Source: Ophelia neglecta (taxonomy: Eukaryota). From it: a DNA stretch of 64,000 nt. The stretch spans positions 29,140,001 through 29,204,000 of the forward strand of contig OZ260662.1 of the NCBI GenBank assembly GCA_965285935.1, read 5' to 3'. The position numbers and the translations under genes were made by a program. This document shows positions 1 through 64,000 of this stretch, in pieces. The notes below the pieces were generated by a model. The model was given only the letters and a program-made list of their open reading frames with translations. It had not been told where the DNA came from and ran no database searches. The first letter of the stretch is position 1. Each line of letters starts with the position of its first letter.

Positions 1-379
1 TCTGGGGAGAATAGTGTCACTTGATGTAATACTCGTTTTGTATGCAAATTGCATTGAGTAACACCGGGGCAGATGATACTGGGGTGGGAAATTAAAGCCT
101 ATTAGGCACTGACAATGTCTGCCATCTCAAACCCCCACAACAATAAGGTGGGTGAATCTACTTGGCTGGATGTTGGTCTAACATGTCTAATGGAGTGATC
201 ACTGTTATCCAAGGTTATCCATGCCGTGCCTTCACATCTGCCTAGGAGCTGTAAGGTTGATTTAGGCAGTTATTGTGTGTATAGAATTCAGCTCTTCAGG
301 TAAACTATACAGGTCTAAGCCATGGGTCTGGGGTGACCCGGGCAGACTCGAACTCGCCGGCTGACCCCTGTGACACACA

Positions 380-1090
380 GAAATGGATACATCAGACAGA
401 TGTGACCCAATGATTTCACACCTTACCAAACACACTGGAAAAAGTACAAAGAGTGCCAAAAAGTCAATTATCAAACGGCTGGCATTGTTTAGAGACAAAC
501 GTTTCCCATAATTGGACATGCAGAAATGTGTTTGTGTGGTAATGTGATGTGCTGGGTTAGTGTCAAGGTGCAAAAGGTCAAGTTTGTTCTCATCTGACAT
601 ATTAAGTTAAATGGTCATGGTCAACTCTGACAGTGAAAAAGTGACTTTATCACCAGCCAATGTAAATACTAACACCCTTGGTATAAATTTTCTTGTGACT
701 ATTTTCACAAGAGAGTTCTATCTGCTGGTGGCTGCTATCTTGGCTCTGGTTCTCACTGTTAACCCCCCCCCCCCCTCAGTACCCCCTCCCCCTAGTGCCC
801 CAAAGCACCCACCGAGGCTGGCTTCCAGTTTGACATGATGGAGGCACAAGCTTCCACCAGGGTTAACAGCCCTCCACCTCCAACCTAAACATGACCTCCA
901 TATGCCCAGCAATGAACACGCCTGCCTCTGATCATCTTTGTTTTTGAGCTGTCTCTGCTCGACAGCCTCCCACCGAAACAAACTGATGAGATATATGTCT
1001 GTATCATTGGCTAGGCTATCACACATGTCAAGTTTCAGCTTCTTGATCTGACCGTGGCTCCACTTGGTAGCACTCAGGAAACAAACCAAT
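380..1090 (-). mobile_element. Possible decayed hAT (TTF zinc finger, ZMYM1/PRKRIR-like) transposase 5' fragment
   Basis: Frameshifted pieces SDENKLDLL..LPHKHI..GKRLSLN..(C)VLF/SSV.GK/GVKSLG..PF resemble the TTF-finger region. The similarity is weak. Confidence 0.3.
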
Positions 1091-2634
1091 AAGCGTAAAT
1101 CACACTAGTTACTACATGACGGCTTCCTTGCCGTATGTTTAGACTTATTTACCACAATATTTAACCAGCTCTTTGCTGACTTCCTGAAAAAGTCATTGAA
1201 TTGAAATACATGAAAATGCTATGCAAATTAATGTTTATTGTGCTTTGTGCATCCTAGGCGGTAAAAATACTACTTGTATTGTACATTTTTTATGTTCTTA
1301 GTGCCACTGATACTCATTCCCCAGAAGTCCACTTGTGTTTGCTGTCCGGAAGTCTTGGTTGTGGGTAGTTTGTACCTTTATGCAGCACACTATTGATTGG
1401 TCATTGCTGCAGTCCTTTCTTGAGGCGGCTTTGGCTAAAAGCCTTGCCCTTGAGGGTGTGTAGGGTTTTGATTAGTTTGTGATATATTGGTAGGCAAGCT
1501 ACTACTTAATTTAAGCTAAACAGGTCCTCTGAGATAGATTAATTATTCCTCTGCGTTGAATGGCGGAGCTGGCATTTGGACAGCACCAGTTAGACTCTCA
1601 ATTTGGAGTCCGGGGCTGGACTAAGTTATTTGGCAAGCTGAGTATGTCACTGGGAAGCAGTTGGCTTAGAGCGGGTAAGGAAGTATTTAATTTGGGCCAA
1701 TTGCTTTAGTGATATTGAGGCAATCAGGTTGCTTATCTCTCTGTCAATCTACTGTATGGCCAATAGCGCTGCCTGCTTACATGTATGTTATTTGTTAGAT
1801 GCTGTATGCAGTCCAGCTCTCAAAGGCAGCAAGATCAGGGATTTGATTAACAAGGGGGACAATAAGACCTCTCCATGTGGAATTCTCAAGGAAATTGCCT
1901 GCAGATCTTAATGGTCTATATGATAATGAATCTGCCAAGAAGCTTCAAGCAAATGGCTATCATAGCACCCCCCTTTTTGGGGCAGGCAATAACAAAACTG
2001 GCTCAACTTATATATAGGGTAACAATATTCTAAGCTGATTGCTTCCAAAGCTGATTTAACCATGCCCCAAGACAATTGTATAAATCACTATAAGATGGAA
2101 ACTGGATGAAGATGATTAGATCTGGGTCCAAAACCCCAGGAAATATTTAGCTAGACTATTAATAAGGCATATTCTGGGACATCTTAGAGTGCTGAGATAA
2201 TGTAATGGCTTGCAATACCATCTATATTGTGTTCCTGAAGATTGCTTGGCAAAATTTATAGCCATGTGCTGGAACCCTGAGGATGTAAAGGAAATATATG
2301 AGACACTCATATTATTCTTTAAAGAGCTCCCAGGATGGAATAAAAAAAAGAAGTGGAATGCAGTATTTGCATTATTGTTTCGTACATTAATTGAAATCTT
2401 CTGATGGCGAGACAAGTACAGGTGGGCAGAAGTTATTTTCATGCCCTCTTGTCCGGTTGCCAGATTTCCAGTTTTCCCATGCATGCCTACTCCCACAAAG
2501 GTTCCATCATTGCTCACTTTTTACCTCTTATCTGCCCAGCTTCACATCCTGAATGGGATGTCACCATCAATTAAATGAGTACTGTGTTTGTTGAGGAGAT
2601 TGATTGTGTCTGTGCAGTGTGGCTCTCCATATTC

Positions 2635-2725
2635 GAGTAGGCCTGATGTCCCCTGTGAGTAGGCCTGATGTCCCCTGTGAGTAGGCCGGATGTCCCCTGT
2701 GAGTAGGCCTGATGTCCCCTGTGAG
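2635..2725. repeat. 22-bp minisatellite, 4 copies (GAGTAGGCCTGATGTCCCCTGT)
   Basis: Copies start at 2635, 2657, 2679 and 2701, with one substitution in copy 3. Confidence 0.97.
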
Positions 2726-3199
2726 AAGCTTTATGTCTCCTATGACTGCCTGCTACTGGGTCATCTGCTCTCCCACTCTCTCATTGTTAAACCTCAGCAA
2801 AAACCTATGTTACCATTTGAACTGCCCATGGACGAAGAGGACCTCCACCTTGTGCCCTGCCTCTGATATCATTTGTCCTGACCTTTATCATATATCTTTA
2901 CCCTACGCCTGAAGTCACGCAAATTACACTTTGAATAAGGAACCATGTAAGTGAGACCTGTGTGGGACTTTTATTAAGATAGCTATGGTTGACATTTGAT
3001 CCTTGGACTTGCAGGAAAGAAGCAGCCCAAGAGTGAAAGATGCTTGTAGCCTGGCAGACACTTCCTTGAATCCTTACTTTAACCACTAAAGGCCAAATTG
3101 AAGTGAACACTGTGCCATGGCTACCACATTAGTCAACAAGTTGCTTTTAAGCAACCTTAGCCCTAACTTCCCTTGAGCTTCATGACTCACAATCTGATC

Positions 3200-3930
3200 A
3201 ATTAGGATTGAATTTCATTGCAAATTTGTCAGCTTTGGTCTTGTTGGTATGAGTGTTTATTGAAGGGGGCATGGCCTTGTATGATGCCATGCTGCTTATA
3301 TTGAGATATAGCCCCGGAGCTATTGTTACCTTGATGGCTTGTGGCAGGACCAATGGCAGCAGATTGGAACATTCCATGACAACATCACATCACCTCCATG
3401 GCAGACGCAATTCTGCCTGCCGCCCAAATCCATCATCATTGCCTTTCAAAGGAATCGGGTGAATTCGCCAGATATTTCATACCTCTCTGCAAATGGAAGC
3501 TTGTTTCTAACTATATACACAAATCCCCGGAGAGTGAATTCTGTTTGAGCATAGAAGGAGATCATTCATTGAAGTTTCTGTTTCTGCCTCATCAGTTAGC
3601 ATGTTATAGTCCCTCAATAAAGTCCCACGCTGATCAAACCCTGAAGACACCAAGACCAAATTTTATCATCCAGAAAAGAACATTTTATGATGATTTATCA
3701 TCAGATTAATTCTACAGTGTTTTTGCACAGATGGTCTTGTATGCTCCTTTATTACATTGAGTTTGGTGTTTTTGCTCAACTTGTCAGAGTTACGCCACCA
3801 TTAACAATTACAATTTACAGACACTTGAATTCTGTTGATCAACTTTGTCATTTCTCCCGCTGGCGAGTTGTCTTTGTAATTAAAGCACTTCTTAGCGACG
3901 GGTTTTCAAGTTATCAGCGAGCGCCATAAT
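3200..3930 (-). mobile_element. Possible BEL/Pao LTR-retrotransposon gag remnant
   Basis: A CpG-retaining patch. Minus-strand MALADNLKTRR..EMTKLINRI and later GD..W/HGMFQS..SYKAM are reminiscent of DUF1759 gag. Many stops are present. Confidence 0.25.
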
Positions 3931-4139
3931 TTCAAACGAGTCAAGTTTCCTGACAATTTGGTCCAATTGAGTTTTCTTATTTGCTAAAGCACAAAAGTTA
4001 GACATAATCTGATTTTTGTAATTTGAGGCTAGGGACAATACAGGATCAGCCAACAGAAAACATTAATAAGTCAAGATGAAATATGCCGAGACAAGGAAAA
4101 TTTGGAATTGAGAGCCACGTTAGGGCGTGTTTTTAAGTT

Positions 4140-4500
4140 GACAGGCCATAATGGGGTCATTATTGAGGGGCCATTGAGCTGAGTATGAGTCAGTCCAGTA
4201 CCTATCAGATATGGTTTGGTTGCTTCGGATCATTTAATCAAGCATTCAGCTGGTTATAATTGGATCTCATCATCAGGATATTGTCCTATATGGACAGCAA
4301 TATTGAAATCATTCACATCAGGCTCTCCAGTTTTCCTCCCAAAGCAGCCATTACACAATGGGCAGTCCGGAAAATGACCATTGTATTTCCAGATAGGAGG
4401 TCACTGGAGAAACATTTCAAGTCTGCACACCTCTCCTGACACTCAATGGGCACACTCGACTAGTTGATTCTATCTATATATGTGCTTTTTCTGTAGAAGA
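4140..4500 (-). mobile_element. Possible LINE endonuclease remnant
   Basis: RRGV..., NDFNI, QL..NDP and VLD-like fragments occur in order but are very degraded. Confidence 0.25.
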
Positions 4501-5869
4501 CTCAAAAGCTTGAGTATCAAAAGGGCCAAAATCAATGTAAGCAGGAAGGCTTAGAAGCTGTTTCTTTGCAAATGGCTCTGTCTGTTTCTGCTGATTGTTT
4601 GCAGTGTGAGGTGGTATTCACAGGGGTGTGGAGGGAGGTAAATGTTAAGAGTCTGTTTGTTTTCCTATGTGTTGTGTGCTATGATTAGCAGAGACTGACA
4701 GTGACATTCAGATGTCCACTGGGACTACTGATTACTGCTTTCTGGACTCGGCCACAGATGGTCAGCTGAAAACAGGGCAGTGCTGCAGGCCACTAACAGG
4801 GAAAGAGGTGTGGCCCTCAGCCCACACTCGGCTACATCTCATGGGCTTCAGCTCCTGGCTAGGCAGTCCAGCCAAATCTGTGATTTAAATAGATGAAACA
4901 AATTGTCAGTACTCCCAGGTGAAAAGATCAAATCCAAGCTTCCATGTTATTTTTCTTATTTTTATAAACCTGATAATTGCTGGCTGATAGTGTCAGCTTT
5001 AATTATATCAATGGAGCTGGTGTTTAGGGGCATGCCATATGGAGGGGGTGGTTAAAACATGTCTGCAACCCACTACATTGCTACAGGGCATGTCTGCAGG
5101 CAGGCAAAGGCAAAACATCAGACATGCCACTCTTTCCCTAAGGATGTGCTCTTTCTGATAGAGAATCAATGCTCATTTCTTCCTTGGAGCTTTGATGGAA
5201 TTTTTCCATGTTTTTACCCCCTGCCATCTGCTCTCTACGTGCGTGTGTGTAAATAAGATATAGGAGGAATGGGCACAGTTTTTCCTGAATTTCAAACAAC
5301 AATTCCTGTCAGGCTGGCTCCAATATCTCAATGCAATGTTGTGGTAGAGTTTCTCCTTGATTAGGCAGCCCTAGCAGGGAGCTCACAGTTGACTGCAGCC
5401 ACAGATTTCTGCCTGACTACACTAGGACTCCGGCTGCCCATTCACCACCCATTCATGGCTGATTGGTCCTGGACTGGCAGATTTTGGACTGCTATGTTCA
5501 AGGCAATTGCTAACTTCTCTGAGTTGAGCTGACACCCTGGGTCTGTGTTCTTGCCTCAGTAGGTTTCTTTGTCAGACTGGACAGCCCATATACCCTTAGT
5601 ACACTCCTCATGGCTCCAACACAACAATCCTTTAACCACTCAGGTCTGGATTGAAAACCAAGTTTGACCTCTGTCCAAAATCTCTCTGCATAGAATACTA
5701 AATGTGTAGCTGTGTCTTGGCCTGAATGTCAGGGGGACACGAGATGGCCCTGCCACCTCAATTTGAGCAGCAGTTCTCAGCCAGAACACCAGAGTCGTGA
5801 ATCGTGGGTTGAGAATGATGGCTCCCCTAATGCCACTTCACTGCCTAGCTTCAGGAATCATGGAGGGAA

Positions 5870-7100
5870 TAATGTAGCAGGATTTGAGGTCATTTTCCTT
5901 AGTTTATGGCCCTACTGCACAAAGCTTCCAATAATCATTATTGTGGTTTATTGTTATTGCTGTTAATATGATTACATGTGACTGAGCAGACTGTTGTCAT
6001 GAATCCTGTGTATTGGTACTACCTAGTGACCCTTGACCCTACCACCTACAGGTCTTGACCCCTGACCCCTGGTGGGTAGTAAGTGGCCCCTCATCTTCTT
6101 ATTATTAATACATTAGATTAAATTAACACCAAGTTAGAAACCCTGCCACCAGGTGACATAATGATCATTTTACTGCAGTGTGCCAAGGGAAGGTTCATGA
6201 CCTAGTCAGCTATGGGCTGGCATCCTACCATCCTCTCTGGTGTGATTGTTTAATCTGCCACCAGGGGTCAGTGGTTAGAGACCAGAAGATCCTGCTCAGC
6301 TCCACCATCTTGTGAAGACTGGTGAACTATGACATAATCACCACTGTGCTCAACCACCTATCAATAATTGGGTTTTTATTAACTTCAGTTTGTAAAGCCA
6401 TAGAAACTACTAGGCAATTGGACATATTTATGGAGATTTAGAAAGGCAATACAGTATTGCAGACAAGTGGTAGTTATTAATGATAAGATCATCATTTTAA
6501 TTGTCCTAGGCGGAGGTGGTGGCCATTGATGTGTATTATATTGAGGGTAGCCTAGGGGCATGCCAGTGTATGTCAGACATGGTAGTATGATTTAACCTGG
6601 TCAGAGTGGTGATATACCAGAGTTCACTTCTCACATTTCTGTTTGTCTAACAAGTAATCATGGTGGGTTTGGTTGTGTCATATGCCACATGAATTATAAT
6701 GGTGGTAATTATAAGGGGCAAAGTGGCCATCCCCAGTGGCTCAAGGAGCAATCTGTGGTAAAACTTACACTTGTCACTCATCACATGGCAGACATGTGCA
6801 TTCTGCTGTTTTCTTTGGTGGTTCTCCTGCTGAGGGATCAGCTAAACTCTACAAAACAATAACAGTTCATACTGATGGGGACTGATAAAGATAGCTGACG
6901 CCCCTCCAAACACTGCTGACTGCCCCCTATACCTTCTCACTGTCATATTGTGGACATTCTTATAATTAGGATTGTTAAGTCCAGTAGCAAGCTCTGTTTG
7001 CAATTATTGCCAACATTATTTATAGGTGGCCTTCAGAGTGTGACACTCCATCTTCTGTGTGGGATGACATATTGGCTGGAAAATGTATCAACAACCATTA
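5870..7100 (+). mobile_element. Heavily decayed Ty3/Gypsy pol fragment (RT connection, RNase H, integrase start)
   Basis: Frameshifted motifs appear in pol order: NV..DLRSF/FLSL..Y..K (~5875-5930), LVSYGLASYH..QWL..DPAQL..RLVNYDI (~6200-6340), Y*WGLIK..C (~6870-6925) and LQLLP (~7000). Confidence 0.5.
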
Positions 7101-10014
7101 AATGAATATATTTTTGCCGACAAGGTTTACATTGGAGCTCTTAATATATTGCCTTTGTCTGCAGACTGGTTCTTGTTTTGTAAAGACAGCAGATTGAAAG
7201 TATTTCATTAAGAAGGTAAACTCTCTAGTGGTCTGGTGGCTGAAATGGACAAATGTTATCTAAAATACCATCTGACAGTATTATTAACCAGCCTCAGGAT
7301 CACCCCTCACCAGGGACTAGGTCTCCCTCCTCCCCCTCCCCTGGGACCAGGCTCCCTCCCCCATGGACCAGCCTCCTCCAGCTGATTGACTACCTGTGAG
7401 GGTACATTGTGTCTGTAAACTCGCCCATTGTCAAGCGTAATTGCCTCAGTCTGCCATTGATTTGCCTGATAATGGTCGTCTTGCTCATGGATTGACTTTT
7501 AAGGTGGCAATACTTGTGTTTTCTCAGGCTCCATGCACTTTAAGTGAGCAATCACGGCCATTTATTGTGGTAATTCAAAGGTGTTTTTCAGTTTGAGGAA
7601 ATCTGTGGGAGGATTCTGTTAATACTGTGCTGTTTAAAGGGTCTGATTTCTATTGATTCAGCTTTCAACCACAGATTAAGCATGTATATGATGGAGTAGA
7701 AAACCTTTATGTCATTTCACTCAACTAGTTTGTGCCAAGTCTATTGGCAATATCTCAGTCATATCCTTATCCTGCCATATTGATAAAGAACTTGGTGACT
7801 ATAGTTAGAACAGAGTGCATGATGTAGGTGTACAATGGTCCACTGAAATAGGTGGGCTGCCTTAATTGAAATTTCACTGGCCTCACCAGATTGGGCCATT
7901 AAGAGCTAACATGTATTAGTAAGCATTTTAAAAACAAACCCCTGATTTCAGCACTGTGACCTCAGACTGTAAGTCTTGTACACACAGAGATCATCTTGTA
8001 ATCTGGTAAAGGAATAGACTGTATTGGTCTGTGTTACTCTGGTGGTGACCCAAAGCCTCCCATGATGTAACAATGGAAATAATTACCCTGCTAGTATGAC
8101 TTTCATAATTGGTAAAATGAATAGGCTGTGAACTTAATGAATATCCAATCCCCATGGCAGTCACCATGCATATTTATTTCCCCAGCTGTGGCTCACAAAG
8201 AAACCTATATCTCCATCAGGGAATCTCTGACAATGACATAATGAAATTGTCATCTTCGGTCATCCCTGGGAGAACTATTATATAAGACATATTTCTGCTC
8301 TGTCTCTGAATGGCCTGTTATTATTACATTTACTGTCTAATGATCAAGTGCTCAGGGACGAGGAGCCTTATTCTGGAGGCAAATGACTGCTTATTCCTGG
8401 GGCCGTCTAAATTACAATTTCCCATTTAGGACCAGAAATCAAACAATGAATATTTATTATGACAACTGACAAATCTGAGCTTCAGATGTCTCTTTGTGCA
8501 GCAGCCTGCAGATAACACTATCACAATGAGAGTGTTACTTTTGACACCTGGCCACACTTCTTCACCACCCTTGGATTTTCTTTCCAAAGAAAGTTTCTAT
8601 GGGTGTTTTCTGTTTGATGATCCTTTCTTAATCGTTTGTGGGTCTAGCTGTGTCTAGGCGACCTTCCTTCACAGATTAATGTGGTTGTGTCAAACCTAAC
8701 AGTTTCACTGTCAATGAACTAGATTTGGTTTAAGTCTCTCTATTGACAGAGTACAGTACATGTTTAGTGAGTATTGTTGCCAAACAGGACTATAATTACC
8801 ACACAATCTTTCCCCTTCACCTGTTATTTTTAACTAGCTTGTAATGGCTGCCTTTGATGTGAAATCACAGCTGGCTCTACCTGGTCTGGACCAGCTTTGA
8901 TACCCTCACTCTTATGCCTCCCAGCTTTATCAGGGAAAAGATCCAGCCACTAAATCATAGTTAATAACTTGACCACTGGTCACAGACAGACTCTAATTGC
9001 CCCTAACCATTACCTGCTAAGCTTGCTCTCCTAATTTATTTCAATTAAACCATCACTTCTGTAAAATGATTGACTGTGCAACGAAGACATCTAAAACTTT
9101 CAAATTTAGTACAAAGAGAGCAGCCATCTGGAAACTTGGCTTCAAATATATTCCAAAATAAACACCAATAATATATCATTAAGCTTTATATAGCTTAAAC
9201 AATTTTAAACCAATAAACTCCATCGAGGTAACACATTGGCCACTTATATATAGATTGTTGCATTGTGTATGTTATTTAGTAATAAGCAGACCATCTGTAG
9301 CTATGCCCCATTCACCTAGGACTTGGTAAGCACCCTTCAGCCACCTCTACCCTGCAGGGAGCACAAGCCGTAGACACTACCATTGTCAAGTCCTAGGCTG
9401 CTGTACAAAATGAAATAATTCATTTAACACCTCAATAACATTTACATTGGGGGTCCTCAGTGAATGCCTACAAGTATCCCTATTGCTTCACTCATTAGAT
9501 TTCAATAATGATAGTGATTATTGAAGTGAGAGATATAGTTTCTTCTCTTTGGTCCCCCATACCCAGATGTGACTGTGGTAACCTTATCAAGACCACAGTT
9601 GCAAAGGCTTTTGTCTCTGAAAATTGTCTCTTGAATACCAGCCTGATGTAACTGGGTGTTATTTTACATTTTACCTCTTGGCATTGTGAATCAGTACTAA
9701 ATTTAGAAAATTAGAGTCTGATTGAAAAAGGAAATAGTCTAAATAGTTTAGATTAAAACCAGTATAATATATCAAAAGGCAACCCAGTCAGTCAAATCCT
9801 TGATAAAATGGATGAAAAATTAAAATGGAGGATATTCTTTTGGAAAAATGTTCTTTTATGCAGCACTAGCTGGCTGCTTGAAACTTTAAGATTATGAATT
9901 GCTTTGAATGGATGTGCATGACTTATTTGTAGTAAATTTGTTTTGTTTCCTAAACCTATTTCAGTGATAAATGTGAGGCACTTTTTTGACTGACGATTAT
10001 TTGTATTTTTTTAG

Positions 10015-10280
10015 GAGGCCTTGCCAATGGTGTACGCCAGTTGCCTGAAGGATCGCTGACAAGTTTCCCGAGTTACCCGTCTCCGCCGGCCAAACGAACC
10101 AAGAGGGACTTCACCATGTACCGGACGCCCAGCGGGAAGTACTACTGCTCCTCTTGTAACGTGACTGTTGGTTCTGACATGCAGTTTGCCCAGCATGTTG
10201 ACAGTCGGAAACACAAAATGAACAATGCCGTCAAACGAAACGCAGAGACAAATAACAACAATGCCGAGTCAAGCTCATGA
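10015..10280 (+). CDS. ZMAT3: Terminal coding exon of zinc finger matrin-type protein 3 (Wig-1)-like RNA-binding protein
   Basis: Branch-like CTGAC (~9990), a T-tract and AG at 10013-14 give a phase-1 exon reading (x)GLANGVRQLPEGSLTSFPSYPSPPAKRTKRDFTMYRTPSGKYYCSSCNVTVGSDMQFAQHVDSRKHKMN...ESSS*, with TGA at 10278-80. It has a matrin/U1-type finger (CxxC-x12-H-x5-H) that closely resembles the recalled last finger of vertebrate ZMAT3 (RDLAMCVTPSGQFYCSMCNV...EFRQHLESKQHK). CpGs are locally retained. No upstream exons were found in the window. Confidence 0.88.
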
Positions 10281-11590
10281 TCCTCGCTCTCCTTGTCAAA
10301 AGGCTTTTAATTTATCAGACTGTTGCTGCAATATATTGCCATAAATGTATTATTGCCAGTGTATGTGTATATAGACTGATATTTGTTGGAGATTCTCAGT
10401 GACACTCCTGGAGATTAGGGTCAAGCTTTGGAAGCCCAGACCTGTCAACATGAAAACTTGCTACAAGCCTCCAAATAACTCAAGAATTGCTGGATCAATC
10501 ATGAAAAATGGATGACAATCACATGACCATAATTTACCAATTGTAGAGCCTGCATATTAGCATGACAATATTTAATTGGCCATAGATTGTTTTGAAAATA
10601 CCATAGTTATATACTTAAAAATGAAAATTGTGGCTGAAAGTTTATTTATTATTAAAAAATTAATGTAGTTTCCTAGACTTCATTCTAACTGTATACATGT
10701 CTTGCTGCCTTGCTGATATAAGTTCCATGTTCAAGTACTGCCTACTGGTGTATGATTTAGCCAATCTCCTACCTCTTTCTGTATAAAGAATCAAACATTA
10801 TGATTTATGCCTTATGTAAAATAATCAAATTCTGTTAGAGATGACTTAGTTGAAATATCTGGAAAGTGAACCACTGGTTGGTCGTTACACATCGTGCCAG
10901 GATCGCCTTATGGTTGCCTTGTTAACAGTGTATAGCAGTATCCTACTTCATTTCTTCTTGGCCTTTCTTCCAAATATGAGCCATTTTGCCAATATTATAA
11001 GCATACATTAAAAGCTGTCATGAATGTTTTATGTGTACACACTTTTTTTGGATTTTTTTTTCAGATTATTTTTGTCTATATATCTTGTGTCTGAGAGAGG
11101 GTTTTATCATTTCTTGGTCCTACCTACGCTTGTAGAGTTATAACAATATACATGTTTATCATGAAGTTTACTAGTTATGCAATTTTATATAGTTAGCTTG
11201 GCCTCAGCCATTTTATCAAATTTATAGTCCAGTTAATATCATTTACTAGTATATATTTATTACTGGAATAGTTGGTTGTAAAATTCAGTATATTTGCGGG
11301 TGGAATATTTTTTAATGGTTCTGATATGTGTATTTGTTATATTGACACTTACTCGTGTGATTGAGAGTTGTAGGCTTAAAAGGGGTATATACACCGGATT
11401 AAACTGAACATTTAATTGTGTATACAATTTTAAGGTGGAAGCATGTTATCAAAAAATGTTGAAATAATAATTCATGACATATTAATATACAAAATATTGT
11501 GATATACATGCATGGGCTAGATGAAATATTTGGTGTGGGGAACATTTTGTATTGAAGACACAAATCACAAATTTCTGTTGCAATTCATTG

Positions 11591-11650
11591 CACAGTAAAA
11601 GAGGAAATAACACAGTAAAAGAGAAGATATCACAGTAAAAGAGATATCAC
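11591..11650. repeat. 20-bp tandem repeat, about 3 copies (CACAGTAAAAGAG...)
   Basis: CACAGTAAAAGAG occurs at 11591, 11611 and 11631. Confidence 0.9.
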
Positions 11651-11814
11651 ATAACTAGTGTTGTTGTGATCATATTACTAGTCTCCATCCAGAAGGGTTC
11701 TTCATACATAATTTGTCATTTGGTCGGTGCTTGTGTGTTGCTCTTTTCAGTGAATTGGTAAATCATCCTACTACACAACAACACACCACTTCAGTAGGGG
11801 CTACAGTCTGGCAA

Positions 11815-12517
11815 CAGACTACTCAGACTCATCTGATGGCTGCTCTGATGGCGACTCAGACTACTCTGATGGCTACTCAGATGGCTACTCAAATGGCCAC
11901 TCAGACTACTCTGATGGCTACTCTGATGGCTACTCTGATGGCTACTCAGATGGCTACTCAGATGGCTACTCAGACTACTCTGATGGCTACTCAGATGGCT
12001 ACTCAGACTACTCTGATGGCTACTCAGACTACTCTGATGGCTACTCAGATGGCTACTCAGATGGCTACTCAGATGGCTACTCAGGCTACTCAGATGGCTA
12101 CTCAGACTATTCTGATGGATACTCAGACTACTCTGATGGATACTCAGACTACTCTGATGGCTACTCTGATGGCTGCTCTGGTGGCTACTCAGATGGATAC
12201 TCAGACTACTCTGATGGATACTCAGACTACTCTGATGGATACTCAGACTCCTCTGATGGATACTCAGACTACTCTGATGGATACTCAGACTACTCTGATG
12301 GATACTCAGACTACTCTGATGGCTACTCAGACTACTCTGATGGCTACTCAGACTACTCTGATGGATACTCAGACTACTCTGATGGATACTCAGACTACTC
12401 TGATACTCTGATGGCTACTCAGACTAATCTGATGGCTACTCAGACTACTCTGATGGATACTCAGACTACTCTGATGGCTGCTCAGACTACTCTGATGGAT
12501 ACTCAGACTACTCAGAC
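11815..12517. repeat. Composite minisatellite of 12-nt (TACTCWGATGGM) and 9-nt (TACTCAGAC) modules, dominant 21-nt period
   Basis: Read directly from the sequence. Modules are multiples of 3 except for one 8-nt module near 12403. Confidence 0.97.
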
Positions 12518-12525
12518 CAATCTTT

Positions 12526-13150
12526 TGATTCTACCCAACTACAGCAGTACGTTTAGCTAAGCTGACGTGAGATTCTACCGATCTACGATAGTATATGTAG
12601 CCAAGCCAGCACCAGATACTAAGGATCTACAGCAGTATATGTAGCTAAGCCAGCGCCCAATTCTACCAGTTCTACCAATCTATGGTAGTACATGTAGGTA
12701 AGCCAATGCCCAATTCTACTGAACTATGGTAAAACATGTAGCTAAGCCCCCCCCCCCCCCCCAATTCTACTGAACTATGGTGAGATATTTAGCTAAGCCA
12801 ATGCCCTATTCTACCGATGTATGGTAGTATACATAGCTATGCCAGGTCTGAATTCAACCAATCTATGGTAGTACATGTAGCTAAGCCAGGTCCGAATTCT
12901 ACCAATCTATGGTAGTACATGTAGCTAAGCCAGGTCTGAATTCTACCAATCTATGGTAGTACATGTAGCTAAGCCAGGTCCGAATTCTACCAATCTATGG
13001 TAGTACATGTAGCTAAGCCAGGTCTGAATTCTACCAATCTATGGTAGTACATGTAGCTAAGCCAGGTCTGAATTCTACCAATCTATGGTAGTACATGTAG
13101 CTAAGCCAGGTCTGAATTCTACCAATCTATGGTAGTACATGTAGCTAATG
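12526..13150. repeat. 44-bp minisatellite (GCCAGGTCTGAATTCTACCAATCTATGGTAGTACATGTAGCTAA)
   Basis: Seven near-identical copies start at 12841, 12885, 12929, 12973, 13017, 13061 and 13105. About 7 degenerate copies precede them from ~12526, one interrupted by poly-C. Confidence 0.97.
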
Positions 13151-13906
13151 TAGCACCTGATTCTTCTGAGGTACGAAACCAAGAGCTTTTCTATGACATT
13201 GGATGATCTCAGATCAAACTGTTATGTTAGTGTTTAATGTTTGATGATTATAAAAGGTCGAGTTGGATGAAGGAGGCTACATATGGCGCCCCCTTGTGCC
13301 CAAATTGTTTGTAGGTCTTCTCTTGTCAATCCTTGCCTTGAAATGATGTAACAAAGTCCATTCAATCATACATATCCCGAAAATTCATATTATAATATAT
13401 AATAAATCTGTTGTGGTGATGTCTAGTAATTAACATAGAAGAAGATGGTTTAAATTGATGATGTGTGCAGCATAACCAAGTTTTGATTACCATTGTAATG
13501 TTGGATTTAATCTTATATCATAAAGTAGAAAAATGAATTTTTAATTTATTCACCTGATATTAGTGTAACCTATATTGGACTAATATTTTTGAAATTCTAA
13601 AAAATGCGAGTTTCTCAATTTAAACTCAGAAGCACTATGTTTGTATTGTACTAATGAAAATTAATAAATTAAGGTTAAAATTTGATAAATATATTGATCC
13701 AAATGAGGCATGTTCACTTAGTTTAATAGTATATGATATAGATTTGTATGAATGCCACTGCATCCTAAAATTACCTACTTGTTCATATTCAACTGAACTA
13801 TCACTACCAGTAGTTTTGCCAAAGGAAAGGAGTTTTCCAAAGAACAACTTTTAATTGTGTGTACAAGTTAAAAGCAATTACCACAATGAATTGCAATATT
13901 TAAGAG

Positions 13907-13962
13907 TGTAATGTAAATAAAAATGTTTCATACCACAATTTCCCTTTTCTTTTTTGTTCCCA
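13907..13962 (+). promoter_or_regulatory. Probable polyadenylation signal of the ZMAT3-like gene (3' UTR about 10281-13940)
   Basis: Two TGTA motifs (13907, 13912) lie directly before AATAAA (13916-13921), followed by CA and a T-rich downstream element (TTTCCCTTTTCTTTTTTGTT). Alternative AATAAA sites occur at 13401 and 13663 and ATTAAA sites occur earlier, so the actual end is uncertain. Confidence 0.55.
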
Positions 13963-16900
13963 GTGCATCCATGCACCGAGTTGGTGGCAGTGGTTACAAT
14001 TGGCCTAACACATAATTCATGTCATAAGACCGGTTTATCTTTGAAGATGGTAGATTTATTCATGGCTATATATAAGTACTTTGTATGGGTATGAACTGTG
14101 CTCTCTCTTTTTGACAACCCTGAAATACAAGCTCTGTTAACAAGCTACTTGGTCTCTGATAGCCAAATACAGCCAGGTTAAACAAATATATTATATCTGA
14201 GCTATCAATGACAGCCATATTGCCTCTTATTACAATTTCAGAAGTGGTAATCTAAAAATTATCACCCCCCATTCAGTATGAAGTCATTATTGGTTTGGGA
14301 GTATTTTACATTGTTGTAGGGAGAGATCTGAGGGAGCTACACACATGGTAAGGTGGGTAAGGTTATGGGGTGGCGTAGGTTACGACAACACTGTAAAATA
14401 CATATATATGTATAGCCTAGTAAAAACAGGAACTGGTTTTGAAAAAAAAACTCTTGGTTTGAGTTATGAGAAATAGCAGAACAAAATGACATCTGCTAGG
14501 GCAATTATACAATGACGTTTTTCAATCCAAAAAATATTGACCATATCAGTAGGATCTACAGTATATGATTTTATGTTTGAAAAATTAGTGTTTTGATGTG
14601 TTTGATTTGTTTCAGACATGTCTGGGTATTTTCTTTAAAACTAACATGTAGCATAATTATGATAATTGTGAGTATCTACACTTTGGAAAGATAGGCATAC
14701 TTTTCAGTATTTATTTTGTTAAAATGAACAAAAGGTTCTGTTGACTTGTATGATATTCTCCGAGTGTGACAATTGCTGCACATGTTGTCCCTGATAAAAA
14801 ATGCAGCTTGACGTTATGTAAATATGCTGTAATGTGATGAAATAGCAGCTAATATTTACTCTGCCATCTATATATGAGCCCATTGCTATAAAACAGACCC
14901 AAGGACCTCGGTCAATTCACCATACTGCACACACGGGTGTGGAAAGGTGTGCCCGAGCATATCCTCAGACGCTCAATTGTCAGGTAATTGGCAAAAAAAC
15001 TCCAAACCAAATGTGTTTGGATTATGATCAATTCATCCAGTTGGCCTGTATTGAAACTGATATTAAAGCCCACTGCTCACTTCAAAGACTGGCAAAGTAC
15101 GTCTGATACACAGCTCAGTGAAGATTAAATTCATTCAAATCTATTTATGCAGCCTTCTGTTATAGTTTCCCTAAGCAGGAGAGGCATAATTAATCAGTTT
15201 ATTTGTATTCATCCGATGTGTTGTGAAGGTTTCCCTTCATTCAACAATAACCTATAGATGTTCAGATGATTAATTCCACTTGAACGTAATAAATATTCTT
15301 CACCACTTTCTTGTATTTTTTTGTCAATTCTAACTTCACATCACTTTGCAGCAAAAATGGAAAGTTTCCTGTCACAAAAATAAGATATATCTGAAAAGGA
15401 TGTGATATATGGTTACATCAAGCCTGTTTATTTTACTTTCAATTTTCAATCTGCAGTTAAAAAAATAAAAGTCTGTCTTCACAGTGTCATCTGACTTCAA
15501 TGCCTAGAGACTGACATGGTACACAGACTGTAAAAAGGGCCATCATATATATTTTTGGCAATTATATCGCTTTTGCGCAGCTGAATAATAACTATGTTTG
15601 CTTGGTCATGCATTTATTTCCATCTGAAAAGTCAACCTGTTTATCATATTTATTTGTATAATATAAATAAAATGCAAAAAAAGATCTGTCACTTGAAGGT
15701 AGCCTAAAACACAACTGTGAGTGCGCTATTCTGATGTCTGCATGATGACATTTCACATCACTTTCACCTGAAAGTAAATACCCTGCCATATTGGTTCCTA
15801 ACCCCTTTCTGTTAGATAAATAGCTAGTTAGACACTGGACTATATTGGACTTTATTTATGTCATGTCTCCTGGTCAAAATGCACACAAAACTCAGATGCA
15901 GGGACTGGCTATCAAAGAAATATGACACATTGTCTCTAAATGCATTTATGAAAAGCAAACACTGGTAGAGCCCTGTGTGCATTATGAAAACAGGTCGTGT
16001 CTGGTCTGGCATGCGCCTCCCTGTGTCCACACACGGCCAGGACGATTTACTGCAGTAACAAGCCATTTTTGTTGACCATCTGATGTTTACCTGGAATATA
16101 TAAGCTTTCTCCAATGTTCTGAGGTCATCCTTTGTTTTAACAAGGAGGCAGCAACATCCACAATAATTGCAGCCTACTTCTGGCATCAAACTACCAAGCA
16201 AAAGTTATTGAGAAGTCAGGGCTTGGACTCTATCATTATAACATATAATCATTTGCAAGTTGGTTTCCATTTGCATAGCATATATTAATAAATAAAAATA
16301 CCTTAAATGTTAAGGAGATGACCACCGATAGGCACTCCTATGATCAGCCCCTCTGTGTAATATGGACTAACCATAACAACAGGAAAAAGGCATCAGATTT
16401 GTGAACATTTGAGCAAAATATTGAGGCCTTCCTCTGAAGCTTTCATAACTTTTGCTTCAAGTGATAACCATAATAGTTCTTACAGTCAAGACATTTTATA
16501 AATTTCAAAAAAGGTGTGCGTGTTAGCAACAATTTTAATTTCAGTACTAAATTTGATGGAAGTTGCAATATAGCAAAGTAATAAACAGTTGATTTTACAT
16601 CGCATTCATCTCTGGGAATTTTGTACTTTATAATTTTCAAAACTAATATCAGACTTCTTTTCCAAATAACTTGTCCATTTCCTTTTTAAAAAGCCAAATG
16701 TTTGTATCGTTATATTTATATGGGAATTTTGTTTTTAATTATTTCAAAAATAATATCAGACATTTCTGTATAGAACTTGTTCATTTCCTTATTAAAAATC
16801 CTAGTTACTTGTATTAGCACATTTAAAGAACAAACCTTAAAAAGCAATGTTCCCAGAGATGTCAATGCTTGGGATGTGAAATTATATGAACATTTCAATG

Positions 16901-17379
16901 CTGTGTTACACAGTTTACCAGATGAATGATTAAAACCCTGCTAACTTTTTAATTTATTCACTGTACATGACACAATAATAGTTGTTACTGGCAAAAAGTA
17001 AATAGTTCACAGAAAGTTCTCATAATCATGCTTCTTAGATTTACAAATTTGACATACTGTGTGTGAACATTATTGGGCATTAAACAGTTGGCGCATAAAA
17101 TACATGCCTAACAGGCAAAATCTAATTTACATCTATAAATGTTGTAATTTATCTAATTGAAAGTCATGGGTACTATGGGGATAAATGAAATCTAAAAAAC
17201 GTAATACCATAGAACAGCGAATGTAAAAGGTTATTAACATAAAATGTATGTAACAGTTTTCATCTTCATATACCCCTAACAAAGCCATGTTGTATTATGT
17301 TAAATCTATGTGTACATGAAAGGGGGAGGCCGATAAAAATAGGTGTTTTATTGATATTATAAGCATTTATCAACAAAGC

Positions 17380-20300
17380 AGTGTCGTCAAGGGTAAGATC
17401 ACCAGGAGTGTTTATGTGTCCGCTTTTGCACATTACCGTTTTGTTCGTGGGCAAATGCCACGCATTTTTAACCCTAGTTATCTACCCACACAAAGAACAT
17501 TTTCAATTTACTACATTAGTTACTGTAGCTCTCACTTTTCAAGAGTTGTTTCGACAGACTCTGCGAGTCTTATTTAAAAACCATGTGTTTTGAAGAGTCG
17601 TCTGGTCGTAAAAATCATGTTTGGCACACGTGCTTCATATTTTAGAGCAGTCGTGATTTGGTATTGAAACACAATATGTCTACTATGATCATAATATACC
17701 TGTCATTTGCCTTGTATATCGACTAACAGGTACATAATCATATTCCTAACATAAAAAAATCATAAAATAAAAATCTGACTACTCTCATATTGATTGTGTC
17801 GTGTGGAAGAACGAAAGGGTCATTTTACATCTCACGCTATTGGTTATAATATTAATTAGGTTTGCTGAAAAAACATCATTTGCATATTGAACTTATGCTT
17901 TCGTGCATATAATTGTACACAGTATCATGGAATAAAATAACAAAGACATTTCAAATAGCTTTGCATTGTTTTAAAGGGCGCCACAAGAGAAAAATGTCTC
18001 TCTTAGGCTAACGGACATTATAAAGCAGCTGCCTTCTACCCAGGCTTGTCTTTACCTGCCTAGAAACCAGACGGTTGCCTCGGACAACAAACGAAGATAA
18101 AACGAACAGAAGAAGTAATCAACTGCAATCAAAAAGGGATTAGTTAGCTAATTAACCACTTCTGACTTCTTAGCTCACCGATGCTGCTGTATGTTAGACG
18201 GTTAATAAGAAACGCATTTCAATTGATGCACAAACTGAATAACTAATAAAGGTATAGCGCCTAACTTTCCCCCTTGCCGTGTATCTTTAAGAGCTTTTCA
18301 ATGGATACTTGTGTGGCGTTTTAATCGGTTTAAGGTGGGGCGGGTGCCACCGGGGAAGTGGATTACTTTGGTATTCCTGTTATTCAGATGAATGAGAACG
18401 CTAATTGAACGCTATTGTTTCTGTGTCTCTATTGTGCCGGCTGGCATATACAGGACTAATATTTTCTTTTCGGCTAAGTCCCTAAAAGAATACTACCACA
18501 GAACTACCCACACACGGGAGTAATTTCCTAATAATGACTGTTTGGTTTTAGTCAAAACATAAGCAGTTGGAAAATAGGGCCCGTCTCAAATTAATAGGAA
18601 AATGTCATAACGCAGGGATGGAAAATCGTGGCACTTTCATGGTGTTAAGTCGTGTTGGCATTAATCTAATTTGAAATGGCCCCGTAACAGTAAATATTTC
18701 AGTCCACATACAGTTAATTTAGGTGTAGGTTGAATAACAATAATGTTTCAAATGTTGGTTCACCTGTCAATGTGCACAGAAAAACCTGCCAGACGTGGCA
18801 GAGTTACACTGGGCTATTAGTTATGACGCTCTGACAAAAGGAATCATATAAATATACCGTGAACAATGCACGATGTGACATATAACAACGAACATATAAT
18901 TAAACCACGATGCTGTCCCTCAGCTCAGACAGCAGACACGGTATGAATATGTTTATTTGCGGTATCACAGATCTATCTATGCATGGGGATACACATTACG
19001 TACGTTGGCCTTAAATGTAGAAAATATGAAACTGATCAGGCTGGTCTGGTCGTAAAAAAAGATAGTGTCGAAAACCGACACTTTTTTAGAGGAACCAGTA
19101 TATGCAGGACGGACTGCGATGAATATTAATTTAAACATGTTTTTCTTGCTCCAAATCCAGTTTATAACTTTTAACCCTAAGTGGCAAAATGACTAAAGAG
19201 ATAATTGTAATTAAGGTACCTGTAAACCCCTATAGCTATAAAGTTGTAAATGTAGCAATTTTCAAACAAATACAGCAATAAATACACATTAAATGCAATT
19301 CCAGGGACTGGGAAGTTAACCCTGGTACTAATTTCAACCAGTGCAGTGCACAGACAATGCCCGTTTGCGTAGTGAGTGGAAAATGAACGTGATTGGCGAG
19401 GTGGCGAACCGCGCAGTGGCGACACCTAACGTGTAATATAGTCTACCATGTAATGAGCTTTACTCGTAAGGGAATGACTGAAAAGGGACAGTTAGGTTGC
19501 GTGATACCGACATGCCGAGGCGGAAGGAAAAGAACAATTTCTTGTGTTACATTGTACTTCATTCCTGTTTGAAATTGACAGAAGGAAACACAGCTTCGTC
19601 GATGTGATGAAAGTTAGAATAATGTGTCAACAGTTTCATAAAAGTAGTTAGAAATTTTCTGTAACGATCAACTGACTTTTCAATCGACTCTATAGTAACG
19701 ATACCATCGCTGACAAATGTTATCAATTCTTGTCAAAAGTTACTAAGTTGGTTTAAGATAAAGAGTATTCGTTAATCGAAAATGTGTGATAATACCAAGT
19801 AACATATTTCACTGTAGATAAAGTTGACATTACTTGGTGGTGTGGTTTCACAAGTCCATGTGAAGCCATAATCCCATCGGGTTTATTCATTGCATTGGTG
19901 AAACTCTTTATTCGCAGCGAATACTTCTTCTCTGTGTTATCTTAGGAGAAAACAGATTGCAAATTATATTTGTCGATTAGTAAAGACATTTTGCGCTGCC
20001 AAATTTACTCTTACAGCTATTTCAGTCAGTGAGTTGAACAGTGCAAGTCCGCTATCACGGCATTGGCTGAGCGCGTTAAATATTCATGAGGTGATTAGCA
20101 TATCACCTGGCCTGTGTGTGTGAGAGAGCGAAGGGTATAGCAGACGGCAGTGTGTGATCATGGCGGCCAGCGTGTGGATGTACTGGCTCCGGCCGCTGGT
20201 AACTTGTGGATTTTTATGTGGATTATTACCATTTACAGTTGGAAATGAAGGTAAGTTCCTTTGAATGATAGCAGTACTTCGGGTTTGTGTAGTTTATGCA

Positions 20301-20890
20301 GTATTATTTGGTGTCATAGCTGAAACATTGAAGCTTAAAGCTCCGGGGGATGCTGATGTTGTATTCACTTGCCCACTATTTGGCTGGTGAGTTTGAGGCT
20401 GGTCGGCCGTCCGTCGGTCTGTGGTCCATCGAACAACCGCTTATCTGTGCTAGTTACCTTCAAAGCTAAGCTGTTTTCTCATCACTGAATCTGTTTTATT
20501 TCATTTTAAAATGACCCTGGTGTACGAGAAGGACAGCCGTAAAGAAATGGTGTCATTAATATGTCAAATTTAAGTCGTGCAAACTTGAGCCCTGCTTTTC
20601 ATTCTAAGATGTTGTGACCTCGAAAGCACTTTTCAATTTTGTGAATTTGATCAAATTTCGCCAAGATAATTATGTCGCAACCAAAATATGAGAAATAAAG
20701 TTTGTCTCCCCTGTCAAACCACGAATCCTGACTTCTCATCTGTGATTGTTTACGATTTAATGAGCATTCTGTGGTATGCTATGATTGCCCATCTGAAGAA
20801 CAGTGTGCCCATCAAGTGATCATTAAGGTACTGTTCGGAGGTGCCGGTGTCTGTATGTGCGCTGAATGCACATTACCCTGACAAGCCACG
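17380..20890. promoter_or_regulatory. CpG-retaining promoter/5' region of the Eph gene
   Basis: CpG is visibly frequent here and scarce in flanking introns (judged by eye). Reverse CCAAT boxes (ATTGG) occur at 19392 and 20062, an octamer-like ATTAGCAT at 20094, and an Inr-like TCAGT near 20022. Confidence 0.6.
20160..20250 (+). CDS. Eph: Eph receptor tyrosine kinase, coding exon 1 (signal peptide)
   Basis: ATG in strong Kozak context (ATCATGG) reads MAASVWMYWLRPLVTCGFLCGLLPFTVGNE+G, a hydrophobic leader. It ends at a consensus donor AAG|GTAAGT (20251) in phase 1, lies inside a CpG-rich zone and joins in frame to exon 42738. Confidence 0.88.
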
Positions 20891-23800
20891 GTGGTAATAG
20901 CTAGTGGTTGCTTGGATGGTTTTCCTATCCCGGGGCAATTTGTGCTGAAACTCTAGCCATTCTGTTCAGTATCTTCTTAGCTGATGTCAACTTTCGCCTC
21001 TGCATTGCCCCAGGTAAAACTGTGGGAATGCCAGCAGAAAGTGCATCCCAATGTTGATGGTCCTCTTCAAATAGTTGGAAAGTTGTCTGGAATGCCTGCA
21101 AAAATTGTAGAGAAAGTACGCAGGTTATTCTCTTCTTAACATTTGTATTCCAATTTAAAACATTACACATAAGATGTGTGGTTATTTGGACAGGATTCAT
21201 TACAAGAGTCAACTTGAAGTAGCTTAGTTTAATTAACATGATATTTTGTTATCACAATATGTTTTTTATTATCAAATTTGACAAATATGCTGTTAGCATT
21301 AAGCTTAAGTTACCAATGTGAAAACTGATAAGGCTCTAGGTGCTACACAGAGGTTTGGTTGTCACATTTTCTGACCACCACCTGAATGGCTGATTATTTG
21401 AGGTGTCCACTCACATAACTAGATATTTACTTACCCATTAAAGAACAATACCCCTAACTACTTCCAATAATCACTGGCTGTCAACAGTTTGTGTATAAAT
21501 AGTATTTATTGTCAACCTGATTAAGAGAGTTGGAAAGGAATTTTGACACATGCAAATGTCTGAAAGGTACCAACAATGTGCTCATTGCATTGGTTTAAAC
21601 TGAGCACACATAAGTGCCAATATTCGCCACACTTCATATGCTTGGCAAGCAATGGTCCAGCCATTGTTTAGCCAAAGTTGGAAACTGCTGAATAATGGCT
21701 TACCATAAACAAATTTACACCCGAAATGGTATCCTTTGTCTGAGCAGTTTCATTCTTCCAACAACTGAACACTCTTTACCAGTCTAAATTTGCTTATAAT
21801 GTCAAGCAGCATAGTTTGCAAATATGCTTTAGGAGAATTTCTTTAATGTTGCATGTTTTTATTTAACCTTCTACATTTTTTTTTCTTTTGAGTGCAGACA
21901 AATCCTAAGTTCTTTGGGTACTTTAGCAACTCACTGCAAGTGAAGGCATAAGTTATGTAGTTAAGATTTATTTGAAAGATAGTCAGACTATTACAAGCAA
22001 GAAAACCTAGTGTTTTACAAACTACAAACTTAGCGTGTGCCTGGGTCTTTAAAAGAGATTACCTTTGTGCACAAGACCGTGCTCGCTTAATTGTCATATA
22101 GGGTCAAACCCATAAAGGTATCTGTTATTATTAGCATGATGATTGCCAATTCACATAAGCCCGCTAATGTGCTGTAAGCAGTATTCATGGTGTCCTGTCA
22201 CTAGCTTTCCTGTCAAACCAATAATAAATTGGGGTAACAATTTTTATTTGTTGAATAGCAAAGCGGAAAGAGGTTTGCATTGAATACGGGGAACTTCTTC
22301 AGCTTAAGGACAGCCATTTGCAATGGTGTGCCACAGAGTAGACTGCAGACCAGTCTTTTAGTTCCAATATTTACTTACCCCACGGCCTTATAGCTTGTGG
22401 TAGATTGGTACAAAACCCAGCAAACAATCGTGGGGTAAAATGGCCGACAGAAATATAAATATTGAATGGCCGTAGAGCTATAGCTGGACATTAATAATGA
22501 AAGAAGTGCATGGTAGATACAAATTAATAAGGCTGCAATCATCCACCAATGAGTAACTTCTCAAGTGTTTTTTAGATGTTATTCTAAAATGTAATAACCA
22601 TTTATTCAAGCGACCAGTATAAACTGACTGGTGGTGATCACCACAATCCATTATGAAACAATATAGAAACATGGCTGATTGTGATTCGTTTGTGTTGATT
22701 ATTTCACCTGAATGATCTGATAGAAAGCGAGAATCTTCGGTAATTGAGCATAAATTTTACATTCTTTGTTTTGCCTAGGTGGTAATTTGCCAGCTCTGGA
22801 TTGTTTATTTCAGACACAAGCTGCATGAAAGGCTCTTGATCTTCTTAGACCAGTCCCACTGACTGCCAGCTATAGAAGGGAGATTATCCCAGGTGCTCAG
22901 CGTTGTAGTGTCAGCAAGCTGATTCTAAATCTTAGCATTCTGTCTATGTATGCTAAGCTAATGAGGATAAATATTGGTTAAATGCAGAGCTGTCACTTGC
23001 AAATCATAACAGGCTCTTAGTTTGTGTGGGTTAAAATAGTGAACTACCTGTGTTCACCCCTGCAGGGGGCTATAATAATAAGTCATTGCTTAAAAAGTAA
23101 GGGAGTTTGTGTTGAAAAAGAAAAGAGCATGCCATGCATACTGATTTGAAGTCATATGGGTCACTTGCTTGCCCTTTATAGCTTTGTATTGAGATTGGGA
23201 AACGTGAAGAAACACACTGGCTTATCAAAGCCGCAACTAGAAACTTTTAATTAAAATAGTTTGTTAAGCATGGATAAACACAAGAATAATTGTCATGATA
23301 GAGACATTATTTTGTATTATCCTTGTGCAGATCTTATCCTCGCTTGATAGAAGAAAACAGCCATTTCAACTGTGGTTTCTGGAATATAGCATTTATCAAG
23401 GCAATACAGATATTTGATATACAGGTGAGCAGCAATTCAACAATATGTGAAACCATGTCACGTACAATGTATAATCATACTTTATTATTTCCTGGTTATA
23501 ATCTCTGAAGAGCTGACCCTGTGACTGGAGTCATAATGAGTGCATGTCAGTGTCAACACATTGTAACTAGGGAATGATAGATTTGAAAAGTGTCATCCCC
23601 CAGGAACTATTATGGTCATGGCAGTCCCTGGCCTAATATAGTCCCATTATGTGCCCATCCTCATGCAGACGTGCACTCATTTAGAGACCTCCTGATTCAT
23701 TAGACATCCTCAAATAGGGATTTCCTAAGTTCTACAGTCCTAGCTGATTGCTATAATGTGATAATAGGTCTTCTAGGCAGTGAGTTTAGAGGGTGATTAG

Positions 23801-26289
23801 TTTACAATACTGAGCTTATTTTAGTCTGGGATGAATAGTAAATGTTGAGAGCTCTGCTACATTTAACACTGGGTCCTAGAATCTGTAGCAATATATAGGA
23901 GCCATGTTATTTATCCTAGAAAGATCATTATTATCGCCTTGGTTAAAGTGGTTTTTTATTCTATTTCACCATCAACTCTGATAAACACTGAAACCTTAGC
24001 TGGTGTTTTCTAGCATAGCTTATAATGCACTGAGTGTATTCTAAGCAGAGATAAAGGAGTATTTATGTGATTATTTGGAAAGTGCTCAAAGCCTCCATCA
24101 AGGTCGTCCCTCTTAAGATGACATGCTGTTTCCTAGAGCCTAAGAAGATGCCCTTGATTGTTCTCCAGATATCATGGAGCATAATGTAGTACATCTTAGA
24201 TGAAAACAAGTAAAGAAGAAGTGAAGATGTCCACGGTTGTTACATTTGGCACAGCATTTATTAAAAAACTCTCAAAATTATCAGAAGTAGGAACACCTTA
24301 CTATTGTTTTCATAATGTCACTTAAAACTCTATGAGGGTGTGTCATATGATATGGTTCACTATGCCAATTTGAAATCAAGTCCAAAAAGCCTTTTCAGGA
24401 GTCATTTTCAGCAAATACCTGGTCAAACTTTGCCTGAACAATTGTTAAGGTAACACTCTGGTTTATTCTCGGACATGCATGCATTGGTCAGTTTCCTAGG
24501 TGTGCTTGTTTGTGTTTCATGTGAGACAAATGCCCTTTCAGGATTACTCCTGTTTGTATAATGGATTGTGAATTTAGCCAGACATTTGGTCCTGAAGTAT
24601 GGCATGTGCCATGCTGCTAAATATTGTCTGATCTCTTTGTGTATTATACCACTGTTTTGGCAGGCAATTATTTTACCGCAGCAGCCAATTCCAGTGTTAA
24701 TATACCAGCATTAAGCCTCCTTGACCAGTTTTGTGAATCTGCTATCATGATAATAGGGATTGAGGCAAACAATTTTGTATACTGGTTATACATGCTGGGG
24801 CTATATGAACAAAAATGTGTCTGGATCACATCTTCGTTATGTCATCCTCATTTCCTGTGCAATGAATCTGACAGAAGTCCCCATATAAAGTGGGCAACAC
24901 AATTTTATTCCTGAGGCCTCATTTTTTGGTGCCCAAAGCTTCTGTTTTAAATAATTACCAGTCTGACATATGCCACTGTGTTTGTGTCCCTTTACAATAT
25001 TAAATCTGAGATAGTGGGGACATCATGCCCTCTTTGTTTATACTTGCCATATCAAAGTTGTAATGCCAGGCACTTGACACAAGAGTGTCATGATATGGCA
25101 CACATGAATCGCAGTTGGTACTCCTTCACAACTTTTTACTCCATTCAAAATAACATGAATAAGCCCTCACAAAGTCTTATCTCTATGAAAAGTGAATATA
25201 GCTTATCAAGCAAATTTGTTAATTTTTACACCAGCTGGAGAGCCTGTCAGTAACCCTGAAAATTAAGTATGGTATGAAACCAAGGCCACCAAGAATATGG
25301 ACCTTAGCTACCATAATCTTATAAGGGTCCATGACTATAAGGATACAAGTATACCAGAGATAAACAGGTGTGTTTCAGAGTTAATTTACCTATTTGATCT
25401 TCTTTCCCTCTGTTTGCACATCATTTTAAGGTGTGATGATATGCAGTCCAGTGGCTATATTGTCACCCAGAAACAACATAAGTAACCAGGAACTTGCAAA
25501 ATTATAATTCATTTATAATTGTGTGGAATAGACTTAAATATTTTCTGACTGTTATTCCTAAAAATAAAAATGAAACTATTCTGTGTCATTTCAATCTTGA
25601 ACTTTAATCGTCGTATGCACATTAAGGAGAATCACATGAGCAGCACTGGTTTCTGATGTTTGCTATAAATGGCTGGTCAATTTAGACAATCACCTAGCAG
25701 CCAAACCATTGATTTATTAGTTTTATCATCTGATAGGCAAGCAGGGGCATGGCTTGTGCAGAGGATGTGTAAATCCAAAATATTGAATGTTTGAGGGATT
25801 ATACAAGGGAGCTAGGCAGATTACTCTACAGCGAGTCCCACAATTGACTCATTTGACTGCCAACACGCTCTAGGCCCCTTGGGTTATCATGGTCAATATG
25901 AACTGCTTTGCTGCAGGGAATTCTTGAAATATTTCTTGCAGGGAATTTATGAATAATTCAAATAAATATCGTAATGATTTGGAGGCACTGACTCCATCAA
26001 TAAAATGGCAGTAGTAGCAGAACAGTTTGTCAATAAAAAAAAAATTAAAATAATGTCCTCCATTTCATTTGATACCAGTATTGTTTATTTTACATAAGGC
26101 TTTAATGATAAATATTATTGTGAAACAAATTTATAATATATTGTTTGAAATTTTAAAAACTTACATTTAGGTGTATCTTTATTTTGACACACAAGAATAT
26201 GGTGCCTTCATTTTTTTAAAATGTTTAGGTACATATAGATGAGCTGCATTGTGAGGCTAGGATTTGATTGATTTTCCAATCATCACATA

Positions 26290-27635
26290 ATTACTTGTGG
26301 TTTTCTATAGCTTTCTATAGGTACCAAATTATGGACTACTTCCAAGAGAACCCCCCAACCTTATTGATTTCTTGTTGGCAATCAGGCAACGATTTCTGCA
26401 AGATGAACTCTGCAGAATCAGTCGGCCGCTGTCATAAGCGATGATAGGTGGCGATGATAGGTGGCGCATGTAGGCTGGCATTGCCAGGTTTGGATCAGCC
26501 GCTGGTCAGAGGTCAGTCCCACAGACCTCAAGCAACTTCAATACTCTATCAAATGTTGTGTCTGTCACCACAAGATCCATGATGGATAATAGATGTTGTC
26601 CCTTTCAACAGAGAGGGTCACTTGGACATGTTGGGACATGGTTGATAAGACTGTCCCTCTCTGCTGTAATAGATTGAAGAAGGATGACGTCACTTATCAC
26701 GTGATATTGTTAGTTACTGCTCCCGCTGGAGACAAACAATCATTGCCGCCATGTTGGGTACATGTTAAAGTACACGGTCGTAATATCAGCTCCGATGATT
26801 TTGTGTTTTAGTCCAGTATTTATGCGTGATTCTGACTGATTTCTACATTTGTGGAAGCCGAAAGCTCTGATTAAGGTGATTATAGCATTTGTGCAGTGTT
26901 TTCCGCCCTTCTGCAACCACCAAAGCCAGCGAGAGTTCTGCCGATTTATTCGGTTTCCTACCTGTGAGGACAAGCTGGGAGAAATTATTTAATATTAAAA
27001 GCTTAATAGGCCTACATGTAAGTCTATGAGAAAATAGGTTTTATGAAATTGCAATTGGGTAGGCAATTTAGATTTAGTGCATCCTCCTCATGTCACATTT
27101 GCATGACTACGCTTGTGCAATTAATTACAAGAACCCTGGTCAGAAATTCACACATTACCATTGTGACATTGCAATTCATTAATACACTTACATAAACAAT
27201 ATGACCCCCAATTTTCTGAAATAATAAGGCCCCAATAATATTACTTATACATAACATGACTTGTAAAGTCCTTATACACCACTAGTACTGGTCCCAATAA
27301 AAAATAAGCCGTTTAGCGAACAGGCGTAAATATGGGGGATTTAAGATCTTACGCACACGGTACGACAAACTTGCCGTTCTTTCGTACGAAGCTGGCTTTG
27401 ACCCGAGCTGAAATGTGATGCACGCGAACCATCATAGGTAAATCTTTCTAATCGCTTAGACTTGTACGCATTTTCCCTTTTCTTAATCAGTTTTTCTTCG
27501 CCGGCAAAGAACGCCGCTATACACGAAACGCTTATCACCGCCATCTTGAAAAAACTGTGTATACCCACAGAAGCCCGTCGTCAGGTCGTTGCCACGCTCT
27601 GACGCGCAGCTGACGTCAGAGCTTCTTCGATCTAT
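26290..27635 (-). mobile_element. Decayed DNA transposon carrying a spliced SWIM-finger/YqaJ exonuclease gene (ISL2EU/PHIS-type accessory ORF)
   Basis: Exon 1 (27544 to 27353) reads MAVISVSCIAAFFAGEEKLIKKRENAYKSKRLERFTYDG, then with frameshifts ISARVKAS and SYRV, ending at a GTAAGA donor. After an acceptor at 26962, exon 2 gives degraded KGGKHCTNA (SWIM position), LTSDQR..W, HRL/TAAD.F.RV (YqaJ RLTASNFG) and SIIW..KAIE, in the expected order. The region is CpG-rich relative to the intron, and the putative end at 27633 is followed by AT. Confidence 0.65.
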
Positions 27636-30600
27636 TGGCTTGAGAATGTTTGTGCTGATTGTTGAGTTGATTTGTCCATGTACCTTGACAACATACAGAT
27701 GTAATTATCTCTTCCTTCTGTTAGTAGGCACTTGTTTATTGGGGACTACTTTATGCAGGTGACTAGATTTGGTCGGAGACATGGTAAAAGTAAGGTTAAA
27801 AAATTGGCCGTGGTTTAAGAGCTCAGTTTGTTAAATTGGCTTTCTGTATGAGGATGGATGTCATATTTGTGTACCATCCAATATAATCCTAGTAGGCATG
27901 AGAGTATTTCAAGTCATTTCATAAATGTTTCAGTTGTGGTGTAAAGGATTTGGGCTCAATCACATTATTGGTCAAAGTGAGGTCGCCAATCTGGCTGCCA
28001 CATAGCATACATGTATATGTACATAATCCTAGCTTCATAACATCTAAGACATGGTGAGGAAGCACTCAGGATGTCCCCGATCACAAGTGACCCATCTCAA
28101 GTTCTACCATCAATCTACAACTTCCTGATAGTCGGTATTTCTTACAGATTACAAAGTGCCTTCAAGTTCTGCTCACATGACCAAATGGATTGCTCTGACA
28201 TACCCGGCTTGAAAAAGCACCAAGGAACATTGAGAACTATTCTGGTCCTTCCTTTTGTCAAGTGATTAATTGTGAGGGGCAAATTCAGATAGTGATTGGG
28301 TCAGGAACAGCTCCATGACAAAGTGCTTATGTTATAACTGAGACTGTCTACAACAACCCCCTTTCCTTCCACAGGACATTTGCATTTGTCGAGGCCTCTG
28401 GAGTCCCCCAGGGTGACTATTTCATTCTTCATCTTCTGCTAAAATAGCCACCTATGAGAGTTTAATGATGATTGAGCTTTTGTGTCCTTGAGTCCTATTG
28501 GGCATTGGTGAATATCTAGAGCCAAATGACCAGATGACTATCACCCTCATCATTCTTGTGTCACTGGCAAGATCATTTGGTCCTTTCAAGGCTACAGGCT
28601 ACTGCTATGATGATTTCAGATAAAAATGCAATTAACTGTACCTGTCTATACTTGTACATGTAGCTTAAAGTTAAGAGTCACTTAGATTTTAAACTGAATT
28701 AGGGCAAGTGGTTATTGGGTTTCATCTTTCAAACTTGTGTGGAAGGATCTTTCAAATAGTGTTATCTTTATTGGAAGAATGTCATAATTCTAAAGGATGA
28801 TCATTTTTATTAATTGTTAATATTTTGCATTACTACAAGAAAATAATGACATATTTATATTGTATGTATGTTCTATATTTGCACTTCAGTGGCAGGGAAG
28901 TTGTAATTTCAGTGCTAGTTATATTGTAATGTTATTTTTCTATCTGGAAGAAAAAGGTATTGCAATAACTTGTGTTACAGATACTACTCTTTATGTAAAT
29001 GTTGAAAAATTCTTTGTTCATATCCAATTATAAGATACTGTAATGGACATATTTATTGCTTGGAATTCTTTTAAATGATATTGGCAAAGAGCGTTACCAT
29101 CAGCAGCATAAATTCAAGCCATTATAACTGAGCCAGTTCAAATATACATGTATTAATTAGAAAGTTTAGTACAGACGAATATTTATGTTTGAAATAATGA
29201 AACAAAGTTATTCTAATAAACAGTTTGCCCATTAAAGTACTAACAATCAAAGCATGTGATGCTTGGATCTAAGGATTTAATACTGCAGTTAATGAAATTT
29301 AGTATTTATGCTAAACTATGATATGCACTGAAAAGAATATTTATTAGTAGGCAGTTTTTAAAAAAATAAGAATTGAACACCCCTGTCCTTAAGGGAGTTA
29401 GATGTGAATGGAAAGCAGGGTAGATAATGCTTGGTAGTGTATTGTGTATCAAACCTTTATGATCATTGCATCTAGCCTGGCAACTGTTATTTATTCTGTA
29501 CCCTCTCTGTCAAGATGGCAATTATAAGTTTCGCAGCGGTGGATGTCTTTTTGCTTTTATATGTCATTTACATCTTTCAATGTATGGATTTTTCAACAAC
29601 AAAACGCTACCAACATGTTGGCTCAATTGTCAACATCATATTTAAGTCTGGCATGTGCGTAAGATGCTTTTGCATATAAAATTACTGTGTAGTTTTAAAT
29701 TATTGTCAACATGTCTTAGAACAACATATACTGAAATAGTTCCCTATGGGTTACAGCTGCTTTCAACCCACATGTTTTATTTCCAGTTCTATCATCTTTT
29801 TATATAAGGATATTAGCACACAAGGGGTGAATAACAGTGCATTTTAATTTTATGCTTGCTGTTTTTTAGAAAAATGTTCAATGTTGAACCAAAAACATGA
29901 ACAGCTGATAAATGACAGCCTGCTGCTATGTGGGGTGGGCCAAGCTACCGTCCTGTCCACAACTCTCTCCATTTGTCTTGTCCACAAAGCCACAACTGGC
30001 TATTTACCACTGAATAGTACCAAAGACACATTTTGAAGAATCCTTAGAGTGCTGATGGGGATGCTAAAAACATTGTACTATCTTATTCAGGGGAAACCCT
30101 TGATTAGGCATACAGAACTACAGAAGATGTGGGTCAGGCCCCTGAGAGAGGTGACAAAAGCACAGGCTCTTCTAGATCCCGCTAGACACTTGGTCATGCA
30201 TTTCCCATGCTGAAGGGTTTCTACCATTTTAATTTCTGTTTTATTGACATTTAAGGGGGAAAGCAGGTGTAATGTAGTTGGTTTTAATATATTTATTATG
30301 TAAAAACATGATTTTACCCTGGATGTATTGATCAAATTCATAAATATAACATAAATATGCCTAAGTAAACTTGTCATATCTGCTTTGTTACAGAGGATGG
30401 CCTGTTTTCACCTGGTATTTCTATCTGAAATTCATAACACATATCTGCAACAAACACTTCTAGATTTTGATTCTCAACCCAGGCTGCAAATTATGTGCAA
30501 AATACTTCACCTACATGAGATGTTCTTTTTATTGTGCCTTTTGTTGCACAGTTAAAATTGCTGTTATTAGTGTTAAAAGGAGGTAAAATGAGAGAAATGG

Positions 30601-33600
30601 GGTAACATTATGTCTGAAAATAACTGATAGTTATAATCAGTATGAAACCATTCACTGATAAATCTTCGTTAAAAAGCTTCTGCCTGATGAAAAGGCCTTT
30701 AATATGTGGAGTGTTGATTTAAATCAAAAACTGAATTGGCCTTTTTTCGTCCCTGAATTATAAAACCTTTGCTTTACATCAAGTTTATAAGCTGCTGCTG
30801 GTCTTTTTAAATGGAGCCCATCACCTTTGGCTTGATTATTTCTTTAACCAATCATGCTGAAATCACTATCATGGAGACAGTTGATACAATTTTGTTATGA
30901 AGGGCATAGTGGGACCCAAAGATGCCTTATTGCTTTATAACATGCAATATGCCTTATAGAATTTTAAAGCAGACTGCTACATAATTTTCTAACTTGAGCT
31001 TATGACTCAGCCAGATCCCAGACATCAATGACTTTAGACCTAACCCTGTCAGGTATGTGCATGTCTTAGATCCCAGACCCTCCTCTGCTCATCTGCCAGC
31101 TAGCTGAGGCTGCCACAGTGTAACTAATTGTGTTATTTTCTCGTTAGTGGGGCTGTAAAGCTGAGCCACATTTAGGTATCTTCTTCCAAGAAATTCTTCA
31201 GTGGATTTTGTAGCCAGTGGAACAACTGTTGGACTGAGTTATTGGGAACAGCCAGTGGAAAAGTGATGTTTGCTAACTCATGAACTGTTGATCTATGGTT
31301 AGAGTGAAAGAGGATATAGCTAGGTCTAATTTTCAGAGCTGGCAACATAATTTTATGATTGACATTGTAGCATGCCTTAACTTTACAACAGAGGCCCAGT
31401 TCCCTCTCAGAGAGCTGAAGGAGTCACCAAAAGCTTCAGCACCCATTGAAGATGCTCTATATCATTTAGCCAACATCTGAGAGCAATAACAACTGTGAGG
31501 ATCTGTGCCCAAAGGTTAGAAAGGTCTAGGCTATGTGTAACAGATGCTCAGACTAGCATGCACTAAGCCAATTGGTGGTTTTTGCATCTCTTTGAACATA
31601 GCCCTTGGTGTCATTTTAAAAGATACCACTGGGCAGCTATGTGGATTGTTCTGAAAATGCTGCTAGACAACATTTCTGCCTATTTTGTCTTTTGGACAGT
31701 ACTGGGCATCATACCAGCCCGAGATGTGAGCAGTTAACGCTTGCTCAGCATGGGTGATTTCTATGAACTGTGAGGGCTGGTCATGAGGGATATCATTGAG
31801 GCCTCCCAGTGTTTGACAGTAATGTAAATACAGGCGTGTGCCCATCATATCATGCACCCATTCACTGAAAGAATGGAAACGATTAGACTGAAAGCTAAAG
31901 CAAATGTTCTGGGTATGTCTGCAAGGTGTTTACTTTAGTTGGAAGAAGAAGCAAAATCAAAACCTTTGATTGGTCAAGAAACCATACATCCAATATCATC
32001 AACTTAACTGAACTTGCATCCAGCTTGAGGAATCGTGATAAAATGCAAACTTGTTTCTTCAAATGTGTAATTGATATATATCATAATAGGTTAATAATAG
32101 TAAATTCAGGACTAGAAGCCTTCTTATTTGACATGGGACATACCTTCACAAGATGTGGCATCTGCTGGTTGAGTTGTAGTTGATATCAGTTAGTCTTTGA
32201 GTGAAGTGAAGCTGAAAGAAGGGATGCAGATGTGGTGAACTTTGGGATCTCTTTTGATTCCAATACATCCTGACATCACCAGAAAACTTGTCATTTAGTC
32301 AACAACGTGATCCGATCATGGCCATGAGTGTGATGCATTTAATCATGTGTGAACTGCAACACACTGGACTATCTAACTGAACATTCTGCTCTCCTTGGCA
32401 TCTTTACAAACTATCTTTAATTAAAGTATCAGTATATAAACTATATACAGTAATGTAGCAGTATATGATATTATTTATTAATTGGAAAAATGTGCAGAAA
32501 GTGTATTTCTCGCTTTTGTATTTTGATACATATACATGTACTGGTATTTGCAAGTTCAACAGAAAATTTAGCTGGAATTTAATTTCACTACCCAGGCTAC
32601 CTTGTGAATACACAAATAACGTTCTAAGGCAACATATTAACCTCTTCCATTCTGCATGTATATATAAATTATGTCTGCTTAGACTAGCAGTATTATCAAA
32701 GAGACCCTTCAAAAAAGCCAAAAGTTTTTTTTAAGACTTAATCAGTTTGTTACTTTGTATTATAGCATGACGTGGGATTTTGGTTTACCAATGAACATGT
32801 CAACCTTAAGGCTTGGATTTTTTGAAGATTATTCTTAATTTTTCCTGTGACATTTTAAGGAGTTTAATGTTTATGTAAAACATATGGTTAAAGAGCTGGC
32901 TTCTCAGGATGGTAACTATGTACAAGTTTATGCCAAAGAATATTAAAAAATGTGACTACCGGGTATTTTCAGAATATATTGTGTTACAAATAGCCCTCAT
33001 GCATAGTCTTTTTACAAGCAACAATCAATTTCTGTGCCAATATATGGTCAGCCCCCTGCGTTTTGCTGGAAAAGATCATCCAATAATCTTGGCAGTCATT
33101 GAGCAAGGCTTGGCCGAACTTTGTTCCATCCATCTAAAACTAATGTCTACACAAAAGCTTACATATTGCATTCACTGATGGCGCAGCAATTTATGTTTGT
33201 CATTGACCAGATTTTACCAGAGAAACCAGAGGACTAGGGTCACAATATGCACTAGGTACCTCTCAACCACTGCTGTAATTTTGATGTATTGGTATAACAG
33301 AGGAAACTAGAGGTTGGGGACAGTTCAGGTTCTGCAGAAATTTTAGCTAATGAGGAATTTGATTTATCTACCATCGGCTAAATGAGCACATTCATAATTG
33401 TCAACACTGTCAGAATGATCCCTTTAATATGCATTTATGGCAGGCCATCTATGTCCATGAATATCAGTATGATTATAGCTGAGTAATACAAAATGTCGGG
33501 TGCTTCCATTTATAGCTAAATGTGTTTTAATGTAAGAGACAATTCACATAGGAATCACTCTGTTTCTAGGCATAAAAAAATGCAGTTTTGGACCTTCGAC

Positions 33601-34399
33601 ACAAGCAATGATATCAGGTGAAAAATTGTGAAAGTTCTTAACGATAGATGATAAATTGTGCACATAAGCACGTACAGATAACAATTCAGGCCCACAAAGT
33701 CAGGAAAGTCAAGTTTCTTTGTCCGAGTTGGAAGTTTTCCGTGCGAAATGTATGTTCGTTAGTCTGCCTGATTGTCACCATTTGTGACGGCTGCAAAAAG
33801 TACATAACACTTACATGCAATATTGATAAAGCAAGCAGTTGTATTTGTCTGGCATTTGACTACATGTTGCTCTTATGTACTGCATTGCATCATAAACCAA
33901 GGGATGTATTGTTCATGCATTAGTGTGGGATAATCCTCAAAGATATATATAATCTGGGGTGACCCTGGCTTATCTCCTCAGACATTGCAATGAATAAATG
34001 TATGATGGTCAATGGTAGCTTAGTCCTTGCATTAATTCTGTGCACTTCTTGCAGGAAAGTTTGAGTTGGAATGGATGGACTTGGCCTTGAATATCCAGCG
34101 TAACTAATGCTAGCATATTACCCATTGTAAATCTTAATACATATCAAGCATGGAGTCAAGCACAACCATCAATGATTATTTACATTAAACAATATTTATC
34201 TGTATATCACATCAATATCTTGTGTGACATTGATGAGTGGGCACTTGGGGCAGAGTTGGCACTTGCCGACCTCACCCATGTGTACCTATTAGTTTGATTC
34301 CCAATCAAATAGCTATCCCCATGGAGTTGAACATGACTACATTTACCCACTACTCGGTATAACCTAGAACTTGATCTGTCACTGTATCTCCAATGTTTT

Positions 34400-35020
34400 G
34401 CCCAATAAACAGTATATCAGAAAAACACATCAGATTGGTATTGTGACAGCATCACTCTATATTGACACCTCTCCCACAGCCATGATCACTTGGTCCCTTG
34501 AGAATCCTAGGTAAATGTAGTCAAGGCTTGACATGTTCTGGCTATTTAGCATTCCATTTGCCTGTTTATTTACTACCCATTGATATCCCCCATGATGGGT
34601 GTCACTAATGAAATTGGTGACAGCTTGTAGTATGCCATTTCAAGCATTTGCTTATTTAGATTCTAGGAATGTAGGAACTTTGTATTGAATTCCTGTTTAC
34701 TGTGTTCAGCTCCTCCCAGCTCCTGAGCATCTGAGCAGCAATCTCTTGATTCATCCTGCTCTGATTGTTAATGTGGTTCTGAATGACCCCTTGGTACATG
34801 TTCTCCAAGGGGAGGACGCAACAGACTCGAGTTGGGAGTCCCATTTCCTGGTGTAATGTCATGATAGCAGCCTGACTCTTATCTCGCTCTTTCTCAGACA
34901 CCTACATCCCTAGCTGGAGGCAGATGACAATGGTTCCAGCAAGAATACCAATGTTCTGCATTTCCATATTTATTGTCTCACTCTCCATGTTATTGACATT
35001 AGCATTTATTATCTGTTGGG
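34400..35020 (-). mobile_element. Decayed non-LTR retrotransposon (LINE) AP-endonuclease fragment
   Basis: Motifs appear in the correct order on the minus strand: IVICLQ (~34931-34914), SYIP, IMGDIN (34596-34579), SLDYIY (34528-34511) and SD..., broken by frameshifts and stops. Confidence 0.55.
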
Positions 35021-38000
35021 CAATTTGGTGTCCAACCAACATTAATACCTTTCAGAATTCTTCATTACTAGAATAGCCTGTGTCTCAATATTTTACACAA
35101 ATTGAGTCTGAATGCAAGACATTTTGCCAGGTACACCTACTGTACCAACAAATCCTAATAGTTATAGAATACAGATTAGATCTAAGTGAGTGATAAACAT
35201 TTGCCCATCTTTATATATGCAAAACAGAAGATACTGGTGTGTATTTTATTGTGCTTCTAGAAGGACTCAGAATATAAGTAAAACTTATGACTTAATGATC
35301 TGTCTGTTGATTGAATAGAATGATGGCCTGCTTGCCTTTTCTTCTTGGTATAAAAAGCAACACTTATATGATATCAGTTCACATCTTCTTTGTGAAAGCA
35401 CTATGATAAACAATATAAATGCATATTTATAGTACATGTGCCCTAGTTGTTGAGCATTGATGAGGTATCTGCACAGTAATATAAGGTTTATGATCCTCTA
35501 TATAGACCTGCTCTGCCACAGGCTAGTGAGTGTCCGTGGAGTAATTTAGAGTATATCAGGTCTTAGTCCATAACATGCAATGAGCCTGATTACATTCAAG
35601 AGGTCTCTGCACTAGGATAATTTGGCCAAATGTCTTTAGTTTAGGGTTGGTTGACAGGTCGTAGGATTTGCTACGATAAGGCACGCAAGAATGTTTGGGG
35701 TATAGCTGTGTGCAGTATCTGCTAGCAAAGCCATACTGCAGTTTCCCCGGCAGCCTGCCACAATATTGGACTACAATACCTAAATGGTGCAGTAATTCAA
35801 TTTGCCTTCCTGGAAAGGAGTGCTGCAGCACTAAACTGACAGAAGAGCTGTGCTATCTCGTATATAATATCTACACACACAGCCAGGGCTGTACACATCA
35901 AGTGGCCAGCAAACATTTTCAAATTAGCCCTGTATGATTAGCTTTGGGAGGTATCAATACATAAAGGGAATTATTTCTGTTAAAAGCTACATTTATATCA
36001 CAAAACAGCTGAATTTATATATGTCTGTTTCAATTTAGTCATGATAATTATTTTCATAGGCCAACTCGCAACCTTATGAAGTATGCGGCATTACATGGAT
36101 TTTTTCATCAGTTTGCGAAATGGATGATTTGCTCCACCTATGAAAGCTTTTCTGAGGCCAAAACATAAATATCTATTCTCTTGAACCCAAAGGTAGATCC
36201 AGACATTGTGTCTAGAATTGAAATTGATTGGTATCTAAAAACATGAAACAGATCAATCAAATGTAGAACCATATATTGAATTTGTGGCAGACCCTCTTCT
36301 TTGATATCAGACTTGTATTTCTGGTCTGATATGTTGAAATATATGCCTTGCTGGGTAGGTCAGATGCAAGGGCTGATTACTTTCAATCAAAATTGTTCCA
36401 CATGTGATGTTTGATGTGCCACAAATTTATAAATTGTAATTTATGTGCAAACAGCATGGCAGATAATGTCCCTCTGTCTGACATTATGCCAGGGGTATAA
36501 TTTTGTCAGCTGAATTTTCCATGACAGTCACAATTCAAAATACGGTGATGTAGGCATAATGTCATTATGCTGTTCTAGACTTGAAGCCAGGCACATGAAC
36601 TGCAATTAAACTGGAGGTATAAAGCATACAGGTAGTCATTAAGTAAAGCATAACTGTTCATTAAGATTGACAAGTTCTCTTGCTACCTAGGCAGTATATG
36701 GGTCAGAAGTAATGGATGAACTAATAGGGTTATAAGACTTGATCAGGAAATACCATATTTCTCATTGTAAACAATGAATTAAAGCAGATAATTATAGGGA
36801 GTAATATTGGTAATAATTGTGTTTAAGATAAACAGTTTTCAGTATGCTTAACTAGGCTGCCAAGTAGCTTCATGTTAGGAATGGAATCACACATGGCAAT
36901 GTTATGTGGAATATATATTCATGTCAACCTTATTTATTTACCCAAATTCTCCTTTTATAAATATCTTGGCAATCTATAAGCATGATTATATTAATTGTCT
37001 TCATCATTCAAGGGTCAGAGAGAGTGATTGTCTTTGTCATTCTCATAGTATCAGTATGTGATATCCAGGTTTTCAGGGGTTTTTTGCGATGCTATCCCGC
37101 ATACCACTTTAACATATATACTGGCTGTTAATCTCATCAGAAACTCTTGAATCACTCAAGCTCCTGAGCTAGTAATTTCATAAAGTACTGAAATAGCAGC
37201 TTCTTTCTTATGGTAGTCTCTTGGAACTAAAACACAGATCTTGGAATTCTGATGGAGATGGCAAAACAGTCCACTTTGACTATGATCCCAAAGAGGAGGT
37301 TACCATCTGCAATGTTTCAGGAATCAATATTACATTGTTTATTCTAGGCACTTAGACATGAAACTTCAACGTTTCATGTAACCTAGATACCCACATTGCA
37401 AAGAGCTGGGAGCTCCATGAATGCTCATAACGGGACAGTGAATAATTTGTGGTACATGGTGCACATACCCAAGTAGACTGAGTTAGTAAATAATTTCCAC
37501 AAACCCCAGCAACAATAGTTTGTGAATCGTGCTGCAACTAGAACAAACATGAATGTTCCAAGAAGATGGAATAAAAAGTGAAAAGCAGCAGAGATCATTT
37601 GGTAAATTGGTTTTCCATGTAATAACATGACAGGATATATATATCTGTTCAATAGTCCCTCCAACGGATCCAATTTGAATACTGTTTTCCACATTTTTGG
37701 GATTGCTTTTTTTGCCCATCTTGCCCAAGGCCAAAAACATTACTTAAATCAATCACTTTGCTATTCCTTGTATGAGAAGTAGTTTACATGATTGAAGATG
37801 ATTTGGAGCGAAGGGTTAGCAGGTTGAGTAGCAGATCAGAAGAATATTCAATTTACTCTTTGCTCATGGCAGTTAACCCATGAATTCAGGTGCAAAATTT
37901 GGTGCTGAGATTATCAGTGGCTGGGACATTTTCCTTGATAAAGGTGCTCAGTGAAGCGATGGTTATGTGGTATTTATGTGAGATGTGTGCTTGTACCTAT

Positions 38001-41000
38001 ATCCCAGGTCTTGATACTGATATATCAAGTGAGAATTGGGTGAGTGGAGACATGCTGGTGGGCTAGGCCTATCTTCCAGTAAAAAGTGCTGATCCTCTCA
38101 GCTCAATGGTGCTGATAACCTCTGTGCATGTGTATCACATTTAGGGGCACCAGAGAGAGAGCAGCTCTGAGCAGCAACATTCTTATGTCGTTGCTATTAG
38201 TAAAAGATGAAGCCCAGTTATTTAGATTAATATGTTTATAAGGGAATCTGCTCATGTGCTATAATATCATTCATGCCTGCTCTGGTGTTTGGGGTAGTTT
38301 TGTCTGCGAGTCAGCAAACAGTCTTCTAAGGTTGCCATCTGTGTCAATATCTACGTGCATGTGTCTTTGTGTATGAACCACTTTTTTTGGGTTGACTTTG
38401 TCAGGGTTTGTTATTGGATATAATAAATTTGGTCTCTTTTTTGTAGATATTTTGGTGATTTTATACTTGAAGACCAGATGAATAATTGGTGGGTATGACA
38501 TAGTTTATGAAAAAGTTTTAAATATTTACACCCCTAAAACTTCATTCATTTATGGGATGGCCGAAGCACTATAGCAGTTTATAGCAGGGCTAAACTGTAA
38601 CTTTTTGCCAAGCTAAAATAGATTTATCATGACTCCACACCATGCTGTGAATAAATGTATTTTCTGTGCAAGTGATCAGGGTGGAATTCAGAAATACAGT
38701 TTCTCCAGATGTGATATGGCTGTGTCTGATATGCTTCTGCTGGGTCATTTATATGAAGTCTGTGTGATGTACTGTCTCTGCCAGTCTCATAACCTGTTCT
38801 CTTCAAGGATGGTTTTGTGTTGTTTTGTGCTCATACACAGTTCATGGTACAGTAAAGTGCAACTGTCAGCACACCAAGATAAACATGGAAATCTTCACTG
38901 GGATTTGATATCATATTTGTGTTCCTTAGCTGGCAATAAACCATAGGATATTGGGTTCCAGAAACTAATTCCCCATGCTCTTGGGTTTTTATTGGAACCA
39001 AACAAACCTCTGGACTTGCCAAAAATTCTTCAGACTGTTATCTGTAAATTAAACTTGGATCAGGTCTCAGCTGTGGTGAAAATCCCTTGATACTCTTTTA
39101 TTGATATATTGTAAACTACACTTTTTTCATGTTACATAAGATATGAGATCTTTACTGAAGACTGGGTGATTATCAATGCTCTACTATATCATGTACATTG
39201 AACATATCTAGGGGCAATTTTACGTTTGCTGTTTTAGAAGAACCTTGTATGTGCCATTGTTGATATTTGGGGTTTAAAGCCAAATGACTTTCTGTCCCTA
39301 TAGCAGGAACAAGACAGCCTACAACAGGAAGTTGACACAATAGCTGCTGTCACATGGGCAAAATTAGATCTATTTTGAAGCGGAGGTTAGTTTAGGCTAG
39401 AGGCTAGACTGCACGGATGGCAGTATTAGCCTTTTTCAAGTCTATTGATTAGTCAACAACTGCTGCCAGATATTCTCCTGGTAATTGCAGAAAACGTCTT
39501 TGGCATAGGTTCTGTCTCAATTTTTTCCCCCAGAAGATCTAGTTTTAGGTTGTCATAGTAACCTATTCAAGTCTGGATGCTCTTGGCCAGATCAGTTCCT
39601 AGACAAATTGTTTGACAATTTCAAGTTATATTTGCTGAATTTCCCTTGACCCTTGGTGTCGTCAATGGTCCGGACAGACTGGCCTGGTTCTGTCAGAATG
39701 TTATTAGCAGGGTATTTGGTTTTCTGATGTCAGGAGTTTGTCTGGCTAAACAAAATTAAACCTCTTTCTCTAGTTTAAGGCAAACATTAAAGGCTTACAT
39801 GGGGATTCAATTCATAAATAGCCATTCTTTTGGTCCATTGGTTATGAAACTGCTACAATAGAGTAAGCAAATATAGTAAGCAGTGGCCATGATTTTCTGT
39901 ACTGAATCAAAGCTCCAGCAATAGGTTTTTCTTGACAAAAATCAATGGAAATTGTATTATTTCAAGCAGGTACCTAGAAATGCTGTAACATGAGTGTGAA
40001 CTGTCCCTCTTGTCACAACATTGATTTTAGATCTTCTCGTAGTGGAGTTGTAAAAGTAGGTTATAATGAGGATGCCTGCTATTTGCACATTCTTTTCAAG
40101 TGATATTTTTTACTGCTTTAGTGATCCTTCATTTGGCTGGTCAATTGAAGTTATGGGCACACATCTCCAAAACAGCCAGGTGTCATTGTGTGTGGACATA
40201 TGCATATATATTTTTTAGATCCAATATATGCTTTTTAGTAAATTATAGCCTTTTGTAGGACTTTTTTTAGGAGCCGAACAGTTATAGTTGATGTTATCTT
40301 GAAGTTAGCGCATAGCAAAATAAATTATGTGCAATAAAATAGGTTGGTATTAGAAAGATGCATAAATGCATTCCTCCTGTGATTGAAAAAAAACATGCAA
40401 TACTTAGTCACCTGCAATGATTATTCATAGATGTACAATTGCTTTCACCAAATTTGAGTGCTACCATTCAAATAGCTGACAAAAGCTTTCCACTGTAGGG
40501 ATACAAGACCTGGGTATAATGTAAGCAACTTGAAAAGGCTTGCTGTCATTTCATTTGTTGTGATATTTGTATTTTGAGCACCAGGCCATAATCAGTAGAA
40601 ATATATAAAATTTACTACAGCCTTTGCATCACCATACCCAAATTTGCATGGTATCTTTTGCTAACAGATGATTTCTCTATAAAGCTTTTATTGCTTTAAA
40701 ATGCAGTCCATCCATCATTACCAAATTCAGTCCTGTGCTCAGCCAAAGAAAGCCACACATGTTATATTGTTTGAAGGCAATATGGTTGGCATAACTTCTG
40801 TTTGCTATGTAGGGGCCTGCAGACACAAACAAAAAAGGATTTTATGCATGAAAATATAAAACTGGTTTCATTGCACTGGGTTGGATCTAAATGCCAGTTT
40901 TATTGTTACCTTAAATTTACTGTTATGGGTCCATTCTTACAAGTGATTTTTTTCTGATAAATAGCTAGAGCATTGTTCGGGGACCTGTCTGACCTAGCAT

Positions 41001-42737
41001 ATGTGCTGGTTTGATTTGGGCTGATATTAGTAGGTACATTTTGCTTCAGATCTTTGATTTGAATGTTGACTTGCAAATTCTACAGTGTATACTTGAGGTG
41101 CATTACAGTACCAGGCTCTGAAATAATATCTCAAGTCTGAATATTTTAAAGGTTTGCCTTCAAAGTAATAAAGATGGTAAGAATGGTGTTACTTCATAAA
41201 CTTGGTCATAAACTCCATACCTGAGAAATGTAGTCACTCTTATACCTCACAGGGATTTTTCTGTTTTTTTTTATGCCGAGATTGGCAGATATGAATGTCT
41301 AGATTATTCTTCGCATTCACTCTTGAAAGGATTTGCCAAAGGGTAGTGCGTCAGAGCATGAAAAAGTTATGGCTCCCTCTAAGAAAAAGTTATGTCTCTT
41401 TTAACTTCATTTGCAGTATTGTGTCAGTAGGTACTAAGTGTTATTATCAATATTGCTTTAAAATCTTTTGTATCTCATTAAAATGAAATCATTAGTGACA
41501 AACAGGAATCAATTGGGACAATTTGCTATGAAATGTTTCAAACACCTTTGCCTCTCTTGCCTATTACCATAGCAGGTTTTCTAAAGATGTTAAATTTCTT
41601 TGCTTGTTGGTTCAGTTGAGCATTGATAAATCAAGGAAATGAGACTTTCCTGATTGCACAGGAAATACCTCCCAATGAATAGACCTGATCCCTTAAATTT
41701 ATACAATTACTGTTGGAGCCTCAGATTGACACCAGTGACCAAATGTCTCTCCCTGATTTGGCATCGTAATTGACAAGGAACTGTATACTCTTGGTCATTC
41801 TGAGGAGGAGACAATCAGACCCAAATCAATAGAGATCTCTGTGGTAGATCATTGTTGATCCTTTGACCCTCTGCACATAGAAGGAGGTCTGTGGGGATTT
41901 GGTAATTTTGAGGAACACTGAGCTCGACAGTCAAACGAGATTCAATCAACTCGCAAGTATCCTTGTAGAAGAATCACCTAGGGAAAGACGCCCATATAGG
42001 AGTCTTCTCTGGAATTGTGTTATCATAGAGCATCTATAGCTCTCCTGGCTATCATCCCATCGCCTTTTCAAAACCTGTCATGTGGGGAAGAGCCTCAATC
42101 AATCAAAGAGATATGTCAGGAGTAGGGGCTGATTTAACTGCTCTTATTTCACCATTTTCTAACCCTTTACAACAGTCATCATAAATATTAGCATTGGCCA
42201 TTGTAGCTGCACTTTACATGTATCAGACTGAGCTAGTCCACAGTGTCGTAAGTCTCTTTAGCCTGGTAAGCTGTGCTTGTTTTTTCTTCTTTGTGCTTCT
42301 TTGTGCGTGTGTTTATGGGCATTGTATGCTGAACATGTCATCATCAATGATTCAGGCAGACAAGTCCTCTAGGCCTATGTTTAAACTGGGTTATGAAGCA
42401 GTGTAACTATTCACCAGTTGAATGAACATTACTGACCACTTTAATGGACTGCTATTTGCTTAGAAATGGTGGAACAGAATTATTCCTTTTTTCCCAGAGA
42501 AAAGCATGGCATTTGATAAGTTAATTGTTTTCCATTGTCTTGCTAATGGTTCTGTTCGATTGTTTAAGTACAATAATTTTAAGTACATAGAGCATTATCT
42601 TGCATCAGAAATCCTACATGTATATCTCCCCTTCAAGTTCTATGTGAACAATATTATTTTTAAGTAGCACAATCTGTTTATCGGTATTAAGCATACTTAC
42701 AGGTACAAGTTTTAATAAAATCCTTTCTTTTCTTCAG

Positions 42738-42829
42738 TCACATTACTCGACACATCTACACTGGGAGAGCTGGCTTGGACAACATATACAAATGAAGAGG
42801 GTGTAACTGGCGCTAGGAATCCGCGAGGG
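42738..42829 (+). CDS. Eph: Eph receptor tyrosine kinase, coding exon 2 (start of ephrin ligand-binding domain)
   Basis: Acceptor TCCTTTCTTTTCTTCAG and donor GGG|GTAAGT (42830) define a 92-nt exon, phase 1 to 0. The spliced product NE-VTLLDTSTLGELAWTTYTNEEGVTGARNPRG matches the Eph N-terminal motif (recalled EphA4 NEVTLLDSRSVQGELGW...GW). Intron positions and phases match vertebrate Eph genes. Confidence 0.92.
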
Positions 42830-45800
42830 GTAAGTTTAAATTAGTTACCTCCATTATAAAAGAGCGTAGAACTGCTAAGTCACAGATTTTTTTTTGCTTT
42901 TCAATGTGTTTTTATTTGTAACCAAACTCTGAATTACACTGAATGAAGGCATGTGTGTAATATGCATGTCATAGCACACACTCGTGCTTTGTAACATCAT
43001 TGCATGAGTAAGTGCTTGAAATCATAAACAGATTTATGCACTCCACTCACACACTTGAATACAATCTACATAGATTCTATTATGATTATGCATCAAGAAT
43101 GCCTTTTCAATAGTATAATGGTTCTGCATGTTCAATCTTAAGAATATGGAACAGAATTTCGATTTAGTCATGTTAACAATTCTCCAGTTATCTACAGTTG
43201 GTAGGTTACTTTGTCACATAGCTGAGGTTCGGTGGAGAGCATTGTCATTGATAAAGTTTGTAACTATGAGATAAGCTAATTGCTTAATCCTTATGATTAT
43301 TATATTATCTTTTAATACCTAGCTTTTATAATTGATTCTCTATAATGGCAATTATATTTATCTGATAAAACTGCCCAGATTATTAAATACTGATCTTGAA
43401 TATTTTGGCATTTAATTATCTTTCTTAACAATATCTTATCAAGAGCAAAGAGTAAAGCCCCTTCCATCCATAAGGTCTCAGAATTTTGATGTAGTTGATT
43501 ACTTTATGAATATGTAAATGTATATGTTTGTTAGGATAGAACATGCTTATTTATTTGAGATTAATGTTTCTAGTAGAAAACACCAGAATACCTAGAACAT
43601 CTAGATCAAACAATTACCAAGGGGAAGTAGATGCAGCTCATTAATTCTGGTATCAATCCAATAAGACTTAAATGGCATTTATCGCTGGATGCATATCTGT
43701 GCTGTGTTTGTTGGGAAGTGATATATTCCTAGGTGACATACAGCCTGGATCTAGTAGCACCAAATCAATGATAGATCGCCTTGGCTTCTTTCAACTTGGC
43801 CAGAAAATCCCTCAGAGACTCCCAGCTCAGATAAGTCTGATTGTTGGACGGATTGGGTCGTATATCACCCTGAATTACTGTGACTCACAATTAGATTATG
43901 TGATGAAAAAACTCAATGAGGAATGACCATCAGGGAAACAAATGTATCAGGGAAATCCAAGCTTGATTTATCGAATAATTGCTAGGTACCACACACCGTG
44001 CTGGAGTTGTGTGGGGCAGTTGGTTTCACAAAACATGCTGAATTACTTGCTCCTTTCGAGCAAGAGTTGCTGCACTTCCTTCATGCCCAATAAAGATTAG
44101 CATAGAGAAAGAAGGCCAGGCTACTTACTTGTCTATAAACATCTAGATAGCAGAAATCACCAGCAATATATTTTTTGGGTTTCTAACAGTAAAATATTTA
44201 GCCACTTAGTACAGGTTCTGCATTTAAAAAATGAATTTGGGATTTAGTAGACTGTATGTACAGCTGGCTAGTCATACACTTCAAGTTGTATCATTTTAGC
44301 ACCCCAGTGAATTGATTAAACATTGTATCCTGAATAACAAATTTGAGGCCCAAATTAGGAGATATTTATTAATCACTATAAAAGTTGGCACCCATACTAA
44401 AATCTTTTTAGGTAAAACTATAACATTGGGCTCAATGACATGCATATAATTTCTTTGTCGTGAGTTGCCAACACCTCTCCCTGCTACTGATAGGTGTGTA
44501 TTTCAACATGGTAGGCTCCATTTTGGTGTTTCTTCTCATGCCAGCAGGTTGAGGCAATTTCAACTATTGTTGATGCCGATTGGAAGGCTGTTCTTTACAT
44601 GCCCTGATTATTTCACAGAAAGCAATATTCCAATCATTTTGTGCACCCGGCTATATTCTGTTAGCATAATGGGCTTGTTTACAATGTACACGGTTAGTGG
44701 TCCTATATAGAAGTGTTAGTTTTTGAATGTGGAATGCCTGCCACATGCATACCTGGGACAAATTATGAATGAGAGGAGTCCTATTCGGTCTTGTGATTAT
44801 TGCTCTATTCACCTATAATTTAGCCCCAGAACAAGCAGGGTAGTACATAGCTCCCAGAGGGGTGCTGGCAGGTAATGGTTACCTTTGCACCTTTGATTCA
44901 TCAGCAGGGGGTGTATTGTACAGGCAAGAAATATAGTCTTTGAAACAGTAACCACTTTTAATAGTGTCAAAGAATATCATCTGGTGATTTGATTGTTGAC
45001 CATGATAGCTATTGATAACTTCCCTTTATAATTAAACACAATTGGTATACAGTCAGCAGTGACAAAATAGCAACAATATCCAGTATTTGTCATGGTATGT
45101 TATCATAAAATCTTGCCACCCAGGTCTCTCACAGGCTTGGAGAGTGACAAGGGGCAATCTTGACCACATAGAGAAGACAATTTATGTCTATGACCTTTAA
45201 TTAAGCCACCCGAGGAAACAATGTATGGTTATCCCTTGACTTTCTCTTGTTGTAATAAAGTTGGTATTAAATGATGAGTGGGACATCTGCAGGAATGTGT
45301 AATTAATGACTTGAAGTTTCATGTACTAAGATGTACAAAGATGCTTGTGTGGTTTGAATTGAAGTTAATTTCAAGGAAGGTAGCCAGAGTCTAAGATTGT
45401 AACTACATTGTTTGCTCAGCTTTTGTGATTCAATAGAACAATATGTGGTCTTCAGGACATACATGAGTGCCAAAATGTTATTGCTAAAATTCTCTAGTGT
45501 CAGGTATTTCTCCTGATAAGTATTGTTATTACACTTTAAGCCTGACAAGTTTATTATTCTCAGGACATGCTCTATGGCACTTCCCTTAATGTGCACCATT
45601 TGGCAATTTAGTCTGTTACAATGATCACCCACAATAAAATTGGCTAAATTTGCCAAAGTGTCTGAAGTTAGCACTTGCACATTATGCATGACAGTACATT
45701 CTTGTAGCAGTGAGGTCAGCTAGTAATGATTATTTCATTGGACTGGGAGTATTTTGTTTGGGGGTAGAATGATAAAACAGGGCCAGACTCTGGTCATTGA

Positions 45801-46839
45801 TGGGCCTGCCTATTGTCTGGTCTATGGTATTGGTCTGGGACGGTTATTAAGGGTAGTTATTGAGGGTAATGTCCATCCTATAGAACACCAGGTGCCCCAA
45901 GCAATCACATTAATGTGACCACTGTACCAGATCAGCTGCCTCTCCATACAACATGACACAGGTCTGGTATGTGTCCCTCTTAAAATCTAAGGAAATAGCC
46001 GAATCTCATTTACATATATTGGTTCAGCCCCATTTGATCAAAAACCCATTAAAAGGTCAAATGTCTGGTCAATCAATGATAAGTCAGGGTTGACAAAGGT
46101 GAAGGAACAACAAGCCAGCATAACATTGTTGTAAGGTAGAAACCACCCCCTGCATGGTAACTCAAGAACTAAATGCAACTGATGAATTTGTTCCCCATAA
46201 ACTGTAGAAGTCTTGTAATCATTAAACAATCACAACAAATTAGTACAGATGCAGGGTAAAAAGTATGCATTTTCCCAGTATTACAAGGCATCTGAATACT
46301 TTAAAAATAAAAGTAAATGAAATGACTCTTTGTAATTGTATTAGTTGGACACTTTTTGACCAAGTAATTATCATAAAGCTTTTTAGAAAGCTTAGATAAT
46401 GAATTTTAGAAAACCCATTGTTCTGTATTGAATTGTTCACTGACCATGGTAGGTTATTATATGGCTACAAAAACACCTTTGAAGCTTGCATCTGTTCTTG
46501 CAGCCCTAATTATAACAAGTTAAGCTGCGCCCATATTGCGGAATATTAAAAGGGATATCATGGAGTGACTTCAATTGATTTCCAGCTGGTGGCTAATAGT
46601 ATTGGTGATGAAAATAGGTAAATTATGGCCGGTTTACACAGTCGCAGGGGACCAGGATACTCTGATTGTCACCCATCAAGTGCACATGCTTCAATATTAT
46701 AATTGATGATAAAGTGACCAAATTACCAAGCTAATTAAATCAATTTCAAATTTCAACGGATGGTTTATCCTTAGCTGGCACGTGACTAGATTACTCTATG
46801 TATTTATAACATTAAGATTTCATAATATCAAGCTTAGAA

Positions 46840-46889
46840 GGCATCTAGCTTGTTTTAAAGTGGCAGCTAGCTTGTTTTAAAGTCGGCAG
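46840..46889. repeat. 22-bp tandem duplication (CTAGCTTGTTTTAAAGT core)
   Basis: The core occurs at 46845 and 46867. Confidence 0.9.
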
Positions 46890-49800
46890 GTGTCAATGTC
46901 ACAATTTCACAGTGACTCTCCCTCAGTGGATATGTAACATTGATAGATTTGAAGCCAGTTGGCCTGATTCCTTAGATACAGGTGAAAAGGCTCACACCAT
47001 GGCCCAAGTAGAAGTTTGCATGTGGAGCTATCATAAAGAGGACAGCAGCAGCCCTCCAGCCACACAATCAATGTGCATGTCACTATATTGAGGCGGCATT
47101 GTGTCTATGTGTCTGCTACCCATTGTGTGCCTCCCATCCATGGACGGACAAACAAAACAACAGCTTAGAATTATGATTTAGGACATGTGCCTCAATTGCT
47201 AATGGAGGCTGATTAATTGTGGCGACTTTCAGATAGCAATCATAATGAGAATTGTATTGGGAACAATAAATAAGTCAAACATGGCAATTCCATGTGCTTT
47301 CTTTTGAATGACTCAAAAGTCTGCACACCGTTATTGCATCACACCATTAGGTCATTGGAAACTGGAAAAACAGGGTTCTTTTGTTGTACCTGATTATTTT
47401 AACAAGTATCTTACTGCTGTTCTCAAATTCAACCAAGTTTACAGAACAGATATCTAAACATTTGAATGATTTTGATATTTAACAACTTCCTGTAGCAAGG
47501 TTTTGGTTTTGTCATTCTGGTTAAGCCACCAATGCTCCTGATATGTGGCTGTAAAATATCTTGTGAAACTGGGCCAAAAATTATGTTCATAAAATATGGG
47601 GTCCCTATCTGTGTTTTCATGGCCCCTAACTCCAATGAGCCAGAGGATGCTAACCTTTATGGCATAATCAGCATAGTTATTACCATGGCTGGTCACTTGT
47701 TGGCTGGGTGTGCATGTGTAAACTCTCATAAAGCTGTCCAGAGTCACCATCATGAAGGAAAAAATGTCTGGCCATGGAGAGGGGGTCAGATGGAAGGGGA
47801 TTACTACACAGTAACTAACCTCAAACTGCCCCGTGACCAGCCCATAACTCCCTGCCTCTACCTACACCTTTGTTCAGGCACACTTGTATAGAATCAATAC
47901 TGCAGCTCTTGGCTGCATGGCTGAAACCCTTTTCTTCTCCCTACAAAAGTAATCTTCTGTTTTCAACACTCTAGCACACATTGGCTCAATCTATAAAATA
48001 GGCAGGCCACTGACACTTCTGGGCATTTGTTGGGCATCACTTTCAATTCTGCCTAAATGAATTCTTTGGCTGCTCACTTCAGCAGCTTTTATGTTACTCA
48101 CTGATAGAATCTTCAGCTGTTGCCTACATTCAATAAGATACCTTAGTGGCTTTCAAAGTGTCCTTGGTTTACCTACAAAAACTGAAGTCTGTTCATTTCT
48201 CTATGGGATATTTTAATGTAAGAATGTGAAGTTGGAAGCTGGGATGAGACTTGTTTGGAATGATTGGACTCTGAAACATCTTTGTTCATTAAATCCTAGC
48301 TATATCAACACTAAAACATTGGTTATGAACTATAGAATGTTTCAAGTTTTGAGGCCTTATGACTGCTCATCTAATGTACATGTATGTTGGAATTAGCAGC
48401 CTCTCCTTAACAGAGAAATGGAGCTATGCTGCTCATTCTGTGGGTAAATAGCAGCTATTAGTGGAGTGCCAAGATGGACACCTGTTCTTCATGTCTAATT
48501 TAGGGAGTGCAAATTAAACTTATCCCCGTAGTTTGCCAGGAAGCTGCTGCACAGCGGGCAGGACAAGAGAGGCAGGTGGGACTTGAAGTAAAGGGCACAC
48601 CAGCAAGGAATGCTGAACACCTACTCTTTTCAATTATGGCTCAGCCTGGCCACGATTGCCAAGCCCGTACTCATTAAAATGTGGCAGTTAGCTCTAAAAC
48701 TGAGTCATTTTGTAAGAGGACTGAACCACCCAGATGACATATCTCCACCATTGGCACTCCCCAAGTGTATGTCTCCGTGAGTATTTCTCTGAGGTGGTCC
48801 AATGTGTAAGTCATGGAGGTTATCAACACTGGTTATTAGAAGAGTTTATAGATACATCTTTTACAGTTTGTCTGCAAGAAATGTACAAGTTCCCATTGCA
48901 GCAAGTTACATTTGCTGCAAGTGGCATTTATGACAAGGCGTGAAAAAATGAGAGTTGCCTGGATTACTGGAGCGATTGGCTTCCAAGAGATGACAGAAAA
49001 TAATGTTCCCTTCTGCTGTGCTATCAAGCTTACCAGCTGCTTCCTCGTGGCTATGACATATCTCAATATTTCATATTTACAGTGACCTGTCTAGGTGCTA
49101 GCATGCTCACTGCAGTGCATTTCATGTTCACTGTTATGTCTGGCAAGAAGTGCCTGATATTATTTTCAATATCCAGCATCTAGTCCAAAAATTAAAAATT
49201 TACAAATCTTTTTTCCAATTTTCCTTTCTTCAGAGCTGCTAGTAGAGCTTTGTACATTTATAGCTTGTTCACTTTTTCAGGGTGAACGCAAAATACTTTT
49301 GAATATGTTTGCCTCCTCTCCTTGTTTGCTCCCTTGATTTAATCATAATGAAATATTGATTTTTAACCCTTGAAAATGTGTTCAATGTGGCTGTCCATTT
49401 AACAGCATTCTGTGTTCAACTTGGGAAGCCATTAGTGGCCCTCAATGGCTGAATGCATGTCCAGCAGTAATTTCGTTGTTTTCTACATACTCTACAGTAG
49501 AACCCATTTACCCAATTGCCTTTCCATGGTAGAAATGTGTCCATGTGTATTGGCCAGCAGTGAATCTGCAAATTGTATGTGACAGAAGCCACTGTGGAAT
49601 GAGACAGGGTGAAGAATGGTGGTAGATTTAGATAGACATGTCTGAGAGCTGGCAGATAGGGTGGCAGATAGAAGGGGGACAAATTGTTCAAATTGGGAGC
49701 ACTTTGGCGGGTGGAGGCTCACTCTACTCGGCTGTGTCTGTGGTGACATCCTCCCTGAATGGGAACCTCATGGATTGTCTGCTGTTGACCTCCACAGCTA

Positions 49801-51040
49801 CAACCCACTCCCTCTCTACCAACACTCAACAGCAATTTCAATTGCCTGGCAGCCAAATACAGTTAGTGAGTGCAGCAGATTTCTGAAATATGTGGAAGAA
49901 TATGGAATGCTAGTTATGTTTAGATAAAATAAAAGAGTTGTAACTAGGAAAGCCACTATTTCAACCCAACTTGGCTAAATCAGCAACGAGATATTTCAAA
50001 CAGATTATTTGTGAAAGCTGTGTCACAGAAAAAAGTTAAATAAAAAATGTGGCACTGTGATATCATATGAAATTTTGTGGGAGTGACTTGTAGCTAATTT
50101 AACTCAGAATTGTTTCCTCTGATCAGATCCTGAGTTTTTACTATGTCCCTAAAGGTGTATATTAATAAGGTGTTTGGGTGGACGTAGCCGGAGGTGGCTC
50201 AGACTGGAACGCTCTCACCAGGTGATGGTATGGTGTAGACAGGTTAGCTGGTGGCCCTCACCACCTCAACCCATCTCTGTATCATCTCAACTCAACCTCT
50301 GCTCCTCACATGCAGTGGGCTGGAAAACTATAATACATAAGACCTCCAGCTCGGGCCTGCTTTGAATTATGCTGGTAATGTTTGTGGAAGCAAGTTACAT
50401 TATAGTGGCCCAAGGGCACAGAAAGCTGAAAAACTACCTCTAGAATGGTCCAATATGTCATCCCCTTTGCAACAGATATACATGTACACCAGTCAAGTGT
50501 AAAAAATCTGTGGGCTACCTTAGGAAATACAACCAAATGTTGCTGGTAAAAGTAAATTTGGAGCTTTCTGTTATTTTAAGGAGAGAGATGGATGCCAGAC
50601 TAAGGATAGAATGTTGTCTGTTTATCAGGGAAACAGAAATTTCCCATTTCATTTCCAGTTCTGTCATAACTTCTTTGAAATATCCAGTCTTTGTATAAAC
50701 ATATCTTGGCTTGTATTTGAAACACACTTGTTATCGCAGGTTACTGATACTTCTCAAGTATGCACATAGGCTGCATCCGTGTGATGCTGTGGCAGGAAAA
50801 AACCTAGATTGCTCCAGAGGCCTTGCTCAATATTTACAGAGAACACTAATTATGACACGTAAAAAGTCACCTCTGATAACTAGCTTATCTTCACAGTTAG
50901 AATCACATTTATACTTGTTACAGTTGCATCTCATATAAATAGCAGTGACTTAGCAGGTATTTTCAAATAGATACATTCTTAACTAAATTTTGCTCATTTT
51001 ATTATACTGTATCAGTTCTTTCTCTGCATATCACTAAATT

Positions 51041-51098
51041 GCCACTCTTCTCTTTCAGGTAAGTGTTGTGGTCCTGTCACCTGTACAGTAAGGTAACC
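51041..51098 (+). promoter_or_regulatory. Candidate recursive splice site (3'ss abutting 5'ss) with a cryptic exon
   Basis: CACTAAA branch-like motif, 12 consecutive pyrimidines and CAG|GTAAGT (AG 51057-58, GT 51059-60). A second donor AAG|GTAACC lies at 51093. Confidence 0.6.
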
Positions 51099-52289
51099 TA
51101 AATGAGTAAAGGTAGGGAGAGATCTTTTCTCAGGTGATGGTCTTACATGGCTAACCTGACCACGCCAGGGTCAGTAAGTATTTATTCTTAAGCCCTGTTA
51201 GGTATTGAGTTTACTTGGTACACCAAGAAATGGTGGCCTGATGAATAGTTAGTGTGTATCCACGTCAGCAGGGCTGAACAGGACCACTATTATCTCATTA
51301 GAACACAATCAGTCTCAATTATCTTCTAGGAATTATGCAGGTAATTATTGTTAATCCTTGATGATTGATATGAGACCGGCCAGATTGTAATTTAATCTTA
51401 CCACAGTGATTAGAATGCCATTAGAATCCATCATGAGCACATCTTCAACTTGTTAGGACATGGCGACATGTACTGACTATTTGTCTTACAGTAGGCCCCA
51501 ACAAGTAAGTCACCTGTCGTCACCACTGATGGGCTCACTCCGCCAGGATGGGCTTGTAGCCGCAAAAAGTCACAAGAAAAACTCCCCTTTTTATAATCAG
51601 GTATTCTTCTCCGGTATCAGAGCCTGGCATTGCATAGTGAAGTGAGGGGTACAGAGTACAACGTTGTCGAAAGCAAGCGTCTTTGTTCATGAAAAGAGCC
51701 AGACTGCAAATACCAACCCACAGTCTAGTACTTGTTCAGACTACGTGGCTGAAACTGTGAGTGGCTCAAATGCAGACAAAAGTGGATCATTCTGACATAT
51801 TTATGGGCAAAACTTTGCCATTGTCGCCGGCAATGGAGACATTCCGTGCTAATTTCACCAGATAGGCATATATTATGTTATCTACAAAAACCTTGGTTAT
51901 CATAGCTGGTTGGTGTTTCTGTTCTGTAATAAGAATGGAGTGCCCTAGATTGGCTACTGAGTCTGGAGGCTTTTTTTTCTTCTTCCATCAGATGCCTTCT
52001 GAATGTATTTTCTTTTAAGAGGTTTAAAGGTCAGTAGGATCACAGATTGTAGTCACATTTATAGAACAAGAATTAAGAATCATTTGGCAACAAGGCCCTC
52101 TCTAACATCAACATCTGTTTATTCTTCCAGTACCTAATGATCTTTTTTGCTGGTCCGGTCAGTCAGCCTATGGCTAAGATGTCATACTACTCTGTGGTCC
52201 TTGAAATAATTCTATTGGTATTTAGCGTAGATCCCTTGTAATTGTTTTCTGAATAGCCATTGCCCGATTGATTTTGGCTATGGAGAGAG

Positions 52290-52620
52290 AGGTTGTACCA
52301 CTATCAGGGGGATCACCGTGAACATACTACGGATCAAGTCAGAATTGATTGCTTCTAAATATATGGCTTGGAATCTGAGCATCTGAGGCTGACGGGGACT
52401 GGAAACAGACAGTGTTATGGCCCCAATGAGCAATGTGTGCCCTGATCCTTCGCTGATCGATAGGCAGGGCGAATTATGTGTAGATTGCGTAGAGCCTCAG
52501 TTTGGGGCTCAGAAATTTTGTGCATAATACAAGGGCAAGTATATTTGCCTTATATTGATGGCAATCAAGTGGTAATCTACAGTCGTAATAAGAAGATATA
52601 CACTGGGTGTAGTTTTGGAA
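52290..52620 (+). mobile_element. Possible pogo/Tigger-type transposase remnant
   Basis: A CpG-retaining patch with GITVNILRIKSELIA and ASEADGDW, reminiscent of the CENP-B HTH region. The similarity is weak. Confidence 0.2.
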
Positions 52621-55600
52621 ATTGTAAGCGAAATGTCATTTGTAGCTCTGTATTGATAGAAGCCTGGTAGGCTTCAGTGGGGTTTGCACCCTGATCTGTG
52701 CTATAAAATAACCATGTTGTCAGACTCAACTCTGACCCATTTCTAGTCAGACGGGCCTGACTGGCTCCATGACAACAACATAACTCACTACATGATACAG
52801 CCAAACACCATATGGCATGGTTGGTTGAAATCCAGCTATCCCAATCTCTACATTCATTAAAGTTACATACTTATTGAGCATGTTGAGTACATTAGTCATG
52901 TGATTGATTGAGTGTTTAAATATTCATAACTGGTCTCTAGGTAGAATTCACTCCTTAGATACATAGATTAATACATCTGAGGTTTAGTATATATATGTCA
53001 GCCTGAGAGTATTGATAGATTGCAGCTTTGTTTCTCCCTGTTGAGACTGGAAAACTGCTGTTATCTTTGGACTCGGATCTTCATGAGCCAAGCAGTGTGC
53101 GCTTGGGAACACCATCTCCGACCTAATGTAAAAATTATTCACTATTCTCCATGGTGCTGAAGTCCTCTGCAAATTTTTGGTGCTGGCAAATTGGAGAAAT
53201 GAGGTGCTGGAGTCAACAATCAATAATGACTACAATGATTGTCACTGTGGGATCAGTGTCTTTGTGCTTTGCTGGTCATTACTAGGCAGTCTATACTTGT
53301 CTTCTGGGACTACCAGTGACAGATAAATATAGATTGAAACTGATCTTGACCTGATTTTGACCTGCAGTTTAGTAACTGACCACTGACAGGTTGAAGAGGA
53401 CTAAGACAATGAAGAATCTTTTCTGGTCCCTGCCTTTTGAATAGAATTTTGCAAAACCCCATAAGTCATAAAATGTGTGTTGAAAGGATGTTGGCTCTCT
53501 TGTTGACCAGCAGAAGACAGGCCTGTTTGTTACTGATGGCTTGATCTTTGATGATTGCCATCGGTTGTTTTCTGTCCTAGTTAATGATCATAAGCTGCCA
53601 TCACCATGTACCGTAGATGCTATAAACAGCAGTGTTTTGATGTGTACAGGGGAGGGGCATCCGGGAAGTCATGTTTCTTTAATACCTCTTGGCTAGCATT
53701 GCTATCTCCAGCTATCTAGAGGTCCAGCAAATCATCCCAGCCCAGCCCCGTATCCTGTGTGTGCTGATGGGTATTCAGGACCTGAAGAAAAACATGAACA
53801 ATGATGGAAAAATCAATGGCTGGTGCTGCAAGAGAGGAATGGCCTTTTCTTGTGTCCTACAGGACGGGTGTCATTCAGTAGTCGTGTTTCTCTCTCCGCT
53901 CAGGAGGCTTATAACCTGGAGCAAACAGGCGGACAGCTGAGCTCTGCTCCGGAAAAAAAAACTCACTGAAAAGAGCACAACCCAATGGCATGCCCAAAAG
54001 GGCCACAGAAACAAGTGCAATTCAATGGCATTTCCAGAGAAAATGCAAAAGTTGAATATTTGCCAGGACTAAATGTGGCAAATTCGCTATTTTTTATTAG
54101 CACAAATGAATTCCAACAAAATGCATGCCCTAATATTCATAAGCCACACACTAGGGCAGAATTAATCTCATATGATATTGTTTAAAAAATATTAATTTGC
54201 AATCATGTCATGCCACAAACATTTTTGCTATTACAGTATTCTAATCGTTATGGTAGGTCTTTCCATTCCTGAAAATCATATGTTTATATTGAATCTTATG
54301 ATAAAAAGATGGCATGAGCAGCAGTGAGTAGTATGTACCTTTTTTGTCATAGCCACCTATAGGGATCAATGGGGTCAACGTTCAATGTTAGGTTTGAGGC
54401 TTACTCTCAAGACAATACTAGTAGTACATCAAATTAAATTGGCAGCTGGAAAATGGAATCTAACAAAGCTGATGTTAACACATGACTCACATGATGTTAC
54501 CAGCTTATCGCTGCATGTGCTTCTAGTAGTTTTGTAGAGTTAGCCAGGTGCAACATCTCATGATGTTCCACATCATGCTGACATGGCTCCTATGTTCTGA
54601 TTGGAATTCTGAGGTAAAATAGTTGTCTCAGGCAGGGAACTTGGCCAGCTATGAACAGGGTGATATAAACCTAGTTCTCAGTTTGCTATAGGGGACAGTC
54701 TGCCATATAAATCTGCCCAGGCAATACCTTTCTCTATTGGGGGCTGGGGGTTCAAATAAATATAGGACAGTGGTCAGTTATGAGAACTATGTGATATCTG
54801 CTGGTGGTGTCTTTTTGTCATCAAAGTAGCCATAGGAGATGATGTGGTGAGGGGGCTGCCATGCCTCTTCAGACCAGGCACATAGCAATGGCCTCTGTCA
54901 GATGATAATAGGCAACAGCCTCTTGGCCAGTTGAAAATTAACACCACTTGCTCACAAACAGTGTTGCTTTCTGCTCAAATTGAAATAATTGGTTTTAGGG
55001 TTACCTGAACCCAAAACTCCTGGCTTGGCAGAGCAACCTTTCATCTGTAAACATCTAGGGCTCCTCTCATTTCAACACATCATCCTTTACCTTGTAATGC
55101 TCCACACTTATCTTTTCCATCATTCCTCCCCTCTACCCCCTCCCCCTCCCCCCAACAACACCCACACACATACACACACACTCTCTCTCGCCAATCTAAG
55201 GTTGTTTACTAAAAACAGCAAAGCTATATTAGTGTGAATGGATCTGTCAATCTGCTGGTTTGGAGGTTTTGAGCACATTAGCAAAGACGTTACACACATA
55301 CTACATGTTTTTACTTTGTAATACCTGCTTGTCTATCTGTTAAGTTCTTAGGTAAGTCAAATACAAGGTAATACACAGCCATTGTGTTCATTTATTGTAG
55401 AATATCTAATTATCATTTCAATTTTGTTTGTTCTGAAGCCTGTATCATATCATATTTTTTGGCTGTGAAGATGACATTTTGTGTAACCCTAAAAATAATC
55501 CTTACATTGGTATAAACAGAAGTGGCATTCTCTGAACCTGTTTTTTTTCTTATGTTGTTATATATATATTGTTGCTCCTTAGGGTAAACCTGCCTAGCTG

Positions 55601-58600
55601 ATCCTTCTGTGTTCTGCTCCAATATGTCTATTTTTCTATCATATACATGTGTGTTTATCAGTGTGTTATATTAAAATGTATTAGGTAAAAAGAAAAACAG
55701 AAATAAAGATAGTAAACAAAGAAAAGAAAAATGTCATACCAAACTATTCTCAGGAGATGATTTGCATAAGGAGCCGAATCATGCCCACTCACTCCCTAAC
55801 TTACAGGCATCCCTCTTCCCTCCTATAATATTTCTTCTGATGATGTTGTTAGTGTGAAAGGACTGGGGTGCCCTCCCACTGTAGTCAAGCTGGTTGTATG
55901 TGTTTGAAGCAAGGGGCCTACTAGCTTGGGGATTACATATTCATGTTCATCATGTACAAGAGGCGTAGCCATGCTCAGGCAGTGCCAGGGACCCAGTGTG
56001 GATCACACCCCCCACATAGCAGACAGTGTCAGGGACCCTGTGTGTGCAGGTCTCACCCCCAGCCAGGGAATCCATCAAGCTTGGCTGCAGTATGCTAACT
56101 CCAGGCCAGAAGTATGCCATTATCACAAAGGTACACCTGTGGGATAATGACATAAACTTAAACACTAACTAAAACTCTTACTTACCGAAAGTTTTTTTAC
56201 TGATTAATCTTGTTAAATGAAAGCATTTTCCACAAAGCTGATAATTTTAGCTTTTATGCTAAAATGGCATGATTAATTAGATTTCTTATGATTAGGCAAA
56301 TAAGCAGGAAAATGCTTTTGTTTTTAGAAGGTGTTTTTTAATGAAATATAGTTGCATGAAAATCATGTTATGCTGTCCGTTGGCAGTGCAAGTTAATGAG
56401 AAGAGAAAGCCGCAGGTTTCAAAGCTCCCCTGAATAATAGATGAGACGGTTTATAATATACACGCCTGTCTTGTCACATAAACCATACTTAAATCAGGCA
56501 CGGCTGCCTGCATTATACCACAACAATACCATTTTTTGTTTTGTTTCCTTATGGGTCATGCAACTATGCTCCTTATCACTTCCCAAATCTGCTCTGGCAG
56601 ACCACATCATATTTACAATGAAAAAAAAGGGAAAATTAAGGCCCTTCAAAATTCACTTATCGGTTCATCTGATGTAATAATTATGACCATAATGGATGGG
56701 CTTTTACTGCTATAAAGCTTTCTTCTGTCCCCTTAAATCTAAGAAGCTTTTTGTGTAACACCAAGTCGCTCTTGTCAAGAGTTTCAATGCTATTGTATTG
56801 TATTGGTTCTAAAACTGTAATAACTGGAATCCTCCCTATTACACCATCAATATGTTTTTGAGAACACATGCTAAGTTTAGGGGCAGGTCATTAACTAAAT
56901 AACATACATTATCAGTGATAGGAATGCTATTATCATTGTTTTTGTTGTTTACAAAGCTTTCATTATGTTACTTATGCTCCTTGGTTTTGTACAGTTTTGT
57001 ATTATACAGCCACACTGTACACATATAGTCTCTGTCTCTCTATTGTTTGCAGTCTTTACATATTATGAAAGAGAGTTTTTAATATTTCCTATTTCTTAAG
57101 TGAAAGTGTCTGCTACATCAGTCTAGGCATATGGAAATTTACTTAAATGAAAGTTTGTAAAAAAATTAAAAATAAACAAATAATGTTACATCACTTCAGT
57201 TTACCTGTTAGATGAAAGCTACACAAAAATGCACTGTTATGTGCCATATCAAATTACATTTTTCCAGCTTTTCCAGATTTTTCTCTGTTTTTTTTTGTCT
57301 GGATATGCTGTTGTAGACAGTAAACTTTCTCCATTGACTGTAGTACAGATCATCTCTGTCTGAATTGACTGGAGGCTGTCCCTGGCCCAGTAATGTTTAG
57401 GATGAGGGGCTGGGTGTCAGCTAAAGTGTGAGGTGTTGGTGTTTCAGTGACATGTGGTGACTTCTGGAAGGGCAGTTTACACTGTGGCAGATGACGATGT
57501 CTCAACTCGCAGCCTCCCAACTCATATCTCTGCCACTTCATAACACTGCTCTCAGTGAAACTGTGGGGTGCAGCAGGCTTTGAAGAGGCATGTGGCCTTT
57601 GTCAAAAATGGATTTGGTGACAGTCTTCCAGTGGTCAAGATAAGAGCCTGTTGACAGCAAAAACTGGGTCTTTAATCCTTCGTGGTCACCTTTCACAGGG
57701 ATCAAGTTTATACTAAGTGCTTCACTAAAGATATCTAAAGACAGAGCACAGGTGCCCCACACGTGATGTACAGTTTAATATGATAAGATACTATTAAAAC
57801 TGACACAAACAAGTAACTTGGCTTGAAAATTGACAGCAGATATTAAAGAATTCAGCTTAATATAATCTTGTTAATAATAACTGGTGGGAGGAGTCTCATC
57901 ATGAGTGTCAAATTAAACTCAAGATTGTAAACACAGCTCAGTTAATGATAATATTTATCAGTCTGCTAAAATGTGGGCTTTGAAAAGGAAGAATCAGGAA
58001 TGTTGGCATGATCTACTGAAGCATTGGTTGTTAATTAGATTTGTCATAGTAATGAATGGTATGGTTGAAGGATATTGTCACTAGAGGATAATTAATCTGG
58101 GCCACACAGGGTTCAGTCGGGCGTCTCAGTAGGCTAAACCATTCAACACTGACAGGTCTGGTCAGTGAGCAGCCTCACTTTCATTTATGTTAGAAGCTCA
58201 AGTAATGCAAGGGTGAAACAGGTGGTACTGGCTTTTTGGTGGACACAGAGTGTGCAAGAAATTTAAGGGGATACATGGTGGGCATGGAAGAAGTTAATGT
58301 ACTTATAGTATAGGTGGCAAATATTTGTGTTAGACCAGCCATTTGTGACAAACTTGGTATCTAGTATAAATGTAAAATGTATTCCAGGCACCTATGTTAC
58401 AGAGAGGTAGCTTGTTTGAACTGCTCCACCCATAACTATATTTTTAAAAACTAAGTTTCACATGTTAATAAATCAGATTTATCACAGGGACTTGTGTCAA
58501 CATATCTGCATATGGTCCTATATAGATCTTAGTATACTTGTAAATTCATACATAAGCTTTGACACAAGGCTCTGTGAGAATATAGGTACAATCTAAATAT

Positions 58601-59080
58601 CCCATTGCCCAATCAATAAGAAGAACACTTTGACTGATCATTTAGACACACTCAGGGTTCTTTATCAAACAGTGTTATGGTTACAAAAGAGATATACAAT
58701 GTGTTTTCGCATGCATCATTTCTTGTACTTATTTCTTCTGTATTCAAGCCCAACCATCACTTTATATACATGTACATTTAAAATCTGTTCGGCTATGCAA
58801 TATACAAAATACTTCACTATTTAAGGGAATAAAGTCAAGAGATGTTATGCAAGGTCCAACTGCCAGGGAATAGCATATATCTATATATCATACATTTGTG
58901 TTGCTGCTGAAATGATAAATAACTTTTGGAATATAAGTTTACAGTCTCTTTTACCCTCCAAAATCAGCCCATTTTCCTACATTTATCAATGATGTGTCCT
59001 CATAAAAAAGTCTAATACAGTAATTACATTATTAATAAATTCTATATACATTGCTCAATGTGCATTAGGCCTACAGGACA

Positions 59081-59880
59081 TTATACCATTTCATATTCCA
59101 GGTCATCTAACAGTATTGCCTCATTAAGAATATTTAAGAGACTTTCACTCTCATCCTCATTATTTAAGTGATCATATACTTGTATATCAGACACAATCGA
59201 TACAGTATCACTTCCACATGCCTCAGAATCTGAGCAATGTTCAGGTGTTGGTTGTTTTACTAAGCATCTAGCACAATTCCCATTATCATTGTGGGGATTT
59301 GCACACCTTGCTTTACACAAACACCTGTTGGTACATGGTCTGCACATTTTGAAACATGCTAAGACACCATTGGGTATCCATGTGTAAACATAAATTTACT
59401 TGAGTTGAAAGGAACCTTATGACAGATGAAGGGAATTTCAGGAGCCTCCGTATAACCATACAAACTGCAAATGATCCATATACATTTCCCAGTGAGGCTT
59501 GATTATAATATAATCCTGAAAATCGCTTGTTCAAAAAGTCAGACTTCCCATAGCCCTCTCCATCCCATAAACCTTGAAATACCACTGGGGTATGCCTGTC
59601 TAGCTCATTGGCAGAAAGCAAAGACACTCCTAAATATATTGATCCAAAAAGAACAATCCATGATGTTGCCAAAATTTGACTTCTTGTGAGTCTTGCCTTC
59701 AATATAAATCTACAAAGCCGAAAAATTACCCATACAGTACAAGTGAACACCGAAACAATCAACATGTTGATTCCAAACAATGTATTCTTATATGATTTGC
59801 AATATATGCCAGGGCAAGTATGAAAACGAATCCTATCATGCCTAAAGTGAGCAGATATTAATTTGACTTCCTTCACTGAT
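59081..59880 (-). mobile_element. Decayed transposon gene 3' end with a Cys-rich CXC-like tail (Academ-like)
   Basis: ACFKMCRPCTNRCLCKARCANPHNDNGNCARC is followed by an acidic tail and a stop. An upstream frameshifted segment (VSVFTC...SA...GKTHKK) resembles the XPG/H3TH-like GCD..S.F.GK motif. The family assignment is inferred. Confidence 0.5.
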
Positions 59881-62480
59881 ATATGCCTTGCTCAATCAAG
59901 ATTTCAACCTCCCTACTAATAACCACAGGAGCATCATTTCATATTTTTACAGGAGTGTGTTATTTCAGGACACAGCCCCCTAGAGTTTGATTTCCTGGAT
60001 TAAATGTATCATGTGGGGCCAGTGTTTTGTCCAAAGATGAGGGGAGAGGTCAGGATGTTTTTCTTGTCAGCCCTGTTACCCTGCATGATTAGACATGATT
60101 AAAACTAATGTACTGTACATGTAATCATGGTGATAGAACCCAGGTCATCTGGTGCTGGTGTGATGAAACATGTGGAGTGAGGCTTCACTCAGTCAACATA
60201 TTGCTTGATGGCCAATCAGATCACTTCAAATGGTCACGTGGTTACCATTAATAGATGTAAACAAACAAATCCATGTGCTCACATAGTGACTTGTAAACAA
60301 TCACTATAATTCATTTGGGGTGGCCATCATAGGCTTGTTTCATATAATGAGGCATTCAAATTTGTTCTGAGGTATCAAAGCATCCAATACATCTAGTATG
60401 AATGCCTAGTTGTACTTGTTTTGGAACATTTGGACATCAAAGCAGTTGTAAACACATGAATCCTGTGGGGGGTAGAGGATTTGTGGTCAATTCAGGTCCA
60501 TCAAAGTGATAAACACATGGGTTCTAATGATTTTATCAAAGGTCTCTTGCATCTAAGAAACTGTAGGGGGATTGACCATCATGTAAAACTCATCCAAAGT
60601 TGTTGACAGGGGGAGTTTACCACTATGATTTTACACCCCAATCTGCACATAATACTGCACTTTTTATTGTCCATGTCTTCTTTCCCTTGAGGGGTCATAG
60701 AATTCTAAAAAAATGCTTGGCACTTTGTTCATAACTTAAGCTATGAAAAATTATCATTTACTAGATCTTAGTATGTATGGGCCAAAAGTGTCAAAATTAT
60801 TTTGGTAGTCACCCCCCTTTGGGACTGAAAGGCACACCCCATGTTAAACAAAGCTTCAGCTGGGAATAGGTTAACAGGGACCACTTCCAGTTGATTTTAA
60901 TCAAGGGATGTTATAAAATATCTGGTTTCTGATAGTTGCTCTAAGTGATAGCTTCAGTATCTTAAACCATATTTATCAAAGAGAGCGTGCCTTCAAGACT
61001 TTGACATCCGCCATTTTGTTCAGACATTTTGGATTGAAAGCTGTGTGCTTTCTGGGGTCCTGCATTCGAGGAAATATGATGATTCCTGTGGACAGAATGT
61101 CACTGAATCCATACAACTTAGTGTAAAGCCTGTGAAACACGTGGCCACATTTGTCAAAAATTATTTGTGACCAATCAACTGATTATTATGGAGGATATTA
61201 TAAACATGTCAGTAATAGAGGGCTTTGTTTTTAATACAAATGCTTACGTTGGACAAACATTCATAAAGGATATACATTTATTATTATCTAATGGACCTAA
61301 TTCCAAGGTGAGATTTTATTAAACTATATAAAACTACTTTTTTTATACAAAGATAGTGTACACCCTACAGCTCAATGATTGACTTATTTTGGCCATTTTG
61401 CTCAGCATGCTCAAGGCTACTTTTGAATGCTGATTGGTTGGTTCCCAAATCAGAACGAGGTTGGCTAAGGGCCAATGGCTGTTGAGGTGGGGATAGAAGT
61501 CTGACTGGTTGGGTGCAGCAGTATACTCAGTTGTTTAACTTTGTGTTAAATGTATCTGCCATCCAGTTTATGTTTTTGCTGACTACCAGTCAAGCTAGCA
61601 TTCCTGCTGAGGTTTCATGTCAATTCCATGTTAATGAAACCAACTCATAGCAGTGTATATTTCTCAGGGAGACCCCAATCCCATAACAGAAACTATCAGA
61701 TGTCCTGCTGCCCTCTGTCAGGCCAGGATATGGGGTGTAACAGGAACTGGTGCTCTAGTGTTCAGGGCCGTTCTCAGCCCTTTACACACGAGGAGAGGGA
61801 GACACTTAAAACATACACATATATCTCGTTATTGAAAGGAAGCAGGTTCAGGGCTATGGCGGTGTCAGTCCTGTTTTTTGCAATATTTTCTGCATCTTTT
61901 GACATATCCTGTCAGATGGCAATATCTGGAGATTGTACTTGTAGTGGTCTTGCTTTTGTTGTCACATAACAATTAAGTTTCACTGCTCTTATCTGTATTG
62001 TGTTACTCCCAGAGTGGAAAAACTAGAGCTGCACCTTAGCTGTTTGACAGGCTCAGTTCTAACCGAGTTTGATGGGAGGGGAGAGGTCAGTAAAGGTGTA
62101 GCTGGTTTCCCTGGCCCCCTTTATGCCAGGAATCTTCACATGGCAAGTCAGCCACTTAAATGCCAAGAGAGATGACATGTGATAGCAGGGGAAGTTGTTT
62201 GATCCTAGACAACCAAGACATACTTCAACAGACACCTCTTGTTGGTGTCCAACATGAAAGTAGGCCTGAAGTCTGTGTGTCTGTCTGCCTCTAACCCCCT
62301 GTCTGCAACCTAGCACACCTCTCCCCTGCTCAGGGTCCTATCAGCTGATCAGACTTGTCCTCTAGTACAATGCTCTATTTTGTAGGATTATTCAATTAAT
62401 ACAATTAATAGATTAATATGTTATGTTCCATTGTATCTTCCTGAGGGATTAAAGGTTTGGGAGCATTGCAGTCTTAGCTA

Positions 62481-62553
62481 GACCAGAGGCCCATAGCCCA
62501 TGGTCCTCTGACCAGAGGCCCATAGCCCATGGTCATCTGGTCAGAGGCCCATG
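62481..62553. repeat. 29-bp tandem repeat, about 2.5 copies (GACCAGAGGCCCATAGCCCATGGTCCTCT)
   Basis: Copies start at 62481 and 62510, with a partial copy at 62539. Confidence 0.92.
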
Positions 62554-64000
62554 GGTCCTGAGCCTCTGACTAGGCTGATGTTAGGATTCCTGACAGACCT
62601 TTACATGTGGTCCAGATTCAGGGGGGTCAGCTATGTTTTGGCCACCGCTGTGGTCCAGTGGGAGCATCTAGGTACTGGATTACCCAGTCATCAGTTGCTG
62701 TCCATCCATCATTTAGATACCAGCCACCCCTCCAGTGTTAATTAATTGTGGAGACATGTTAGCAGAAAGCTGGCAGAGGACTTCTCCCTGTTGGTGGTAA
62801 TGAAAACTAGGAAGAAAGCAATTAGAATACCTGATGAAGTCTATGTAGCAGCACTCTTATATTATTAGTACTCCCAGCTTTTCGGATTCAGTGGTGAAAA
62901 TCCAAACATTCTGTCCAGCTGTTAGTATTTTCTGGGTGTATGGTGCCAGGAATTGCCTGTAACTTCTTCCGATTCTTGTCTGTATATCAGCAGTTAGCAA
63001 TCAGGAGAAAGCCCACATCTCTGGCTCACATCCTTCCTTCTCTTCTTTTGTGTTTGACCACCTGGAGCTTCAGCTGTGAAAATCTCCTACAGAAACAATA
63101 CTGATAGAAAAAAAGGCAACTGTTGAAAGATATCCATTACTGCTGTTTCTGGGAGGGGGGGGGGTTCTTTTTATTTTTTATTTGATTAAACCTGAATTCT
63201 TAGGTCTATTTGCATGATGAAGTATATATAAAATGTATCAATGCAGACTGTGGTAAAATCACCAGATTAAAACATATACATAATAGATACCAGTACACAC
63301 AATAGTTACTAAACTTCTCCAGTTACAGGTGGTTTTATTTTATTTCAATTCCTACACTGCCTGGCCCTAAATATATATATATGATTAAAGAGAAAGGCTA
63401 TCATGTTCGAGACTGAATCAAGTCAAGCTGGAACCATTCAGTGTAGTAGCACATTGTACAAGGGGTGGAGTAGTCATACAAATCTTATGAGCATCAGACC
63501 GAGGAGATAGTTTTGCTCAGCAGCAGACTTTTCTGTGCCTCTGTCCTGCATCTTCACCCCTGCCATTGATCAGCCCTGTGAGATTCTTTGACAGTGCCAA
63601 GGTTAATTAACTTATCTAGCCTCCTGGTAATGATGATTGACAAGCTGATAGGTTTATTAATGTTCATGGGCAGGTGATAGCTATAAACTTAGGATCATTC
63701 CTATATCATCTATTCTTGGAGCACTTCTCTGATACTAATGCCCATCTCACTTTGTTTTGCTGCCTCCTTAGGTTGGCCTACTCCGCCTGGGTTTGGTAGA
63801 CTAACTGTATCATAAAGGAGGAATCAAAGCCTCACTGTATAGCATAGCAGTAATGAAGCATGAAATTCAATTAGCTGCATATATCCAGTCCACTAGACTT
63901 GATGCCTAGGATGTTGATAAATATTGAATTATCATTCAGCTTATATTAAGAAACAGGAGCTGAAAGGGCCTGGCAATTGGTAGTCTTAGGGCAATGGTTA

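Follow-up and report, generated by a model that had tools for sequence, protein, structure and literature searches.

Intron 2 of the Eph receptor gene of the annelid Ophelia neglecta probably contains a fly-type recursive-splicing ratchet point, accompanied by a cryptic exon that is normally skipped. As we read the DNA, Eph exon 2 would first be joined to the CAG that ends at 51058, which would regenerate a donor, GGG/GTAAGTGT (the slash marks the splice boundary). The regenerated donor would then be joined to exon 3, and the 26.6-kb intron would come out as pieces of 8.2 and 18.4 kb, leaving nothing in the mRNA. The probable function of a 29-53-nt cryptic exon downstream is acceptor definition; in the rare event of its inclusion, this exon would add a stop, and the transcript would be cleared by NMD. 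We infer both that splicing takes place at this site and that its steps follow this order. We also consider it fairly likely that a fly-type ratchet code operates genome-wide in this spiralian, consisting of a TT-containing acceptor plus GTAAGT, a hidden exon of about 40 nt, and ladders of sites 17-41 kb apart.

The window, by which we mean the whole 64,000-nt stretch analyzed (G000:C2:29140001-29204000), contains the first part of the Eph gene; window-equivalent positions continue its numbering past its end. The gene model was built on homology, sequence, and phase, without RNA, and intron 2 spans 26.6 kb because exon 2 ends at 42829 and exon 3 starts at window-equivalent 69432. The features of the gene and of the fused site are as follows.

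20160..20250, + strand: Eph exon 1, coding part, predicted; 91 nt, signal-peptide-like, with a phase-1 donor AAG/GTAAGT
42738..42829, + strand: Eph exon 2; 92 nt, phase 1 to phase 0, placed by sequence and phase
Window-equivalent 69432 (G000:C2:29209432), + strand: start of Eph exon 3, past the window end
51016..51056, + strand: AG-free zone of 41 nt; the preceding AG is at 51014-15
51032..51038, + strand: branch-point-like CACTAAA; candidate branch A at 51037, 21 nt ahead of the acceptor end
51045..51058, + strand: pyrimidine tract and CAG acceptor; 11 pyrimidines (51045-55), TT at -6/-5
51059..51066, + strand: candidate ratchet-point donor GTAAGTGT; fused CAG/GTAAGT at 51056-51064
From 51059 onward, + strand: GTAAGTGTTG
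42830..51058, + strand: predicted recursive segment 1 of intron 2; 8,229 nt
51059..64000 and on to exon 3, + strand: predicted recursive segment 2 of intron 2; 18.4 kb in total

Exon 1 was chosen on hydrophobicity, donor strength, and phase agreement with exon 2, and the gene from exon 3 onward was located at window-equivalent 69432-93415 using tblastn with homologues. The ephrin-binding domain has one match in the 762-Mb genome, making this the only Eph gene found, and the ligand-binding domain lies nearly entirely in exon 3. Among named homologues, those of Lineus (64%) and Owenia (61%) match exon 3 best. In a midpoint-rooted tree of 12 rows, which had no outgroup and took in 11 homologues out of 14 (the other three, partial or redundant, were omitted), the protein falls in a group with those of Lineus and Owenia and two unnamed ones, and the seven molluscs lie apart; this places the animal among the non-molluscan lophotrochozoans. 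Compared with the Lineus protein, the 92-nt exon 2 encodes about ten extra residues ahead of the WRE motif. Two minisatellites lie upstream of the gene, at 11819-12517 (units of 12, 21, and 42 nt, yielding long low-complexity open frames) and at 12670-13148 (44-nt units). Multicopy repeats occupy 57700-60000 of intron 2, where read-contig depth reaches up to about 15 times that of the flanks, and a Ser/Pro-rich single open frame of 3,220 codons lies about 90 kb downstream of Eph (window-equivalent 181222-190882, G000:C2).

The GTAAGT of the fused site begins at 51059, on the sense strand, 8,229 nt past the exon 2 donor (42830) and 31% of the way into the intron. A sequence-only reading made before this analysis had described the CACTAAA, the GTAAGT, and an AG-free zone of about 40 nt here, about 8.2 kb after the exon 2 donor, and the coordinates that it gave are all correct. 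Its 12 straight pyrimidines are 11, the twelfth being the C of the CAG. CACTAAA is an imperfect fit to the branch consensus YTNAY. The AG-free zone of 41 nt compares with a median of 45 nt among sites of the class described below that have a second donor and 27 nt among controls. Four YAG/GTRAG sites occur on the + strand of the window, only one of which, the Eph site, has a long AG-free zone, and none is listed for the - strand. Nothing stands out in the RNA structure near the site (z = 0.0), and no comparable site occurs in the 22.5-kb intron 1.

The site appears to be single copy. Stretches of 251 nt and 1,601 nt around it each have one genome match, although uniqueness in a search is not proof of rarity, and no tandem repeat was found overlapping it; an origin in a multicopy repeat, which would have undermined the sequence-only reading, was rejected on these grounds. 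Contigs from three sequencing runs of one sample, compared over 42500-60000, cover the site and present no joint or difference from 49370 to 52831 among the rows listed, with the qualification that rare forms drop out of contigs.

Donor strength was estimated as duplex energy with the 5' end of the genome's own U1, for which pairing is only a proxy. The regenerated donor takes its exonic half, GGG, from the last bases of exon 2 and scores -12.2 kcal/mol, compared with -10.3 for the native exon 2 donor. The perfect donor CAG/GTAAGT of the sequence-only reading is thus not the relevant one, as it would never be used in that form after step 1; GGG/GTAAGTGT would take its place. Of the 15 native Eph donors, 13 range from -2.9 to -14.0; the other two had misplaced positions and were left out. 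Downstream, six candidate donors could end the cryptic exon.

51059..51111, + strand: candidate RS-exon; 3' end uncertain
51088, + strand: candidate RS-exon donor at +29; 29-nt exon, -5.1 kcal/mol, GTAAG
51093, + strand: candidate RS-exon donor at +34; 34-nt exon, AAG/GTAACC, -6.5 kcal/mol
51106, + strand: candidate RS-exon donor at +47; -4.1 kcal/mol
51112, + strand: candidate RS-exon donor at +53; 53-nt exon, -9.7 kcal/mol, the best U1 pairing within 80 nt
51134, + strand: candidate RS-exon donor at +75; -8.2 kcal/mol
51174, + strand: candidate RS-exon donor at +115; -7.5 kcal/mol
51089..51091, + strand: in-frame TAA; stop after residue 71 for candidate exons of at least 34 nt

The regenerated donor outdoes all six (-4.1 to -9.7), and we propose that the cryptic exon is normally skipped because its own donors are the weaker ones. 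There is no full GTRAGT before +115 but several middling candidates instead, and chance alone would put a GTAAG like that at +29 in 7.3% of windows. The 34-nt exon ending at AAG/GTAACC, reading VSVVVLSPVQ and then TAA, exists as the earlier reading described it, but it is one candidate only, with +29, +34, +53, and others competing, and the exact end of the exon is something we can only infer.

The consequences of inclusion are nevertheless uniform across the candidates. All six exon ends lead to a premature stop (the 29-nt form through a frame shift, with the stop in exon 3 after residue 84), whereas skipping keeps the frame. A stop upstream of later exon junctions is expected to elicit NMD, and the stop here precedes more than 10 later junctions of Eph; NMD of the inclusion forms would therefore be expected. 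A search for AATAAA alone found none in the sense orientation over the roughly 1.6 kb from 51059 to 52700. Since NMD is expected and this signal is absent within 1.6 kb, a secreted peptide would be unlikely to accumulate; of the two outcomes of inclusion that had been suggested, NMD and a tiny secreted peptide, the first is the one to be expected.

We counted fused acceptor-donor patterns across the genome. Y12CAG/GTAAGT has 21 matches in the genome versus 6 for the reversed pattern, and Y10NYAG/GTAAGT, which includes the Eph site, has 59 versus 25. Controls, in which Y10NYAG is followed by GTAAAT or GTAACT, have 89 versus 67 reversed. We went through the full set of 59 sites and, from the list of 89 controls, the first 30, which come from contigs C1-C2. 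A GTRAG follows 20-80 nt downstream at 27 of the 59 sites and at 0 of the 30 controls, against a flank background of 7.3% of 2,360 windows; the 20-80-nt window was set after the first 21 sites had been inspected. When five duplicate sites, three duplicate controls, and Eph itself are dropped, the counts are 24/53 versus 0/27 (p=5.5e-6). The distance from site to second donor is 28-60 nt, with a median of 40, and a full GTRAGT occurs within 20-80 nt at 21 of the 59, the Eph site not being among them. A looser pattern with GTRAGT at +26..+56 has 80 matches (57 in one tandem array and 23 outside it), compared with 13 at +126..+156 (7 in the array and 6 outside).

TT occupies -6/-5 at 43 of 54 sites, including Eph, versus 7 of 27 controls, which are C-richer than the class, and versus 19 of the 54 sites at -8/-7. 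The dinucleotide may mark any true acceptor; it is found at three of the first five native Eph acceptors listed. Adjacent pairs of sites within 120 kb lie on the same strand in 12 cases and on opposite strands in none, where a uniform null gives 0.29 pairs (maximum of 5 in 100,000), although at least 2 of the 12 pairs are sequence duplicates and a third is possibly paralogous. Close pairs of controls are identical or near-identical matches, with one set confirmed as repeat. When the strand skew of introns was taken as a stand-in for the direction of the gene, class and control could not be told apart (p=0.18 and 0.64).

The class of fused sites is non-random, and we regard it as a class with RS-exons rather than one of ordinary short exons, since the latter need no GTAAGT start. 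By our own estimate, about 40-45% of the pattern matches (25/59) are probably background. A rough mixture estimate makes the Eph site very likely a member of the selected class, and we hold it nearly as likely that the class works by re-splicing; the confidence that we place in a ratchet point at Eph follows from these two estimates taken together. Two features of the site tell against it: its second donor is weaker than the class norm, and it lies at 31% of an intron shorter than 40 kb. So do the lack of a comparable site in intron 1 and the look-alikes elsewhere in Eph, one antisense in intron 3 and one at the coding end of exon 7.

That background share is also what gives weight to the alternative that the Eph site is an unused look-alike arisen by chance in a long AT-rich intron. 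Relaxed criteria do yield an antisense look-alike 22 kb away, and the full GTRAGT second donor of the class is absent at Eph. However, with the 25 reversed-pattern matches taken as background, only 0.0004 matches are expected in the sense strand of intron 2 and 0.002 in the whole window on both strands. The site also has features that the pattern did not require, namely, its sense strand, the 41-nt AG-free zone, the TT at -6/-5, and the GTAAG at +29. Together with the mixture estimate in favor of class membership, these make a chance origin unlikely. The antisense look-alike lies in Eph intron 3 at window-equivalent 73252 (- strand), with a 35-nt AG-free zone, CAG/GTAAGA, and a GTAAG at +47, and could reflect chance or an antisense transcript.

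Ladders of such sites extend through other long introns. Three of 11 clusters were examined with a relaxed scan over 200 kb each, which added five new sites oriented like the anchors and one oriented against them, at spacings of 17-41 kb. TT is present at all five new ladder sites, and a GTRAG lies at +37..+41 in three of them. Besides Eph, only two genes are named hosts of fused sites.

C2:8049658, 8079814, and 8101384, sense: sites in the ERG-type channel gene
C12:65058770, 65099447, and 65128792, sense: sites in the GABA-B-like receptor gene

The three C2 sites lie in an intron of about 140 kb between PAS-domain exons of what we take to be an ERG-type K+ channel gene; its exons 1-2 were located by motif, and PAS_9 falls below the Pfam cut-off, while Ion_trans is above it. 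The three C12 sites lie between ANF-receptor exons 175 kb apart in what is presumably a GABA-B-like receptor gene. The expected middle exon of that gene was not located within the 175 kb, which may therefore be two introns. A further ladder, of five same-strand ratchet-like sites with similar RS-exon starts spaced 17-29 kb apart, lies at G000:C5:87523607-87609664 (- strand), where a same-strand open frame of 399 aa, 46 kb downstream, has no Pfam match.

A second alternative is that the 29-53-nt exon is a regulated poison cassette, included in some tissues and lowering Eph through NMD, with little re-splicing. It draws support from the premature stops that all six candidate ends create upstream of later junctions, from the +34 donor (-6.5), which falls within the range of 13 of the 15 native Eph donors (-2.9 to -14.0), and from flies, in which, according to the available text of PMC8605326, some RS-exons are included even though the ratchet donor is the stronger one. 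However, a poison exon explains neither the preference for a GTAAGT start over GTAAAT or GTAACT (27/59 versus 0/30 with a second donor) nor ladders with 17-41-kb spacing, and the end of this exon is ill defined, with donors weaker than the regenerated one. We therefore consider a poison cassette improbable as the main role of the site. It is likewise doubtful that two things hold jointly, namely, a genome-wide ratchet code and a second role of the hidden Eph exon, with its competing donors, as a regulated switch that tunes the amount of receptor through NMD.

Least probable is the pair of readings in which CAG/GTAAGT is the ordinary 3' end of an upstream exon or CAG precedes a cryptic last exon encoding a secreted fragment. 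The coding end of Eph exon 7, CTCTTTCAG/GTAAGT, does resemble the motif, and a cryptic last exon repressed by SFPQ has been published for epha4b (PMC7997972, in the part available). However, no AG within 460 nt upstream is listed as giving an in-frame, stop-free exon ending at 51058, and the missing sense AATAAA in 51059-52700 counts against a last exon; both candidates were rejected on these grounds. As far as the accessible part of that paper goes, epha4b resembles the case here in having a cryptic exon in an Eph-gene intron that truncates the receptor, but its exon is terminal, is polyadenylated, and keeps the ligand-binding domain. The Eph exon considered here has an internal donor, and its stop comes before exon 3, so that the product would be without nearly all of that domain.

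The ratchet-point reading finds its closest parallel in flies. In the available portions of the fly literature (10.1101/006163, PMC6110457, PMC8605326), TT occupies -6/-5 at 196/197 ratchet points, recursive introns measure 11-133 kb with segments of 2.6-64 kb and a mean segment of 18 kb, single sites lean to the intron midpoint, and most introns longer than 40 kb are recursive. The intron and segment sizes at Eph fall within these ranges. Fly ratchet points (Ubx-RP, kuz-RP1/2, Bx-RP, and luna) resemble the class described here in having a fused AG/GT, a strong pyrimidine tract, and TT at -6/-5. Fly RS-exons are about 50 nt long, compared with a median of 40 nt here, and both are short, are out of frame, and have the weaker donor. 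Both systems involve long introns with several sites each, spaced 17-41 kb apart here. The fly sites are backed by RNA, whereas those of O. neglecta are known from DNA alone. In the donor-competition model, as set out in the accessible part of PMC8605326, acceptor definition by the cryptic exon is followed by the removal of that exon, since the ratchet donor wins; the donor energies at Eph fit this model. The word "Eph" is absent from the main text, so far as available, of Duff et al. (10.1101/006163) or Pai et al. (PMC6110457).

Vertebrate RS-sites have been described in long neuronal genes (Sibley et al. 2015, as cited in the available part of PMC8605326). By the same partial account, they resemble the model proposed here in that the RS-exon is skipped by donor competition and, when included, can introduce premature stops. 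For mammals, the number of fully suppressed intronic sites noted is only nine, compared with roughly 30 or more strict sites in this genome, which in this respect looks fly-like. Shepard et al., in the passages available (PMC2773006), found a sense-strand excess of ratchet motifs in four insects (mosquito, bee, and beetle among them) and in sea urchin; vertebrates have no such strand enrichment (Table 2 of the same paper). Their survey resembles ours as a computational measure of sense-strand motif excess in long invertebrate introns. It included neither annelid nor mollusc, and the downstream RS-exon donor lies outside its available passages. The earlier statement that recursive splicing is little documented outside model species thus needs qualification in view of these motif counts, although it holds for annelids and molluscs in that survey. 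A lungfish preprint, as far as its text was available, names flies, mice, and humans as example species with recursive splicing (10.1101/2024.12.11.627982).

Our literature search, which covered main texts and mostly not subscription papers, found no study of recursive splicing in lophotrochozoans and no Eph ratchet point. Within the partial texts surveyed, RNA proof comes mainly from flies and vertebrates, and motif counts from a few insects and sea urchin. The Eph site is thus an ordinary member of its class, with a known mechanism, in an animal branch for which we found no published case. Genome-wide statistics lend good support to the ratchet point, stop-bearing cryptic RS-exon, and stepwise removal that the sequence-only reading had predicted. 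If this is true, a fly-like ratchet system in an annelid, sharing the RS-exon layout and the TT signature, would fill the third bilaterian branch and would suggest that the rarity of recursive splicing in vertebrates is a derived state. A genome-wide ratchet code in a spiralian, if true, would suggest that the code dates back to the protostome ancestor or earlier. Eph, the ERG-type channel, and the GABA-B-like receptor make up a short list of RT-PCR targets.

Two further patterns were observed elsewhere in the genome. ATAAGT is the 5' end of U2-type AT-AC introns, and AG/ATAAGT takes the place of the GT donor after four ratchet-like sites at G000:C5:9906910, 10021531, 11141403, and 11180480 (+ strand; 4 versus 0 reversed), with a further case at locus L099. 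The four C5 sites are all contained in 1.3 Mb and are possibly paralogous. ATAAGT could also be a U1 site with a part in exon definition that is itself unable to splice. On C7, a tandem array of 4.4 kb (G000:C7:12180500-12184950, + strand) comprises about 107 units of 41 nt with 94 exact AG/GTAAGT joints. Each unit has the shape of a mini-intron (GTAAGT, CTAAC, a pyrimidine tract, and TAG), and its length matches that typical of RS-exons in this genome. The array lies in the sense orientation about 260 nt upstream of the acceptor of a rhodopsin-family GPCR exon (7tm_1), presumably of a D2-dopamine-receptor-like gene. Amplification of a ratchet unit may have produced the array, or it may be a plain satellite, and 41 nt is possibly too short for splicing. 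A smaller repeat similar to this array lies at C7:7645471-7645840 (- strand).
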